Shown here in pieces: positions 1 through 64,000 of a DNA stretch of 64,000 bases. Source of the DNA: Bacteroidales bacterium (GTDB taxonomy: Bacteria; Bacteroidota; Bacteroidia; Bacteroidales; UBA10428); the NCBI GenBank assembly GCA_016938235.1, contig JAFGVA010000068.1:36096-100095 (forward strand), in the 5' to 3' direction. The notes under the pieces were generated by a model that saw nothing but the letters and a program-made list of their open reading frames with translations, had not been told where the DNA came from and did no database searches. Each line of letters begins with the position of its first letter. Positions within the stretch are counted from its first letter, which is position 1. A program made the translations under genes and the position numbers.

Positions 1-80
1 TAATTTCGGTATGGAAATTTCGAAATATAAGTTAGATAAAGAATAAAAACATTGCGGTAAGAGCATAACATTTATAAACG

Positions 81-689
81 ATGCGACACAGAAAGAAAAT
101 TAATCATTTAGGAAGGCAGGCCAGTCACAGAAAAGCTATGTTGGCTAATATGGCAAGTTCGCTTATTCTGAATAAAAGAATTAGCACAACTACTGCTAAG
201 GCTAAAGCTCTTCGCACATATGTTGAGCCATTGATAACCAAAACAAAGGATTTAACTACTGTTCACGAACAATCACATGCTCAACGTGTAGTTTTCAGTT
301 ATTTACAAGACAAATTAGCTGTAAAAGAACTTTTTAAAGAAGTAGCTCCAAGAGTTGCTACTCGACCTGGTGGCTATACCCGTATTCTTAAAACAGGGTC
401 TCGTCTTGGTGATAATGCAGAGATGTGTATTATTGAGCTTGTTGATTATAACGAAAACTTACTTTCAGCAAAAGAAGACAGCCAAAAATCTTCTCGCAGA
501 AGAAGACGTACTGCCAGTGGTAAAAAAACTGAAGCTGCTGCGGTTGTTGAAGAGAAAGTTGTAAAAGAAGAAGCTAAAGTTGAAGAACCTATAGTTCAAG
601 AGACATCAGAAGTTCCTGTCAATGAAGTTACAGAAGAAAAACCTGCAGAAGAAGATACTAAAGAGGCGGATGACAATACAAAGGAATAG
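81..689 (+). CDS. rplQ: 50S ribosomal protein L17 with long Glu/Lys/Val-rich C-terminal tail
   Basis: N-terminus [51 protein letters not shown] is the canonical L17 signature. ATG start, and a hairpin terminator follows. Confidence 0.95.
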
Positions 690-724
690 GTTTTCTTTTT
701 TCAAAAAATATTTGTAATGAATTG

Positions 725-764
725 AGGGGGATTGGCATATTTACCATATACAATCCCCCTTTTT
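725..764 (+). terminator. Rho-independent terminator candidate after rplQ
   Basis: 10-bp perfect stem AGGGGGATTG (725-734) / CAATCCCCCT (751-760) with a 16-nt loop, followed by TTTT. Confidence 0.6.
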
Positions 765-806
765 ATAATATTTATCAATTATATAAACCCTCAAAATTTA
801 ATATAA

Positions 807-2084
<1,278 letters not shown>

Positions 2085-2108
2085 GTAAAATTTCTGAAAT
2101 ATTTTTTT

Positions 2109-2140
2109 AAAGGCTGGTTGTTTTAACCAGCCTTTTTTTG
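2109..2140 (+). terminator. Rho-independent terminator after eno
   Basis: AAAGGCTGGTT (2109-2119) / AACCAGCCTTT (2125-2135) with a 5-nt loop, followed by a T-run. Confidence 0.75.
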
Positions 2141-2329
2141 TTTTCAGATTAAACTATATTATAGGTTTTGTGTTAATGTATTGGAGCATTGTTATTGAAA
2201 CTAATATTTAGTATATTTAATATATATGTATTTGATAGTTAGTTGAAAGGGTATCGTTTTTAAAACAAATAGAAACATCTTAATAAATACACACATTGTG
2301 ACCAATAAGAAAACTAATAGAACTAAAGT

Positions 2330-3631
2330 ATGATATTACTGAAACAAAAACTAGCGCAAAAGATTGAAGAATGGCGTCCCCGAATTCAGAACCTGAATGA
2401 TAAATATGGTGATGTTGTTGTTGATCAGGTAAAAGTCTCCCAGATTCTGGGAGGGATGCGTGGAATAAAAAGTCTGATTACAGACATATCGTATTTAGAT
2501 GCGAATGAGGGTATTAGGTACAGGGGATATACCCTGCATGATGTCTTTGAAAAATTACCCAAAGCGCAGGGTTCAGAGATGCCAACTGTTGAGGCTCTGC
2601 TTTACCTGTTTCTTACTGGAGATATTCCAACAGACGAAGAAGTTTCTGAGGTAATGGATGAATTCTCTAAGCGGAGAATTTTACCAAAATATGTATACGA
2701 AGTAATTGATGCCTTTCCTCCAAATAGCCATCCAATGACTATTTTCTCAACTGCTATTTTAACACTTTCAAGAGAATCGTTTTTTGGCAGAAAATATAAA
2801 GCTGGTATTTCAAAGAAACTATACTGGGATCCTACTTATGAAGACGCATTAAACATAATAGCTAAATTACCAACAATAGCGGCATACATTTATGCCAAGC
2901 TATACAAAAACAATAAGTTTACTCCTCCAAATCCCGATTTGGATATGGCCGGAAACTTTGCGCATATGATGGGCATTGAAAAGCCATATGACGATGTTTC
3001 CAGGATGCACTTTATTATTCATGCTGACCATGAAAGTGGTAACCTCAGTGCTCATGCCGGACACCTTGTTGCTAGTTCATTGTCTGATATTTATTTATCA
3101 ATTTCGGCCATGATAAATGCCTTAGCCGGACCATTACATGGCCTCGCAAACCAGGAAGTGTTGAGATGGTTACAAGCCCTGAGTGAAGAAATGAACGATG
3201 AAGAACCGGAAGAAGAAAAAATCAAACAATTTGTCTGGGACACTCTAAACTCAGGTCAGGTTATTCCAGGATACGGGCATGCCGTGCTCAGAAAAACAGA
3301 CCCAAGGTATACCTTACAAAGAGAGTTTAGTCTGAAACACCTGCCAAACGACAAACTTTTTAAATACACAAGCCTGCTTTACAAAGTTGTTCCTCCAATT
3401 TTGCAGGAGCACGGTAAAGCCAAGAATCCCTGGCCTAACGTGGATGCACAATCTGGTGTAATACAATGGCATTATGGTGTAAAGGAATATGAGTTTTACA
3501 CCGTATTATTTGGAATTGGCAGGGCAATTGGTGTTGCCGCAAACATAATTTGGGATCGTGCTTTGATGTTTCCGATTGAAAGGCCAAAGTCTATTACAAC
3601 CAAGATGTTAGAAGATATGGTGAAAAAGTAG
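2330..3631 (+). CDS. gltA: Citrate synthase, eukaryote/mitochondrial-like type
   Basis: Collinear with mitochondrial citrate synthase as I remember it: GGMRGIK, DHESGNLSAH, GPLHGLANQEV, PGYGHAVLRKTDPRY, KAKNPWPNVDAQSG. Confidence 0.93.
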   Translation: MILLKQKLAQKIEEWRPRIQNLNDKYGDVVVDQVKVSQILGGMRGIKSLITDISYLDANEGIRYRGYTLHDVFEKLPKAQGSEMPTVEALLYLFLTGDIPTDEEVSEVMDEFSKRRILPKYVYEVIDAFPPNSHPMTIFSTAILTLSRESFFGRKYKAGISKKLYWDPTYEDALNIIAKLPTIAAYIYAKLYKNNKFTPPNPDLDMAGNFAHMMGIEKPYDDVSRMHFIIHADHESGNLSAHAGHLVASSLSDIYLSISAMINALAGPLHGLANQEVLRWLQALSEEMNDEEPEEEKIKQFVWDTLNSGQVIPGYGHAVLRKTDPRYTLQREFSLKHLPNDKLFKYTSLLYKVVPPILQEHGKAKNPWPNVDAQSGVIQWHYGVKEYEFYTVLFGIGRAIGVAANIIWDRALMFPIERPKSITTKMLEDMVKK

Positions 3632-3660
3632 ATGGTTACAATTCACAATAAAATAGTTGT

Positions 3661-3696
3661 AATGCCTGATAATTATTTATCAGGCATTAATTTTTT
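3661..3696 (+). terminator. Rho-independent terminator after gltA
   Basis: 12-bp perfect stem AATGCCTGATAA (3661-3672) / TTATCAGGCATT (3677-3688) with a 4-nt loop, then AATTTTTT. Confidence 0.75.
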
Positions 3697-3785
3697 CGTT
3701 ATATTTATTACTCCATGCAAAACTACAATACTGTAATCTGAATTATTATTGAATAAATTTATTTACGAATTCGCTTAATACACAC

Positions 3786-6700
3786 ATGGGTAAGTTGTAC
3801 CGTTTAATTATTCTATTATTGTTTGTTTTCAGTTCTGCTTTTTCTCAGAATGAAAACTCAATAGAGCTTATTTCGGTATCGCAGGGTTTACCCAACTCAC
3901 AAATAACAAAACTTTTCTTTGGTTCTAAAGGTTTGTTATGGATAGGAACGGCAAATGGCCTTTGCATTTACGACGGATATAGCTTTAAAGTACAGCAGTC
4001 AGTACCGTTTGATGTCAATACTCTTGCCGATGACAATATAATTGAAATTGTTCAGGACAGGAACAACCAGATATGGTTACATACCCATTTTGGAATTGAA
4101 ATGATAGATCCTTTAACTGCCAGCAAGAAAAGAATAAAGTATTTTCAGGATCATTCAAATATCCGATCCATTATTCCTTCACAAACAAGCAACGAAATAT
4201 ACTTTATATACAATCATTCAGTAGAAATATGCAATAGTAAAACTTTTGAAATTGAGACTTTACCCATTCGATTTCTTGATGAATTACTGGATGCTGTTCT
4301 TATTGAGAAATCATTCTGGTATATTACAAAAAACAATATTCAATGTTATAATATCCACACCGGAAATACAGAGGAAGTATATCGTTTCGACACAGAATTC
4401 GACGATAGGAATATTGAAATTTGCAGGTTAAATGGAGTAATTTATTTCTCACTGGGCAATAAATTATTTTCCTTAAATACAAAAACATATAAAAGAAAAT
4501 TGCTTTATGAGACGCAATACGATATTGTTAGTTTCTCATTTAAAGACAGCACTGAAATATCCATTGCAACTAAGAACCAGGTTTTTCTGGCCCGAGTTAA
4601 TTCAAAACACGAACTTGAAAATCCTGTAAGTGTTTATAATTCCCAACAACAAAATATAAACCAGGTTATTGTTGATAATGACGAAATTGTCTGGATAGCA
4701 ACAGACAGAGGGGTTGTTAAGGTCAATCCACATGCCGAAAAACTAAAGCACCCTACGTTGAGCGAACTCGGTTTTAGCGAGAAAGAGATAATAAATACTG
4801 TTGTTGAAGCTTCGGGTAAGGGTATAATTGTAATTAATAAAAGTGGCGACTATAAATATTTTAGTGCGATAAATGACAATTTTTACAGCATTCCACAGGA
4901 AAAATATTCTTCGGTTTGTTTAATTGATAATGGAATAATACTAGCCGGTTATAACCAGGGGTTATTAAAGATTAATTTAAACTCAGGCGAGTACGAAAGG
5001 ATAAGTACCTTCAGGGAACATGCCATTACCTCAATAGAAATACTCGACGACGAATTATGGGTTTCAACAAATAAAGGGATTTATAAGTACGAAAATCAGG
5101 CTTATATAAGTAAGTGCGACATTGCTATACAAGATTTCATAATTGGGGAGAAAGAAATATTCTTTACCACTCTAAAAGAATTTGGTATGCTGGACAAGAA
5201 TTCCTGCGATAAGAATATTATTCTTTCAGAAAGTAAAACCAATGAGTATGTAAAAATACGTGATCTGCTACAATCCTACGATGGTAAAATATGGCTTGCA
5301 ACCGACGATGGTTTATATCGGTTTAATCCAACAGCAAAGGAAGACAATACCGAATTATTCAAGCAAATATTCAGAGGGAAAGTATATTCATTAATTGAGG
5401 CTAAATCGCTTCCTGAAGTATGGTTTTCAACTGATTTAGGAGTAGGATCTGTTAATTATCAATCAGAGACCATCATGTTTCTGGGTTATGAAGATGGGGT
5501 AAGAGCTACCTCATTTATACCATCCGGCGCATATTTAAGTAATACCGGAGAATTAAACTTTATAACCAATAATGAAGTGTTAAGTTTTCATCCCGATTCA
5601 ATTTACAGGAATATTGATAGCCCTATAGTTGAAATAACTTTTGCTCAGTTTATTTCAAAAAACTCAAAAACTGAAAGAATCTACCTGAAGCCTGACACAA
5701 TTGTTATATCTTCTGATATCAGTTATTTTGAACTTGCATATTCTACTCTTGATTATTATTCGCCTTTACAAACAATTTTTGAATACAGTTTAGTCACAGT
5801 AGGTAAGAGCGAGTTTTGGAAGCCGCTTAAAGGGAATATTTTAGCCATGGGAGGCATTAGCCCGGGGATTTATAACCTAAGAGTTCGTGCACGAAACAGT
5901 CATGGCATCGGAAGTGAGAATTCTTTAAACTCCATTTTAATAGTCAAAGCTTCGATGCTTGAGTCAAGAATGGCATATTTAATCTATGGTGTGATATTGA
6001 TTCTCTTTGTTGTTCTTCTTATTCGTATCAGAACCAGAAACCTGATTCGGATAAACCGGGAATACAAAGAAAGAGAAAGAATTGCGAAAAAAATTGAGAT
6101 TCAGAAGGAAGAATTATCTCTTAAAAATAAGAACATTACCGATAGTATTAATTATGCCAGAAGAATACAGGTTGCTATGATGCCGTCGGCAAAACTCTTT
6201 AATACCATTTTTCCCGATTCTTTTATTTTGCACATGCCTAAAGATATTGTCAGTGGTGATTTCTATTGGGCAAACCGGCTTGGAGATAAAATATTTTTTT
6301 CTGCAGTTGACTGCACTGGGCATGGTGTACCCGGGGCGTTTATGTCTATTATCGGAGTAGAATTATTTCGGCGCATAACAGAGATTGAGAACATTTACAC
6401 CCCTGCAGAGGTACTAAACAGCCTGAGTAAGAATTTCGACCGGGTTTTTGGCGATGTAGAAGAAATGAAGCTCAGGGATGGAATGGATCTGGCTTTTTGT
6501 ACGATTAGCCAGGATTATAAAGTGCTTGAGTTTTCCGGCGCATTTAATCCACTATACATAATTAGGGATAGCTCGATAATTGAAGTGAAAGGCGACAGGC
6601 AATCTGTTGGTTTGATTCATGAGGATGAAGAAAAGCATTCATTTACTAACCATGTAATACCCCTTCAGGATCAGGATTTAGTATATATTTTTACAGATGG

Positions 6701-6899
6701 TTTTGCTGATCAGTTTGGCGGACCAGAAGGGAAGAAGTACAAATACCGCAGATTCAGACACTTATTATTGGCTCTGCATCAGCTACCCATGTATAAACAG
6801 GAAGAGTTTCTGAGGAGAAATATCAACGAATGGAAGGGCGAAACTGACCAGGTAGATGATATTCTTGTTCTGGGTATCCGTATTCATCAACAGAAATAA
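3786..6899 (+). CDS. Periplasmic beta-propeller/Y_Y_Y-type sensor fused to a cytoplasmic PP2C (SpoIIE-family) phosphatase
   Basis: Signal-like N-terminus and repeated two-component-regulator-propeller-like segments. One TM helix (MAYLIYGVILILFVVLLIRI) and a coiled coil. PP2C motifs SGDFYW, DCTGHGVPGAF, FTDGFADQ and QVDDILVLGIRI. Confidence 0.85.
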   Translation: MGKLYRLIILLLFVFSSAFSQNENSIELISVSQGLPNSQITKLFFGSKGLLWIGTANGLCIYDGYSFKVQQSVPFDVNTLADDNIIEIVQDRNNQIWLHTHFGIEMIDPLTASKKRIKYFQDHSNIRSIIPSQTSNEIYFIYNHSVEICNSKTFEIETLPIRFLDELLDAVLIEKSFWYITKNNIQCYNIHTGNTEEVYRFDTEFDDRNIEICRLNGVIYFSLGNKLFSLNTKTYKRKLLYETQYDIVSFSFKDSTEISIATKNQVFLARVNSKHELENPVSVYNSQQQNINQVIVDNDEIVWIATDRGVVKVNPHAEKLKHPTLSELGFSEKEIINTVVEASGKGIIVINKSGDYKYFSAINDNFYSIPQEKYSSVCLIDNGIILAGYNQGLLKINLNSGEYERISTFREHAITSIEILDDELWVSTNKGIYKYENQAYISKCDIAIQDFIIGEKEIFFTTLKEFGMLDKNSCDKNIILSESKTNEYVKIRDLLQSYDGKIWLATDDGLYRFNPTAKEDNTELFKQIFRGKVYSLIEAKSLPEVWFSTDLGVGSVNYQSETIMFLGYEDGVRATSFIPSGAYLSNTGELNFITNNEVLSFHPDSIYRNIDSPIVEITFAQFISKNSKTERIYLKPDTIVISSDISYFELAYSTLDYYSPLQTIFEYSLVTVGKSEFWKPLKGNILAMGGISPGIYNLRVRARNSHGIGSENSLNSILIVKASMLESRMAYLIYGVILILFVVLLIRIRTRNLIRINREYKERERIAKKIEIQKEELSLKNKNITDSINYARRIQVAMMPSAKLFNTIFPDSFILHMPKDIVSGDFYWANRLGDKIFFSAVDCTGHGVPGAFMSIIGVELFRRITEIENIYTPAEVLNSLSKNFDRVFGDVEEMKLRDGMDLAFCTISQDYKVLEFSGAFNPLYIIRDSSIIEVKGDRQSVGLIHEDEEKHSFTNHVIPLQDQDLVYIFTDGFADQFGGPEGKKYKYRRFRHLLLALHQLPMYKQEEFLRRNINEWKGETDQVDDILVLGIRIHQQK

Positions 6900-6951
6900 C
6901 ACATCAATTCTGATTCATGCCAGAACAGTATAATCCATTAGAAATACGGAA

Positions 6952-8679
6952 TTAATTATTTTCTTTTAGTAGATTTTCAATCTTTTTAAGTAGCATATCA
7001 ACCTGAAAAGGTTTGCTGATGTAATCATTCATTCCGGCAGCAAGGCAGGCTTCTTTATCACCCGAAAGGGCATTTGCGGTAATAGCAATAATTGGAGTGT
7101 GCAGGTTAGTGCTTGCTTCCAGTTCTCTTATTTTCTTAGTGGCTACAATACCGTTCATAACAGGCATTTGAATATCCATTAGTATAACATCGTAACGGGT
7201 TGTGCCAAATTTATCAAGCGCATCCTTTCCGTTATTTGCCAGGTCTATATTTCTTACTTTCCCCTTTAAACTTAGCAAAACAATTTTCTGGTTTATGGAG
7301 TTGTCTTCAACCAATAAAATATTCGCATCTTTCAAATCAACGGCTCCTTTCGACTGAAAAATTTCAGTTTTGGCTTTATCAGCAGCAGGTTTTGGGATTT
7401 TATTTAATTGAAGCGAGAATTTAAACAAACAACCTGGCATATCAATTTCAAGATATCCTTTATGCAGGGAAATTATTTTTTGAGCAATGGAGAAATCATA
7501 CAGATTTTTAGCAAGCACTTCTTCACTAAAATTGATATCTTCCAGAATATTAATCAGGTAATATAAACTTTTGTTTCTGAGAATTTTGAATTTGGAGCTT
7601 ACAAATCTGAATGAGATCATGGCAATATTATCATGTTCTTCTTCTGTATTTATTTCAATTTCAAGTTCTTGCTTTTCTTTTTTATCTACAGAATTTATAA
7701 AATTCTCGATAAGTGTCAGGAATAGTTGTTTTATACGAACCGGATCTCCCTGAAAATTACCGCCAATATCCGATTTTATTTTTATTGCCACACTACCTTT
7801 ATGTTGACTGTCAAAGAGTTTAAGTGTATTTTCAATGGTTGAAACAAGATCAAAATCAATGTTAGTTTTGATGTCATCATCTACTTCAATAGATGAAATT
7901 TTTACAATGTTATTCACAACATTAACAAGATTATTGGTACTTGCAATAATGGTATCAAATAAGTCTCTCTGGTCAGAATCAAATTTTGTTTGATTAACTA
8001 ATGTTGAGATAAGGGTAATGTTATTAAGTGGTGTTCTGATTTGATGCGATAATTTCGAAAGGAAGTCATCTTTTTCCTTAATTTCCTGGTTGAGTTGAAC
8101 TATTTTCTGCTGATTTGAATTCATGTTTGATATCATTATGAATTCAATAATATATAAAAGCAAATGAATTGAAACATAAATGCCAATAACAACTAAACTT
8201 AAAATAACATTGTAATTGTTTAAAAAACCGACATACTCACTGGCAATAATTAATAGTATAATAAAACCCAGAAATCCTAATGAGAATCTTGCTCCACCTT
8301 TAAGACCTTTAGCAGCTGCTGCAACAATGGGAAAGATAAAAATTAAAAGATACCCATTGGTTTGTTTACCACCGCCAATTGCAAAAACATAGGCTAAAAC
8401 CAACATGGTAATACACAAAAGAATGTTTGCCGAAAATTCTATTTTAAAGTTTCGGAATAAAAAATCATAATTAATATAAATTAAAAGGCATGCGCTTGCA
8501 AGTAATGATGCTGAAAGGTAGTTTTCAAAAACTATATGCGTTATTGCATATAAAAGAAAAAAAACAATGAGAAAGAAGCTAGACAGGGTAATGAGCAGAA
8601 TCCTGTTAATATGTTCTGCAGCAAGCTGTTTGCCCGATTTTTGCTCGATGTATTCTGCCAGATTTGTCAACAATCTCAT
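6952..8679 (-). CDS. Membrane hybrid sensor histidine kinase / response regulator with degenerate ATP-binding domain
   Basis: Several N-terminal hydrophobic helices. H-box LSKLSHQIRTPLNNI. The N-box-like LIENFINS is present but no DxGxG or GxGxG boxes. Intact C-terminal receiver (LLVEDN, ILMDIQMPVMNG, AITA, SKP). Confidence 0.85.
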   Translation of the reverse strand: MRLLTNLAEYIEQKSGKQLAAEHINRILLITLSSFFLIVFFLLYAITHIVFENYLSASLLASACLLIYINYDFLFRNFKIEFSANILLCITMLVLAYVFAIGGGKQTNGYLLIFIFPIVAAAAKGLKGGARFSLGFLGFIILLIIASEYVGFLNNYNVILSLVVIGIYVSIHLLLYIIEFIMISNMNSNQQKIVQLNQEIKEKDDFLSKLSHQIRTPLNNITLISTLVNQTKFDSDQRDLFDTIIASTNNLVNVVNNIVKISSIEVDDDIKTNIDFDLVSTIENTLKLFDSQHKGSVAIKIKSDIGGNFQGDPVRIKQLFLTLIENFINSVDKKEKQELEIEINTEEEHDNIAMISFRFVSSKFKILRNKSLYYLINILEDINFSEEVLAKNLYDFSIAQKIISLHKGYLEIDMPGCLFKFSLQLNKIPKPAADKAKTEIFQSKGAVDLKDANILLVEDNSINQKIVLLSLKGKVRNIDLANNGKDALDKFGTTRYDVILMDIQMPVMNGIVATKKIRELEASTNLHTPIIAITANALSGDKEACLAAGMNDYISKPFQVDMLLKKIENLLKENN

Positions 8680-8955
8680 TTTTCAAGTATAATTATTATT
8701 CACTACATCTCTTAATAGTAAATATAATTAAAAATAAAGAAAATTAATAGTACAGATACAAAAACACAACTTTCATCTATTCGGGTTAAAAATAGATTTT
8801 ATTTTTTTACGTTTATTCATGGTAATGGAATCTGATTTTGGCTTAGTCTTTGTCGATTTGATTTTTTAACTTTATGATTGTTTAATTAATATTCTATCTG
8901 GAAGTAAAAGAAGACCAGATTATTTTAACTATATTCAATTCTATTACAGTTTAAA

Positions 8956-9675
8956 ATGTATACCAGAAAAAAAATACTGCTAAATACTTCAGTAAAATAC
9001 ATTTTGGCAGCCCTGGCTCTGTTGTCAATTGGTTCATTTGTTGGTTGCCAGGAATCTTCAGATTCTTTATTTGAGTATACCAGTGATTTTAAATTCACCG
9101 AAGGTGTATATCCCGATTTTGAAAGTGTATTGAGAAATACACCAATACCCAAAGGCAGAATCATTTCAGAGTATAGTTTTAGCGATAATGAATTTTTTAC
9201 TCATGTGTTGGGGAAAAAATACGTTTACTATTTCGACAATCTGGGAAATCGTATTGAATTTCCCACCAATAAAATTTGGGGGTACAGCCGAAACGGCTTT
9301 CTTTATATACAGGTAAGCAGGGGTTTTTACAGGATTACAATGCTCGGAAGTATTTCACATTTTTTAGCCTATGAAACAACCGAATATTACAACAATTATA
9401 ATCCATATAATACCTCACCTTACTACAATACTTACACTTATTCTTCGCCGTCCCGTTCTTCATCAACAGAGATGAGGCAATATTTACTTGACTTTAAAAC
9501 AGGTCAGTTAATGGATTATACTGTTCAGGCAGTTGAAGTTCTTTTAATGTATGATCCGGATTTGCACACCGAATATATGCAGTTGTCGAAAAGGAAAAAG
9601 AAACAGATGAAATTTCTGTATATCCGTAAATTTAATGAAAGAAATCCACTATATTTAATTAAAAATAATGAATAG
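8956..9675 (+). CDS. Hypothetical lipoprotein with Tyr/Asn-rich low-complexity segment
   Basis: Signal peptide ending in the lipobox-like SFVGC. YNNYNPYNTSPYYNTYTYSSPSRSSS tract. Its stop overlaps the start of the next gene. Confidence 0.65.
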   Translation: MYTRKKILLNTSVKYILAALALLSIGSFVGCQESSDSLFEYTSDFKFTEGVYPDFESVLRNTPIPKGRIISEYSFSDNEFFTHVLGKKYVYYFDNLGNRIEFPTNKIWGYSRNGFLYIQVSRGFYRITMLGSISHFLAYETTEYYNNYNPYNTSPYYNTYTYSSPSRSSSTEMRQYLLDFKTGQLMDYTVQAVEVLLMYDPDLHTEYMQLSKRKKKQMKFLYIRKFNERNPLYLIKNNE

Positions 9676-10531
9676 AATGATGAAGAAACAAGTTTTCCTT
9701 ACCTTGATTTTGCTTTTAGCTGTATGTATATTAAAAGCTCAGGATTATGTGCCTTCTCGCGATGACATCAACGCATTCTTTAACACAAAAACAATGGTTG
9801 TGTTAGATGATAACCCATTGCTTGAGTACAACATCGTAATTAAAGAAGTGATGGAGCAGGAATGGAAAGTTACCGATTTTGACTTCATTTCTTTTAAAGA
9901 ATTTGAAGAACTGAGAAAAGACCCTCAGTATTCTTTTTTATATATGGGTCAGGTCCGGTTCGATAACGATAAAACCGATGCACAGTACAGGTTTATGCAC
10001 CTTTCGCTGGGTGGAGATTATTACAGGTTAAACCAGATGCCCGATCTGGCAGCAGTACCTTTGGCGTATTACAGTGTCGAAGAAGATAATTACATTTATA
10101 AGTTAGCTCTTTTGGTGCGTTTTATGCAGAACCATGTTAAACTGATAAAAGAGCAACCCGAGATTGTATCGGCAAATGTTTTTAAACATTATAACGATAA
10201 CATCAAAGATATAAAATCAAGAACCCTTTATGTTCTTGAAGACGAATTATCAAAAGAGGTTAATTCTGCGGCAAGAATAAAGAAAGTTTATCCTTTTAAG
10301 TTTAAAATTGTTACTAAGGATGAAATTACAGAAGCCATAAAAAAAAGGGATGAAAATATTGTTTTCCTTCATAAGGTTGGTCCGGAAGGCACAAAATTAG
10401 ATGCCAGGTGTTATAAAGTGATAATTGGAGCAGGCGATGCGCAGTTCTATTATTTTGATTATCACCGTATAAACAGCAAAAAACCGGATGGGTTACTGGA
10501 GTCTGATTTTAAAGCAATGGCAAAGAAATAA
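9668..10531 (+). CDS. Hypothetical secreted protein
   Basis: 287-aa ORF with an N-terminal signal peptide (LLLAVCILKAQ). It overlaps the upstream gene by 8 nt, and a terminator follows. Confidence 0.7.
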   Translation: MNRMMKKQVFLTLILLLAVCILKAQDYVPSRDDINAFFNTKTMVVLDDNPLLEYNIVIKEVMEQEWKVTDFDFISFKEFEELRKDPQYSFLYMGQVRFDNDKTDAQYRFMHLSLGGDYYRLNQMPDLAAVPLAYYSVEEDNYIYKLALLVRFMQNHVKLIKEQPEIVSANVFKHYNDNIKDIKSRTLYVLEDELSKEVNSAARIKKVYPFKFKIVTKDEITEAIKKRDENIVFLHKVGPEGTKLDARCYKVIIGAGDAQFYYFDYHRINSKKPDGLLESDFKAMAKK

Positions 10532-10538
10532 TTTATAC

Positions 10539-10570
10539 AGAAAAGCGTCTTAAATTGACGCTTTTCTTTT
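10539..10570 (+). terminator. Rho-independent terminator
   Basis: AGAAAAGCGTC (10539-10549) / GACGCTTTTCT (10557-10567) with a 7-nt loop and trailing TTT. Confidence 0.7.
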
Positions 10571-10630
10571 GAATAACTTTATTATAAAAGCATTTCATTT
10601 TTTTATATCTTGCTGGCAAATAGGCAAATC

Positions 10631-11356
10631 ATGCTACGTGTAATACTTGCAATCTTAATATTTTCCTTTTCAATTTCATTGTCGGCTCAGGATAATGAGA
10701 TAAGCGCTCTGTTAAAACAGGCTGACAGGCTGGTTAAAGAAAAAAAATACGACGAAGCCTTATTCCATATCGAATCGGTGCTTAAGGCAGAACCTTTAAA
10801 TTTGTCCGCCTGGGAGAAAAAAGTGAATGTAATGATTCAGGCAGATCGGTCACGTGACATCTCAAACGAGATTGAGGAATTAATAAAGAATCACTCGCAG
10901 CAACCAGAATATTTATTTTTACGGGGCACCTTAAACCTTGTAAAAGATAAATACTCAAAAGCTATAAGCGATTTTGATCTGGCGCTTTATTTGCAAATGC
11001 CCGAAAAATACCTCGAAAAGGTTTATCTGAACAGGGGAATGGCGTATTTCAATACTTCCGATTTCGAAAAAGCCGAAGAGGATTTTATTGCAGCTATCGA
11101 AATAAATCCATTATATCCGGCTGTATATCACAGTTATGGCATGCTAAAATACGAACAGGGCGATTATGACGAAGCCATAAAGCATTTTTTAAAAGCCCTT
11201 CAGTTCGATTCCGAAAATCCGCTCATTTACTATAACCTTGGGATGAGTTATTTTAAAATCGATGATTCTGATAATGCCTGCTACTATTTTAATCGATCCT
11301 GCTCTTTAAATTACCGGAATGCATGTAAAGTATATTTATTAGAATGCGCTCCTTAA
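10631..11356 (+). CDS. Secreted tetratricopeptide-repeat protein
   Basis: Signal peptide MLRVILAILIFSFSISLSAQ followed by several TPR-like 34-aa units (e.g. YLNRGMAYFNTSDFEKAEEDFIAAIEINP). I prefer the ATG at 10631 to the TTG at 10610 used in the ORF track. Confidence 0.8.
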   Translation: MLRVILAILIFSFSISLSAQDNEISALLKQADRLVKEKKYDEALFHIESVLKAEPLNLSAWEKKVNVMIQADRSRDISNEIEELIKNHSQQPEYLFLRGTLNLVKDKYSKAISDFDLALYLQMPEKYLEKVYLNRGMAYFNTSDFEKAEEDFIAAIEINPLYPAVYHSYGMLKYEQGDYDEAIKHFLKALQFDSENPLIYYNLGMSYFKIDDSDNACYYFNRSCSLNYRNACKVYLLECAP

Positions 11357-11384
11357 CAAAAAAATAAAATTTCTTTAAGCAGGT

Positions 11385-13346
11385 ATGGATCTATCTATTG
11401 TTATAGTTAATTACAATGTAAAACACTTCTTAGAACAATGTCTGCATTCAGTAGAGAAGGCTAAAGAGAACCTTGAAACTGAAGTTTTTGTTGTTGATAA
11501 CAACTCGGTTGATGGTTCTTGCCAGATGGTTGAGGAGAAATTTCCATGGGTAAAACTTATTGCAAACAAAGAAAATCTCGGATTCTCAAAAGCTAACAAC
11601 CAGGCTATCAGAATGTCGAAGGGGCGCTATGTGTTACTTCTGAACCCCGATACATTTGTACAGGAAGATACCCTGCAAAAATGTGTTCAATTTGCCGATA
11701 ATAATGAAGATTTAGGAGGCTTGGGTGTAAAAATGATCGATGGTAAGGGGAATTTTCTGCCTGAATCGAAAAGAGCATTGCCTACCCCGGCCGTAGCATT
11801 TTATAAAATATTTGGCTTGTCATCACTGTTTCCAAAATCTAAAATTTTTGGAAAGTATCATTTAGGATATCTCAACAGGGATGAAGTTCATAAAGTTGAA
11901 ATTCTTGCAGGAGCTTTTATGATGCTTCGTAAAAGTTTGTTAGACAAGATTGGCTTGCTCGATGAAACATTTTTTATGTATGGCGAGGATATTGATTTGT
12001 CTTACCGTATAGTTAAAGCCGGATACCAGAATTACTATTTTCCCGATTCGCCAATAATTCATTACAAGGGCGAAAGTACTAAAAAGGGAAGTATTAATTA
12101 TGTAATGGTTTTTTATAAAGCCATGATAATTTTTGCTCAGAAACATTTTTCTGCTAATAATGCCAAACTCTATTCACTGCTTATTAATATAGCCATTTAT
12201 TTACGGGCAACCTTTGGAATAATGCGTAGAGTATTTTACAGTACTTTCGAGCCTTTGGTCGATTTTATAGCTATATATTCCGGATTCTGGATTCTTACCA
12301 CATACTGGGAAAAATTCAGATTTGGTACCAGTCAGTATTATCCCAAAGAGTTTCTCTATTTTGTTGCCCCGGCATACACAGTTATCTGGATGTTCTTTTT
12401 GTACCTTTTCGGAGGTTACGAAAAACGAATCAAGCCATTGTCCCTGGTGCGCGGAGTGGTATCTGGACTGGTACTTATCTTATTGATATATGCCTTGCTG
12501 CCGGAATCACTTCGGTTTTCAAGAGCTTTAATTTTGTTAGGTGCTGTTTGGACTACGCTGATGATATTTATTATCAGGCTTTTGGGTGGAGGAGTTTTAA
12601 AAAGCAACCGAAAGCTCTCATTTGGTTTTGGTAAAAAGCGTATTGCAATTGTTGGTTCCGATAATGAAGCCGAAAGAGTTACAGCAATATTAAAGGAATC
12701 GAAGATTAATTATGAATTTATTGGTAGAGTTGCAGTTGATTTAATAGAACATTCTTCAGACTTGTTAGGTACTTTAAATCAACTCGATGAGATAATTAAG
12801 ATTAATAAAATTGATGAACTGGTTTTCTGTTCCCAGGATATTCAGGCAAGCGATATTATTAACAGTATGCTTACTGTTAATAATTCATCAATTGACTTTA
12901 AAATCGCACCCCCTGAAAGCGTTTCGGTAATTGGAAGCAACTCCATCAATACTGCCGGAGATTTATATGTTGTAGATATAAATTCACTCAGCAAAGGGGT
13001 GAACAAAAGAAAGAAAAGGATGTTTGATATGGTGTCAGGTTTATCATTACTTATCCTGAGCCCGATATTAATTTTTACGATTAAACGCCCCGCAGGGTTT
13101 TTATCAAATTGTTTCAAAGTTATTTCGGGAAAATATACATGGGTAGGTGTGGAGCTTGGCATGCATCAAAACATTCATAAAGAAGAATTAAGAAGGGGAA
13201 TTTTAAATGCTGCTGACACATTAGAAAGTGATTTTATTACCCCTGAAATAAAACAAAGAATGAATGTTATGTATGCAAAAGATTATAAGGTGGGTAACGA
13301 CCTGATAATCTTAATGAAGTGTTTTAGATCAATTGGTGGGGAATAA
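11385..13346 (+). CDS. Family-2 glycosyltransferase fused to a polytopic membrane region and a truncated polyprenyl-phosphate sugar-transferase-like C-terminus
   Basis: GT2 motifs IVNYN, VVDNNSVDGS, LLNPD, YGEDIDLSYR. Then 4-5 hydrophobic helices and a WcaJ-type linker KRIAIVGSDNEAERV. Then KRMFDMVSGLSLLILSPILIF..GKYTWVG..DYKVGNDLIILMKCF. Confidence 0.8.
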   Translation: MDLSIVIVNYNVKHFLEQCLHSVEKAKENLETEVFVVDNNSVDGSCQMVEEKFPWVKLIANKENLGFSKANNQAIRMSKGRYVLLLNPDTFVQEDTLQKCVQFADNNEDLGGLGVKMIDGKGNFLPESKRALPTPAVAFYKIFGLSSLFPKSKIFGKYHLGYLNRDEVHKVEILAGAFMMLRKSLLDKIGLLDETFFMYGEDIDLSYRIVKAGYQNYYFPDSPIIHYKGESTKKGSINYVMVFYKAMIIFAQKHFSANNAKLYSLLINIAIYLRATFGIMRRVFYSTFEPLVDFIAIYSGFWILTTYWEKFRFGTSQYYPKEFLYFVAPAYTVIWMFFLYLFGGYEKRIKPLSLVRGVVSGLVLILLIYALLPESLRFSRALILLGAVWTTLMIFIIRLLGGGVLKSNRKLSFGFGKKRIAIVGSDNEAERVTAILKESKINYEFIGRVAVDLIEHSSDLLGTLNQLDEIIKINKIDELVFCSQDIQASDIINSMLTVNNSSIDFKIAPPESVSVIGSNSINTAGDLYVVDINSLSKGVNKRKKRMFDMVSGLSLLILSPILIFTIKRPAGFLSNCFKVISGKYTWVGVELGMHQNIHKEELRRGILNAADTLESDFITPEIKQRMNVMYAKDYKVGNDLIILMKCFRSIGGE

Positions 13347-13384
13347 ACATCTTCCTCGCTTTATGATTAAAGTTAAACAATAGC

Positions 13385-14677
13385 ATGGCAAACATCGAAG
13401 TGACTCTTCCCAGTCTGGGAGAAGGCGTAATAGAAGCAACCATAACCAGATGGTTAGTTGAGCCAAATTCACAAGTAGAAGAAGATACCCCTATTGCAGA
13501 GATTGCTACCGATAAAGTAGATTCAGAAATACCATCTCCGGCAAATGGAATATTCATTAAAAGTTTTTTTTCTGAAGGTGAAATACCCAGGGTTGGCGAT
13601 GTTATTGCTATTATTCAAACCAGTTCAGAGCTTGACGACCAAGTCGATGAAACACTTATTTCTTCTGAAATAAACGAACAACAAACTCCCGACAAAAAAA
13701 CTCCTGAGCTTACCTCAATTCAGAAAACAAATAAAACGGTATCGGAGAATGAGTTAATCATTTCAACATTTATAAGACATTACGCTGGCCAAAGAGGAAT
13801 TTCTTTCGATGAATTGAAAGGAATACAGGGTTCAGGAGCTAATCATGAAGTTACCAAAACAGATGTTCTGAATTATTTCAAGACAAGGAACCCGATTTCA
13901 TCAGCAGAAAACTCACCCATGAAAAAGCTTGTGGGTTTTAATATGCCAAAGCAGACAGATTATATCCCTAAAGAAGGCGAGGAAGTCGTCGAGTTGGGGA
14001 AAACCCGGAAGCTTATTGCAGAACACATGTTAAAGTCAGTTCTGCAGGCGCCGCACGTTACTTCGTTTATCGAAGTCGATATTACAAGTCTGGTTCAGTG
14101 GCGGGAGCAAAATAAACATCGGTTTAAGAAGGAGAACGGAATTAACCTGACATATACACCGATAATCACCGAGCTGGTTGTTCGGGCACTAAAAGAATAT
14201 CCGCAAATTAATTCTTCTTTATTTGGCGATAAGCTGATACTAAAGAAGTATTTCAATATTGGAATAGCAACAGCATTGCCAAACAACGACTTAATTGTGC
14301 CCGTGGTTCGCGATGCCGATAAGAAAAGCCTTTTAAAATTAGCCATTGATATTGCTGATTTAACAAACCGGGCCCGTGAGAATAAGCTCAAACCTGGTGA
14401 AACTTCTGGAGGGACATTTACAATTACTAACCTGGGGCAGGTTGGAAATGTGAGTGGTACACCAATTATTAATCAGCCCGAATCGGCAATTCTTGCTGTT
14501 GGCACAATACAAAAAAAACCGTGGGTAGTTAATGCTGATGGACAGAACTCTATTGGCATCAGGGATATTCTTACACTTTCTCTCAGTTATGATCACCGGA
14601 TTATTGATGGAATTTTAGGGGGTTCCTTTTTGAAACGAATCGGGGAGCTTCTGGAAACATTTTCAGCCGTAGTATAA
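13385..14677 (+). CDS. 2-oxoacid dehydrogenase E2 component (dihydrolipoamide acyltransferase)
   Basis: Lipoyl domain (IAEIATDKVDSEIPSP), a peripheral-subunit-binding segment, and a catalytic domain with LSLSYDHRIIDG. Confidence 0.92.
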   Translation: MANIEVTLPSLGEGVIEATITRWLVEPNSQVEEDTPIAEIATDKVDSEIPSPANGIFIKSFFSEGEIPRVGDVIAIIQTSSELDDQVDETLISSEINEQQTPDKKTPELTSIQKTNKTVSENELIISTFIRHYAGQRGISFDELKGIQGSGANHEVTKTDVLNYFKTRNPISSAENSPMKKLVGFNMPKQTDYIPKEGEEVVELGKTRKLIAEHMLKSVLQAPHVTSFIEVDITSLVQWREQNKHRFKKENGINLTYTPIITELVVRALKEYPQINSSLFGDKLILKKYFNIGIATALPNNDLIVPVVRDADKKSLLKLAIDIADLTNRARENKLKPGETSGGTFTITNLGQVGNVSGTPIINQPESAILAVGTIQKKPWVVNADGQNSIGIRDILTLSLSYDHRIIDGILGGSFLKRIGELLETFSAVV

Positions 14678-14751
14678 TGTATTTTTTCTATTATTTGATT
14701 GTTTTCATGAATTCTGTGAGTAACTAATAGCTAACAGTAATATTTTATTTT

Positions 14752-14759
14752 TATTTTTG
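14752..14759 (+). promoter_or_regulatory. Candidate Bacteroidota -7 promoter box (TAnnTTTG)
   Basis: TATTTTTG lies 27 nt upstream of the ATG at 14786. Only the motif match supports this call. Confidence 0.35.
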
Positions 14760-14785
14760 TTTTAGAACCAACCTCTTAACGATAG

Positions 14786-17700
14786 ATGAAAGTTTACTTA
14801 CCTCAACTATTATGTGCATTTTTTCTTATCCTGTTTTCACGCACATCTGTTTCTCAAGAAGATTATTCACCAAAGGAATGGTTCGTCGAAGCTGAATCCT
14901 ACTTTCTGTTTGAGGAATATAAAGATGCGGTGCCTCTCTATCAGCGAATTCTCAGGGATGAGCCGGATAATTTCAACGTAAAGTATAAAATAGGTATTTG
15001 TTACCTGAACGATCCTTATCAGAAAGAAAAGTCTATAAAATACCTTGCTGAAGCAGCCGAAAATATTAATGTTAACTACAAAACAAATTCATACAAAGAG
15101 AAATTGGCTCCACCCGAGGTCAATTACTATCTTGGACAAGCGTACAGGATAAATGGAAACTTAAACAAAGCACTGGAGTTCTATGCCGAGTTTAAGAGGA
15201 ACATGGATCAGGAAATTTTTGACCTAAATGTTGTAAATGATGAAATAGCTGCATGTCAGATGGCAAAACAGCTTATTCTTAAACCGGTTTATGTTAAAGA
15301 AAATAATATTGGAGAGGAAATAAATTCGCGCTTTGCCGATATTAATCCAATTATGTCGGGAGATGGTAAAACAATTGCCTTTACAAGAATTATGCAGTTT
15401 TATGATGGTGTATTTGTTTCTAAGAAGGATGAGCAGGGAAACTGGTCACCACCCTATAATCTTACTCCAGACTTTACTGTAGATGGCAGTTCGTATTGCA
15501 CAGGCTTATCTTATAGTGGCGATGAAATATTCGTTTACCGAAGCGATAATTTCGATGGAAACATCTATTCCAGCAAATTCAAAAACGACAGGTGGGAACC
15601 GCTGCAGAAGTTAAATGATTTTATTAATACCAAGTATTGGGAATCTCATGCTTCCCCATCGCCCGATGGAAAGTATCTTTATTTTACATCGAACCGAAAA
15701 GGAGGCTACGGAGGTCTTGATATATATAAATCGCTTAGAAAAGCAAACGGAGATTGGAGCGAACCAGTTAATCTTGGACCTATTGTAAACTCAAGCTATA
15801 ATGAAGAAACGCCTTTTGTATCAAATGACAACAAACTCTTTTTTAGTTCGTTGGGACACAGCACAATGGGCGGATACGATATCTTTGTAACAGAGCTAGT
15901 TGGCCCAGAAACCTGGGCAAGGCCTGTTAACATGGGGTATCCGGTTAATACAACCGACGATGATTTGTTTTTTGCGCCTGTACCTGGCAATGAGTATACA
16001 GGTATTTATTCTTTTTATAACGAGGCAAACACTTATGGTTTAAAAGATATTTTTCTGGTTAAGGTATTCAATTCAGTCTTACCCCGGACTTTTACTATAA
16101 AAGGAGATTTGAAGACCCCGGAACCCGATCTTTTAACCAATGGAGAAATTAAAATTTCGATAATTGATAACCAGGCCGGAAAAATTATTCAACAGGTAGA
16201 GCCTAATGCCGATGGCAGCTTTAGTTTAAATGCACCACAGGGTAGTTACCAGTTGTTAATAGACGGTGTTGGACTGAAGCCCGTTTCTCAGCCACTTGAA
16301 TTAAGCCTGAACCAGGAGGAGGAATTGATTGATCTTCAAACCATATCAACTCAACTGGCCGAAGTTGGTGAAGAAAATTTAATAAAAGCAACAACAATTC
16401 CGCCTAAAATTGAGATTGTTGGCAAGGAGTATATCATTACAGATTCAGTTCCGGTAAATATTAACCTCATTCTTGCGAAAGGAAATGATTTAATAATAGA
16501 ATCATTTGTAAACGGCAAAAAAACGAATCATGAAGAATACAGAATTTCTAAAGAAAATTTTACTTATGTATTCAATCCTAAACCCGGAGATAATAAACTG
16601 GTATTTACCACTGTAGATAAAAACAAGAATATTTCAACTCAGGAAATGACTGTTTTTTATGAACCTGAAGTTATAAAAGAGCCTGTTGCCGAGCTTGGAG
16701 AAGAAGAAAAAGTTTCAGAACAGATGTCGGGCATTGCCTTAATAACAAATTCAGTTAAGCTTCAGAATTATCTTGAATCGCTGGAAAGCCTTAAATACAA
16801 GAACTTGTTAGAACTGTATGAAATGCTGTCGGTTAATGCTGATGAGAATGACTTTTCAAAAGAAGAAATTAACCAGTTGTTTGCGATAATGCTAAGCCAG
16901 AGAAATAAATCTGAATTCATTGAAAGCACGAATAGTGTTAATGGACTATCCGCATTCTCAACCAACGATTCTGTTGTTAAACAGTCTGATATCCCATTGA
17001 TAATTATTAAGAATCTGAAGCCTGAAGTTGAGGACGAGCAGGTTAAGTTCTACAATGGGTTGAACAGCATTATTAATGGCAATATCAATAATGCTGAAGA
17101 TAAATTAAAGTACCTGCTTTCATTTTCTGACAAAGATTTAACCGAAGATGAGATTCAAGCTTTAAGCTTATTGTCAGGCGAAGAACTGTATAAGGAACTT
17201 TCTAAAACATTCGGAGCGGATATTACTGCTGAAATGATTGAAAAGGCTGCATCTACACAGGAATTAAAGCAATTCTATTTTAACCTGCTCATGTCTGCTA
17301 ACGGCACCTTGTTAGATATTCTGAATAATCTTAATATGGAAGAAAAGAATATTTCAAATTCCATAGAATTAGTAGATTATTTGTTTATGCAAGCTGAAAG
17401 TGGTGTTATCAGCGAGGCTGAATTGATACAGCAAATTGAGGAAGCAAAAAAGAACGAATCACAAAATATTCGTTTTTTTCATGAAGCTTTAGCAAATGCT
17501 GCAACAGGCGAATTAAAAACCGGCCTAAATGAAATATCACCCAATCAGAAGAGTATAAACGGTATTATTGATGAATTACTTAAAAATGCTCAGTCTAAAG
17601 GATATGGACGTACTGAAGTCTATAATCTTTTATTAAAAATGATTGGTATTCAGAACGTTGATGAGTTTATTGAAAAAATGCAGCATTTCAGCAAAGGCGA

Positions 17701-17998
17701 TATCGATTCACTACTTTCAACTTTAAAAAGAGAGCATTATTCTCTGCCGGTTGAAATTATTCAATACCTGCTTTCAGAATCGGCCTATTTCGATTATACA
17801 GAATCTGATATAAACGACCTGCTAATCAGAATGCTGTTAGAAAAAGGTATCGACAAGTGGGAAACTACAGGGACTGCCTCTGAATCAGAAAAAATAATAA
17901 AGAGAAACCGATACATTACAACCCTGATACTGGCAAATGTATTTATTATTATTCTGTTTATATTATTCTGGAGACGTAGAAAGAAGAATAAGGAGTAA
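14786..17998 (+). CDS. PorE-like paralog 1: TPR + PD40/TolB-type beta-propeller + CarboxypepD_reg-like domain + long helical region + C-terminal TM anchor
   Basis: Signal peptide, then TPR motifs (YKIGICYLN, YLGQAYR). Propeller motifs YLYFTSNRKGGYGGLDIY and GHSTMGGYDIF. Ig-like segment GSFSLNAPQGSYQLLIDG. C-terminal TM helix YITTLILANVFIIILFILFW followed by RRRKKNKE. Confidence 0.85.
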   Translation: MKVYLPQLLCAFFLILFSRTSVSQEDYSPKEWFVEAESYFLFEEYKDAVPLYQRILRDEPDNFNVKYKIGICYLNDPYQKEKSIKYLAEAAENINVNYKTNSYKEKLAPPEVNYYLGQAYRINGNLNKALEFYAEFKRNMDQEIFDLNVVNDEIAACQMAKQLILKPVYVKENNIGEEINSRFADINPIMSGDGKTIAFTRIMQFYDGVFVSKKDEQGNWSPPYNLTPDFTVDGSSYCTGLSYSGDEIFVYRSDNFDGNIYSSKFKNDRWEPLQKLNDFINTKYWESHASPSPDGKYLYFTSNRKGGYGGLDIYKSLRKANGDWSEPVNLGPIVNSSYNEETPFVSNDNKLFFSSLGHSTMGGYDIFVTELVGPETWARPVNMGYPVNTTDDDLFFAPVPGNEYTGIYSFYNEANTYGLKDIFLVKVFNSVLPRTFTIKGDLKTPEPDLLTNGEIKISIIDNQAGKIIQQVEPNADGSFSLNAPQGSYQLLIDGVGLKPVSQPLELSLNQEEELIDLQTISTQLAEVGEENLIKATTIPPKIEIVGKEYIITDSVPVNINLILAKGNDLIIESFVNGKKTNHEEYRISKENFTYVFNPKPGDNKLVFTTVDKNKNISTQEMTVFYEPEVIKEPVAELGEEEKVSEQMSGIALITNSVKLQNYLESLESLKYKNLLELYEMLSVNADENDFSKEEINQLFAIMLSQRNKSEFIESTNSVNGLSAFSTNDSVVKQSDIPLIIIKNLKPEVEDEQVKFYNGLNSIINGNINNAEDKLKYLLSFSDKDLTEDEIQALSLLSGEELYKELSKTFGADITAEMIEKAASTQELKQFYFNLLMSANGTLLDILNNLNMEEKNISNSIELVDYLFMQAESGVISEAELIQQIEEAKKNESQNIRFFHEALANAATGELKTGLNEISPNQKSINGIIDELLKNAQSKGYGRTEVYNLLLKMIGIQNVDEFIEKMQHFSKGDIDSLLSTLKREHYSLPVEIIQYLLSESAYFDYTESDINDLLIRMLLEKGIDKWETTGTASESEKIIKRNRYITTLILANVFIIILFILFWRRRKKNKE

Positions 17999-18049
17999 GA
18001 CATTTACTATTTTTTTAAGGCGGATATTGATATCTCTAAACCACTAAAG

Positions 18050-20053
18050 ATGGACAATATAAAGAGCAAACTACTTGAAATTGTTTCAACTGCATTTTTA
18101 GTGATATTCGTTTCTTATAGTACTTCTGCCCAAATATGGATTGATAATCAGGCAATTTACCAAGAAGCTGAAGAATATCTTATTGGTGAAGAGTATGAAG
18201 AAGCACGTCCTTTGTATCATTTAATTGAAAAAAGAGGCATACAGAATGCTCATATCAGCTATAAAATTGGCTTATGTCTGTTTATGTCTCATGGAGATCT
18301 TTCAAAAACAATTACTTATCTTGAAGAAGCAGCAAAAAATGCAACCTTAAATTACACCAATAGTTTTGAAGAACTAAATGCCCCTGTCGAATCTGTTCTG
18401 TTGCTGGGTAGGGCATATCATAAAAAGGGTGAATTAGAAAAGGCAATTTCGACTTATGAGCGTTATAAAAAATTCGGAAGTGAAAAAGCTAAAATACAGT
18501 TAGCAGATTATTACATCTCTGAATGTAATAATGCTTCAGCATTGCTTAAAAATCCGATAATAGCTAAAATTGAGCCACTGGCAGCATCAAACCAGTTCTC
18601 CTTGTATAATCCTATTATTACTGCTCAGCACGAGATTTTCTTTATGGAGAAAAGAAAATTCTATGACGCAGTGGTTTCTGCAATGGTTGAAGGTGACAGT
18701 CTCTCAAAAGAAAATAATATTACCCCCGACTTAGGTTCCGATGGAAATTTATTTCTATGTGGCTCATCGGCAGACGGTAATATGCTGATCTTTGTAAGCT
18801 ATAATGCAGGCAGGGGGTATGATTTGTATTATTCCGAGAAGGGAAAGTCTGGGAAATTCAATAAAGCCGAACCATTTCCCGATGTTATTAATTCGGGTTT
18901 TAACGAAACATCTGCATCTGTTTCGAATGACGGCACCTTGTATTTTTCAAGCAACAGATTGGGTGGATATGGTGGAACAGATATATACAGTTCAGAAAAA
19001 ATTGAAGGTGTCTGGTCGCAGCCTGAAAATCTTGGCAATAATGTAAATTCGGCTTTTGATGAGGAGTTCCCCATGTTATCATTTGATAATTCCCGCTTAT
19101 TTTTTACCAGCGAGGGGCATCTTAACATGGGTGGTTATGATATCTTTTTTTCTAACAGGAATACTGACAACAGCTGGTCGAAAGCAATGAATGTGGGCAG
19201 CCCTGTTTCAACAACAGCTGATGATAATTTTATTTCTACGACACAAGATTCCACCATTTTTTATACCCATCGTATTTCTCCCGAATTTGAAAACAGAGAC
19301 ATTATTTACAGGGTAAATATTGCATTTTCAGGAAAAAATTTGCAGGAATTTATTAAGGTTTCCGGTAACCTGATTTTTAATGACACCCTACCGCCAAAAG
19401 AAGTTGAGTATATTATAAACAGGGAAACAGAAAATAAAGAGGTTATTACGTCGAAAACAAATAAAGACGGAGCATACGACTTTATACTAGAACCAGGGGC
19501 ATACATTCTAAGTTTTAAGTATAACGATACCATTACAGCTTCCTCAAAACTGAATTTGAAAAGAAATAACCTTTCGGCTGACATTTATATGGAAAGTCCT
19601 GCCTGGAATTTAGAAAACACAATGAAGGAGCTTAAGGTTCAACACCTCGAAATTCAGGATATTCTTTTTGAATTTAACAGTTCAGAACTTACCGCACAGT
19701 ATGTAGAGTTACTTAATATTATTGCTAAAGAAATTAAAGAATACCCGGATTACAGTTTGGAAATTTCTGGTTTTACTGACGCATTGGGTACCGAAGAATA
19801 CAATTATGTTCTTTCAAAGAGAAGAGCAGAATTTGTCCTTAGCTACCTGGTTGCTAAAGGTATCGATAAAACCAAAACCAAAATAAATGCCTTGGGTGAA
19901 GACAATCCAATTGCAAGGAATACTGATAAAATGGGCAATGATTTACCCGAAGGAAGGAAATATAACCGAAGAGTTTCGCTGGAGATAAATATTGACTCTG
20001 AAACATTAAAAATAACGTATAAAGATATCGTACCCTCGCAGTTAAAAGACTGA
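18050..20053 (+). CDS. PorE-like paralog 2 (full PorE architecture): TPR + beta-propeller + CarboxypepD_reg-like + OmpA_C peptidoglycan-binding domain; OmpA family protein
   Basis: 667 aa. TLYFSSNRLGGYGGTDIY and GHLNMGGYDIF. CRD-like DGAYDFILEPGAYILSF. OmpA_C motifs ILFEFNSSEL, ISGFTDALGTEEYNYVLSKRRA, NRRVSLEI. Confidence 0.88.
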   Translation: MDNIKSKLLEIVSTAFLVIFVSYSTSAQIWIDNQAIYQEAEEYLIGEEYEEARPLYHLIEKRGIQNAHISYKIGLCLFMSHGDLSKTITYLEEAAKNATLNYTNSFEELNAPVESVLLLGRAYHKKGELEKAISTYERYKKFGSEKAKIQLADYYISECNNASALLKNPIIAKIEPLAASNQFSLYNPIITAQHEIFFMEKRKFYDAVVSAMVEGDSLSKENNITPDLGSDGNLFLCGSSADGNMLIFVSYNAGRGYDLYYSEKGKSGKFNKAEPFPDVINSGFNETSASVSNDGTLYFSSNRLGGYGGTDIYSSEKIEGVWSQPENLGNNVNSAFDEEFPMLSFDNSRLFFTSEGHLNMGGYDIFFSNRNTDNSWSKAMNVGSPVSTTADDNFISTTQDSTIFYTHRISPEFENRDIIYRVNIAFSGKNLQEFIKVSGNLIFNDTLPPKEVEYIINRETENKEVITSKTNKDGAYDFILEPGAYILSFKYNDTITASSKLNLKRNNLSADIYMESPAWNLENTMKELKVQHLEIQDILFEFNSSELTAQYVELLNIIAKEIKEYPDYSLEISGFTDALGTEEYNYVLSKRRAEFVLSYLVAKGIDKTKTKINALGEDNPIARNTDKMGNDLPEGRKYNRRVSLEINIDSETLKITYKDIVPSQLKD

Positions 20054-20157
20054 TAATTTCCTGCCGAATTAACCGTTTATTGATTTTTTAAATTTGAAGT
20101 TTTTTTGTTACCTTAAAATTCTTAGCTATTAATTGCTTGTACAAAAGCAGTTTTAGG

Positions 20158-20165
20158 TATATTTG
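20158..20165 (+). promoter_or_regulatory. Candidate Bacteroidota -7 promoter box (TAnnTTTG)
   Basis: TATATTTG lies 27 nt upstream of the ATG at 20192 and overlaps the GTG start used in the ORF track. Confidence 0.4.
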
Positions 20166-20191
20166 TGTTAAACTGGCTTAAAATCACCAAA

Positions 20192-22042
20192 ATGAAGCGA
20201 ACAATTTTACTTCTGACTTCCCTTGTGTTATTATCATTGTTAACATACTCTCAGAAAAAAGAAATATCTATCAAAGAATATTTTACTGATGCAGAGTTCT
20301 TTTTTGCTGCTGAGGCCTATGTCGATGCTTTGCAGGATTATATGGAGGTTTATAATCGAGGGTATCAGCAAAATCCAAACATTAATTATCATATCGGATT
20401 ATGCTATTTAAATATACCCGAGCAGCATGCAAAATCTATTGATTATTTAAAAATAGCAGCTCAAACCACCAGTATCCGTTATGTCGGATCAACTCTGAAC
20501 GAAAGCCATGCACCTATTGATGCCTTTTTGTATTTGGGAAATGCATACAGAGTATTATATCAACTTGATAATGCTATAACCGCCTATAATGAATATCTGG
20601 GAATTTTACCTGATGCTGCAAAGGAAGAAAGAAAGTTTGCATTAAAGCAAATTGAAGCCTGCAATATTGCCAAAGAGTATATCAATGATCCTGTAAGCGT
20701 TAAATTCACAAACCTTGGCAATCTTATCAATACCAACAACATTAACCGTAACTGTGTTATTTCGGGCGATGGTTCAACAATGGTGTTTATGACTAAATTA
20801 CCCTTTTACGAGGGTATATTTATGTCCAAAAGGCGGGGGAATAATTGGTCTCGGCCTGAAAATATTACACCGCAATTACAATCAGACGGAGATCAGATGG
20901 TTACAGGTATCTCATACGATGGTAGCACATTGCTGCTTGTAAAACAAGATGAGTTTGATAGCGATGTTTATTTAAGTACTTACGAAGACGGTAAATGGAA
21001 AAAATCAAAAGATATTGGTAAGGTTATAAACTCAAGATATTGGGAGTCTCACGCTTCCTTATCGAAAGATGGCAAAACATTATACTTTACAAGTAACAGA
21101 CCCGGTGGTATTGGAGGAATGGATATTTATGTTTCAAAATTATCAGCGGTCGGCACGTGGTCAGATCCTGAAAATATTGGAGGTCAGATAAACACAATCT
21201 ATAATGAGGATACCCCTTTTATAACCGAAGACGACACCAAATTATATTTCAGTTCACAAGGAAATTCAAATATGGGAGGATACGACTTTTTTGTATCAGG
21301 GAAATCCGATTCTGGATGGACAGGAGCAGAAAACTTAAGGTATCCTTTATCTACAACCGATAACGATTTGTTTTTCTATCCTTTGCAGAATGGCGAAATC
21401 GGTTATGTGTCGAAGATACTTGATGACAGCTACGGTAGTTTTGATATTTACGCCATTGAGTATGTAGATGAAACTGTTACGGAAGAAGCAATAACCGCTG
21501 AGGTCGAAGATGAAGTTGATGAAGAATCAATACTTCAGGAAGATGAATCGGTTGAAGAAACAGAGTTCATAGCAGATGAAGAAAAACCAGGGCAGCTTAC
21601 TGATGAACCTCAATCTGTTCAGGTAGAAGTTAAAGCTGTGTTGTTTGGATTCGACAGGTATTCATTGAACGATGAGGCCAAGGTTGAGGTTGATAAATTA
21701 ATTGAGCTGTTAAAAAAGGAAGGGAAAATAACAATTCAGATATTAGCTTACACCGATGCTTTAGGACCTGCAGAATATAACCTGGCATTGTCGGAAAGAA
21801 GAGCGAAAGCAATTGCGGAATATATTATCAGCAAAGGAATTGACCGCGCCCGCGTTAAGGCTGTAGGTAAGGGAGAGGTAGATTTTATTGCGCTTAATAC
21901 AAATCCCGATGGTTCTGATAATCCTGAAGGAAGAAAGTACAACCGTAGAGCAGAATTTAAACTTGCCGGATTCGATAAAAACCGAATTGAAATCAGAGAG
22001 AAACTTATTGTCCCCGAGGCTTTTCGGGTTTTTGAAAAATAA
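20192..22042 (+). CDS. PorE-like paralog 3: TPR + beta-propeller + acidic linker + OmpA_C domain; OmpA family protein
   Basis: Signal peptide MKRTILLLTSLVLLSLLTYSQ. TLYFTSNRPGGIGGMDIY and GNSNMGGYDFF. OmpA_C motifs VLFGFDRYSL, AYTDALGPAEYNLALSERRA, NRRAEFKL. The ATG at 20192 is preferred over the GTG at 20165. Confidence 0.88.
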   Translation: MKRTILLLTSLVLLSLLTYSQKKEISIKEYFTDAEFFFAAEAYVDALQDYMEVYNRGYQQNPNINYHIGLCYLNIPEQHAKSIDYLKIAAQTTSIRYVGSTLNESHAPIDAFLYLGNAYRVLYQLDNAITAYNEYLGILPDAAKEERKFALKQIEACNIAKEYINDPVSVKFTNLGNLINTNNINRNCVISGDGSTMVFMTKLPFYEGIFMSKRRGNNWSRPENITPQLQSDGDQMVTGISYDGSTLLLVKQDEFDSDVYLSTYEDGKWKKSKDIGKVINSRYWESHASLSKDGKTLYFTSNRPGGIGGMDIYVSKLSAVGTWSDPENIGGQINTIYNEDTPFITEDDTKLYFSSQGNSNMGGYDFFVSGKSDSGWTGAENLRYPLSTTDNDLFFYPLQNGEIGYVSKILDDSYGSFDIYAIEYVDETVTEEAITAEVEDEVDEESILQEDESVEETEFIADEEKPGQLTDEPQSVQVEVKAVLFGFDRYSLNDEAKVEVDKLIELLKKEGKITIQILAYTDALGPAEYNLALSERRAKAIAEYIISKGIDRARVKAVGKGEVDFIALNTNPDGSDNPEGRKYNRRAEFKLAGFDKNRIEIREKLIVPEAFRVFEK

Positions 22043-22063
22043 TACTTTACAAACAAGAAATTG

Positions 22064-22091
22064 AAAAGTCATACCCAGGTATGGCTTTTTT
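22064..22091 (+). terminator. Rho-independent terminator after paralog 3
   Basis: AAAAGTCATAC (22064-22074) / GTATGGCTTTT (22079-22089) with one G-U pair and a 4-nt loop, running into a T-run. Confidence 0.65.
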
Positions 22092-22187
22092 TATGTTTGA
22101 ACAGAAAATGTTAATATTACTTTATTAATATATTTAGGATATTGTATCTATTTTTCATTAATTTTATAATAATATAACATTAGGAAG

Positions 22188-23474
22188 ATGAGGAATTTAC
22201 TGTTTTCGCTTTTTGTATTGGGGTTTTGTAATATAGGTTTCTCACAACAATACACTCCGGAAGAGTTATTTGAAGAAGGACAATATTTCTTATTACGGGA
22301 AGATTATAAAGAAGCTTTGTATTTCTTTCGCCAGCTAACAGAAATCTATCCTGAGAATGCTAACTATAACTTTAAAGCCGGACAATGTTATTTAAATATT
22401 CCCGGGCAGGAATACCTGGGGGTTGAATATCTCGAAAATGCAGTTAAATCCATTGTTCCAAAGAAAGAATATAAATCCAGAAGTTCATCGGAGCAAAATG
22501 CACCCTTGCATGCCCAGTTTTATTTAGGGAATGCATATCGTGCTGCCGGTAATTTATACCAAGCTTTAGATTACTATAATAAATTTCTTGATTCACCATT
22601 TTTCGAAGGAAACTATAACAGGAATGTTGTTGAGCAGGAAATAAAGTCATGCGAAAGAGCGAAAATTATACAGGATGCACCAATCGAAATGGAGGTAACG
22701 GCCTTAGATTCCAATATAAACACTTCTTATTCAGAAAGCTCACCTGTATTAAGTGCCGATGGAGAAACTATGGTGTTTATACGAGGCTTAAAATTCTATG
22801 ATGCCATATTCATCGCACATAAAACAGATAAAGGCTGGAGTTCGCCGGAAAATATTAATGAGCAGATAGTTTCTGATGGAGATTTGTATCCAACAGGCTT
22901 AAATTCCGATGGCACTATAATGCTATTAACTAAAGAAATTAACGGTAACGCAAACATTTTTATTTCATATTTTAATGGAGAAAAATGGAGCCAGGCTAAA
23001 GAATTACCTGGGAAGGTTAATACATTGTATGCCGAAACATTTGCTTCTTTTGGTGCCGATAATGAAACCATTTTTGTGGTAAGCGACAGAAGTTCAACAC
23101 ACGGTGGAACTGATATTTACCTTTCGAAGTTAAACAGCAAAAACGAATGGAGTAAACCTAAAAATTTAGGTAAATCCATTAATACAGAATTTGACGAGAG
23201 CTTTCCGATATTATGTAATTCAGGGAAAACATTATTTTTTAGTTCGAAAGGGCATTATAACATGGGAGGATTCGATATATTTTACAGTTCCAGAAATGAG
23301 AAATCATGGTTAACCCCCAGAAACATAGGGTATCCTTTGAATACTACCCGTGATGATGTTTTTTACATGGTTTTACAGGATTGTTCAAGCGGATTGCATG
23401 CGATAATCGATAAAGTTTCAGGTTTTTCAGATATTTTTGAGATAGAAGTAAAATCTGAGCTTGCTATACCATAA
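22188..23474 (+). CDS. PorE-like paralog 4: TPR + beta-propeller only (no C-terminal anchor)
   Basis: Signal peptide. FKAGQCYLN, YLGNAYR, GGTDIYLSKL, GHYNMGGFDIF. The protein ends about 45 aa after the last propeller motif. Confidence 0.85.
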   Translation: MRNLLFSLFVLGFCNIGFSQQYTPEELFEEGQYFLLREDYKEALYFFRQLTEIYPENANYNFKAGQCYLNIPGQEYLGVEYLENAVKSIVPKKEYKSRSSSEQNAPLHAQFYLGNAYRAAGNLYQALDYYNKFLDSPFFEGNYNRNVVEQEIKSCERAKIIQDAPIEMEVTALDSNINTSYSESSPVLSADGETMVFIRGLKFYDAIFIAHKTDKGWSSPENINEQIVSDGDLYPTGLNSDGTIMLLTKEINGNANIFISYFNGEKWSQAKELPGKVNTLYAETFASFGADNETIFVVSDRSSTHGGTDIYLSKLNSKNEWSKPKNLGKSINTEFDESFPILCNSGKTLFFSSKGHYNMGGFDIFYSSRNEKSWLTPRNIGYPLNTTRDDVFYMVLQDCSSGLHAIIDKVSGFSDIFEIEVKSELAIP

Positions 23475-23483
23475 AGTCTAAAA

Positions 23484-25505
23484 ATGGCTTATCTCAAACA
23501 AATAGTGCTCATTCTTTCATTTTTTCTGTTCCAGGGTATACTCAGCGAGTTATTTTCGCAGATTTCAAATACCGATAAAAACGATTACCTTACTGCCGAC
23601 GAGCATTTTGAATTTGGGGAGTATGAAGAAGCATTGCAGTTACTCGAAATTTTAGTTAAAAAATATCCGGATAATGCGAATGTAAATTTTCTCATGGGAA
23701 TGTGCCTGCTGGAAACAAAAATTAACTATAAAGAAGCAAAGCCCTATTTTGAAATTGCAATACGTGATATCGATGCTGGTTTCAGACCCGGAGATTATGA
23801 AAACACTTCAGCTCCTCCCGAGGCATTGCTTTATTATGCAGATGTTCTTCAGAGCAACAAAGAATTCAGGAATGCTTCTTTAACCTATCATCAGTACAGG
23901 GATATGATGCTAAATAATCCAAATGCTCTTGATATTGTTAACAGAAGAATAATTGGACTTGGGATATCTTACGAAGAATCGATTCGTTCCAAAGGTACAA
24001 CAATAGATAACCTGGGCAGCCCAATAAATACAAAGCTTGATAATTATAATCCTGTAATTTTTGGCAATAACAGCAGGATGTTTTTTACTTCAAATAATGG
24101 AACTCAGGACCTCATACTTTATTCCGAGCAGATAAACGGCATTTGGAATAAGCCCGTTGACCTTACTATAAATGTTGGATCAGACGGCACATTTTTTACA
24201 AGTTCCATTTCATGGGATGAGACTAAACTGGTTTTGGTAAAAAGAGACAAATATAATTCAGAACTATATTTATCTGAATTTAAGAATGGGAAATGGAATA
24301 AGGCTGAGCCATTAGATAAAAAAATAAACTCCTATGCTAATGAAACAGGAGCTTCATTTAGTAAAGATGGCAACAAAATATACTTCAGCAGCGACAGGAT
24401 GGGTGGCCCGGGAGGCTATGATATCTATTTTTCAATTAGCGAGGGTGGAAAGTGGTCAAAAGCTATACCTCTGGAAGGGGCAATAAATACAATTTACGAT
24501 GAAACTTCACCCGTTCTGACTTATAATGGCGATACCCTGTTTTTTTGTTCAAACGGGCATGCGTCAATGGGACAAAAAGATATTTTTATGACAGTTATAA
24601 CCGATAAAGGATGGAGTGCCCCAGAGAATATTGGACTGCCTTTTAATTCGGTTTACGACGAAGATTTTTATTCCTGTGTGCCTGAATATTCAGTGGCTTA
24701 TTTAAGCAGATTCGACGAAAATGGACTTGGAAAAAAAGATATACTTCGGTTAGCTTCAGTTAATTACACTTATCCCATTCCTTTTACTCCGGCTGAACAA
24801 CCCGAAATAACCCAAAAAACTGAACCGGAGGGGATTATTGAGAATGTTATAGAAATCGCGGAAGTGACTGAGCAGTTGGCTGAGATTCCTGAATTTACAG
24901 AAACGCCAATAATTACCGAAGAAATAACTGAGAAAATCGAAGAACCAGTTATAGAACCTGAAATTCTAGGCAATAACTTCATTGAGGAACAAACAGAAAC
25001 AGAACCGGACGAAAAAGAAGTTACGCCAATTCTTCAGGGCATAGAAAAGAAAAATGAAATTATTGAAATAAAAACTGAAGAGCAAGAACCTGAGTCAACA
25101 CCGATAGAAGCAAATTCTGCAGAAATAATTCAGGATGTCGTAACACCATCTTATAATGAGTCAAGCCAGGACGAAGCGGATTCATATTATGCTTACCAGC
25201 AGGAGAAAGAAGAAAAGAAGGAGGTTTATATTGCACCCAATCAAAAAACAGATCAGGACAAAAGTATTTATACGGTTCAGATAATGGCTCTTAGGAAACC
25301 ACATTCCGGGTACAATTTTAAAAACATTAAGATGAACGATTTGAAAATCTCTGAAGGTTCAGATGGTTATACACGTTATACTTTAGGGGAATATTCAAAT
25401 GCAAAAAAAGCTGCTGCGGTAATGAAAAAGATGGAGAAACTGGGATATCATGATGCATTTGTGAGGAAAATAGAAGAAATTAACAATTATCGGGATGAGT
25501 ATTGA
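23484..25505 (+). CDS. PorE-like paralog 5: TPR + beta-propeller + Glu/Pro/Thr-rich linker + SPOR domain
   Basis: KIYFSSDRMGGPGGYDIY and GHASMGQKDIF. Acidic linker. C-terminal SPOR-like segment IYTVQIMALRKPHSG..YTRYTLGEYSNAKKAAAVMKKMEKLGYHDAFV. Confidence 0.85.
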   Translation: MAYLKQIVLILSFFLFQGILSELFSQISNTDKNDYLTADEHFEFGEYEEALQLLEILVKKYPDNANVNFLMGMCLLETKINYKEAKPYFEIAIRDIDAGFRPGDYENTSAPPEALLYYADVLQSNKEFRNASLTYHQYRDMMLNNPNALDIVNRRIIGLGISYEESIRSKGTTIDNLGSPINTKLDNYNPVIFGNNSRMFFTSNNGTQDLILYSEQINGIWNKPVDLTINVGSDGTFFTSSISWDETKLVLVKRDKYNSELYLSEFKNGKWNKAEPLDKKINSYANETGASFSKDGNKIYFSSDRMGGPGGYDIYFSISEGGKWSKAIPLEGAINTIYDETSPVLTYNGDTLFFCSNGHASMGQKDIFMTVITDKGWSAPENIGLPFNSVYDEDFYSCVPEYSVAYLSRFDENGLGKKDILRLASVNYTYPIPFTPAEQPEITQKTEPEGIIENVIEIAEVTEQLAEIPEFTETPIITEEITEKIEEPVIEPEILGNNFIEEQTETEPDEKEVTPILQGIEKKNEIIEIKTEEQEPESTPIEANSAEIIQDVVTPSYNESSQDEADSYYAYQQEKEEKKEVYIAPNQKTDQDKSIYTVQIMALRKPHSGYNFKNIKMNDLKISEGSDGYTRYTLGEYSNAKKAAAVMKKMEKLGYHDAFVRKIEEINNYRDEY

Positions 25506-26031
25506 AAACAAACTAAATATTAAACTCAGAGCAGTTGAGCCAGAAGATATCGATTTATTGTTTCAGTGGGAAAATAACCAGGAAATATGGCATCTAAGCA
25601 ATACAATTACCCCTTTCTCAAGACATATTTTAACAAAGTATATCGAAACAGCACACCTTGATATATTCCAAACCCGGCAGTTACGATTAATGATAGATGT
25701 ACTTGAAAGCGGACAAAATCCAAGAACAGTTGGAGCTATTGATTTATTTGAATTTGAGCCTTTTCATCTGCGAGCAGGTATAGGTATTCTGATAAGTAAT
25801 ACCCTTGACAGGAATAAAGGGTATGCCAGTGCTGCCCTGCAAAGTTTAATCGAGTATACCTTTAAAACACTTCATTTAAATCAGCTCTATTGTAATATCG
25901 GAACCGATAATATATTGAGCATTAAGCTTTTCAAAAAACATGGGTTTACCGAGGTTGGTATCAAAAAAAAGTGGAATAAAACGCTTGCAGGTTATACCGA
26001 CGAAATGATGCTACAGTTAATAAACGATTAA
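25495..26031 (+). CDS. GNAT-family N-acetyltransferase (RimJ/RimL-like)
   Basis: LRAVEPEDIDLLFQWEN..., acetyl-CoA-binding-like RNKGYASAAL, and C-terminal KHGFTEVG. Its ATG overlaps the last 11 nt of the upstream gene. Confidence 0.85.
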   Translation: MSIENKLNIKLRAVEPEDIDLLFQWENNQEIWHLSNTITPFSRHILTKYIETAHLDIFQTRQLRLMIDVLESGQNPRTVGAIDLFEFEPFHLRAGIGILISNTLDRNKGYASAALQSLIEYTFKTLHLNQLYCNIGTDNILSIKLFKKHGFTEVGIKKKWNKTLAGYTDEMMLQLIND

Positions 26032-26147
26032 GCTTTTCCTTCAGGATAAAATGAGTTTCCATTCTTAAACTAATTATTTTTATCAATTATCGTAAGGCAC
26101 TTATGTTAAAAAGGATATAAAAACAATTTTAAATTTTCAATTAGGGT

Positions 26148-26167
26148 AGGAATTTAATTCCTTTTTT
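26148..26167 (+). terminator. Weak terminator candidate after the GNAT gene
   Basis: Short stem AGGAA / TTCCT (within AGGAATTTAATTCCT) followed by TTTTT. The stem is short and AT-rich. Confidence 0.3.
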
Positions 26168-26216
26168 GTAACTTAAATCTTGTTAAAACCATTTTTTAAT
26201 ATTCAGTTTTCGCTTT

Positions 26217-27812
26217 ATGAGGATGTGCCAAAAGTTTTTTTCTTACTTTTTCATTCTGACCTTAACTACTGCAGTTGGTGCACAAGGAACCGTTTCTTCG
26301 GTAATTCAGGAAACTTCGTGGTTAAAATCTGCGGATCAGAAAAAGTGGCAAAAGTTACTGGGGGAGCTCAATGAAGCAGAAGTTCTTCTTTCTGAAAGCA
26401 ACAGTGCCTACCTGAAAATTACCAACATGAATAATTCAGGCGATACTGATGCAGCGGGCAAACAAAAGGAGATTGAAAAAATTGAAAAAGATGCTGATGA
26501 AAAGGCGGCTAAATCACAAGACATTTTTCGTTCAGTTTATAAAAAGATGCTCGAAATTTCGGACACATACATTAGCAGTGAACAAGAACAACATACTGCC
26601 TATGCCGAAATGGTTAAATACCGGCAGGATGCTGAAGTTTTATATACCGAATATGATGCCGATAAATCGGACAATACGATTTTATCAATGGCAAATGAAA
26701 CTCAGCTTTTAGCCTTAGAGAAATCAGTTATTCTTTTTACAGTTCCGGCTTCAGGTTACCAGGTAGAAACAAAGCCACCGCGTGAGGGAGATGAGTACGT
26801 TATTAACCAGGGAATGCTGCAAAGGTTTAGTAGTTACATTTCTGATCCGAATATCCCTGACCCCTTAACATTAAACCAGTTATCAGAGATGAATAGTTCA
26901 GAAAGTGATTTTTCCTCTTTCTACCCAATGTGGCAAAATTATGTCAGTTCTGAGACAGGATTTTTAGCTGATCAGGCGCAGGAAGAAGTGCAGCCCGACA
27001 GCCTTTTAACTGCTGAAACTACTGAATTATTAGCCGAAGTTTCTCAAGAAGAAAATGAAGAGTCGTTGCATAAAGAACAAAAAGATAACATTTCAGAGAA
27101 TACTACAAAGCAAGTTGTTGAAAAACAAACGAGTGAAGATCACGAACATGACATTTTAGCTGAGCATGAAAAAGACAAAATAACAACAAGCAGCCAATCA
27201 GACATTAAAATCAGGAATAAGGCAGATTCGTATACAGAATCAAAACTTGTTTCTGGCGTATCAACCGACAATAAATATGAATTCAGGGTGCAGGTAGCTG
27301 CCAGCCGCAATCCTCTGTCGCAATCACAGATAAAAGCCATTTATTCAGGAAATCTTACTGTGGTTGAGATAAGAGAGAATAACTATTATAAATACCAGAT
27401 TACAGGTTTTAAAACAATACCTGAAGCACAAAAAGTTTGTTCGGCATCAAATGTTCCGAATGCTTATATTGAGGCTTATACTTCGTATAAACCAGCTTCA
27501 CTTGCACAAGCTGCATCGGAAACTATGACAGAAAGTACAAACAGCAAAACCCTAAGCGGAAATGATGTACATTTTGCTGTTCAGGTAGCTGCCACCAAGG
27601 TTCGTTTGGCCCCGGTTAAGCTAAAAGCAATTTACCCCGACACCGATCAACTGAATGTTGTTTTTGAGGATGGCTGGTATAAATACCAGATATATGCCGG
27701 AAATAAAATGGATCAGGCTCTGATTATTCTTAAAAACTGTGGTGTAAAAGATGCTTTTATGGTGGCCTATTCAAATGGAGAAAAAATACGTTTTTCAGAT
27801 ATAAAACATTAA
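26217..27812 (+). CDS. Secreted protein with acidic central region and two C-terminal SPOR domains
   Basis: Signal peptide FFILTLTTAVGAQG. SPOR-like units YEFRVQVAASRNPLS..YYKYQITGF and VHFAVQVAATKVRLA..WYKYQIYAG. Confidence 0.8.
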   Translation: MRMCQKFFSYFFILTLTTAVGAQGTVSSVIQETSWLKSADQKKWQKLLGELNEAEVLLSESNSAYLKITNMNNSGDTDAAGKQKEIEKIEKDADEKAAKSQDIFRSVYKKMLEISDTYISSEQEQHTAYAEMVKYRQDAEVLYTEYDADKSDNTILSMANETQLLALEKSVILFTVPASGYQVETKPPREGDEYVINQGMLQRFSSYISDPNIPDPLTLNQLSEMNSSESDFSSFYPMWQNYVSSETGFLADQAQEEVQPDSLLTAETTELLAEVSQEENEESLHKEQKDNISENTTKQVVEKQTSEDHEHDILAEHEKDKITTSSQSDIKIRNKADSYTESKLVSGVSTDNKYEFRVQVAASRNPLSQSQIKAIYSGNLTVVEIRENNYYKYQITGFKTIPEAQKVCSASNVPNAYIEAYTSYKPASLAQAASETMTESTNSKTLSGNDVHFAVQVAATKVRLAPVKLKAIYPDTDQLNVVFEDGWYKYQIYAGNKMDQALIILKNCGVKDAFMVAYSNGEKIRFSDIKH

Positions 27813-27820
27813 AAATAACT

Positions 27821-28609
27821 ATGACAATGATACCTTTTAAATACAAGAAAATGATGAAAAATCTCCTTTATCTATCCATTGTGCTTTTTCTTGGCTCGTG
27901 TGTTTCACAAAGCAAGGTGAAAATGATTCAGGAAAAAACCAACAAGCAAATGACAACTACTTTTGAAAACTCTAAGGCTATAACATACAGGCTTCAGAGT
28001 GGCGATCATTTGTATATTCGTGTCAACAGCACCGATCCCAAAACCAGTAAAGTTTTTCAAACCGATTTCCCTTACCTGATGAACAACACCTACCAGTATT
28101 TAAATACTCATGTAGTTGACGAATTTGGTTATATCAGTTTTTCATTTATTGAGAAGCTTTATGTTGTAGGTCTTACTGTACCCGAGGTAACAGCAAAACT
28201 TCAGCAAAAACTCGATGAATATTTTAACGATGCTACTGCTTTTGTGAAAATGGTAAATTTCCAGGTTGGTGTATTGGGTGAGGTTAACAGCCCGGGTAAT
28301 TTCACCATTGAACAAGACCTTATTAATATTTTTCAGGCACTTGGCCTGGCTGGCGGTATTACCTCGTACAGTAATGTGAAGGAAGTTAAACTGGTACGAC
28401 AGACTCAAACCGGTTCGGAGGTGCATGTGCTTGATTTGAGCGACAATCAGATTATTTCATCGCCTTATTATTACCTGATGCCAAACGATGTAATATATAT
28501 CGAACCAAGGGGAGCAAAATCATTTGCATTGGAGCAGTTTCCGTATCAATCATTATTGTATTTCTTTTCTTTAGCTATTTTGGGTTATGGAGCATTTGTA
28601 ACAGATTAG
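27821..28609 (+). CDS. Polysaccharide export outer-membrane protein (Wza-like; Poly_export + SLBB)
   Basis: Lipobox LFLGSC. YRLQSGDHLYIRV and VGVLGEVNSPGNF. An alternative start (MMKNLL, 27851) is possible. Confidence 0.85.
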   Translation: MTMIPFKYKKMMKNLLYLSIVLFLGSCVSQSKVKMIQEKTNKQMTTTFENSKAITYRLQSGDHLYIRVNSTDPKTSKVFQTDFPYLMNNTYQYLNTHVVDEFGYISFSFIEKLYVVGLTVPEVTAKLQQKLDEYFNDATAFVKMVNFQVGVLGEVNSPGNFTIEQDLINIFQALGLAGGITSYSNVKEVKLVRQTQTGSEVHVLDLSDNQIISSPYYYLMPNDVIYIEPRGAKSFALEQFPYQSLLYFFSLAILGYGAFVTD

Positions 28610-28621
28610 AGATTTCAATAA

Positions 28622-31021
28622 ATGCAGGAGAAAGAATTATACAGGAATATTCTTGAAGAAGAAGAGGGGATTGATATTCGGAAGTGGTTCTATCTCATTC
28701 TTAACAACTGGCTGATTTTTGTTTTTTTTATCGGGGTCAGCCTTTTCGTGGCTTTTACTATTAACAGGTATTCGATTAATCAGTATCAGCTTTCAACAAG
28801 TATTCTGATTAAGGAAAATACCAATCCCCTGGACAAAACAAATCTTGTTAGGGTATCATTAGGGTCAGATCCCTATCGGTTAAAAAACGAAATGGGAATA
28901 CTTACTTCGAATTCTGTAATTAAAAGGACCATAAAGCAGCTCGATTTTTTTACTGAGTATTACCAAAAAAGAGGCTTCGGCTATTTTGAATTATATAATA
29001 ATTGTCCGTTTTCGATTGTTCTTGATTCATCAAGAGCTCAACCCATTAATGTGTCTTTTCAGCTTGAATACCTGACAGACAGCCTCGTTTTCATTGAATC
29101 AGAGGGTGAAGATGTTGCACTTTATGACTATCCAAACTGGGAAATTGAAGCAGTTTTATCGAAATTCAGTTATAAGGATACCAATAAGGTAGGAGAATTC
29201 ATTGAACACAATGATTTTCGGTTTGCCGTTCAGCCTAATTATCTTGGAATACACGAAGGATATAAGGATGAAAGCTACCGTTTTTGTTTTAAAAATTTAA
29301 CGGCACTTGCCCACAGGTATAGTATTGTTGAAGTGGATATTCCAAACAATTCGTCTATCATGACGGTTTCAATGAAGCATACCAATCCGGTTAAATCGGC
29401 CTTATTCATGAACACCTTAATCGATAATTACCTTTTAAAGGGAATCGAAAGAGAAAATGATGTAGCTCAAAGAACAATTGATTTTATAGATTTTCAGTTG
29501 GTAACTCTTGTAGATTCATTAAAGAATTCGGAACAAAAGTTACAGGATTTTCGTTCCTCAAACCAGTTGGTCGATATTGATTACCAGGCACAACAGGCTT
29601 ACACAAGGCAAAATGAGTTGGACAGGCAAAAAGCTGAACAAACTGTTAAAATACGCTATCTCGATTATCTTAAAGAAAACCTGAGCACAAACGAGTTAAA
29701 GTTGCAGGAACTTATAGCTCCTTCAACGATGGGTATTTCAGATGTTGTTCTGAATAACCTTGTTATTGAGTTGGTTGAACTTTATAATGAAAGAACAGAA
29801 TTAACCTTCAATACAAAGAAAAACACTCCTTATATAAATTCTATTGATGCCCGCATTGATGCTTTAAAGGTGAAACTTTCCGAAACTGTTCAGAATATCT
29901 ATGATGCCACCAAGATTTCAATGAGCGAAACGCAATCGCAGCTAAAAACGGTATCAACAACATTATCGAAGCTCCCGATTGAACAAAGAGAACTTCTTAA
30001 GTTTGAGAGGAAGTATCAGTTGAACGACGAACTTTACACATATTTGCTAACCAGACGTTCTGAAATGCAAATAAAAAAAGCCTCAAATCTGCCAACAAAT
30101 GAAATACTTGAAGAAGCTGACCCTGTTGAGGCAGTTCTTGTTTCGCCAAACAAGAAAATGAACTATATTATTGCCTTTGTGCTCGGCTTGTTTATTCCTT
30201 TTATAATAATTTATATCAGAGAGTTGCTCAATAACAGGATACAAAATCCGGAAGACATAAAAGCAATAACAGATATACCGATCATTGCTTCGATTTATGA
30301 GAATGAAAATCATGAGATTCCGGTTAATATAAATGCTGCAAATTCATTAATTGCGGAATCGTTTAGAATACTCAGGGCAAATATGCAATTTGTTCTTGCC
30401 GAAGATTGTAATGCAGTGCTGGTTGTTACTTCTGCCATGCAGGGAGAGGGGAAAAGCTTTTGCGCTATAAACTACGCAGCAGTTCTGGCCTCATATAAAC
30501 GCAAAGTTTGCCTGGTTGATTTGGATTTACGCCGGCCAAAACTTGCCAATTACCTGAAACTCGATTTTGATAAGGGAATGAGCAATTATCTTATAGGAAG
30601 GGAAAAGAAGGAAGACATTATTCACCCGGTTTTCGATGGACTTTTTGATGTTATTGTTTCCGGCCCCATACCTCCTAATCCTTCAGAGCTCATTGCCTCT
30701 GAGCATCTGGAGGGACTTATTAAAGAACTGAAGGAAACTTACGATATTGTAATCATTGATTCGCCGCCAATCGGACTTGTTTCCGACACAACTATTATTG
30801 GTCGTATTGCTAAATACATGCTTCTTGTAGTGCGATATAATGTTACCGGGAAACATATTTTAACTTCGGTGCTGGAAGAGATTCAGCGTTTCAAGAAAAA
30901 AGGCTTGAACCTTATATTTAACGATGTGCCTGTTAAAATAAAGGGTTATTCGAAATATGGCAGCAGATACGGCTATTATTATACCTCGAAAAGGAAGGGC
31001 ATTTTTTCACGACTAAGCTGA
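28622..31021 (+). CDS. Polysaccharide co-polymerase / tyrosine autokinase (Wzc/GumC-like)
   Basis: N-terminal TM helix, long coiled-coil periplasmic region and a second TM helix. Walker A SAMQGEGKSF and IIDSPPIG. Tyr-rich tail YSKYGSRYGYYYTSK. Confidence 0.9.
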   Translation: MQEKELYRNILEEEEGIDIRKWFYLILNNWLIFVFFIGVSLFVAFTINRYSINQYQLSTSILIKENTNPLDKTNLVRVSLGSDPYRLKNEMGILTSNSVIKRTIKQLDFFTEYYQKRGFGYFELYNNCPFSIVLDSSRAQPINVSFQLEYLTDSLVFIESEGEDVALYDYPNWEIEAVLSKFSYKDTNKVGEFIEHNDFRFAVQPNYLGIHEGYKDESYRFCFKNLTALAHRYSIVEVDIPNNSSIMTVSMKHTNPVKSALFMNTLIDNYLLKGIERENDVAQRTIDFIDFQLVTLVDSLKNSEQKLQDFRSSNQLVDIDYQAQQAYTRQNELDRQKAEQTVKIRYLDYLKENLSTNELKLQELIAPSTMGISDVVLNNLVIELVELYNERTELTFNTKKNTPYINSIDARIDALKVKLSETVQNIYDATKISMSETQSQLKTVSTTLSKLPIEQRELLKFERKYQLNDELYTYLLTRRSEMQIKKASNLPTNEILEEADPVEAVLVSPNKKMNYIIAFVLGLFIPFIIIYIRELLNNRIQNPEDIKAITDIPIIASIYENENHEIPVNINAANSLIAESFRILRANMQFVLAEDCNAVLVVTSAMQGEGKSFCAINYAAVLASYKRKVCLVDLDLRRPKLANYLKLDFDKGMSNYLIGREKKEDIIHPVFDGLFDVIVSGPIPPNPSELIASEHLEGLIKELKETYDIVIIDSPPIGLVSDTTIIGRIAKYMLLVVRYNVTGKHILTSVLEEIQRFKKKGLNLIFNDVPVKIKGYSKYGSRYGYYYTSKRKGIFSRLS

Positions 31022-31474
31022 TTGTTGTGAGATTTCCTTGTATTCCGGAATTTCTTTTTGGAATTCAAATGTTTCTGCTTTGTTTTTACTAAGAAAAAAA
31101 TGGCTTAGTCCGTTCGATACAATTAAGTGAGGTGCTTTAATTGTAATGTTATACGCCAATATTTGTTCAAATACTTTTTGTGTAATTTTTACCGAAGGTG
31201 CTTTACATTCAATCAAGACTAATGGGGTTCCCTGTTTTGAATATACCAGCACATCGTATCGCTTCTGAAGCTTATTTAGCTTTAGTCCGGCCTCTAAAGA
31301 AATCATTCCGCCCGGGAAGTTTTTATCTTCAACCAGGTAACGAACAAGATTTTGCCTTACCCATTCTTCGGGTGTCAGAACAAGGAACTTTTTACGTAAT
31401 TCATCAAAGATACATAAACCATCCCCGGTTTTCTTCCACTTGAATTCATATGTTGGCAGGTTAAGTTGCTGCAT
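31013..31474 (-). CDS. Stand-alone type I restriction enzyme HsdR N-terminal (PD-(D/E)xK-like) domain protein
   Basis: 153 aa. E..VRQNLVRYL, then DVLVY..GTPLVLIECKAP, typical of HSDR_N-type small proteins. It is divergent from holA. Confidence 0.7.
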   Translation of the reverse strand: MQQLNLPTYEFKWKKTGDGLCIFDELRKKFLVLTPEEWVRQNLVRYLVEDKNFPGGMISLEAGLKLNKLQKRYDVLVYSKQGTPLVLIECKAPSVKITQKVFEQILAYNITIKAPHLIVSNGLSHFFLSKNKAETFEFQKEIPEYKEISQQSA

Positions 31475-31555
31475 AAGTTTCTATTAGAAATCCCTTCGCT
31501 AATGCGACCGAAAAATACTAATCTTTTTCCTATTTTAGCAGCTTAAGATTTCACG

Positions 31556-32557
31556 ATGACATTTGAAAACATTCTATCTAATCTAAAATCGAAGACTTAT
31601 TCACCCCTATATTTTTTAATGGGCGATGAATCTTATTTTATCGATAAAATTACAGATTACATTGCTAAGAATGTACTGACCGATTCAGAGAAAGATTTTA
31701 ACCAAACCATTCTTTACGGGAAAGACACAGACATTGCTAATGTTATTAATTCGGCAAAAAGATTCCCAATGATGGCCCAAAAACAGGTTGTTATTGTTAA
31801 GGAAGCACAGAACATCAGAAATATCGATAACCTTGTTTATTATGCCCAGAATCCTTTAAAGTCGACTATTCTGGTGATTAATTATAAGTATAAAACACTT
31901 GATAAGCGCAAAAAGCTGTATAAAGAGCTGGAGAAAAACGGTGTTTTATTCGAAGCCAAAAAACTTTACGACGACAAAGTCCCGGATTGGATAACGAAAT
32001 ATCTGGCAGCAAAGGGATACCAGATACAACCAACCGGTGCTTTAATGTTAACCGAGTTTTTGGGAAATGACCTGAACAAAATTGTTATGGAATTAGACAA
32101 ATTGATTCTTGTTATTCCGGCTACCGAAAAACTGATAACTCCGGTTCATATCGAAGAAAATATTGGCATTAGCAAAGATTACAACAACATTGAATTACAA
32201 AAAGCTCTGATTAAGAAAGATCATCTGAAAGCATTCAGAATAGTTGATCACTTCGGGCAAAATCAAAAAGATAACCCACTGGTTGTTACTCTGGCCATGC
32301 TTTATTCTTTTTTTAACAAGGTGTTGGTGTATCATTTCTTACAAGATAAATCAAAACAGGCTGTAGCTGCGGCGCTTAAGATTCATCCGTTTTTTGCACA
32401 GGATTATATTCAGGCTGCAAGAATATTTCCGCCTAAAAAATCGGTTGAGGTAATTTCAGAGTTAAGATCCTGCGATTTAAAGTCGAAAGGGGTAGGGAAT
32501 ATCTCTGCAACTCCGGCAGATTTATTGAAGGAGCTTGTATACAAAATACTTCATTAA
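31556..32557 (+). CDS. holA: DNA polymerase III delta subunit
   Basis: 333 aa. The N-terminus YSPLYFLMGDESYFIDKITDYI..QTILYGKDTD..AKRFPMMAQKQVVIVKEAQ matches the usual Bacteroidota HolA layout. Confidence 0.85.
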   Translation: MTFENILSNLKSKTYSPLYFLMGDESYFIDKITDYIAKNVLTDSEKDFNQTILYGKDTDIANVINSAKRFPMMAQKQVVIVKEAQNIRNIDNLVYYAQNPLKSTILVINYKYKTLDKRKKLYKELEKNGVLFEAKKLYDDKVPDWITKYLAAKGYQIQPTGALMLTEFLGNDLNKIVMELDKLILVIPATEKLITPVHIEENIGISKDYNNIELQKALIKKDHLKAFRIVDHFGQNQKDNPLVVTLAMLYSFFNKVLVYHFLQDKSKQAVAAALKIHPFFAQDYIQAARIFPPKKSVEVISELRSCDLKSKGVGNISATPADLLKELVYKILH

Positions 32558-32587
32558 ATTTTATTTGAAAGATTAAATTTTAAGCAG

Positions 32588-33211
32588 ATGAATGTTACAA
32601 TAGTTATCATAATAGTTACAGCAAGCATTTCAGTATTAGCATTCCAAAACAATAATTTATTTTCCAGGCTACAGTTTAATCCCTACCAGGTGTTTCACCG
32701 GAAAGAATATTATCGTTTGCTTACGCATGGGTTTATTCATGTGGGCTGGTGGCATCTTATTGTGAACATGTTTGTTCTTTTCTTTTTTGGAAGATCGGCA
32801 GAGGCATATCTTGGAGCTCTTGCTCAGGCCGGGTACCTGCAGCATCCGGTTTTAATTTACGTGGTTTTATACATTACTTCCATTGTATTTGCAACATCGA
32901 TAACCTTATTCAGATACAAAGACAATTACCTGTATAACTCGGTAGGTGCTTCAGGAGCTGTTTCGGCGGTTATGTTTTTCAGCATTTTCTTCGATCCCTG
33001 GCAGAAGCTCTATTTGTATGCAGCAATTCCAATTCCGGGAATAATCTTTGCTGTGGCTTATGTTATTTACACGCAGTATATGTCGAAAAAACAAAGCGAC
33101 AATATAAATCACGATGCTCATTTATTGGGAGCTGTTTATGGTTTCCTGTTCCCACTATTTATCGATTTGAGTTTGATTTCTATATTTATTAACAGGCTGA
33201 TCAACTTTTAA
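32588..33211 (+). CDS. Rhomboid-family intramembrane serine protease
   Basis: Six hydrophobic helices. HGFIHVGWWHLIVNM, catalytic GASGAVSAVMF and HDAHLLGAVYG. Confidence 0.88.
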   Translation: MNVTIVIIIVTASISVLAFQNNNLFSRLQFNPYQVFHRKEYYRLLTHGFIHVGWWHLIVNMFVLFFFGRSAEAYLGALAQAGYLQHPVLIYVVLYITSIVFATSITLFRYKDNYLYNSVGASGAVSAVMFFSIFFDPWQKLYLYAAIPIPGIIFAVAYVIYTQYMSKKQSDNINHDAHLLGAVYGFLFPLFIDLSLISIFINRLINF

Positions 33212-33214
33212 TTT

Positions 33215-34069
33215 ATGGCAAAGTATCTCTGCTCTAATGGAGAACTATTTTTAGCATCGGAACCAGTGCTGACCGCAACAAATCGCTCCTTTATTTATGG
33301 CGATGGAGTATTTGAAACTATTCGTTGCAGAAATTCTCTTCCTCTTTTTTTCGAAAAGCATTACCAACGCTTGCGTCGGGCACTTTACCATTTAAAAATA
33401 GACTTTCCTTCGAAATATACCGAAGAATATTTCAGACAGGAGATATACAGACTCTTGCAACGAAACAGAATTTATAACGGAGCAAAAGTCAGGCTGTCGG
33501 TATTCAGAAAAGAAGGAGGCTTATATACACCAAGTCAGGATAAGGCCGATTTCATTATTGTTGCAGATTCGCTTGAATCAGAGTTTTACCAGCTTAACGA
33601 TAAAGGTTTAAAGCTGGGAGTTTATACCGAAAATTTTAAGCAGCAAAGCACGTTTTCTGCATTCAAAACAAACAATGCATTATTAAATGTTTTAGCCGCA
33701 AAATGGAAAAAGGAGAATGGATTCGACGATTGCTTATTGATTAATGCCGAGGGGCATTTGATTGAGTCAAGCTCTTCAAACGTTTTCTTTGTTAAAAACA
33801 ATAAACTGGTTACACCGGCTATTGAAACTGCTTGCGTCGATGGCACTATGCGCAGAAATATTCTGGAAATAGCCATTCAGAATAACATTCCGGTTGTTGA
33901 ATCGGAAAAGATACCCAAAGATATTTTATATCAGGCTGATGAGGTATTTCTGACAAATGCGGTACAGGGTATTGTTTGGGTAGGAGCTTTTGAAGAAAAA
34001 CGATACTTTCATTTTTTAAGCTCAAGGCTGTTAAACTTACTGGTGGAGAAAGCAAAATCTGAAAGATAA
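33215..34069 (+). CDS. Class IV aminotransferase family protein (aminodeoxychorismate lyase-like)
   Basis: FIYGDGVFETIR, FKT.N.L and the ESSSSNVFFVK..L.TP pattern typical of fold-type IV PLP enzymes. Confidence 0.8.
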   Translation: MAKYLCSNGELFLASEPVLTATNRSFIYGDGVFETIRCRNSLPLFFEKHYQRLRRALYHLKIDFPSKYTEEYFRQEIYRLLQRNRIYNGAKVRLSVFRKEGGLYTPSQDKADFIIVADSLESEFYQLNDKGLKLGVYTENFKQQSTFSAFKTNNALLNVLAAKWKKENGFDDCLLINAEGHLIESSSSNVFFVKNNKLVTPAIETACVDGTMRRNILEIAIQNNIPVVESEKIPKDILYQADEVFLTNAVQGIVWVGAFEEKRYFHFLSSRLLNLLVEKAKSER

Positions 34070-34070
34070 C

Positions 34071-34676
34071 TCAGGCTCCGATTTCTAATCCGCACTCTGC
34101 GCATTTAGTGTCATTTGGGGCAACGTTGGCTCCGCATGCCGGACAGGCTCCATTTACATCAACAAGTGCTTCAGATTTATTGTCAAGTATATATCCTTGT
34201 TTTTCAAGTTGTTTTGTTAAATATTGCACTCCTTTTTTATCGTAAATTTCAGAAATCATTTCTATTGCTGTTTTATCAAGTTCTTTTATGAGTTCTGATA
34301 TTTCTACCTGTACTTTCTCAGCGAGTTCATTGTGTTGAGATTCAGATTGCTTCAAACCATTCCTCTTTTCCTGAAACTGTTTTTGTAGTTCTTTTTCCAC
34401 CTGGTTTATTTCGGGTGTTCTTTTGTATCCCAGATATCCCAGTATAAACATTCCTGCACTTGGAGAAATAAAACTTAAGATTGTCCATAGAACATGTTTT
34501 CGGGCTGTTAGTTTTGCCGCTTTTGGTATCCATAACAGCACAAAAATTCTTACAATGAAACCCAGGCCAACAATAATTTCATATTTTCCGAGCAAATACG
34601 ATATAAGATTAATAGCAGTTAGTCCCAGGGCATAGTTTATAAGGACTCTGTTCGGGTTTCTTAGTTTATATAACAT
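34071..34676 (-). CDS. Hypothetical membrane protein with coiled coil and C-terminal zinc ribbon
   Basis: Three hydrophobic helices, a charged helical middle, and C-terminal CPACG..(9)..CAECG. Confidence 0.65.
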   Translation of the reverse strand: MLYKLRNPNRVLINYALGLTAINLISYLLGKYEIIVGLGFIVRIFVLLWIPKAAKLTARKHVLWTILSFISPSAGMFILGYLGYKRTPEINQVEKELQKQFQEKRNGLKQSESQHNELAEKVQVEISELIKELDKTAIEMISEIYDKKGVQYLTKQLEKQGYILDNKSEALVDVNGACPACGANVAPNDTKCAECGLEIGA

Positions 34677-34772
34677 ACTTTTGTAATTCTGGCTAAAGTT
34701 AGCCTTTTAGCCATACTTCCTTTCCAAAACAATTACCAAAATTTATTATTGATTTAACACCGAACTTTCCAG

Positions 34773-35396
34773 TTAATCTTCGTCGTTATCCGGGTTTTTG
34801 ATTTGGCTTACAATAGTTATCATAGTTTTATTATTAACTGTTTTTGCTCTGGAATCAAAACTATCATCATCAATAATATCTATAAAATGTCGTGCCCATT
34901 CTCCATTATTGAGCCTAACAGTCCATTCAAAATAAGAACCTTGCAGCCATTCTCCGTTAACCCACTGTTTTCGTTCCGATAATGCGGCTTTAAACCATTT
35001 ACCATCATGGATTTTTATATCACCTTCATATTGGTCTTCGAACAAACTTTCGTCATAGAGGCCTACTTCGTACCACGGCTTTGTGTTTTTTTCAGGATTT
35101 TGAAAATCAGTATTATCTTCAGGAAAACCCTCTTTGGCTCCTAATTTTTCGATGTAAAAACGACAAACATCGTCGGGTACAGTCTTTACACAATAAACAC
35201 TTACCTGCAGGTTGCTAAGAGATTCTCCCTCATAAATTTCCTGATAATCTTTCAGTGCTAGTTTCTGAGCTTCCATATTTTGCATTGCGCCCGGGAATAA
35301 TGGTATTTCATTTGCTGTGAAAGGAATATTTTGCCCCTTGCACACTAAGCAAAATGTTAGAAATGCGATTAAATTTATATAGGATAAATTCTTCAT
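34773..35396 (-). CDS. Hypothetical secreted protein
   Basis: 207-aa ORF with a signal peptide (LIAFLTFCLVCKGQ). I recognise no motifs. Confidence 0.65.
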   Translation of the reverse strand: MKNLSYINLIAFLTFCLVCKGQNIPFTANEIPLFPGAMQNMEAQKLALKDYQEIYEGESLSNLQVSVYCVKTVPDDVCRFYIEKLGAKEGFPEDNTDFQNPEKNTKPWYEVGLYDESLFEDQYEGDIKIHDGKWFKAALSERKQWVNGEWLQGSYFEWTVRLNNGEWARHFIDIIDDDSFDSRAKTVNNKTMITIVSQIKNPDNDED

Positions 35397-35407
35397 TGTT
35401 CTCGTTT

Positions 35408-36487
35408 TTAAAGTTTTACAAATTCCACTCTTCTGTTTTTTGCTTTTCCCTGGGGAGTAGCATTGTTTTCGATAGGTATGGTTTCACCTTTGCCATCGGT
35501 TTGCATACGTGAAGCATCAATCTGAAACTGGCTGACAAGATAATTTTTCACACTATCTGCCCTGCGTTTTGAGAGGTCGAGGTTTGCAGCATCGTTTCCA
35601 TCGCTGTCGGTGTGCCCGGTAATTTCGATTTTAAGCCCGGGGTTTTCTTTTAATACATTGGCAATCTCTTTAATTGAACCGTACGATTCGGGTTTTACTT
35701 CATCTTTGCCGGAATCAAAATATATTCCATAAGAGATAAGTTTGCCTTCAGTCAATAATTTACTTCGGGTGTCGGGCGAAGCGCTGGTGATTTTTATGTT
35801 GCTAATAAATGGCAAACTTGCACGATCCCAGCCAGAAAATCTGAAACGGTTGAATTTGGTTCCGGCGATAATATTGGTTCCCATATCAACTACCTTTTCT
35901 CCTTTATGATAAATTCGAACCCGGCGGTTTTGTACCCAAATGATAATGTGGTTTACATTTTCTCTATCAACAGTTGCCTTCTTTCCCAGTCCTTCAAGCC
36001 ATTCATCGTTTTCATTATCATATCCCCTGGTCTCCCACGATTCACTGCCGATTATCACATGAAGCCCTTTGGTTCCCGGGAATAGTTCATCATTAAGTTC
36101 TCTGTTTTCTGTTTCCTGATAAAAGGTTAAAATACTTCCATCGGCGTAATCAGCATCGGGGATAAAATCAAACTCCATAATAAAATTAGCTGGAAATTCA
36201 ATCGATTTTGTATAACAATATACAGCGTCTTCGCCATTCATATGAAACCATTTCCCTTCGGCAATGTTAAGGGTTTTAACCTCACCACTTCCGTTACTGA
36301 CCCATAACATTGGTAAATCTCCAATATTATCCTGCGAAAAGTCTTCGTAGAAAAGAACCTGGTCGCCCGGAACAAAATCGTAATTGGAAAAAGACACAAG
36401 CTGAACAGAATTATTTTCCTGGCTGTAAATAGTATTCGATACGAATAAAATACCTATCAATGTAAAGATCAAATACAGAATTTTCAT
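35408..36487 (-). CDS. OmpA-family protein (N-terminal jelly-roll-like domain + OmpA_C)
   Basis: Signal peptide. C-terminal IYFDSGKDEV, ITGHTDSDGNDAANLDLSKRRA, NRRVEFVK. Confidence 0.85.
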   Translation of the reverse strand: MKILYLIFTLIGILFVSNTIYSQENNSVQLVSFSNYDFVPGDQVLFYEDFSQDNIGDLPMLWVSNGSGEVKTLNIAEGKWFHMNGEDAVYCYTKSIEFPANFIMEFDFIPDADYADGSILTFYQETENRELNDELFPGTKGLHVIIGSESWETRGYDNENDEWLEGLGKKATVDRENVNHIIIWVQNRRVRIYHKGEKVVDMGTNIIAGTKFNRFRFSGWDRASLPFISNIKITSASPDTRSKLLTEGKLISYGIYFDSGKDEVKPESYGSIKEIANVLKENPGLKIEITGHTDSDGNDAANLDLSKRRADSVKNYLVSQFQIDASRMQTDGKGETIPIENNATPQGKAKNRRVEFVKL

Positions 36488-36600
36488 GTTGTTTTATTTT
36501 CTTAATATTTGCAATTAATTGTATCAAAAACCGACTATATCTTTGTGTTTTATGGGCATTAATCCTTTGGTATTGTTAAATATTTCATGAAGTATATTCT

Positions 36601-37254
36601 TTAATTTGTTTCGCGGAATGTTATGTTTTCTGGAAGGATAAAAAAAGCCTTATCAACAATGCCTTCATTTATTTCAACAGCTTCCATTAGAACTTTATTT
36701 CCGGCAATATCAGATTCTGATTTCAGGACAATGCCATTCCAGACCCAGATAGTTGATTTGACAGGTTTCTCCATGGTAACTTTTAAGCATTTTCTTCCAA
36801 TGATGTCCTCGTATCCAATTTTGTCTATACCATATCGCTTGATGTCTTTCTCAGAAACCTTTTCGTAATCGGTAACCGTTTGGTAAAATTTACTTTTAGT
36901 GCCTTCGGTTTCATCATAATTCCACAAATACTGAAACCCATCAACTACAATTTTTTTATCGCCTGTTTTCTGCCCTATAATCATCATGTAGTTTTCTTCA
37001 TATTGCCGGTTACCATATTGATCGAAGCACCATTCCCTGGTCAATTGCTGCCCGGCTGCGTTAGATGTAAATTTAAAGTATGCCGATTCTACAGCAAACA
37101 ATTGCCTATTTGAGGCAGTGCTCTCAGGAATTGTATTAAGCTCTTTTGCAGGAGACGCCTCATTTTTGTTTTCAGATGATTCTTTGTTGTTGCTGTTGCA
37201 TGATGAAAGAATGAGAACAAAAAGGCAAATAATTATACTGATGGCTGTTTTCAT
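36601..37254 (-). CDS. Hypothetical lipoprotein
   Basis: Signal peptide with lipobox LILSSC, followed by a Ser/Asn/Glu-rich linker. Confidence 0.65.
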   Translation of the reverse strand: MKTAISIIICLFVLILSSCNSNNKESSENKNEASPAKELNTIPESTASNRQLFAVESAYFKFTSNAAGQQLTREWCFDQYGNRQYEENYMMIIGQKTGDKKIVVDGFQYLWNYDETEGTKSKFYQTVTDYEKVSEKDIKRYGIDKIGYEDIIGRKCLKVTMEKPVKSTIWVWNGIVLKSESDIAGNKVLMEAVEINEGIVDKAFFILPENITFRETN

Positions 37255-37337
37255 GTTTATATTCTTAACAGGTTGAATATAAATTTACTTACGACCAGGA
37301 TTATTTAATTGTAAAAAAACCGCATTTTTCTTTCAAG

Positions 37338-38159
37338 CTACGAAATTGAAATATCGCCTTTAAACATTCCTGAAAGTATTCTGCATAATTCGGTATTGTG
37401 CTGAAAGAATTGCTTTGGTGGCTCTCCGGTAATTTCCTTAAAATCGTTAATAAAATGCGACTGGTCGTAATAATTGCCTTCAAACATCAGTTTTTGAGAT
37501 TTAAAACTTTGGTCGTTAAGCATGTTTTTGAAAATATAATATATTCTTGAAATCCGCATGAGTCTTTTCATGCTCACACCTACCCGTTTGTTAAAATTAC
37601 GTTGCAAACTACTTAATGAATGAAACGAATTTGCGCTGATATTTTGCATGCTGAATTTTAAAATATTGTCAACAATATCATCGTATATTATATCTACAGG
37701 GTCAGGTTTATAAGCTTGAAGCGAATAATTATGGATGAATTCGGAGAAATAAATCATCCTTTCCATGTCAGAGGTGGTTTTATTTAGTCTTTCCCAAAGT
37801 GGAGCAAATATTTTGGCAGGCAGTTCAACCATCATATTCGATTTTTTGACCATATCTAACTTAAAAATTCTGGAAAGTACACTTGCTTTACAAACAACAA
37901 TAAAACCATCTAATTCGCCTTGTATTTGCAATTGATTAGGAATTGATACAACCGGAGCTATAAAGTATGGCTGTAACAACATGTTGACAGGCGTAATAAC
38001 TTTAGGAATGTTTTTAAAATGAAATACAAGGGCAGCATCGGGTCTTGGAATAAATTTATCGGTAAACATCTGCAATGAGTTGTTTTGCCTTATCGTTTCA
38101 AATTGTTTAACAATCCACTGTAGAGAAGCATCCGGTTTATAAAATTTCACTGTTGGCAT
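37338..38159 (-). CDS. AraC-family transcriptional regulator
   Basis: C-terminal double HTH region (SLSSLQRNFNKRVGVSMKRLMRISRI....YYDQSHFINDFKEITGEPPKQF). Confidence 0.8.
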   Translation of the reverse strand: MPTVKFYKPDASLQWIVKQFETIRQNNSLQMFTDKFIPRPDAALVFHFKNIPKVITPVNMLLQPYFIAPVVSIPNQLQIQGELDGFIVVCKASVLSRIFKLDMVKKSNMMVELPAKIFAPLWERLNKTTSDMERMIYFSEFIHNYSLQAYKPDPVDIIYDDIVDNILKFSMQNISANSFHSLSSLQRNFNKRVGVSMKRLMRISRIYYIFKNMLNDQSFKSQKLMFEGNYYDQSHFINDFKEITGEPPKQFFQHNTELCRILSGMFKGDISIS

Positions 38160-38730
38160 GGTTGTGTTTTGAGTATTAAAAAACAGCTTGTCTTTTTTGT
38201 AAGGGTTTGCGTGAAAAGGTAGTTTATGGATTAGGCATTTTATACTAAGATAAACATTGCCACTGGAAAATTACTTGAAAGCACGTAAAAGCTCTTAGAC
38301 TGTTGCAAAAACTCAGACTTTGTTTTCAGCAATGGGTATTGAAAGATAATTTATTCAAGTGCTTCTGCCATTGTCTCCCATAAATAGGTGTTTCTAAATA
38401 ATTCTCAATTATTTCATTAAAAGGGGTTTCGGGTATTTCTTCAGTTTGTTATAATGTCTTGCCCTGAAATTGTTTTCCCAATTCAATTGTTACGGGTTTT
38501 ATTGTAATCATTTTGGTTAGTTAGTACTGCAACAATAACCAAGAACAAAAACTACCGGTTAGCATTTTCTTTGTCTCAAATAGCACGAATTTCCTGGTCG
38601 TAAAAGAAAGGTATAGATATTTTTGTAATACTCATGATTTAAGCATGTCGGTTCTATTACGCTGTATTTTTCAATCCAAAAATACCAGGTTATCTATCGT
38701 GCAGTTACTATCAGTTTTTGTGGGAAGCAG

Positions 38731-39354
38731 TTATTTTTTATTTCCTTTAATCACTACGAAACTTCCTTTTCCAAATCCTTTCAATGGTTGTTCAATTTCA
38801 GTCTTTTTCAAGTCAGTAAGAGTCTGAAAAATCTCACTGACTGCAAAATTACAAGATTCAATAAATGATATAATTTCTTTAACTGAGTAGAAATTTGCAG
38901 TACTGTAAAATTTGCTGTCTTTTTTCTCTGCTGTCAGTATTTGTCCAAGAGAACTCTCCTTGTCAATGAATGCAATAATCAATTCACCGTTTTGCTTAAT
39001 CACACGATGTGCTTCTTGCAATGCCTTCGATGGATTGCTTATAAAACAAATAGAAGTTATAAAAACTGAAAAATCAAAACTATTGTCAGGATATGGCAAA
39101 TTCTCTGCAAATCCATAGTCAACGGTTAAATTTCTTTGTCGTGCCAGTTTCAACATATTTTCGGAAGGGTCGATGCCAAATTTTATGTTCAATTTCTCAG
39201 CAAAAATTCCGCTTCCTATCCCTATTTCAATTCCTTTTTTCTCAGTCGGAACCACTTGCTTGAGAGCAAGCAATTCCGATTGAAAAAAGTTATTATTCTC
39301 TTTAAACCAGCTCTCATATTCGGCTGTAAATATCTCAAATGGATTATTTTCCAT
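38731..39354 (-). CDS. Class I SAM-dependent methyltransferase
   Basis: Motif I GIEIGIGSGIFA, then post-I and motif II/III spacing (FDFSVFITSICF, LQEAHRVIKQNGELII). Confidence 0.8.
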   Translation of the reverse strand: MENNPFEIFTAEYESWFKENNNFFQSELLALKQVVPTEKKGIEIGIGSGIFAEKLNIKFGIDPSENMLKLARQRNLTVDYGFAENLPYPDNSFDFSVFITSICFISNPSKALQEAHRVIKQNGELIIAFIDKESSLGQILTAEKKDSKFYSTANFYSVKEIISFIESCNFAVSEIFQTLTDLKKTEIEQPLKGFGKGSFVVIKGNKK

Positions 39355-39355
39355 T

Positions 39356-39712
39356 TTAGAATGTCAAAACTTTATCACTATCGATTACCCATTCTGCTAA
39401 TTCACCCATTGTAGATTTATTTGCTCCTTCAAAATAGGGGTGGTTTTTATAAATTCCGCAACGAGCCATACAAGTTCCACAAACTTTTACTGGAACTTCA
39501 TTAGCAATTAAGTCTTTGAGCATTTGTGATAAATCCTGGTCGTAACCTTCCGGGGCTTTACAAACGTCTCTGGCCATATCTACAGAATCATTCATTAGAA
39601 AAATCCTTACTTCCTGACCGTTTTTTCTTAGTGTGTCTGCGAGTCTTAAACCGTTCCAAGTTACATCCGTGTTGTCATACGGCTCACGATTAAAAATAAT
39701 GAGAATCTTCAT
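39356..39712 (-). CDS. DsrE/DsrF-like family protein
   Basis: 118 aa. MKILIIFNREPYDN...VRIFLMNDSV...VKVCGTCMARCG pattern of DsrE-fold proteins. The start overlaps the upstream ArsR stop by 4 nt. Confidence 0.7.
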   Translation of the reverse strand: MKILIIFNREPYDNTDVTWNGLRLADTLRKNGQEVRIFLMNDSVDMARDVCKAPEGYDQDLSQMLKDLIANEVPVKVCGTCMARCGIYKNHPYFEGANKSTMGELAEWVIDSDKVLTF

Positions 39713-40014
39713 TTTACGTTGTTGTATTTATTAATTAATATTGACAATATTTGAATTACATCCTGATTATCTACGATATAGCAAGTTTTGTTTCCATATT
39801 TCTTTGGATAAACGATACCAACACTTTTAAGTATTTTCAAATGTTGTGATGATGTTGATTGAGAAATTCCAAGTGTATGAGTAATGTCTGTCACACAACA
39901 TTCATCATTCATTAATAAGCCAACCATTTGTAACCGTATTGGATTAGCAAGTGCTTTCAAAATCTCGCTTTCTGTCTCAAAATCAATTTTATTTATTTTA
40001 TCTATTGTCAACAT
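39709..40014 (-). CDS. ArsR/SmtB-family transcriptional regulator
   Basis: ILKALANPIRLQMVGLL...ECCVTDITHTLGISQSTSSQHLKILK winged HTH. The ATG at 40014 is preferred because a TAnnTTTG box sits inside the longer TTG-started ORF. Confidence 0.85.
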   Translation of the reverse strand: MLTIDKINKIDFETESEILKALANPIRLQMVGLLMNDECCVTDITHTLGISQSTSSQHLKILKSVGIVYPKKYGNKTCYIVDNQDVIQILSILINKYNNVK

Positions 40015-40030
40015 AGATTTAAATTTCCAA

Positions 40031-40038
40031 CAAATATA
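40031..40038 (-). promoter_or_regulatory. Candidate -7 promoter box (TAnnTTTG) for the ArsR-DsrE-methyltransferase operon
   Basis: The minus strand reads TATATTTG, 17 nt upstream of the ATG at 40014. Confidence 0.4.
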
Positions 40039-40379
40039 CATCAATATATTAGAATATTATAATACTATAATTAATGACTATGATAATTTTTAATGTTGCA
40101 GGGTCTTTTTGTAATTCCGACTAACGGTAAAAATAGCCATGAGATTATCAGTCCTTTAAGTTATTTTATCTGATCACTTAAATATCAGCTAAGCCATTTT
40201 GCCGTTTGCTTAAAAACTCATCTGTTTTACGTGAAGGTACGAGGATTGGCGTCAACTGCTTTATAACCAATTTTTTAATCAGGTAAAATACTTCCGTTGC
40301 CAATCAACCCGGAGTGATTAACAAAGTTTTGTTTTATAAATCTTTTACTGAAAAATGGATTGTATTTAGGAATGTTAAT

Positions 40380-42668
40380 TCATTCATCTTCTGAACTGTC
40401 AAAAATTCTATCCTTATAACGGTTATACAGGTAAGAAATCCCTAATAAAAGTAAACCTATCGATACAAAAAGGATAGCTCTGCGAATGGTGTTCATTTTA
40501 TCCAGATCGTAAAAAAACACTTTTACAAGGGTAATACCAACCAAAATAAATGCTGAAATTCTGAGGTGTTTCCCTGACTTTTTAATACCCCAAACAATGA
40601 GTAAAAGGGCATATAAGACCCACAAAATACTAATTCCCAGTTTGTAGTTGTTTTGTGCATCGCTGAAATCAAGCCATTGAAGTAATTCGCTGCTCAGAAT
40701 CCATAAAACAGCACCGGTAAATATTATTTCATACAAGGCTTTAAAATCAGAGAAAGTATTCATGAAAACTTTTTTGCACGATACAAGCAAAGTAAAAAAG
40801 AAGAGTAAAGAAATATACCGCAAATAAATATTGTAATAGTTTGCCGACAAGGAATCAAAACGCGATGAAATGAAAGTTTCCCTGAGTTCGCTCAGGTAAT
40901 ACAGGCCTCCAAACAGGAATACAAAAATACTTATAAAATTAAGGAGCAGAAAAAGCTTATGTTTAATGGCCTTGCTAAAACTTTGACTGAAGTTTAAAAC
41001 CGATAAATACAGGAGAGTAAAATTTAAAATCCAGATAAACCTATAAGAATTATAATCGGAGCGTGGTATTATGTTGGGAAAGCTTTCTGCAGCCAATAAT
41101 TTTTGTTGTTGCCAATAGAGCGAAATTTCAAATGTTATAGAGAAATATATGCTGATTATGGCAGCTACAGGTATTATAATACTAAATATTCTGTAAAATC
41201 GGTTTTTTAAAATAGCATTGTACCGGAAGTGCTCAATGTTATCGATTAAATAAATTCCAACAAATAGTAATGACATGAAAAGTGAAGCCAGAAAATTGAA
41301 ATGCAGAAACGGCTTTATGGCAAGAACTTCGCTGGAATTAAGTGAATTCTGAACAATCCAGTCGTGAACAAGACTGCCAAATGCCAGAATAAAAACCGCG
41401 TATGACAGTAATTCATATATTTTACGTTGATTATACCTTCCGACAAGAAGCAAGATTAATGTTTCGCTGCCCCACAAAATAGTTACCCAGTTCCCATCGA
41501 ACTGAATCGGGAAAATGATGGTAAGAAACACTACCACAAGTCCGCTTAGAAGGTGAAACATACTCCTATCCTTAATTTTTAATGCGAAAACAGCTCCAGC
41601 CAGCGCAGCATGCACAACTGCAATTGAAAGCGTATATAATCCAAGATAGTCTTCCCCATGTTTCAGGTTCGAAACCAATACATAACCAACAAGATAATAT
41701 GCCAGAGAATTTAAAAGAATAAGTGAGATATCGAGTGATGAAAATTCCGATTTAAACCTGATTTTGTAAATGACAAATGAGCTGAGAAACAGACAAAAGA
41801 AGAACACCACAAACGACATGGCAAGAACGAATTCATCTTTACGTTCATAATCCATTATCAGCCAGGCTATAAAAATTATAAGTGTCACAAAAAATGCTGA
41901 AATATAAATAGCCTTCCAGTTACGATAGAGTGAGACTGCCAGAACGCCAATGTTTACCATGGCAGTATAGGTAAGCAGGAAGAAATAATTCTCCGAGTCG
42001 CCACCCACAATAAAAGGTATTAAATAAGCGCCTACCATACCAAAATGGGCAATTACCTGCTGGTCGTATTTCAGGGCAGCAAATACGGTGAGAATGGTAA
42101 TCAGGAATAAAAGTATAAAGCTCAGGTATTGTGGAAAGATGTTGTACATGCTATAAGCAGCAAAACTTATAAAATAGAGTACTGCAACAGAACCACTGAA
42201 CAAAACTGCACTGTAGTTTAGGTAGTTCTTTTTTAGTCTGAGGGCAAGAGCCATAATGGCTAATCCCAGCAGATAACCTCCGGCAATTCTCATTCCCGGG
42301 CCAAAGTGGCTGTTTTCAATGGCGTATTTCGAACCTATGCCAACCCCTATAACAAGTATAGCAATGCCTATTTTGCTGATCAGGTTTTCACCGATAAAGC
42401 GTTCTATATTCGATTTGGATTTTTTGTATTGATCAGCGGGTTCAATAATCCTTTCCTGCTGGGGAAGAGGTTCTTCTTTTATGACAGGTTGAAATGTTTG
42501 ATCTGTTTCTGGAAAACTTATGTTGGAATCAGTCGAATCTACTGCTTCTTGGTTTTTCAATTTATAGATTTCAGACTTTAGTTCCATAATTTCTTTATGA
42601 AACTCAGACTGCTGGTCTATTAGTTTTTCCAACCTTTCATGCAGTTGGTTCAGGGTGTCGGACTTCAT
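40380..42668 (-). CDS. DUF2339-like polytopic membrane protein
   Basis: N-terminal coiled coil (LHERLEKLIDQQSEFHKEIMELKSEIYKLK), then a very long run of hydrophobic helices. The ATG at 42668 is preferred over the TTG at 42737. Confidence 0.75.
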   Translation of the reverse strand: MKSDTLNQLHERLEKLIDQQSEFHKEIMELKSEIYKLKNQEAVDSTDSNISFPETDQTFQPVIKEEPLPQQERIIEPADQYKKSKSNIERFIGENLISKIGIAILVIGVGIGSKYAIENSHFGPGMRIAGGYLLGLAIMALALRLKKNYLNYSAVLFSGSVAVLYFISFAAYSMYNIFPQYLSFILLFLITILTVFAALKYDQQVIAHFGMVGAYLIPFIVGGDSENYFFLLTYTAMVNIGVLAVSLYRNWKAIYISAFFVTLIIFIAWLIMDYERKDEFVLAMSFVVFFFCLFLSSFVIYKIRFKSEFSSLDISLILLNSLAYYLVGYVLVSNLKHGEDYLGLYTLSIAVVHAALAGAVFALKIKDRSMFHLLSGLVVVFLTIIFPIQFDGNWVTILWGSETLILLLVGRYNQRKIYELLSYAVFILAFGSLVHDWIVQNSLNSSEVLAIKPFLHFNFLASLFMSLLFVGIYLIDNIEHFRYNAILKNRFYRIFSIIIPVAAIISIYFSITFEISLYWQQQKLLAAESFPNIIPRSDYNSYRFIWILNFTLLYLSVLNFSQSFSKAIKHKLFLLLNFISIFVFLFGGLYYLSELRETFISSRFDSLSANYYNIYLRYISLLFFFTLLVSCKKVFMNTFSDFKALYEIIFTGAVLWILSSELLQWLDFSDAQNNYKLGISILWVLYALLLIVWGIKKSGKHLRISAFILVGITLVKVFFYDLDKMNTIRRAILFVSIGLLLLGISYLYNRYKDRIFDSSEDE

Positions 42669-42854
42669 TTCGTTTTCATTTAGGCATAAGCAAGTTAGTT
42701 TTTTTTGATGATTTATACCCAAATATGAAACAAGCAAACAAACTACCTAAAGTATTTGAAACACAAAACTAGGAACAGAATTATGATTTTTGTTGAATAT
42801 TGCCTGAAATCATTAATACAGAAAATGCATACAAAGAAAAGCTTGCACAAATAA

Positions 42855-43442
42855 TTAATTCATTTCCGGATCCTCAGGAAAATTAGCCCACATGCGATAC
42901 TTGTTTCCCATGCGGCCAAGCTTACGTTTCCAGTATTGCCTGTTCATCGGAGCCATAATTTCTTCGGTACTTAGCTCGGTAACAAGCCATGCACTTTCTT
43001 CCAGCTCATCTTCAAGTTGGTTGGGAGACCAGCCTGAATAACCCAGGAAAAATTTAATTTGTCCGGGTTGTAAATTTCCTGAGCTTATGAGCCTTTCAAT
43101 CACATCAAAATCACCTCCCCAATAAATGTTGCCAATAACTTTGTTGCTATGGGGAATTATATCTCCCAGAGTATGTATGTAGTGCAAGGTATTGGTATTA
43201 ACCGGACCGCCTAACGATATATCGGCATTGGTTGCCGGAAAATTATCAAGAATTTCAGTAGCCGGGATATCAATAGGCTTATTGAGAACAAATCCCACAG
43301 TTCCTTCATCGTTGTGCTCGGTGATTAGAACAATTGAGCGCTTAAAATAATTGTCAAGCAGGAATGGCTCCGAAATCAAAACCCTGCCTTTCTGGGGTTC
43401 GAGTATTTCGTCAGGTTCAAAGAAATTGTAATTAAGTATCAT
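42855..43442 (-). CDS. YqgE/AlgH-family protein (UPF0301)
   Basis: LISEPFLLDNYFKRSIVLITEHNDEGTVGFVLNKP, GGPV, and GYSGWSPNQLEDEL. Confidence 0.88.
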   Translation of the reverse strand: MILNYNFFEPDEILEPQKGRVLISEPFLLDNYFKRSIVLITEHNDEGTVGFVLNKPIDIPATEILDNFPATNADISLGGPVNTNTLHYIHTLGDIIPHSNKVIGNIYWGGDFDVIERLISSGNLQPGQIKFFLGYSGWSPNQLEDELEESAWLVTELSTEEIMAPMNRQYWKRKLGRMGNKYRMWANFPEDPEMN

Positions 43443-43604
43443 AGCCTGCTTTTGTTAGAATCAAATCAAGTTTAATGCCACAGAACACCAATTCGCGGTA
43501 AAAATAGACTAAAAAACCATATTTTTTATGTTTTCCCGACAGGTTTTTGCTTTATTTGCAGTTAATTCTTTAAGGTTAAAGCCGACTGAAAAAACACTTT
43601 CCCA

Positions 43605-45065
43605 ATGAGTTCTGAAAAAAAGAAGCTTTCACTATTTGTAGCATTAATTCCCATAATATTTCTTGTTTCATTTATTGCAGCAAACGTTCTAATTTTCGAT
43701 GACACATTAGCAGGTTCGAATCAGATAATACTCATTTTTGCTGCGGCCATTGCCTCTATAATCGCTAAATCGCATAAAATTCAGTGGGAAACGATTAAAG
43801 ATGCCATAGTCAGTAATATTAGCAAAGCAATGCCTGCCATGTTAATTTTATTGTTAATAGGTTCATTAGCAGGAACATGGCTTATCAGTGGAGTTGTGCC
43901 TGCAATGATATTTTATGGCTTAAAAATTATTAGTCCTAAAGTTTTCCTGCTTACAGCAGTTGTTACCTGTGCTTTGGTTTCACTGGCCACCGGCTCATCG
44001 TGGTCGACTATTGCAACAATTGGGGTTGCTTTGCTGGGTATTGGTAAAGCATTAGGTTTTCATGAAGGGCTGGTTGCCGGAGCAGTTATTTCAGGAGCTT
44101 ATTTTGGCGACAAAATGTCGCCTTTGTCCGACACAACAAACCTGGCACCGGCCGTTGCCGGCACCGACCTGTTTACACACATCAGGTATATGGTTATAAC
44201 AACAACGCCCTCAATAATTCTGACTTTAATTATTTTTACAGTAATAGGTTTTGTGTATAAATTCGACGGATTACAAACCAATATTGAAGACGTTCTGGCA
44301 TCCATCGAAGAGGGATTTTACATATCACCTTTGTTGCTGTTGGTACCTGTATTTTTGATCCTTATAATTATCAGAAAAGTACCCCCAATTCCGGCACTTT
44401 TGGCGGGAACCTTGCTCGGCGGAGTGTTTGCAATTATTTTTCAGCCAGCAATTATTGACAGGATTGCCGGATTAGAGCCGGAAAAATACAATTATGCGGT
44501 TGCTTCCTATAAATCACTGATGACTTCTATGTTTGGTGATATTGATATCAGCTCAAGAAATGAAATAGTCAACGAGTTGTTTTCCACTTCAGGTATGTCA
44601 GGCATGTTAAACACTGTTTGGCTTATATTATCTGCGATGGTGTTTGGTGGAGCAATGGATGCCGCCGGAATGCTGCGCCGAATTACAGAGGCTATTATTT
44701 CAGTAGCAAAATCAACAGGTTCTCTTATAGCATCTACTATTGGTACATCAGTCCTATTCAACCTAACTGCATCAGATCAGTATCTGGCAATTGTTATTCC
44801 CGGTAAAATGTTTGCCGAAAGTTATAAAGAACGCGGACTAAAACCCGAAGTTCTAAGTCGTACCCTTGAAGACGGAGGAACAATAACTTCGGTTTTAATA
44901 CCATGGAATACTTGTGGTGCAACACAATCAAAAGTGCTTGGTGTTTCAACCTGGGCTTATCTTCCGTATTGTTTTTTCAACATTATAAACCCATTTGTTG
45001 CTATTACTATTGGGTATTTAGGGTATAAAATAAGAAAGACAGATAAAAAACAGGCTGAACTTTAA
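43605..45065 (+). CDS. nhaC: Na+/H+ antiporter NhaC family
   Basis: 486 aa and polytopic. GSLAGTWLISGVVPAM, GSSWSTIATIGVAL, YFGDKMSPLSDTTNLA, DGGTITSVLIPWNTCG. Confidence 0.88.
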   Translation: MSSEKKKLSLFVALIPIIFLVSFIAANVLIFDDTLAGSNQIILIFAAAIASIIAKSHKIQWETIKDAIVSNISKAMPAMLILLLIGSLAGTWLISGVVPAMIFYGLKIISPKVFLLTAVVTCALVSLATGSSWSTIATIGVALLGIGKALGFHEGLVAGAVISGAYFGDKMSPLSDTTNLAPAVAGTDLFTHIRYMVITTTPSIILTLIIFTVIGFVYKFDGLQTNIEDVLASIEEGFYISPLLLLVPVFLILIIIRKVPPIPALLAGTLLGGVFAIIFQPAIIDRIAGLEPEKYNYAVASYKSLMTSMFGDIDISSRNEIVNELFSTSGMSGMLNTVWLILSAMVFGGAMDAAGMLRRITEAIISVAKSTGSLIASTIGTSVLFNLTASDQYLAIVIPGKMFAESYKERGLKPEVLSRTLEDGGTITSVLIPWNTCGATQSKVLGVSTWAYLPYCFFNIINPFVAITIGYLGYKIRKTDKKQAEL

Positions 45066-46189
45066 TTTGTGATTTTTGAAATAGAAGGGATCGGTTGTGT
45101 ATTTCTCCAGATATGCTTATAGTTTGAGTTACTATAAAATTCTTTGTCTTCTTTTATTTGAAGCTGGTATTCATTTCCCCAGAAATTTGATTTTATGAGT
45201 TCTTGTATATGAGATTCAAAAATATAGGAAATCATTTTTGAAGTATTATCCGGATATTCAATATTAAAGGAGTAATTGCTTTCAATCCAATTCAGTATTT
45301 TCTCCAAGTTCTTTTCTTTAAATTTATTTAGAACGGTTACCCCCATCTGTTTTAATGCAGCTGCATTGCACTGTTGCTCATATTGATTTTTTAAAGGAGC
45401 TACCATCAGCTTCTTTCCCAGGTGCAATGCTTCCGCAGGTGTTTCAAATCCGGCACCACATAAAACACCCGTCGATGAGACAAGGCTTTCAACAAAGCTT
45501 TCATTATGTACTGGGTAGATTTCTATATTTCCTTCGATTTGAACAACGGATGTATTTTTCGAAAATAACTGCCATTTTATTGCGGGAATCTGACGTAGTA
45601 TTCCAATTATTTTTTTATCGTTATATGATGGTAGATAAACAGTATAATGACCTTTATTTGTAGGTTTTGCAGCCCGAATAGATTGTTGAATTACAGGAGT
45701 GAATATATTTGGGGCATATTTCCCAAAATGCAGTCCAAATTGCAGGTTTGAGGGAGCAAAATTTTTTAAAATAAGATTACCTAAGAAATCATTCTTTTTT
45801 GGTTTCGGTGAATTTGAATGTATAATAGCTGACTGGTGACTAAGCGCCATGCATGGAATTTTTCGGTTATAACAGGCCCATGCCGAAACCGGCTCAAAAT
45901 CGTTTAAAACAAAATCGTAATCTTCGACAGGCACAGAGCTTATTTCTTTCCAGAAGTTTTTTGTGCTGGTATCAACATATGTATTCCACGATTCCACACT
46001 ACCTTCTTTGCCGAAAACAAAACTCAGTCCCCGGCATCTGTATTTAACTTTAAATGGCAAACGTATCTCATTCTGATTACCTGAAATTAAGATGTCAGTT
46101 TCGCAGTATTTTTGTAACTCGGGTATGATTTCTGCCGCCCGGCTTATATGCCCGATTCCTTTCCCTTGTATAGCATAAAGAACTTTCAT
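45062..46189 (-). CDS. GT-B-fold glycosyltransferase family protein (MJ1255/UDP-glycosyltransferase-like)
   Basis: MKVLYAIQGKGIGHISRA N-terminus and C-terminal GVLCGAGFETPAEALHLGKKLMVAPL..EQ.CNA. Confidence 0.75.
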   Translation of the reverse strand: MKVLYAIQGKGIGHISRAAEIIPELQKYCETDILISGNQNEIRLPFKVKYRCRGLSFVFGKEGSVESWNTYVDTSTKNFWKEISSVPVEDYDFVLNDFEPVSAWACYNRKIPCMALSHQSAIIHSNSPKPKKNDFLGNLILKNFAPSNLQFGLHFGKYAPNIFTPVIQQSIRAAKPTNKGHYTVYLPSYNDKKIIGILRQIPAIKWQLFSKNTSVVQIEGNIEIYPVHNESFVESLVSSTGVLCGAGFETPAEALHLGKKLMVAPLKNQYEQQCNAAALKQMGVTVLNKFKEKNLEKILNWIESNYSFNIEYPDNTSKMISYIFESHIQELIKSNFWGNEYQLQIKEDKEFYSNSNYKHIWRNTQPIPSISKITN

Positions 46190-46546
46190 AATTCTTCGTC
46201 CTTAGTTAATCAATCACTTTATTCTTCTTGCTTGTGGGATTATCTGGTTCCTTAAAATTCAAATCTATTGTTATAGAATTATTTTAAAAGTAGATTATGT
46301 CGCCAAATAACCTTTTACAAGATTAGTGTATATACTTTTCATTTAGCTTAATACAAGATTAACTGTTTGTTATTTCTGTATTAACAGAACATAAACAGCA
46401 TAAAGTCTGGCGGTATTCATTTTTTTTTTGAGATTGCAGGCTATTATCACTTTAATTTATAGCGAACTTGAAACAAGACGAAATGATTCAATAAGGCCTA
46501 AGACTTCGTTTTAATGGGCGACCTATTCATGGCGGTGATTTAATAT

Positions 46547-47215
46547 TTATCCAATATTTACTGAAATTATCGAATTTTGAATTTTAGTTTGTTCATCTTT
46601 CATTGCATCATTTAAATTTTCATATTTTATTCCAAGTTCTGAATCAATAAGTCTATTTGCCTGTGTAATAAATTCTGAATACAATTTTGGAGTCAATCTG
46701 TTTAAGTATAGAATTAATAAACCTATAACAGAATATCTCAATTGTGTCTTTAGCAATTCAATATCTGTCTCAAGAATTATCTTATGCTTTAAACAATATT
46801 CCCAATCAATATTACATACTCTGTCCAGCGAATTGCTAATTACATCTATTATTTGTTGTTTGTTCCCAAAATCGCCTCCCTTGGTTATAAAAAATAAATC
46901 AAAAATTCCGGGATATTCTATAAAGTATTTGATATATGCAAGAATCGAAGCTTTCAGTTTCTTAATACCTTTAGGCTCTTTTTTTGTTTGTTCTGAAACA
47001 AAACTTTCACATTCAGCTTGAAAATCACTTACACATAAAAACACCAAATCATTTATATCCTTAAAATAATTGTAGAGTGTTGCATATGAATACCCTGCTT
47101 TGTCTGCAATATTTCGTACACTAATTGCTTTTATGCCTTCGCTCTTTAAAATCTCTTTGGTAGCCTGAATGAAATATCCTTTCATTCTTTTTTCCTGTAA
47201 CTCTTTATTTTTCAT
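46547..47215 (-). CDS. TetR/AcrR-family transcriptional regulator
   Basis: N-terminal HTH ILKSEGIKAISVRNIADKAGYSYATLYNYFKDINDL. Confidence 0.88.
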   Translation of the reverse strand: MKNKELQEKRMKGYFIQATKEILKSEGIKAISVRNIADKAGYSYATLYNYFKDINDLVFLCVSDFQAECESFVSEQTKKEPKGIKKLKASILAYIKYFIEYPGIFDLFFITKGGDFGNKQQIIDVISNSLDRVCNIDWEYCLKHKIILETDIELLKTQLRYSVIGLLILYLNRLTPKLYSEFITQANRLIDSELGIKYENLNDAMKDEQTKIQNSIISVNIG

Positions 47216-47227
47216 AATCTAAACATA

Positions 47228-47278
47228 TTAACGCTGTAAATATAATTAACGATGTTAATATTTCCAAACGATGTTAAT
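47228..47278. promoter_or_regulatory. Three spaced TTAACGnTGTTAA-like repeats (candidate TetR operators)
   Basis: TTAACGCTGTAAA (47228-47240), perfect palindrome TTAACGATGTTAA (47246-47258) and CAAACGATGTTAA (47265-47277). Starts are 18-19 bp apart, 13-63 bp upstream of the tetR ATG. Confidence 0.45.
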
Positions 47279-47317
47279 GTATTTTACTTACCGCTAACTC
47301 GTAAAAAATATCACCAA

Positions 47318-49729
47318 TTAAAAAATGGGTTTAAATTTTGAAGGTTTAATATCTTTCATCATATCATAAACCATGTCAAACAAATCTTCAGAGTTTGGGT
47401 TCGAATAATAATCGCCATCACTTGAATAAGCAGGTCTGTGGTCCCGGGCTGCCAGTGTTCTGGGCATTACTTCAAGATAGTTATAGCCTTTTTGTTCCTC
47501 CATCACTTTTTGCATCATGTAGGCTGTTGCACCTCCCGAAACATCTTCATCAAAGAAGATTACCTTGTTTGTTTTTTTTATCGATTCAACAATAGTTTCG
47601 TTTAAATCAAAAGGCAATAAGGTTTGAACATCAATTAACTCAGCATGTATATCGAATTCTTTCAGTCTTTTAACAGATTCATAAGCAATTCTAACACTCG
47701 AACCATAGGTGATTATCGTAATATCCCTGCCACTTGTTATAACTTCAGGCATTCCCAGTGGAATTTTATATTCGCCAATATTTTTCGGGTACAATTCTTT
47801 AAGCCGGTATCCATTTAGCGGTTCGATTACAATTGCCGGGTCCTGACCTTCCAGTAAAGTATTGTAGAAACCAGCTGCCTGAGTCATATTTCGCGGAACA
47901 CAAAAATATATACCTCTTAATGAATTAATAATCATGCTTATGGGCGAACCCGCATGCCAGATTCCTTCGAGGCGGTGACCTCGTGTGCTTATTATAAGCG
48001 GAGCTACCTGTCCCCCGGCTGTTCTCCAGTGCAGCGTGGCCAAATCATCGCTTAAAGTCTGCAATCCGTAGAGTAAATAGTCGAGGTACTGAATCTCGGC
48101 AATTGGCCTGAAACCGCGTAGAGCAAGTCCTATTCCTTTTCCGATTATTGATGTTTCCCGAATGCCGGTATCAAAGATTCTGTTTTCGCCATATTTTTCC
48201 TGCAGGCCTTCGTAAGTTTGGTTAACGCCTCCAATTTTACCTACATCTTCGCCAAATGCAATAACATTCGGATATTTTTCGAAAAGTTTATCAAAATTAT
48301 CGCGTATTATTACTCTGCCGGGAACCTCTTCAGAATCTTCTGATATATCGGGGTAAAGGTATTCCTGATATAATGGAGAATGTTTGCTTTCAGCATAAAC
48401 GTGAGAGCTGTAGTTCTCAAAGTTTTCCATCCTGTTGTTCCCCAGCCACCTGCTTAAGTCACTCTGAAGGGTTTTTCTTGACGGACAATCGGGACAGATA
48501 TAGTGCAGTAATTTTCGCGCTGTTTCTGTCGTTTCTTTCCTGGTGGCTATCTTGCTGTTCTTTAAATTGTTGGCGAAGATTGATATTTTATCAACCTTAT
48601 CGTTTTTGCAAATGCAGGAACGTTGATTGATAATGGACAACAAATCTTCTCTTTGCTTTTTAATGGGAGTCTGGTAACTTGTCCAGGAAAGTTTTTGAGC
48701 ATCTTTTGCACTATCGAGCGTATTTTGTTCAATCCTATTCAGTTCGGTATTACTGGCTATATCGTTTTGAATAATCCATGCTCTCATTTTAACCAGGCCG
48801 TCGTGTTCTTTTTCCCAGTTTAACCTTTCTTCCGATTTATAACGCTCGTGCGAACCGGAAGTTGAGTGTCCCAAGGGTTGGGTAATCTCATCGATATGAA
48901 ATAATACCGGCACATGCTTTTCGCGGCAGAGTTTTATACCCTTTCTATAAATACTCAATAGTCCTGCATAATCCCATCCTTTGCCCTTGAAAATTTGTAT
49001 GCCATTCGTATTTCTTTCTTTCTGAAACCCACTGAGTGCTTCCGAGATACTTGCTTTTACTGTCTGGTTTTTCTTTTCAACGGAAATACCATAACCATCG
49101 TCCCAAACAAATACAGCTAAAGGAACTTGTTTAACGGCGGCGCTGTTAAGGACTTCAAAAAAATGACCTTCTGAAGTGCTTGCATCACCAATAGTGGTAA
49201 AAATCACTTCGTTTCCTTTGTTTGAAAAGTTATTTGTTGTATTGCTTTCTCTGTATAGTTTAGATGCCAGTGCCAGTCCAATGGAACGGGGTATTTGTCC
49301 GGCAGTGGGCGAGAGATCCGCAGCGCTGTTTTTTTGCTTTATTTGGGGAATCCAGTTACCATCTTTATCTAATAAGCGAGTTGCAAAGTGGTTGTTAAAG
49401 GAACGTCCGCCACTTGCAGGGTGAAGTTTTATGTCAGGTATTCCATAAAGCTGGTGAAAGAATTCATCGGGAGAGAGCATACCGTTTGCCAGCATAAGGG
49501 TTTGGTCTCTATAGTATCCCGAACGCCAGTCTCCCTCGTTAAAAAAGTGAGCCATGGCTATTTGTGCAACCTCTTTACCATCGCCGAATATGCCAAACTT
49601 TGCTTTTCCGGTCAGCACTTCTTTTCGACCTAAAATACTCAGGTTCCGGCTTAGCCAGGCTATCTCATAATCTTTAAGAACCTGTTCTTTTGTTATTTCT
49701 ATTACTGGTGATTTCAGTTTTTCTTTCAT
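47318..49729 (-). CDS. Fused 2-oxoacid (branched-chain type) dehydrogenase E1 alpha/beta subunit, TPP-dependent
   Basis: 803 aa. The N-terminal half has E1-alpha features (GDGKEVAQ, IGDASTSEGHFFE). The C-terminal half has E1-beta/transketolase-like features (FGEDVG..GGV, DTGIRETSIIG, IEPL). Confidence 0.88.
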   Translation of the reverse strand: MKEKLKSPVIEITKEQVLKDYEIAWLSRNLSILGRKEVLTGKAKFGIFGDGKEVAQIAMAHFFNEGDWRSGYYRDQTLMLANGMLSPDEFFHQLYGIPDIKLHPASGGRSFNNHFATRLLDKDGNWIPQIKQKNSAADLSPTAGQIPRSIGLALASKLYRESNTTNNFSNKGNEVIFTTIGDASTSEGHFFEVLNSAAVKQVPLAVFVWDDGYGISVEKKNQTVKASISEALSGFQKERNTNGIQIFKGKGWDYAGLLSIYRKGIKLCREKHVPVLFHIDEITQPLGHSTSGSHERYKSEERLNWEKEHDGLVKMRAWIIQNDIASNTELNRIEQNTLDSAKDAQKLSWTSYQTPIKKQREDLLSIINQRSCICKNDKVDKISIFANNLKNSKIATRKETTETARKLLHYICPDCPSRKTLQSDLSRWLGNNRMENFENYSSHVYAESKHSPLYQEYLYPDISEDSEEVPGRVIIRDNFDKLFEKYPNVIAFGEDVGKIGGVNQTYEGLQEKYGENRIFDTGIRETSIIGKGIGLALRGFRPIAEIQYLDYLLYGLQTLSDDLATLHWRTAGGQVAPLIISTRGHRLEGIWHAGSPISMIINSLRGIYFCVPRNMTQAAGFYNTLLEGQDPAIVIEPLNGYRLKELYPKNIGEYKIPLGMPEVITSGRDITIITYGSSVRIAYESVKRLKEFDIHAELIDVQTLLPFDLNETIVESIKKTNKVIFFDEDVSGGATAYMMQKVMEEQKGYNYLEVMPRTLAARDHRPAYSSDGDYYSNPNSEDLFDMVYDMMKDIKPSKFKPIF

Positions 49730-49811
49730 TTTAAGTGTTCATCAATAAGAACAAAAAAAATACAAAGTTGTTGAAACAATATAATCAAAACAGATTGTGG
49801 CAAAAGATTAC

Positions 49812-49819
49812 TAATTTTG
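49812..49819 (+). promoter_or_regulatory. Candidate -7 promoter box (TAnnTTTG)
   Basis: TAATTTTG lies 16 nt upstream of the ATG at 49835 and overlaps the TTG start of the track ORF. Confidence 0.4.
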
Positions 49820-49834
49820 CAAAAAATAAATTTA

Positions 49835-50083
49835 ATGGAAGTATTAATAGCAGCGGTTGTAATAGTGGGTTTGTCATTTTTGGCATTAGGGTTTAATATT
49901 TTCTTCAGAAAAGATGGAAAATTCCCCGAAAATGAAGTTGGTAAAAACAAAAAAATGAGGGAGATGGGCATTTACTGTGTTAAATGCGAAGAAGGAAGAA
50001 AATTTCGAGAAGCTAAAAGAAAGCAGAAGGCTAAGATAAATGTGAATTCTTTGCAACTGGATATTGAGAGGCTGTCCTGTTAA
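49835..50083 (+). CDS. Small single-pass membrane protein with CxxC motif (function unknown)
   Basis: MEVLIAAVVIVGLSFLALGFNIFF TM helix, a basic juxtamembrane segment, GIYCVKCEE and a Lys/Arg-rich tail. It is convergent with apbE, and the two stops share a TTAA. Confidence 0.55.
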   Translation: MEVLIAAVVIVGLSFLALGFNIFFRKDGKFPENEVGKNKKMREMGIYCVKCEEGRKFREAKRKQKAKINVNSLQLDIERLSC

Positions 50084-51105
50084 TCCATTTCACGAACCAG
50101 GGCATCTTTCATTCCCGGCGTCATAAAAGTCTTATAATTACCTTCGTCATCGCTGTACACAAAATAAGCTTGAATATCATTCTGATCCGACAGAAACATA
50201 ATACTTTTCTCCAGTCCCATAACCATAAATGAGGTAGCAAAAGCATCAGCGGTCATACAATCCCTGGTCATAACCGTGGCGCTTAAAAGCTTACTCATTA
50301 CCGGATAGCCTGTTTTAGGATTTATGCTGTGAACATATTTCACCCCGTCTTTTTCATAAAATTTCCTGTAGTTACCCGAGGTAGCAAGCGACATATCTTT
50401 AACTTGTATTACTGCTTGCAGGTTTTCGCCGGGGATATAAGAATTTTCAACAGGCTTATCGACTCCAATTTTCCAGATATTGCCTTTTTCATTTACACCC
50501 TTGGTTTTTAATTCACCTCCAATCTCAACCATGTAATTTTCAACTCCTTTTCTTTCAAGAAAATCTGCTACTACATCAACAGAGAAACCCTGGGCTATTG
50601 CGTTTACATCAAGCGTAATGTTTGGATTTTGTTTAACAACAACTCCACCTTCGAGACTTATCTTATCCATCCCAACTAGTTGTAGCAGGCTGTCAATTAC
50701 AAGCGAATCAACCTTGGTGCTTTGGCCGCTTCCAAACCCCCAGGCATTAACAATAGGAGCAACAGTAATATCAAAAGCACCCCCCGAAAGGTGGTAGATC
50801 TCATTTGCTTTATTAAAAACTTTTTTGAAGTTCTTGTCTAATTTAACATGAGGTTCGTTTCTGTTTACTTTTGATATAATTGAATTTGAGTCGTAGGTTG
50901 AAAGTGAAAGGTCAAATTTGTGAAGTAGTTGTGTAATCTTGGAATGCAGATCAATACGGTTGTAATATTCAAACTTTATAGTATACGTTGTGCCTTGGGT
51001 TTCGCCATGAAGCGTATGGTATTTTGTCTTTGGTTTATAAAAAATCAGCAATACAATTGCTAAGACAAAGATTAGAGCTATAGGGGTTAGCTGTTTTCTT
51101 TTCAT
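50080..51105 (-). CDS. apbE: FAD:protein FMN transferase (ApbE)
   Basis: Signal/anchor N-terminus. GGAFDITVAPIV, AIAQGFSVD, LATSGNYRKF, HSINPKTGYP, DAFATSFMVMG. Confidence 0.92.
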   Translation of the reverse strand: MKRKQLTPIALIFVLAIVLLIFYKPKTKYHTLHGETQGTTYTIKFEYYNRIDLHSKITQLLHKFDLSLSTYDSNSIISKVNRNEPHVKLDKNFKKVFNKANEIYHLSGGAFDITVAPIVNAWGFGSGQSTKVDSLVIDSLLQLVGMDKISLEGGVVVKQNPNITLDVNAIAQGFSVDVVADFLERKGVENYMVEIGGELKTKGVNEKGNIWKIGVDKPVENSYIPGENLQAVIQVKDMSLATSGNYRKFYEKDGVKYVHSINPKTGYPVMSKLLSATVMTRDCMTADAFATSFMVMGLEKSIMFLSDQNDIQAYFVYSDDEGNYKTFMTPGMKDALVREMD

Positions 51106-51220
51106 GGCTGTAAAATTATCTTACGAAGATATGAAACCCAAGGACAAATCAAAGTACCGAAAGATAAAATAACACATTGCTGCTTCTCTTTTGCCTGATT
51201 TATTCAAAACTTAATAAAAG

Positions 51221-52861
51221 CTATTGTTCTATGCAATACAAATAGTAAGTGCCAAACTGTTTAAGCAGGGTAAGTTGCTTATGCAATAAACTTTTTTCAC
51301 TTACAAGGTAGTTCACCTTGTATTTATCCTGAAGTAAACTAATGTTGCTTATATCTTCAGCAATTTTACTCTTAATCAGCTGCCGTTGGTACCACTCAAA
51401 AATAATCTGGTTATTGGTAGGCGTGAACTTGTTTATAACAAAACGATCTCTCTCAGCTCTTCTTACAAATGAAAATGGTTTGTCGCTGTCAAGAAACAGA
51501 AATACCGATTCGGGATCAGTATTGTTTTTTGAAAAGAGAATTAAGTCTTTCATATCCTCAGTAAGTTTGTCCTCACCTATATAAAAGTTTTTTATTGTGT
51601 CACTAATCTCAATTGAAAATCTTGGAATAAAAATCAGGAATAAAGTAAGGTGCATAACAAGGGCAAAATGCATCCGGCTTTGAGTGTATGGTATATTTGG
51701 AAATTTTTTTCTGTAATAACTGAACAGGCTGAAAAGGCCGAATCGTTTAATAATTACAGCTATTTCAAGAAGAATCAGGAATGCTGAAAGTGAACTTGTC
51801 CTGAATGGATAAGTTTTTAGTAAAACACCATTCTTATCAATTAATGCTATACCGATAAAGACAAACTGCTGAATAAAAATAATGATGTTCAGGGTATTCA
51901 GCTTCAGAATATCGGGAGATTTAAATTTCCTGAAATAAAAAACACACAATAAAAACAAGCCAATAGTTATCAGAACCCCGCCAAGATGATAATTCACAAA
52001 ATACCGGAGGTCAGAAAACATGCCTATATGGTGTTTAAGCCTGAAAACTGAATATACACGGTTTATATTTACTCCCTCAATTACAGAAGGTTCGCTGTTA
52101 AAGATGTACTGCGAGGCAAGAAATAGTATGAATGGAAGTGTTAAAACGAAATATAAAGCGCCATGTTTAATGAATTCAGAAATTTTTCTGCTTCGTACTA
52201 AAGAATAAATTATTAAGAATAAAGCCATCCAACCACCAACCAGAAAATGAATGTAAGTAGCGATGGCTGCATAAATTATACTTTTATATGCTTTATCGAT
52301 CAGGAGATTGTAGATGGCATAAAAAACAAAAATATAGGCCAGCGATTTTTGTTCGAAATTTTTAAAGAACCATTCTCCTGCCCAAATAGACTGATGCATG
52401 AAAAGGCCTACCTGCAGTATTACTATGATTTCAATATTTGTAAACTTGAGTTTTTTGAAAATCAGAGAAAGTGGGATGGCATAAAAAATGAAATTTATAA
52501 AGCGGCTAATAAAAGCAAGTTGTTCGAAGGATAAAAATTTCAATAAAAAGCCAAATATTACCTGGAAAATTAATTTGTAGCCAGCAGGATCGTTCAAACA
52601 GAAAGAATGAGGCATCCAGTCTTTTTGCATGTACTGTTTAGCAAGCGCAAAATATTGTTCTTCACCTCCGATAAGTCCATAGCCAATATAATTTGCAAGA
52701 ATTAACAGGAAAATAACCAATGCCGTGTTTTGCCTGTTGAAATACTTAAATATTTTAAATATGCTAGTTTGAAACACAGAGATATATTGTTTGCTGCAAA
52801 TTAAATAGTTTTTTAGGACAACAAAAAAAAGGAGCATTGAACAAGCAATACTCCTTTTCAT
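51221..52861 (-). CDS. Polytopic membrane protein, possibly GT-C-like glycosyltransferase; start uncertain
   Basis: 546-aa ORF with many hydrophobic helices, an acidic loop GGEEQYFALAKQYM after the first helix, and a roughly 130-aa soluble C-terminus. Codons 2-12 coincide with the nqrF terminator-like hairpin. Confidence 0.6.
   Translation of the reverse strand: MKRSIACSMLLFFVVLKNYLICSKQYISVFQTSIFKIFKYFNRQNTALVIFLLILANYIGYGLIGGEEQYFALAKQYMQKDWMPHSFCLNDPAGYKLIFQVIFGFLLKFLSFEQLAFISRFINFIFYAIPLSLIFKKLKFTNIEIIVILQVGLFMHQSIWAGEWFFKNFEQKSLAYIFVFYAIYNLLIDKAYKSIIYAAIATYIHFLVGGWMALFLIIYSLVRSRKISEFIKHGALYFVLTLPFILFLASQYIFNSEPSVIEGVNINRVYSVFRLKHHIGMFSDLRYFVNYHLGGVLITIGLFLLCVFYFRKFKSPDILKLNTLNIIIFIQQFVFIGIALIDKNGVLLKTYPFRTSSLSAFLILLEIAVIIKRFGLFSLFSYYRKKFPNIPYTQSRMHFALVMHLTLFLIFIPRFSIEISDTIKNFYIGEDKLTEDMKDLILFSKNNTDPESVFLFLDSDKPFSFVRRAERDRFVINKFTPTNNQIIFEWYQRQLIKSKIAEDISNISLLQDKYKVNYLVSEKSLLHKQLTLLKQFGTYYLYCIEQ
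52823..52858 (-). terminator. Rho-independent terminator candidate downstream of nqrF
   Basis: The minus strand reads AAAAGGAGTATTG-CTTGTT-CAATGCTCC-TTTTTTTT. This gives a 9-bp stem with one G-U pair, a 6-nt loop and 8 T, beginning 23 nt after the nqrF stop. Confidence 0.6.
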
Positions 52862-52880
52862 AATTTAGATGTTTTCGGAT

Positions 52881-54146
52881 TTAGTTTCCGAAATCATCAT
52901 AGTAAATATTTTCATTCGGCACGCCAAGGTTATACAGCATTTTATTTACAGCACCTACCATTGGACCGGGACCACACATGTAGTATTCAATATCTTCGGG
53001 TTCAGAATGCTTACTCAGGTAATTATCGTAAATTACCTGGTGAATAAAACCTACAGGCCCATCCCAGTTATCTTCGGGTTGTGGGTCACTTAATGCAATT
53101 GTAAATGTAAAATTGGGGAATTCTTTCTCAATAGATCTGAAGTGATCTTCGTAGAAGATTTCTCTGCGTGAGCGGGCACCATACCAATAGCTTACTTTCC
53201 TGCCCGACTTAAGCGTGTGGAACAGATGGAACAAGTGTGAACGCAGCGGTGCCATACCAGCTCCACCACCAATATAAAGCATTTCAGCATCGGTATCCTG
53301 AATGAAGAATTCTCCATAAGGGCCTGAAATAGTAACCTTATCGCCTGGTTTTCTCGAGAAGATATAGGAAGAACAAATGCCCGAAGGTACATTCGCCCAC
53401 GTTCCTTTCTTCGGATCCCAGGGTGGAGTTGCAATACGGATGTTAAGCATGACAATATTACCCTCAGCAGGGTGGTTGGCCATAGAATAAGCTCGGTAAG
53501 TTTCTTCCGTGTTTTTCATTTTCAGATCCCAAAGCTTATACTTATCCCATTCGTCACGGTATTGTTCTTCAACCTCTACATCCTTGAAATCCATCTCGTA
53601 TTTTGGAACATCAATCTGAATGTATCCTCCTGATTGGAAATCAAGTGTTTCTCCTTCCGGAAGTTTAACGACAAATTCTTTAATAAACGTGGCAACGTTA
53701 TGGTTTGAAACAACTTCGCATTCCCATTTTTTAATTCCCATTACTTCTTCTGGAACATGAATTTTTAAATCGTTCCGAACTTTTACCTGGCAACCTAATC
53801 TCCAGTTGCTGGATTGCTCCTTACGGGTAAAGAATCCGGTTTCGGTCGGAAGAATACTACCGCCGCCATCAGTAACCTGGCATTTACACATTCCGCAGGT
53901 TCCTCCTCCGCCACAAGCCGACGGAAGAAAAATATCGGCAGAAGACAAGGCTCCCAATAATGAATTTCCCGGAGAAACAATAATATCTTTTTCTCCATTT
54001 ATGCTTATAACGGCTTCTCCCTGTGGTGTTAATTTCTTTCTTGCAAATAATAAAATTGCTACAAGCATAAGAATTATCATAAGGAATACGCCAATACTAA
54101 TCAGTATAGTTGTAAAAGTTGTTGTTAATACTATCATCTCCGTCAC
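52881..54146 (-). CDS. nqrF: Na+-translocating NADH:quinone oxidoreductase subunit F
   Basis: N-terminal TM helix, 2Fe-2S cluster [19 protein letters not shown] motifs RAYSMANHP and GGGAGMAP. Confidence 0.97.
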
Positions 54147-54158
54147 GTTGTTTGCTAG

Positions 54159-54776
54159 TTATAATTTAATGCCCATAAAGCTCATGAATGCTATACCCAT
54201 TAGCCCGGTAATAATAAATGTAATACCTAAGCCGCGCAATGGGGCAGGTATTTGTGAATACCTTATTTTTTCGCGAATTGCAGCAATACCAACAATAGCT
54301 AGGAACCATCCTACTCCCGAACCTAGTCCAAATGAGGTAGCTTCAGCAATTGACTGGTAATTTCTTTCCTGCATAAAAAGAGATCCACCTAAAATAGCGC
54401 AGTTAACAGCAATTAAGGGAAGGAAAATTCCTAAGGATGAATAAAGTGCAGGTGAGAATTTTTCAATAATCATCTCAACAAGCTGAACCATAGAGGCAAT
54501 AACAGCTATAAACATGATGAATGATAGAAAACTCAAATCAACATCAGCCAATCCCGGGCTAATCCATTGCAGTGCGCCTGCTTTTAAGAGATAGTTTTCA
54601 ATCAGATAATTAACCGGCACAGTAATTCCTAAAACAAAAATAACCGCAATACCCAATCCGGTTGATGTTTTAACAGTTTTCGAAACAGCAAGATACGAAC
54701 ACATACCTAAAAAGTATGCGAAAATCATGTTGTCGATGAAAATTGATTTTACAAATATATTTAGCAGGTTTTCCAT
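54159..54776 (-). CDS. nqrE: Na+-NQR subunit E
   Basis: 205-aa polytopic protein, RnfA/NqrE-like ([20 protein letters not shown]), in operon order. Confidence 0.95.
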
Positions 54777-54789
54777 TTTCTAACGTGTT

Positions 54790-55434
54790 TTAGCTTTCGA
54801 TCAAATCTTTATTTCTGGCTCTCTGAACCCAAATAATAATTCCCAGGGTTATAAGTGCCATAGGCGGAAGAATCATCATTCCGTTGTCCTTATATCCGGT
54901 ATTATACAAACCAATTTTTTCAAGAACAGGATAACCAAACAGGGTACCAGAGCCTAATAATTCGCGAAAAAATGCAACAATAATAAGAATTATACCATAG
55001 CCCGCACCGTTTCCAATACCGTCAAGGAATGAAGGCCAGGGTTTATTTCCCAGTGCAAAAGCCTCAAGGCGACCCATAATAATACAGTTGGTAATAATAA
55101 GTCCGACAAATACCGATAGCTGTTTACTAACATCGTATGCATAAGCTTTAAGCACCTGGTCAACAATAATTACCATAGTTGCAATAACTACCAGCTGAAC
55201 AATTATGCGTATTCTTGGAGGTATAAGGCTTCTTAATAGAGAAATAGCCACATTTGATGCTGCCAATACAATTGTTACCGAAAGTGCCATAACAATCGAT
55301 GGTTCGAGTTTAACAGTAACTGCAAGTGCAGAACAGATTCCTAAAACCAGCACTGTAATCGGGTTATTTGTTCCTACAGGATCAGTAAGCAACTTTAAGT
55401 TTTTCGATGAAAACAAAGGTTCCTTCTCGCTCAT
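54790..55434 (-). CDS. nqrD: Na+-NQR subunit D
   Basis: 214-aa polytopic protein, RnfE/NqrD-like ([21 protein letters not shown]), in operon order. Confidence 0.95.
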
Positions 55435-55437
55435 ATC

Positions 55438-56268
55438 TTAGTTCTTTTTAAGTTCGAAAAATGAATTGTAGCCATAAAGGCAATCAAATAGCATGGCTTC
55501 AACGCCTTTGCTGGTAATGGTTCCGCCTGAAATGGCGTCAACATTAAAGTCATTAACAGCAACGGTTCCGGGTTTAACTACTTCAATCGATTTAAACGTG
55601 TTGCCGTCAAAAATTTTCTTTCCTCTGAAATTAGCCTGAAACCATCCCTGGTTTATTTCAGCACCTAAGCCGGGAGTTTCACCTTTATGGTCAAATACGG
55701 CTCCGTAAACGGTGTTGAAATCAGATTCAAGTGCTATATATCCCCATATTGGGCCCCAAAGTCCCTTGCCTCTTAATGGGAATATGTAATATGCCGAACT
55801 GTCTTCTTTTGTACAAACATAAACAGGCAGTTCCCGGTCTGATTTTATTTTTTCAATTGCCGATTGCACCTGATATTTATCTAATTCTTTCGATTTAATA
55901 AAAGAAGAAACGAATTTTGTAAAGGGGCTGATATTTCTTTCAGTAAGAAGTGATTTTTGTTTATTAATTGCTTCAATCATAGAAACCTGAGCCATCATAT
56001 CAACATCAAATGCTGCAACATTTTCTATCTCCTCGCCATTTTCGTTAAGCACAAAACTGGTCGAAATGAACTGTTCAAATAATTCGTCTGCATTTTTTGG
56101 GGTACTCTCAATTCTAACAGATGCAAGAATGTTTTGCATTTTTTCTATTTTGATATTGTTTTCCTGTACGGGTTTTAATTGCATTGCAACAAACGATAGT
56201 AATGCAGCAACAATAATCACCATAACACTCGAGAAAACAAATATGTATGTATTGCTAAAGCTTTTCAT
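55438..56268 (-). CDS. nqrC: Na+-NQR subunit C
   Basis: N-terminal TM anchor. ETPGLGA and the flavinylation motif DAISGGTITS. Confidence 0.94.
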   Translation of the reverse strand: MKSFSNTYIFVFSSVMVIIVAALLSFVAMQLKPVQENNIKIEKMQNILASVRIESTPKNADELFEQFISTSFVLNENGEEIENVAAFDVDMMAQVSMIEAINKQKSLLTERNISPFTKFVSSFIKSKELDKYQVQSAIEKIKSDRELPVYVCTKEDSSAYYIFPLRGKGLWGPIWGYIALESDFNTVYGAVFDHKGETPGLGAEINQGWFQANFRGKKIFDGNTFKSIEVVKPGTVAVNDFNVDAISGGTITSKGVEAMLFDCLYGYNSFFELKKN

Positions 56269-56286
56269 TGTAGAATATCTTTTTAA

Positions 56287-57459
56287 TTAGGCTTGAGTAG
56301 CTTTTAACCTTTTTAACCGGCGTTTTATGTTTGATTCAATTACATAATGGTCTATAAGCGGAGCAAAGACATTAAGCAATAATATGGCGAGCATTACGCC
56401 TTCAGGATAAGCCGGGTTAAGTACCCTGATTAATATGGCCATAATTCCAATCAGGAATCCGTAAATCCATTTGCCTTTTTCGGTTTGCGAAGCAGAAACC
56501 GGGTCGGTTGCCATAAAAACAGCACCAAAAGCAAAACCGCCGATCAGCAGATGCTGATAAAAGGGAACACTCATATAATCGTTTACAGCAAAAAGGTTAA
56601 GAATTAAACCCATTAATGCTCCACCTGCAAATACCGAAGTGATTATTTTCCAGCTTCCAACACCTGTAAAAATTAATATAACAGCTCCTATAAGAATTGC
56701 CAGTGTTGATGTTTCGCCTATTGAACCGGGAATAAAACCAAAGAACATATCAGAAACAGAATAGGGCATTTGTTCAAGTTTTCCGCTTGCTGCATATCCC
56801 ATTATTGTTTCGCCGCTAAATCCGTCGACTATGCCCTGTCCGTCTCTTAAGCCTGAAATCCAGACTTTATCACCCGACATGTCTGATGGATAAGCAAAGA
56901 ATAAAAATGCCCTGGCAGTAAGTGCCGGGTTCAAAATATTCATTCCCGAACCACCAAAAACTTCAACGCCAATTATTACTGCAAATGCTGTTGCAACAAC
57001 AACCATCCAAAGAGGTATATCAACAGGAAGTACAAGCGGGATTAACATTCCGGTAACAAAAAATCCTTCAGGAACATCGTGATTTCTAATTTGACCGAAA
57101 ATAATTTCAATTGTCAGACCTGTTACATAAGAAACAATTATTATGGGAATTACTTTTAAAAATCCATACCAAAAAGTTTCCAATATTGTTTTTTCACCTG
57201 CTAAACCCAACGACTGAAAATGGAAGCTTCCTACATTCCACATACCAAAAAGCAAAGCAGGTAACATAGCAATTACAACAACAATCATAGTTCTTTTCAT
57301 ATCAATAGCATCGCGGATATGAGAACCGGTTGTTGCAACCTTATTAGGCACAAAAAGAAGGGTTTCTATTGCATCGAAAAATGAATGAAACTTTTCAAGT
57401 TTACCACCTTTCTCAAAGTTTGGTTTTATCTTATCGAGATAATTTCTAAGCCCTTTCAT
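56287..57459 (-). CDS. nqrB: Na+-NQR subunit B
   Basis: 390-aa polytopic protein. N-terminus LDKIKPNFEKGGKLEKFHSFFDAIETLLF, then DGFSGETIMG and MATDPVSA. Confidence 0.95.
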   Translation of the reverse strand: MKGLRNYLDKIKPNFEKGGKLEKFHSFFDAIETLLFVPNKVATTGSHIRDAIDMKRTMIVVVIAMLPALLFGMWNVGSFHFQSLGLAGEKTILETFWYGFLKVIPIIIVSYVTGLTIEIIFGQIRNHDVPEGFFVTGMLIPLVLPVDIPLWMVVVATAFAVIIGVEVFGGSGMNILNPALTARAFLFFAYPSDMSGDKVWISGLRDGQGIVDGFSGETIMGYAASGKLEQMPYSVSDMFFGFIPGSIGETSTLAILIGAVILIFTGVGSWKIITSVFAGGALMGLILNLFAVNDYMSVPFYQHLLIGGFAFGAVFMATDPVSASQTEKGKWIYGFLIGIMAILIRVLNPAYPEGVMLAILLLNVFAPLIDHYVIESNIKRRLKRLKATQA

Positions 57460-57503
57460 TCAAAAGTCTTTTTATTATTATTCATTTTTTCTACATGAAA
57501 TGA

Positions 57504-58856
57504 TTAACTCATTTCTTTTATCATTATATCGAGTCCTTTTCTTACAATCGACTGAATGTCTGTCTTGGACGTGTCAATAAACTCGCAAAGTGCAAAATCT
57601 TCTTCGGCAACCTCATAAATTCCAAGGTTCTCCATCAGGTCAATATCCTCTATAATAATAGCTTTAATAAGCTGCATAGGATAAATATCCATTGGGAATA
57701 CCTGTTCGAATTTACCTGTTATCATAAGCGCACGCCGGCCACCATGAAGATTACTATCAATAATATACTCGCGATTTGGCATTAACCAGGAAAAGAAAGT
57801 TCTGGAGAAACTATATTTCTTAAATCCCGGAGCAATCCATCCCATGAATTCATATTTATTGCCTTCGGGTATTACAGTTAATAAAGAATCGTAAAATCCC
57901 AGGAAGCCATCCTGGCTTATTCTGGTGCCATTTAATGCATTGCCACTAATAAACCTAAGATCACCTTCATTCACATTATTGTCGGTCAGACAACTTATGT
58001 TTGTTCCTTCGTAAACCTTATAGTATCTTGGTTTTTTAACCTCTGAACCGCCCAGGGCAACAATTTTCGAAGCATTGTATTTTCCGGTTAAAAATAACCT
58101 TCCGATAGTTACTACTTTTTGTGGTTCAACGACCCAAACAACTTCTCCCTTATTTACAGGATCGATGTGATGAATCTGAACACCAACATTACCGGCAGGG
58201 TGTGGGCCTTTAAACAGATTAATCTGAATGTTTTTTGTGTTTTGGATAACCGGGCTGACTGGATATTTCCCATTTACTCCAACATGTATTTTGCCTTCAG
58301 TTAATTTACTAAGCACATCAATACCAGCCTGAAATTCTTTAGCGCTGTCCTGTAAAATGAAGTCGTAATCGACACCCAAAGGGGCAGAATCAAAGGCAGA
58401 AATAAAAATGGCTTTCGGGGTATCAGCAGGATTAGCTATTACCGAATAGGGTCTTTGTTTAATAGCTGGCCATAAACCACTATCGAGCAGGGTTTTTACG
58501 ATAGATTCACGATTCATCTCAGCAGGAGAACTTACCTTAAAGTCTTCAGATTCGAATTTACCATCCGATTCAACAATAATTTCAAGAATCATTCTTCTTT
58601 CACCTCTGTTAACTTCTAAAACCTTCCCGCTAACAGGAGAAGTGAATTTAATCTCGGGCTTATACTTATTGTAAAACAAGGGGGTGCCGGCTTTTACAGT
58701 AGCACCGGCCTCAACCGCAAGCTTTGGGGTTACACCCGTAAAGTCAGTTGGTTTTACAGCGTAGGTCTTTGAAGGATCTGCCTTAATATAAACTTTCTCA
58801 GCTTTCCCTTTCAGATTTATATCCAGACCTTTTTTAATCTTTATTACTTCAGACAT
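57504..58856 (-). CDS. nqrA: Na+-NQR subunit A
   Basis: 450-aa soluble protein. IKKGLDINLKGKA N-terminus and the first position in the nqrABCDEF order. Confidence 0.95.
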   Translation of the reverse strand: MSEVIKIKKGLDINLKGKAEKVYIKADPSKTYAVKPTDFTGVTPKLAVEAGATVKAGTPLFYNKYKPEIKFTSPVSGKVLEVNRGERRMILEIIVESDGKFESEDFKVSSPAEMNRESIVKTLLDSGLWPAIKQRPYSVIANPADTPKAIFISAFDSAPLGVDYDFILQDSAKEFQAGIDVLSKLTEGKIHVGVNGKYPVSPVIQNTKNIQINLFKGPHPAGNVGVQIHHIDPVNKGEVVWVVEPQKVVTIGRLFLTGKYNASKIVALGGSEVKKPRYYKVYEGTNISCLTDNNVNEGDLRFISGNALNGTRISQDGFLGFYDSLLTVIPEGNKYEFMGWIAPGFKKYSFSRTFFSWLMPNREYIIDSNLHGGRRALMITGKFEQVFPMDIYPMQLIKAIIIEDIDLMENLGIYEVAEEDFALCEFIDTSKTDIQSIVRKGLDIMIKEMS

Positions 58857-58881
58857 GCTTATGCTTTGCTTTTAGAGGGCA

Positions 58882-58889
58882 CAAAATTA
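58882..58889 (-). promoter_or_regulatory. Candidate -7 promoter box (TAnnTTTG) for nqrA
   Basis: The minus strand reads TAATTTTG, 26 nt upstream of the nqrA ATG. Confidence 0.4.
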
Positions 58890-59015
58890 AGTTTTTTAAT
58901 TATTATAACAATTATATGTGTAAATACTCCGTTGGAATATTTAAAATATTTTCACGAGTTGTTATTTTTTTAACAGATAGTGGTATTTAAACCAATTAAA
59001 TACGAAATTGTTTCA

Positions 59016-59052
59016 AAAAGTTACATAAAATATTTTGTTTTATGTAACTTTT
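59016..59052. repeat. Perfect 15-bp inverted repeat with 7-nt spacer in the nqrA / T9SS-plug-like divergent intergenic region
   Basis: AAAAGTTACATAAAA (59016-59030), spacer TATTTTG, then TTTTATGTAACTTTT (59038-59052). I checked every one of the 15 positions for pairing. Confidence 0.85.
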
Positions 59053-59086
59053 CTGCTGCGCATTTTAAATCGCTAATTTTCATTTA

Positions 59087-60334
59087 ATGTTAAGATTTGT
59101 ATATTTTTCACTCTTTGCTTTTTCAGGCTTGCTGCATGCTCAGCAAGAACTTGAAAAAACAGGAGCAATGGTTGGAACAGTAGAGTTTTGCAGAGATGGA
59201 TATCCCTTATCGTTTCCCGTAATTAACATTGAAGATGATGAGCATTTACAACTGAGGTTCGATTTGTTTACAACAGAACAGGATATTCTTAGCTATAGCG
59301 TTACTTTATGCGATTATGACTGGCAGTTACCTGATGTTGATCCCAATGAATATATTGACGGCTACCTTGAGAACACTTTTGAAGCATATTCACCTTCAAT
59401 AAATACAATGGTTGATTATGTTCAATATCGTTTATTTGTGCCGAACTCAGATGTGAAAATTTTAAAACCCGGAAATTATATATTGAAGGTTTACAACAGC
59501 TCGTTTCCGGATTCAATAATTCTTGCAAAACGGTTTGTGGTTTTTACCCAGAAAACAGAACCTGAAATAGAGATAGACGGATTTGCCTCTCAGAGTCTGA
59601 TAACGCAACAGGAACTTAAGGTAACAGTTGACCCCGTAAGTATTGATTACAGTCAGCTTGCCAGCAGTATTCAGTTAATGATATTACAAAATAATAACTG
59701 GAGATCGGCCAGGTATTACAAAAAATTTAATTATTCAGGTTCAAACTTTCTGAGTTTTAACACGCCGGGGCAGATTGTTTTTAACGGTGAAAACGAATTC
59801 AGGTTTTTTGACTCCAAGTCACTGAAATTTATTTCTGAACGCGTGAAAAGGATTGAATATGTTCCGCCATACTATCATGTTTATTTAAAACCCGATCAGC
59901 CAAGAGGCAGCAAAGATTATTTTACCAACGAAGATTTGAATGGCTTGTTTTACATCGATAATACGGATACGGATTACGAAGATGTAATGGATGCTGACTA
60001 TATCTGGGTCCATTTTGAATTGAACAGCGAATATGCGTATCCTTCCGATGTATACATCGATGGAGCTATAACTGAATGGAAGTTTACGGATAATTACATG
60101 CTTTTTGATGTTGATTGCGGTTGTTACAAAGGACAATTATTCTTAAAACAGGGGCTTTATAATTACAGGTATGCACTTCAGGAATACGACACAAAACAAT
60201 TCTCGTTTGATATTATCGAGGGAAATCATTACCAGACAAATAATTCATACCTGGCTATTGTTTATTACAAACCTTTCGGTGAATTCTACCATCAGCCTGT
60301 GGGAGTAGCAGTAACAGGTGTTAATTCTCAGTAA
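59087..60334 (+). CDS. Type IX secretion system plug-like protein (DUF5103 / T9SS_plug family)
   Basis: Signal peptide. The N-terminal domain pattern PVINIEDDEHLQLRFDLF..YSVTLCDYDWQLP..EYIDGY..YVQYRLFVPN..PGNYILKVYN matches my recollection of the DUF5103 consensus. This was not verified by any search. Confidence 0.55.
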   Translation: MLRFVYFSLFAFSGLLHAQQELEKTGAMVGTVEFCRDGYPLSFPVINIEDDEHLQLRFDLFTTEQDILSYSVTLCDYDWQLPDVDPNEYIDGYLENTFEAYSPSINTMVDYVQYRLFVPNSDVKILKPGNYILKVYNSSFPDSIILAKRFVVFTQKTEPEIEIDGFASQSLITQQELKVTVDPVSIDYSQLASSIQLMILQNNNWRSARYYKKFNYSGSNFLSFNTPGQIVFNGENEFRFFDSKSLKFISERVKRIEYVPPYYHVYLKPDQPRGSKDYFTNEDLNGLFYIDNTDTDYEDVMDADYIWVHFELNSEYAYPSDVYIDGAITEWKFTDNYMLFDVDCGCYKGQLFLKQGLYNYRYALQEYDTKQFSFDIIEGNHYQTNNSYLAIVYYKPFGEFYHQPVGVAVTGVNSQ

Positions 60335-60344
60335 TAATTGGCAT

Positions 60345-60377
60345 AAAAAAGGCCGAAACCAATTAGATTTCGACCTT
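60345..60377 (-). terminator. Terminator candidate between convergent plug-like gene and pruA
   Basis: AAGGCCGAAA (60349-60358) / TTTCGACCTT (60368-60377) with one mismatch. On the minus strand it is followed by TTTTTT (60345-60350). Confidence 0.45.
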
Positions 60378-60403
60378 GTGTTTGTCATTTAATAAATTAG
60401 CAT

Positions 60404-62035
60404 TTATTTATCTAGCAAAAAGGGATACCTGTAATCTGTTGGTGGATCGAAATTCTCTTTGATTGTCCGTGGACTTACCCATCGCATTAAGTTGATTAAA
60501 GATCCGGCTTTATCGTTTGTTCCGGAACCTCTTGCACCTCCAAAAGGTTGTTGTCCAACTACAGCACCTGTTGGTTTATCGTTTATATAAAAGTTGCCGG
60601 CCGCAAATCTCAGTATTTTATCTGCTTTAACCACCGCTACACGGTCTTTTGCAAAAATTGCTCCGGTTAGTGCATAAATCGAAGTCTTATCACATAAATG
60701 AAGTGTTTCTTCGTATTTATCTTCATCGTATAAATAAACTGTTAGTATTGGGCCGAACAATTCTTCTTCCATGCTGAAGAACATTGGATTTGAGGTCAAT
60801 GCAACAGTTGGTTCAATAAAATACCCCTTTGAATTATCGTAATTACCTCCAATAACTATTTCGGCATCAGGCGCAGCTTTAATTTTTTCTATAGCTCCGG
60901 AGAGTGTGTTAAAAGCACCTTCATCGATCACTGCATTAACAAAGTTGGTAAAATCTTCAGGTGTTCCCATTTTAATCGATTTAAGGTCTCTTTCTAGTCC
61001 GGCTTTAATTTCGGGCCATTTCGATTTAGGGATATAGGCTCTGCTGGCAGCAGAACATTTTTGTCCCTGGTATTCAAAGGCACCTCTGGTTAGTGCGGTA
61101 ATTACCTGCTTCATATTGGCGCTTTCATGCACAAAAACAAAGTCCTTGCCTCCGGTCTCGCCCACAATACGTGGGTAAGATTTATATTTTTTAATATTCT
61201 TGCCAATTTTCTCCCAAATACTTTGGAATACTCCGGTAGAGCCGGTAAAGTGAATTCCTGCAAAATCGGGATGATCTAAAACAGTATCAGCAGTCACTGG
61301 ACCAGGGGCAAATACCATATTGATTACACCATTTGGTAATCCGGCTTCAATAAGTACTTCCATTATTACTGCAGCAGAATAAATCTGTGTTTTCGATGGT
61401 TTCCACACGATAGTATTTCCCATCATGGCAGGTGAAGTCTGCAAGTTACCTGCAATGGAAGTGAAGTTGAAAGGAGTAAGCGCAAAAATAAACCCTTCAA
61501 GTGGTCGCCACTCCGTACTGTTCCATTGTTGAGGAGCCGAATTTGGCTGCATCTCATATATTTGTTCGAGGTATTTTACATTGAAACGGTAGAAATCAAT
61601 TAGTTCACATGCTGCATCAATCTCGGCCTGGTGTACATTTTTTGATTGGCCTAACATGGTTGCTGCATTCATTTTTGCCCTGTAGGGCCCGGCCAGCATG
61701 TCTGCGGCTTTCAGAAAAATAGATGCTCTTTCACCCCAATCAAGTTCCATCCACGATTTTTTAGCTTTAAGGGCAGCTTCAATGGCCATTTCAACTTCTT
61801 TCTTTCCTCCCTGATGGTAATAACCCAAGGTGTAATTAATATCGTGTGGTGGATGAATTCGTTTTTTATTTTCTGTGCGAATTTCCTGTCCGTTAATAAT
61901 CATTGGAATATCTGATTCCTTCGATTTCAACTCTTCAATAGCTTTTAAAATCTCAGATCTTTCGGTTGAGCCCGGAGCGTATGATTTTACTGGTTCGTTT
62001 ACCGGAGTAGGAATAATGTATCTGCTATCACTCAT
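60404..62035 (-). CDS. pruA: L-glutamate gamma-semialdehyde (1-pyrroline-5-carboxylate) dehydrogenase
   Basis: 543-aa aldehyde dehydrogenase. FALTPFNFTSI, VGETGGKDF, EYQGQKCSAASR, EELFGP. The N-terminus matches the long P5CDH type. Confidence 0.9.
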   Translation of the reverse strand: MSDSRYIIPTPVNEPVKSYAPGSTERSEILKAIEELKSKESDIPMIINGQEIRTENKKRIHPPHDINYTLGYYHQGGKKEVEMAIEAALKAKKSWMELDWGERASIFLKAADMLAGPYRAKMNAATMLGQSKNVHQAEIDAACELIDFYRFNVKYLEQIYEMQPNSAPQQWNSTEWRPLEGFIFALTPFNFTSIAGNLQTSPAMMGNTIVWKPSKTQIYSAAVIMEVLIEAGLPNGVINMVFAPGPVTADTVLDHPDFAGIHFTGSTGVFQSIWEKIGKNIKKYKSYPRIVGETGGKDFVFVHESANMKQVITALTRGAFEYQGQKCSAASRAYIPKSKWPEIKAGLERDLKSIKMGTPEDFTNFVNAVIDEGAFNTLSGAIEKIKAAPDAEIVIGGNYDNSKGYFIEPTVALTSNPMFFSMEEELFGPILTVYLYDEDKYEETLHLCDKTSIYALTGAIFAKDRVAVVKADKILRFAAGNFYINDKPTGAVVGQQPFGGARGSGTNDKAGSLINLMRWVSPRTIKENFDPPTDYRYPFLLDK

Positions 62036-62157
62036 ATTTACTAATATTTTGACATAAAATTAGGTGAACACCATTCGGTAAAAAATGACATTTATTACAT
62101 GAGCTCGAAAGCTTTACATGATTTATATCAGAAAACCTGAACTTAAAAAATTGTCGA

Positions 62158-62165
62158 TAACTTTG
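62158..62165 (+). promoter_or_regulatory. Candidate -7 promoter box (TAnnTTTG)
   Basis: TAACTTTG lies 48 nt upstream of the GTG start at 62213. Confidence 0.35.
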
Positions 62166-62212
62166 CCTGTTATAATTTAATAGGGAATTAATTTGAGATT
62201 AATTTTGTTTTC

Positions 62213-62530
62213 GTGAAAATCAGATTCAACATAAAAAATTACCTTCCGGTAATATTTAAATTATTTCAAAACAAGTATTTTGTGGCTGCCTTTGCTTTTG
62301 TTGTGTGGGTGTCTCTTTTCGATGAAAACAACCTGCTTGAACGGAGACAGCTGCTTAAAGAGCTGAGTCAACTTGAAAAGGACAAGCAATATTACACCCG
62401 ACGTATTGAGGAAGATGCTGCCAGGCTAAGAGAGCTTCAAACCAACAACGATAATCTTGAAAAATTTGCCCGGGAGCAATATCTGATGCATCGAAGCGAT
62501 GAGGAAGTATTTGTTATTGTCAGGAAGTAG
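62213..62530 (+). CDS. Septum formation initiator family protein (FtsB/DivIC-like)
   Basis: GTG start. One TM helix (YFVAAFAFVVWVSLF), then a coiled coil and EKFAREQYLMHRSDEEVF. Confidence 0.8.
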   Translation: MKIRFNIKNYLPVIFKLFQNKYFVAAFAFVVWVSLFDENNLLERRQLLKELSQLEKDKQYYTRRIEEDAARLRELQTNNDNLEKFAREQYLMHRSDEEVFVIVRK

Positions 62531-63758
62531 TTGGGATATCAAGCTGCCTTAATTTATTCAAAAGTGCAAACGTATCGGGGTTAGCTTTTAATTTTAATAT
62601 TTCTTTAACAGCCGTAACAACATCAATTGTACCGCAACAATTATCTCTGTGCCAGTTTAAAAACCTGATGAGCATAAACGCATCGAACCATTGGTAAAAA
62701 CGCTTAATGAAGCTCTCCCGACTTGAGGTGTTTCCTGATATTTCAGCAATTTTGTTGTTAAAATTATTCGAGTCAAGAAAATTAACAAGTTCGCTGTTAA
62801 GGTTAGTGTTCAGCTCGTTAATTTGATCAGCATTAGCTAAATAATACTTGTCAGCTTGTTCAAATAACATAGTTAGATGTCTAAATGATTCAGGGTGATA
62901 TGTTTCATATTTTTGAATGGGCGAATTTAGGAGTTTCCTTATGGTTGGTCCGGTACCAAAGGGTACCCTCCACGATGGACGTGGAGAAGGGTATACAAAT
63001 GTGTCTGGTAAAAATTCAACATGGCCATAAGGGAAAACTTTTTGTAGAAAATAAAAATCTTCTCCGGCTTTTCGCTTGCTCATCCCCCCGGATTTAGAGT
63101 ATATTTCTGCCTTTACCCCGAAGCAGGAACCTATTGTATAATGATAGTAGGGGAAGCCTGTACTTTTAAGCATGTATTTGTAGTACCGAAGGTGTAATTC
63201 GTATAGAGCAACTGCTTTATACACCTGTTTATTATACTCAGTTCCCTCTGTTGGATGAGCAAAATTATATATCAGAGTATTGGTCTTTTCTTTTTCTTTG
63301 AGAATTCTTTCTGTTTCCTGCAGGTAGTTTTCTGATAGGATGGAATCAGCATCCAGGGAGAGAATAAATCCACCGGGCTGTTTAATACTTTGGAAGCGAT
63401 CCGCGGCAAAATCCATTCCTGTTTTTCTTGCAAATCCTGCTCCTGCGTGTTTTGCTGGCAAATCATTTGCCAGAATAGGTATAAACCTGAGTGTATCGTT
63501 GTTTACCTTTTTTGCCCAGCTATTTATTTCGATATACTGCTGATTATTTTGCTCTTTTATTTCTGAAGAGGCATTTTCAGGATAATTAAAAACCAATAAA
63601 ACCTCGGTATGTGCCTGAAATTCAGTTTGATTTAGAATACTTTGAAGCGTTTTTCTTAATTCAGGCTCACAAAATACAGGTATGGTTATTATAAAGCGTA
63701 AGAGCCCCGATGGGGCTCCTGTATTAATAGTTTTTAAATATGTTTTTGAGTCCGACAT
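62520..63758 (-). CDS. GT-A fold (family 2-like) glycosyltransferase
   Basis: ITIPVFCEPELRKTLQSILNQT N-terminus, then LSLDADSIL (DxD) and a GEDFYF motif. Confidence 0.7.
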   Translation of the reverse strand: MSDSKTYLKTINTGAPSGLLRFIITIPVFCEPELRKTLQSILNQTEFQAHTEVLLVFNYPENASSEIKEQNNQQYIEINSWAKKVNNDTLRFIPILANDLPAKHAGAGFARKTGMDFAADRFQSIKQPGGFILSLDADSILSENYLQETERILKEKEKTNTLIYNFAHPTEGTEYNKQVYKAVALYELHLRYYKYMLKSTGFPYYHYTIGSCFGVKAEIYSKSGGMSKRKAGEDFYFLQKVFPYGHVEFLPDTFVYPSPRPSWRVPFGTGPTIRKLLNSPIQKYETYHPESFRHLTMLFEQADKYYLANADQINELNTNLNSELVNFLDSNNFNNKIAEISGNTSSRESFIKRFYQWFDAFMLIRFLNWHRDNCCGTIDVVTAVKEILKLKANPDTFALLNKLRQLDIPTTS

Positions 63759-63770
63759 TATTAGCCGATC

Positions 63771-64000
63771 TTACTCTTTGTCTTTTTTGCTTTTGTATTC
63801 TTCGTTTATACCTTCAATAACAACTTTGGTAATATCAAGATTCTCATTTGCGTACATAATATTACCACCAAAGGTATTACCCAGAACAAACTGGTATTTA
63901 TCAGCATTTTCCATGCCTTTCAGGTATTCCATTAATGAATTTAGCACCTTTCTTTGTGCAACTTGTTGTTCTTCGGCAAGTTGGTATTGCAATTGGTTTT
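63771..64000 (-). CDS. OmpH/Skp-family periplasmic chaperone, C-terminal part (partial; probably runs off the window)
   Basis: Gln-rich coiled coil, then YQFVLGNTFGGNIMYANENLDITKVVIEGINEEY, typical of an OmpH C-terminus. The reading frame is open to the window edge. Confidence 0.6.
   Translation of the reverse strand, partial: NQLQYQLAEEQQVAQRKVLNSLMEYLKGMENADKYQFVLGNTFGGNIMYANENLDITKVVIEGINEEYKSKKDKE

What the first reader, a model, noticed from the sequence alone, without database searches (positions are those of the whole stretch)
14786..25505. Five tandem PorE-like paralogs that differ essentially only in their C-terminal envelope anchor
Five consecutive same-strand genes (14786-17998, 18050-20053, 20192-22042, 22188-23474, 23484-25505) share a collinear N-terminal body of about 420 aa. 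That body has a signal peptide, a TPR block and PD40/TolB-type propeller blades. The TPR block carries shared motifs Y.IG.CYLN and AP....YLG.AYR. The blades carry shared motifs lYF.SnR.GG.GG.DIY.S, WS.P.NLG..iN..(N/D)E and GH.nMGGYDIF, and I aligned these by eye in all five. Downstream of that body the proteins diverge completely. Paralog 1 has a CarboxypepD_reg-like domain, about 500 aa of helical sequence and a C-terminal TM helix. Paralog 2 has a CarboxypepD_reg-like domain plus OmpA_C. Paralog 3 has an acidic linker plus OmpA_C. Paralog 4 has nothing further. Paralog 5 has a Glu/Pro/Thr linker plus SPOR. Paralog 2 (667 aa) matches the published domain order of the T9SS component PorE (PG1058: TPR, beta-propeller, CRD, OmpA_C). 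Unlike P. gingivalis PorE, none of the five has a lipobox cysteine. I do not know of a described case where one periplasmic scaffold is supplied with an inner-membrane anchor, two peptidoglycan-binding chemistries, or no anchor. It suggests a family of envelope tethers or adaptors acting at different depths or sites of the periplasm.
Basis: partly seen in the sequence, partly recalled or inferred. Interest (0 to 1): 0.8.

Follow-up and report, generated by a model that had tools for sequence, protein, structure and literature searches.

The report
Conserved array of PorE-like envelope tethers
Five neighbouring genes encode old copies of one periplasmic scaffold, each ending in a different address tag (inner membrane, cell wall twice, division-site cell wall, or none), and the same gene set recurs in many uncultured Bacteroidales, so it looks like a working but undescribed envelope-tethering kit rather than a local oddity.

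Summary
Five same-strand ORFs at the stated coordinates share a collinear body of about 430 aa: signal peptide, TPR and a TolB-like PD40 propeller. Pairwise identity is 30-41% (E 1e-48 to 1e-103). The C-terminal calls are confirmed:
- P1 has two beta-sandwiches, a 375-aa helical domain and a C-terminal TM helix.
- P2 has a CRD plus OmpA_C.
- P3 has an acidic linker plus OmpA_C.
- P4 has nothing further.
- P5 has a linker plus SPOR.

None has a lipobox.

Three corrections apply. The copies are ancient paralogs, not near-identical genes. None reaches the NCBIfam cut-offs for PorE or CHU_0125 (90-206 bits against 600/620). The array is not unique. It sits in the same GT2-E2...GNAT slot in dozens of uncultured Bacteroidales/Bacteroidota genomes. 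Of 39 complete arrays, 36 have a TM-anchored member, 38 an anchorless member and 38 a peptidoglycan-binding member. In a tree of 225 bodies, anchor type follows clade.

My best reading is a set of subfunctionalised periplasmic adaptors that place one TPR-propeller module at different envelope layers. It may be a distributed Tol-Pal analogue. Function is inferred, not shown. I found no paper describing the array. I rate it a new variant of a known kind.

The parts
14786..17998 (+). P1, 1070 aa. Signal peptide; TPR (aa 29-165); propeller (169-428); beta-sandwich/CRD (435-516); second beta-sandwich (542-625); helical domain (647-1020); C-terminal TM helix (1044-1062) with a basic tail.
   Evidence: ORF. 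PD40 E 1.5e-17 and CarbopepD_reg_2 at 22.5 bits. AF2 model with pLDDT 85.7 and this domain order. More than 120 orthologs of about 1065-1100 aa at 38-55% identity.
17915..17971 (+). P1 C-terminal transmembrane helix ITTLILANVFIIILFILFW, followed by RRRKKNKE (predicted cytoplasmic).
   Evidence: Read from the sequence. Part of the long helix 1023-1069 in the model. A C-terminal TM is present throughout the P1 clade, at 623-1152 aa.
16724..17845 (+). P1 family-specific all-helical juxtamembrane domain (aa 647-1020).
   Evidence: pLDDT about 85-95. No Pfam hit. No fold match reported for it. Only 87 hits among 1.84 billion representatives; those in full-length proteins of about 950-1100 aa lie at the C-terminal end, and about half are short fragments.
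18050..20053 (+). P2, 667 aa. Signal peptide; TPR; propeller; CRD-like beta-sandwich (about aa 436-520); OmpA_C (539-647).
   Evidence: OmpA 66.2 bits and PD40 E 9e-12. CRD supported in 8 of 11 orthologs. OmpA_C aligns to PA0833-PD with the TD..G / RRA / NRRV motifs kept.
20192..22042 (+). P3, 616 aa. Signal peptide; TPR; propeller; acidic linker (about aa 425-470); OmpA_C (484-591).
   Evidence: OmpA 68.3 bits and PD40 E 4.6e-15. Sequence. Called as 616 aa elsewhere.
22063..22090 (+). Terminator-like hairpin (12 pairs plus a T run) 20 nt after the P3 stop. It may split the array into P1-P3 and P4-P5-GNAT transcription units.
   Evidence: Consensus scan only; the number of sites is not enriched over shuffles.
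22188..23474 (+). P4, 428 aa. Signal peptide, TPR and propeller only; no anchor.
   Evidence: ORF. More than 120 orthologs, nearly all 414-449 aa (three up to 489), at 47-64% identity. AF2 model with pLDDT 92.1 and pTM 0.86. The top 19 PDB fold matches are all TolB.
23484..25505 (+). P5, 673 aa. Signal peptide; TPR; propeller; Glu/Pro/Thr-rich linker (about aa 440-595); SPOR (596-662).
   Evidence: PD40 E 1.7e-15. SPOR confirmed.
25269..25469 (+). SPOR domain of P5.
   Evidence: 23.9 bits against the gathering score of 21 as an isolated domain. 18 of 21 orthologous domains hit PF05036. A profile hits CwlC 1x60 (E 5e-4) and FtsN 1uta.
25495..26031 (+). GNAT (Acetyltransf_3) gene overlapping the P5 stop by 11 nt. 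It is the constant 3' neighbour of the array in other genomes, whichever paralog comes last.
   Evidence: Pfam E 1.2e-18. Synteny in 39 complete loci. Its role is unknown.
13385..14677 (+). 2-oxoacid dehydrogenase E2 gene, the conserved 5' neighbour of the array. It is probably a synteny landmark, not a component.
   Evidence: Pfam E 1.1e-76. Synteny.

Best explanation
The locus encodes a conserved set of anciently duplicated periplasmic adaptor proteins whose copies have taken on separate roles.

All five are exported by Sec, cleaved by signal peptidase I and not lipidated. All carry the same interaction module, a TPR domain followed by a TolB-like PD40 propeller of about five blades. Each copy is placed at a different envelope layer by its C-terminal module:
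- P1 is held in the inner membrane by a stop-transfer TM helix. Two Ig-like spacers and a family-specific helical domain lie between the membrane and the propeller.
- P2 and P3 bind the peptide stems of peptidoglycan through OmpA_C.
- P5 binds denuded (septal) glycan through SPOR.
- P4 is free in the periplasm.

By analogy with PorE-PorP and TolB-Pal, the module is inferred to bind related partner proteins, most likely in the outer membrane. Together the set would tie or position those partners relative to the inner membrane, the sacculus and the division site.

Shown here: sequences, domains, folds, predicted topology and conservation. Inferred: the partners and the tethering function.
For: - The shared body and the divergent C-termini are real.
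- The TolB-like propeller and TPR are modelled with high confidence.
- OmpA_C keeps the peptidoglycan-binding motifs.
- SPOR and CRD are confirmed with orthologs.
- There is no lipobox, and a conserved Q lies at the predicted cleavage site.
- P1 and P4 each have more than 120 full-length orthologs of closely similar length.
- In the NJ tree of 225 bodies, each anchor type forms its own clade.
- Of 39 complete arrays, 36 have a TM member, 38 an anchorless member and 38 a PG-binding member.
- PorE's propeller is reported to bind the OM barrel PorP, and its OmpA_C domain is essential (PMC12773672, PMC9143113).
- The related protein CHU_0125 maintains outer-membrane integrity (PMC5891637).
Against: - There is no experimental data for any member, and no partner has been identified.
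- None of the proteins has its own outer-membrane anchor, so an OM link is purely by analogy.
- The conserved neighbourhood also holds housekeeping genes (E2, holA, rhomboid), so gene order alone does not prove a functional unit.
- A possible terminator lies after P3.
- All related loci come from metagenome-assembled genomes.
- The tree is a midpoint-rooted NJ tree without support values.
- The P1 helical domain has no recognisable relative.
Confidence: 0.6

Rival explanations
1. The array is a distributed Tol-Pal analogue. This is a more specific version of the main reading. In Bacteroidales that lack tol-pal, the components would map as follows: P1 as the inner-membrane-anchored reach (TolA-like role), P4 as the soluble TolB-like mobiliser, P2/P3 as the Pal-like PG binders and P5 as the septal targeting unit. 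Together they would stabilise and constrict the outer membrane at division.
For: - The best fold matches of the body are all TolB.
- P5 weakly hits the tol_pal_ybgF and TolB NCBIfam models.
- The OmpA_C domains hit Pal models.
- SPOR is a division-site targeting domain (established knowledge of FtsN, DamX and RlpA).
- PMC12204202 reports no tol-pal loci in Bacteroidetes and proposes PorE as a fused CpoB-TolB-Pal system that may traffic to the septum.
- The TM, free and PG-binding triad is nearly universal in the arrays.
Against: - No TolQ/R-type motor is in the window or the related loci examined.
- The TolB N-terminal domain and the TolA-binding box are absent.
- The Pal-like members are not lipoproteins.
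- P1 has the opposite topology to TolA.
- TM-scores to TolB are modest, 0.37-0.41.
- About a third of complete arrays lack any SPOR member, for example L001.
Confidence: 0.25
2. The five are T9SS accessory proteins of the PorE type. Each would anchor a different PorP/SprF-like barrel with its type-B cargo, as proposed for the porE-like genes of F. johnsoniae.
For: - P2 has the PorE domain order.
- All five hit the NCBIfam PorE model at E 1e-26 to 1e-59.
- The window encodes a T9SS plug protein (PF17116, E 4e-33) at 59087-60334.
- F. johnsoniae carries several porE-like genes (PMC9143113, PMC12618676).
Against: - Scores are 90-206 bits against a cut-off of 600, and the CHU_0125 model scores equally or better for four of the five.
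- There is no lipobox.
- Three of the five lack OmpA_C, which is essential for PorE function (PMC12773672).
- No porP-like or type-B cargo gene was recognised next to the array here or in L001/L002. In F. johnsoniae the porE-like genes sit in operons with them (PMC12618676).
- P2's OmpA_C is closer to generic OmpA and Pal domains than to the PorE structure 6TOP (31 bits against 50-60 bits).
Confidence: 0.2
3. The array is part of a polysaccharide synthesis and export apparatus. The TPR-propeller proteins would scaffold the neighbouring GT2 and the SPOR protein-Wza-Wzc module across the envelope.
For: - A GT2 lies upstream.
- Downstream of GNAT lies a 531-aa protein with SPOR-like repeats, followed by Wza (Poly_export/SLBB) and Wzc (GNVR/AAA_31).
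- The same order occurs in L001, L007, L012 and L053.
Against: - Many arrays keep GT2/E2 and GNAT but have no Wza/Wzc within 10 kb, for example L002.
- The E2 gene separates GT2 from the array.
- No known Wza/Wzc system uses such proteins (my own knowledge, not tested here).
Confidence: 0.07
4. The copies are redundant or decaying duplicates with no distinct roles.
For: The genes are tandem paralogs. P2 and P5 evolve faster than the others: 40-45% and about 35% identity to their nearest orthologs, against 56-64% for P1, P3 and P4.
Against: - All five are intact ORFs.
- Each clade keeps its own anchor across many genomes.
- P4's lack of an anchor is conserved in more than 120 orthologs of closely similar length.
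Confidence: 0.03

Closest known systems
PorE (PG1058) of Porphyromonas gingivalis, a T9SS component
   Same: Both have TPR and a beta-propeller, and P2 shares the full order with CRD and OmpA_C. The OmpA_C domain has peptidoglycan-binding motifs. PorE is a periplasmic bridge whose propeller binds a partner, PorP (PMC12773672, PMC9143113).
   Different: PorE is a single-copy lipoprotein. The window proteins are not lipidated. They fall far below the NCBIfam PorE cut-off and form a conserved tandem set in which three of five replace OmpA_C by a TM helix, SPOR or nothing. No porP-like neighbour was recognised.
CHU_0125 of Cytophaga hutchinsonii (NCBIfam NF053607, OmpA-like outer membrane integrity protein)
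   Same: It has a TPR-PD40-OmpA_C architecture. Its model is the best-scoring NCBIfam family for four of the five paralogs. Its deletion causes hypervesiculation and OM leakiness (PMC5891637), the kind of role proposed here.
   Different: Scores here are 122-206 bits against a cut-off of 620. CHU_0125 is annotated as a lipoprotein and has been described as a single gene.
Tol-Pal periplasmic components (CpoB/YbgF, TolB, Pal) of Proteobacteria
   Same: The TPR resembles CpoB, the propeller resembles TolB (top PDB fold hits) and OmpA_C resembles Pal. The free P4 and the PG-bound P2/P3 recall TolB and Pal. PMC12204202 already reads PorE as a CpoB-TolB-CP-Pal fusion.
   Different: The modules are fused rather than separate proteins. 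There is no TolB N-terminal domain, no lipidated Pal and no TolQRA nearby. Inner-membrane-anchored and SPOR-bearing versions of a TolB-like propeller are not part of Tol-Pal.
porE-like genes of Flavobacterium johnsoniae (for example Fjoh_3950)
   Same: Several PorE-type paralogs occur in one genome. They are proposed to anchor complexes statically to the cell wall (PMC9143113, PMC12618676).
   Different: Those genes are dispersed, each in an operon with a type-B cargo and a SprF/PorP-like shuttle, and they are described as PG-anchoring. Here the paralogs are tandem, lack such partners and carry alternative anchors.
SPOR-domain division proteins (FtsN, DamX, DedD, RlpA, CwlC)
   Same: The P5 C-terminus is a SPOR domain. 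Such domains target proteins to denuded glycan at the septum.
   Different: The known SPOR proteins pair the domain with a TM segment, a lipoprotein anchor or an amidase domain, not with a TPR-propeller. Related loci even carry OmpA_C plus two SPOR domains on one body.

Membership tests
PorE family T9SS protein (NCBIfam NF052230) | Whole-protein score at or above the curated cut-off of 600 bits | tested here: not met
   P1 132.8, P2 156.5, P3 199.2, P4 129.7 and P5 90.2 bits. E2-adjacent homologs from distant Bacteroidota score 172-300 bits.
PorE family T9SS protein | Four-domain order TPR, beta-propeller, CRD, OmpA_C | tested here: inconclusive
   Met by P2 only. P3 lacks the CRD. P1, P4 and P5 lack OmpA_C.
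PorE family T9SS protein | N-terminal lipoprotein signal (lipobox cysteine) | tested here: not met
   No canonical lipobox in any of the five. Only 3 of 150 family members have a lipobox-like string, while 133 of 150 have an SPI-type small-x-Q site.
PorE family T9SS protein | Physical or functional partnership with PorP and a requirement for T9SS secretion | not testable with these tools
   No PorP/SprF Pfam hit among the window ORFs scanned or in the L001/L002 gene lists. A T9SS plug gene lies at 59087-60334.
CHU_0125 family OmpA-like OM integrity protein (NCBIfam NF053607) | Whole-protein score at or above the curated cut-off of 620 bits | tested here: not met
   P1 144.5, P2 176.0, P3 206.5, P4 121.6 and P5 121.9 bits.
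TolB (TIGR02800) | Score at or above 343 bits, and an N-terminal alpha/beta domain followed by a six-bladed propeller | tested here: not met
   Only P5 hits, at 37.7 bits. The N-terminal part is TPR helices, not the TolB N-domain. Strand count suggests about five blades. The fold resemblance is to the propeller only.
[quoted passage not shown] | Pfam gathering score of 27.2 bits, and conserved D and R of the TD..G....N..LS..RA / NRRV motifs | tested here: met
   P2 scores 66.2 and P3 68.3 bits. The motifs FTDALG...KRRA...NRRV (P2) and YTDALG...ERRA...NRRA (P3) are seen in the sequences and in the alignment to 6jfw.
SPOR domain (PF05036) | Pfam gathering score of 21 bits | tested here: met
   18.2 bits in full-length P5 and 23.9 bits for the isolated domain. 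18 of 21 orthologous domains match. The profile hits the SPOR structures 1x60 and 1uta.
CarboxypepD_reg-like domain (PF13620/PF13715) | Pfam gathering score of about 32 bits | tested here: inconclusive
   The window copies are below threshold: P1 22.5 bits, P2 16.1 bits. 8 of 11 P2-clade orthologs match PF13620 at E up to 0.1, best E 1e-8. Some P1 orthologs carry PF13620. The region is modelled as a beta-sandwich. The profile hits NOMO and carboxypeptidase M transthyretin-like domains.

The most novel reading that the evidence does not exclude
The array is the long-missing functional counterpart of Tol-Pal in environmental Bacteroidales. One CpoB-like TPR plus TolB-like propeller module is issued in inner-membrane-anchored (P1), soluble (P4), Pal-like PG-bound (P2, P3) and septum-targeted SPOR (P5) versions. 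Together these would couple the outer membrane to the inner membrane, the sacculus and the division site. The soluble P4 would act like TolB, competing with or mobilising the anchored copies.
Probability: 0.22. Interest if true: 0.85.

Novelty: new variant of a known kind. Interest (0 to 1): 0.6.

Why it matters
Bacteroidota are reported to lack a recognisable Tol-Pal system. How they hold the outer membrane to the wall and constrict it at division is therefore open. PorE and CHU_0125 are the only studied members of the TPR-propeller-OmpA_C class, and it is debated whether PorE is a secretion component or a general envelope tether (PMC12204202).

This locus shows that evolution has repeatedly re-addressed the same module to the inner membrane, to bulk peptidoglycan, to septal peptidoglycan and to the free periplasm, and has kept the set together in many genomes. 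That argues for a general envelope-architecture role for the module.

It also gives a natural set of 'anchor-swap' variants with testable predictions for localisation, partners, and division and vesiculation phenotypes. In addition, it defines an uncharacterised helical juxtamembrane domain that is restricted to the P1 clade.

Tried and rejected
1. I tested whether the ancestral E2-adjacent gene in distant Bacteroidota is a true PorE or CHU_0125. Ten such proteins all scored 172-367 bits, below both cut-offs, so the slot holds a third clade.
2. I looked for a solved full-length PorE or a close relative by sequence. Only OmpA_C and generic TPR chains were found.
3. A fold search with the full P1 model, aimed at identifying the helical tail, returned hits dominated by the propeller and Ig-like domains. 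Nothing was reported for the tail.
4. A sigma-70 promoter scan was uninformative: 61 sites against 52 expected, and Bacteroidota promoters differ anyway. TAnnTTTG boxes were noted by hand only.
5. I considered whether the P1 C-terminus is a sorting signal (PEP-CTERM or GlyGly-CTERM type) rather than an anchor. No such NCBIfam hit appeared at E <= 0.01 and no motif precedes the helix, so I rejected this as unsupported.
6. I checked whether the upstream secreted proteins and lipoprotein (8956-11356) belong to the system. The two upstream unknown proteins (8956-9675, 9668-10531) have no homolog in any of the 80 loci. The TPR protein (10610-11356) has one in only 6.
7. I could not build a tree that includes P. 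gingivalis and F. johnsoniae PorE, because their full sequences could not be retrieved with the remaining capped searches. The NCBIfam scores were used instead.
8. Literature searches for the array or for SPOR/TM versions of PorE-like proteins found nothing.

Full report
**Observation.** A MAFFT alignment is collinear over the first 420-440 residues, with 48 invariant columns. These include the quoted TPR motifs (G.C, AP) and the blade motifs (S.R.GG.GG.DIY.S; WS.P.N; GH..MGG.DIF). Pairwise BLASTP of the bodies gives 30-41% identity over about 400 residues, with E 1e-48 to 1e-103. The downstream regions share nothing except the OmpA_C domains of P2 and P3 (E 3e-26). The paralogy is therefore far beyond chance, but the copies are old and diverged. 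They do not differ 'essentially only' in the anchor.

**Domain calls.**
- Pfam finds PD40 in all five (E 1e-11 to 1e-17) and weak to moderate TPR. OmpA scores 66 bits in P2 and 68 bits in P3.
- The P5 SPOR call is below the gathering score in the full protein (18.2 against 21 bits). It is above it for the isolated domain (23.9 bits). 18 of 21 orthologous domains from related loci hit PF05036. A profile of them finds the SPOR structures of CwlC (1x60, E 5e-4) and FtsN.
- The CRD is weak in the window copies. It is found in 8 of 11 P2-clade orthologs at E up to 0.1 (best E 1e-8). A profile hits transthyretin-like and CRD domains.
- The OmpA_C domains keep the TD..G, RRA and NRRV peptidoglycan-binding motifs.

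**Structures.**
- The P4 model was built from 64 orthologs (pLDDT 92.1, pTM 0.86). It has TPR-like helices from residue 24 to 162 and a beta-propeller from 168 to 421. I count about five blades from the strands.
- Its 19 best PDB fold matches are all TolB, at E 4e-10 to 1.5e-7 with TM-scores of about 0.4, which is expected when only the propeller is shared.
- The P1 model was built from 50 orthologs (pLDDT 85.7). It shows the same TPR and propeller, then two beta-sandwiches (435-516 and 542-625). These are followed by a confidently modelled all-helical domain (647-1020) and a long terminal helix (1023-1069). That helix contains the hydrophobic stretch 1044-1062, followed by RRRKKNKE.
- No fold match was reported for the helical domain.
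- A full HMMER scan of 1.84 billion representatives found only 87 relatives of that domain. The matches in full-length proteins of about 950-1100 aa lie at the C-terminal end, and about half of the hits are short fragments.

**Topology.**
- None of the five has a canonical lipobox.
- Across 150 complete N-termini of the family, only 3 have a lipobox-like string, while 133 have a small-x-Q site.
- Q is nearly invariant at that position in the P1 and P4 ortholog alignments. This fits signal peptidase I substrates with N-terminal glutamine, a pattern I know for Bacteroidota from general knowledge.
- P1 would thus be a type I inner-membrane protein with about 1020 periplasmic residues. P2, P3 and P5 would be periplasmic wall binders, and P4 a soluble periplasmic protein.

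**The array is conserved.**
- P4 has more than 120 orthologs at 47-64% identity, nearly all 414-449 aa (three reach 465-489 aa). P1 has more than 120 at 38-55% identity and 1047-1129 aa, apart from two of about 960 aa.
- Gene neighbourhoods show the same order, GT2 - E2 - P1 - P2 - P3 - P4 (- P5) - GNAT. Eighty loci from GTDB species representatives were collected. All are metagenome-assembled Bacteroidales/Bacteroidota genomes.
- 39 loci have the array bounded on both sides. They hold 2-5 paralogs. 36 have a C-terminal-TM member, 38 a body-only member and 38 at least one PG-binding member.
- Other lineages carry further versions. One is a protein of about 830 aa with OmpA_C plus two SPOR domains. 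Others are a second SPOR clade of 548-660 aa and giants of up to 1467 aa.
- In an NJ tree of 225 bodies, clades coincide with anchor type.
- P1, P3 and P4 are the best conserved (56-64% to the nearest genomes). P2 (40-45%) and P5 (about 35%) evolve faster.
- More distant Bacteroidota genomes often have one gene of about 680 aa (body plus OmpA_C) directly after E2 (L075, L080). This suggests, as an inference, that the array arose by tandem duplication and anchor exchange from an OmpA_C-type ancestor.

**Membership.**
- All five hit the NCBIfam models for PorE and CHU_0125 significantly, but at 90-206 bits against cut-offs of 600 and 620.
- Ten E2-adjacent homologs from distant lineages also stay below both cut-offs, at 172-367 bits.
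- Only P5 touches the TolB model, at 37.7 bits against 343.
- P2's OmpA_C is closer to generic OmpA and Pal domains (50-60 bits) than to the PorE C-terminal domain 6TOP (31 bits).
- The proteins therefore share the architecture class of PorE and CHU_0125, but they are not members of either defined family.

**Context.**
- The window holds housekeeping genes: L17, enolase, citrate synthase, an E1 component and the Nqr operon. No T9SS gene was recognised among the immediate neighbours of the array.
- A T9SS plug protein is encoded at 59087-60334 (PF17116, E 4e-33), so the organism has a T9SS.
- The gene lists of L001 and L002 show no PorP/SprF family within 10 kb.
- The conserved block extends to HSDR_N, holA, a rhomboid and an aminotransferase. 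Synteny with E2 therefore need not be functional.
- The GNAT gene always follows the last paralog directly and often overlaps it, by 11 nt here.
- A hairpin with a T run sits 20 nt after the P3 stop. TAnnTTTG boxes precede P1 and P3.

**Interpretation.**
- The best-supported reading is a set of subfunctionalised adaptors that present one TPR-propeller interaction module from different envelope layers.
- Published work gives the analogies. PorE's propeller probably binds the OM barrel PorP, and its OmpA_C is essential (PMC12773672, PMC9143113). Loss of CHU_0125 destabilises the outer membrane (PMC5891637). PorE has been read as a fused CpoB-TolB-Pal system in a phylum without tol-pal loci, possibly trafficking to the septum (PMC12204202).
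- The SPOR-bearing, anchorless and inner-membrane versions found here fit and extend that idea. No motor, partner or phenotype is known, so the Tol-Pal-like model stays a minority hypothesis.
- A direct T9SS role is less likely. The reasons are the missing lipobox, the missing OmpA_C in three members and the absence of porP-like neighbours. In F. johnsoniae, by contrast, the porE-like genes sit in operons with such partners (PMC12618676).

**Novelty and limits.**
- I found no paper describing this array, or describing SPOR-bearing, TM-anchored or anchorless PorE-like proteins. The library is not complete.
- All comparative data come from metagenome assemblies, and the tree has no support values.
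- A tree with authentic PorE sequences could not be made.
- Function is inferred from domains and conservation only.

Noticed in passing
window 59087-60334 (+): A 415-aa protein with a T9SS_plug_1st domain (PF17116, E 4e-33). This shows the organism carries a type IX secretion system, although no T9SS gene was recognised next to the array.
   Followed up: partly
window 26217-27812 (+), then 27821-28609 and 28622-31021: A 531-aa secreted protein with one clear SPOR-like repeat (aa 356-412, E 6e-9 with the family HMM) and one weak one (453-516). Wza-like (Poly_export/SLBB) and Wzc-like (GNVR/AAA_31) genes follow it. The trio follows the GNAT gene in L001, L007, L012 and L053 but is absent in L002.
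   Followed up: partly
window 25495-26031 (+): A GNAT (Acetyltransf_3, RimJ/RimL-like) gene overlaps the P5 stop codon by 11 nt. It directly follows the last paralog in all 39 complete arrays, whichever paralog that is. This is a cytoplasmic enzyme tied to periplasmic proteins, and the link is unexplained.
   Followed up: partly
related loci L024, L031, L034, L036, L037, L039, L044, L047, L049, L054, L055, L070: Proteins of about 830-890 aa carry the same body followed by OmpA_C and two SPOR domains. Both peptidoglycan-binding chemistries sit on one chain. L060 has three such giants of 958-1467 aa in tandem.
   Followed up: partly
window 32588-33211 (+): A rhomboid-family protease gene lies about 7 kb downstream. 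It is syntenic with the array in 21 of the 80 loci. Rhomboids cleave single-pass TM segments such as the one in P1, but there is no evidence of a link.
   Followed up: no
window 22063-22090 (+): A 12-bp-stem hairpin with a T run lies just after the P3 stop. Bacteroidota-type TAnnTTTG boxes lie at 14752, 20089, 20158 and 22092. The array may be transcribed as P1-P3 and P4-P5-GNAT.
   Followed up: partly
window 35408-36487 (-): Another OmpA-family protein (359 aa, OmpA_C at 91 bits) lies between two ORFs of 207 and 217 aa that have no Pfam match.
   Followed up: no
window 14786-25505, N-termini of all five paralogs: All five signal peptides end in SQ or AQ, and Q is nearly invariant there in the P1 and P4 orthologs. 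This is consistent with N-terminal glutamine after signal peptidase I cleavage.
   Followed up: partly
window 3786-6899 (+) and 6952-8679 (-): A 1037-aa protein combines Reg_prop propeller repeats with a C-terminal SpoIIE (PP2C) phosphatase domain. It lies next to a hybrid histidine kinase/response regulator.
   Followed up: no
proteins P0247, P0250, P0254, P0259: Proteins of 1360-2100 aa match the P1 helical tail in 4-8 separate stretches. The helical domain therefore occurs as a repeat unit in other, unexamined architectures.
   Followed up: no
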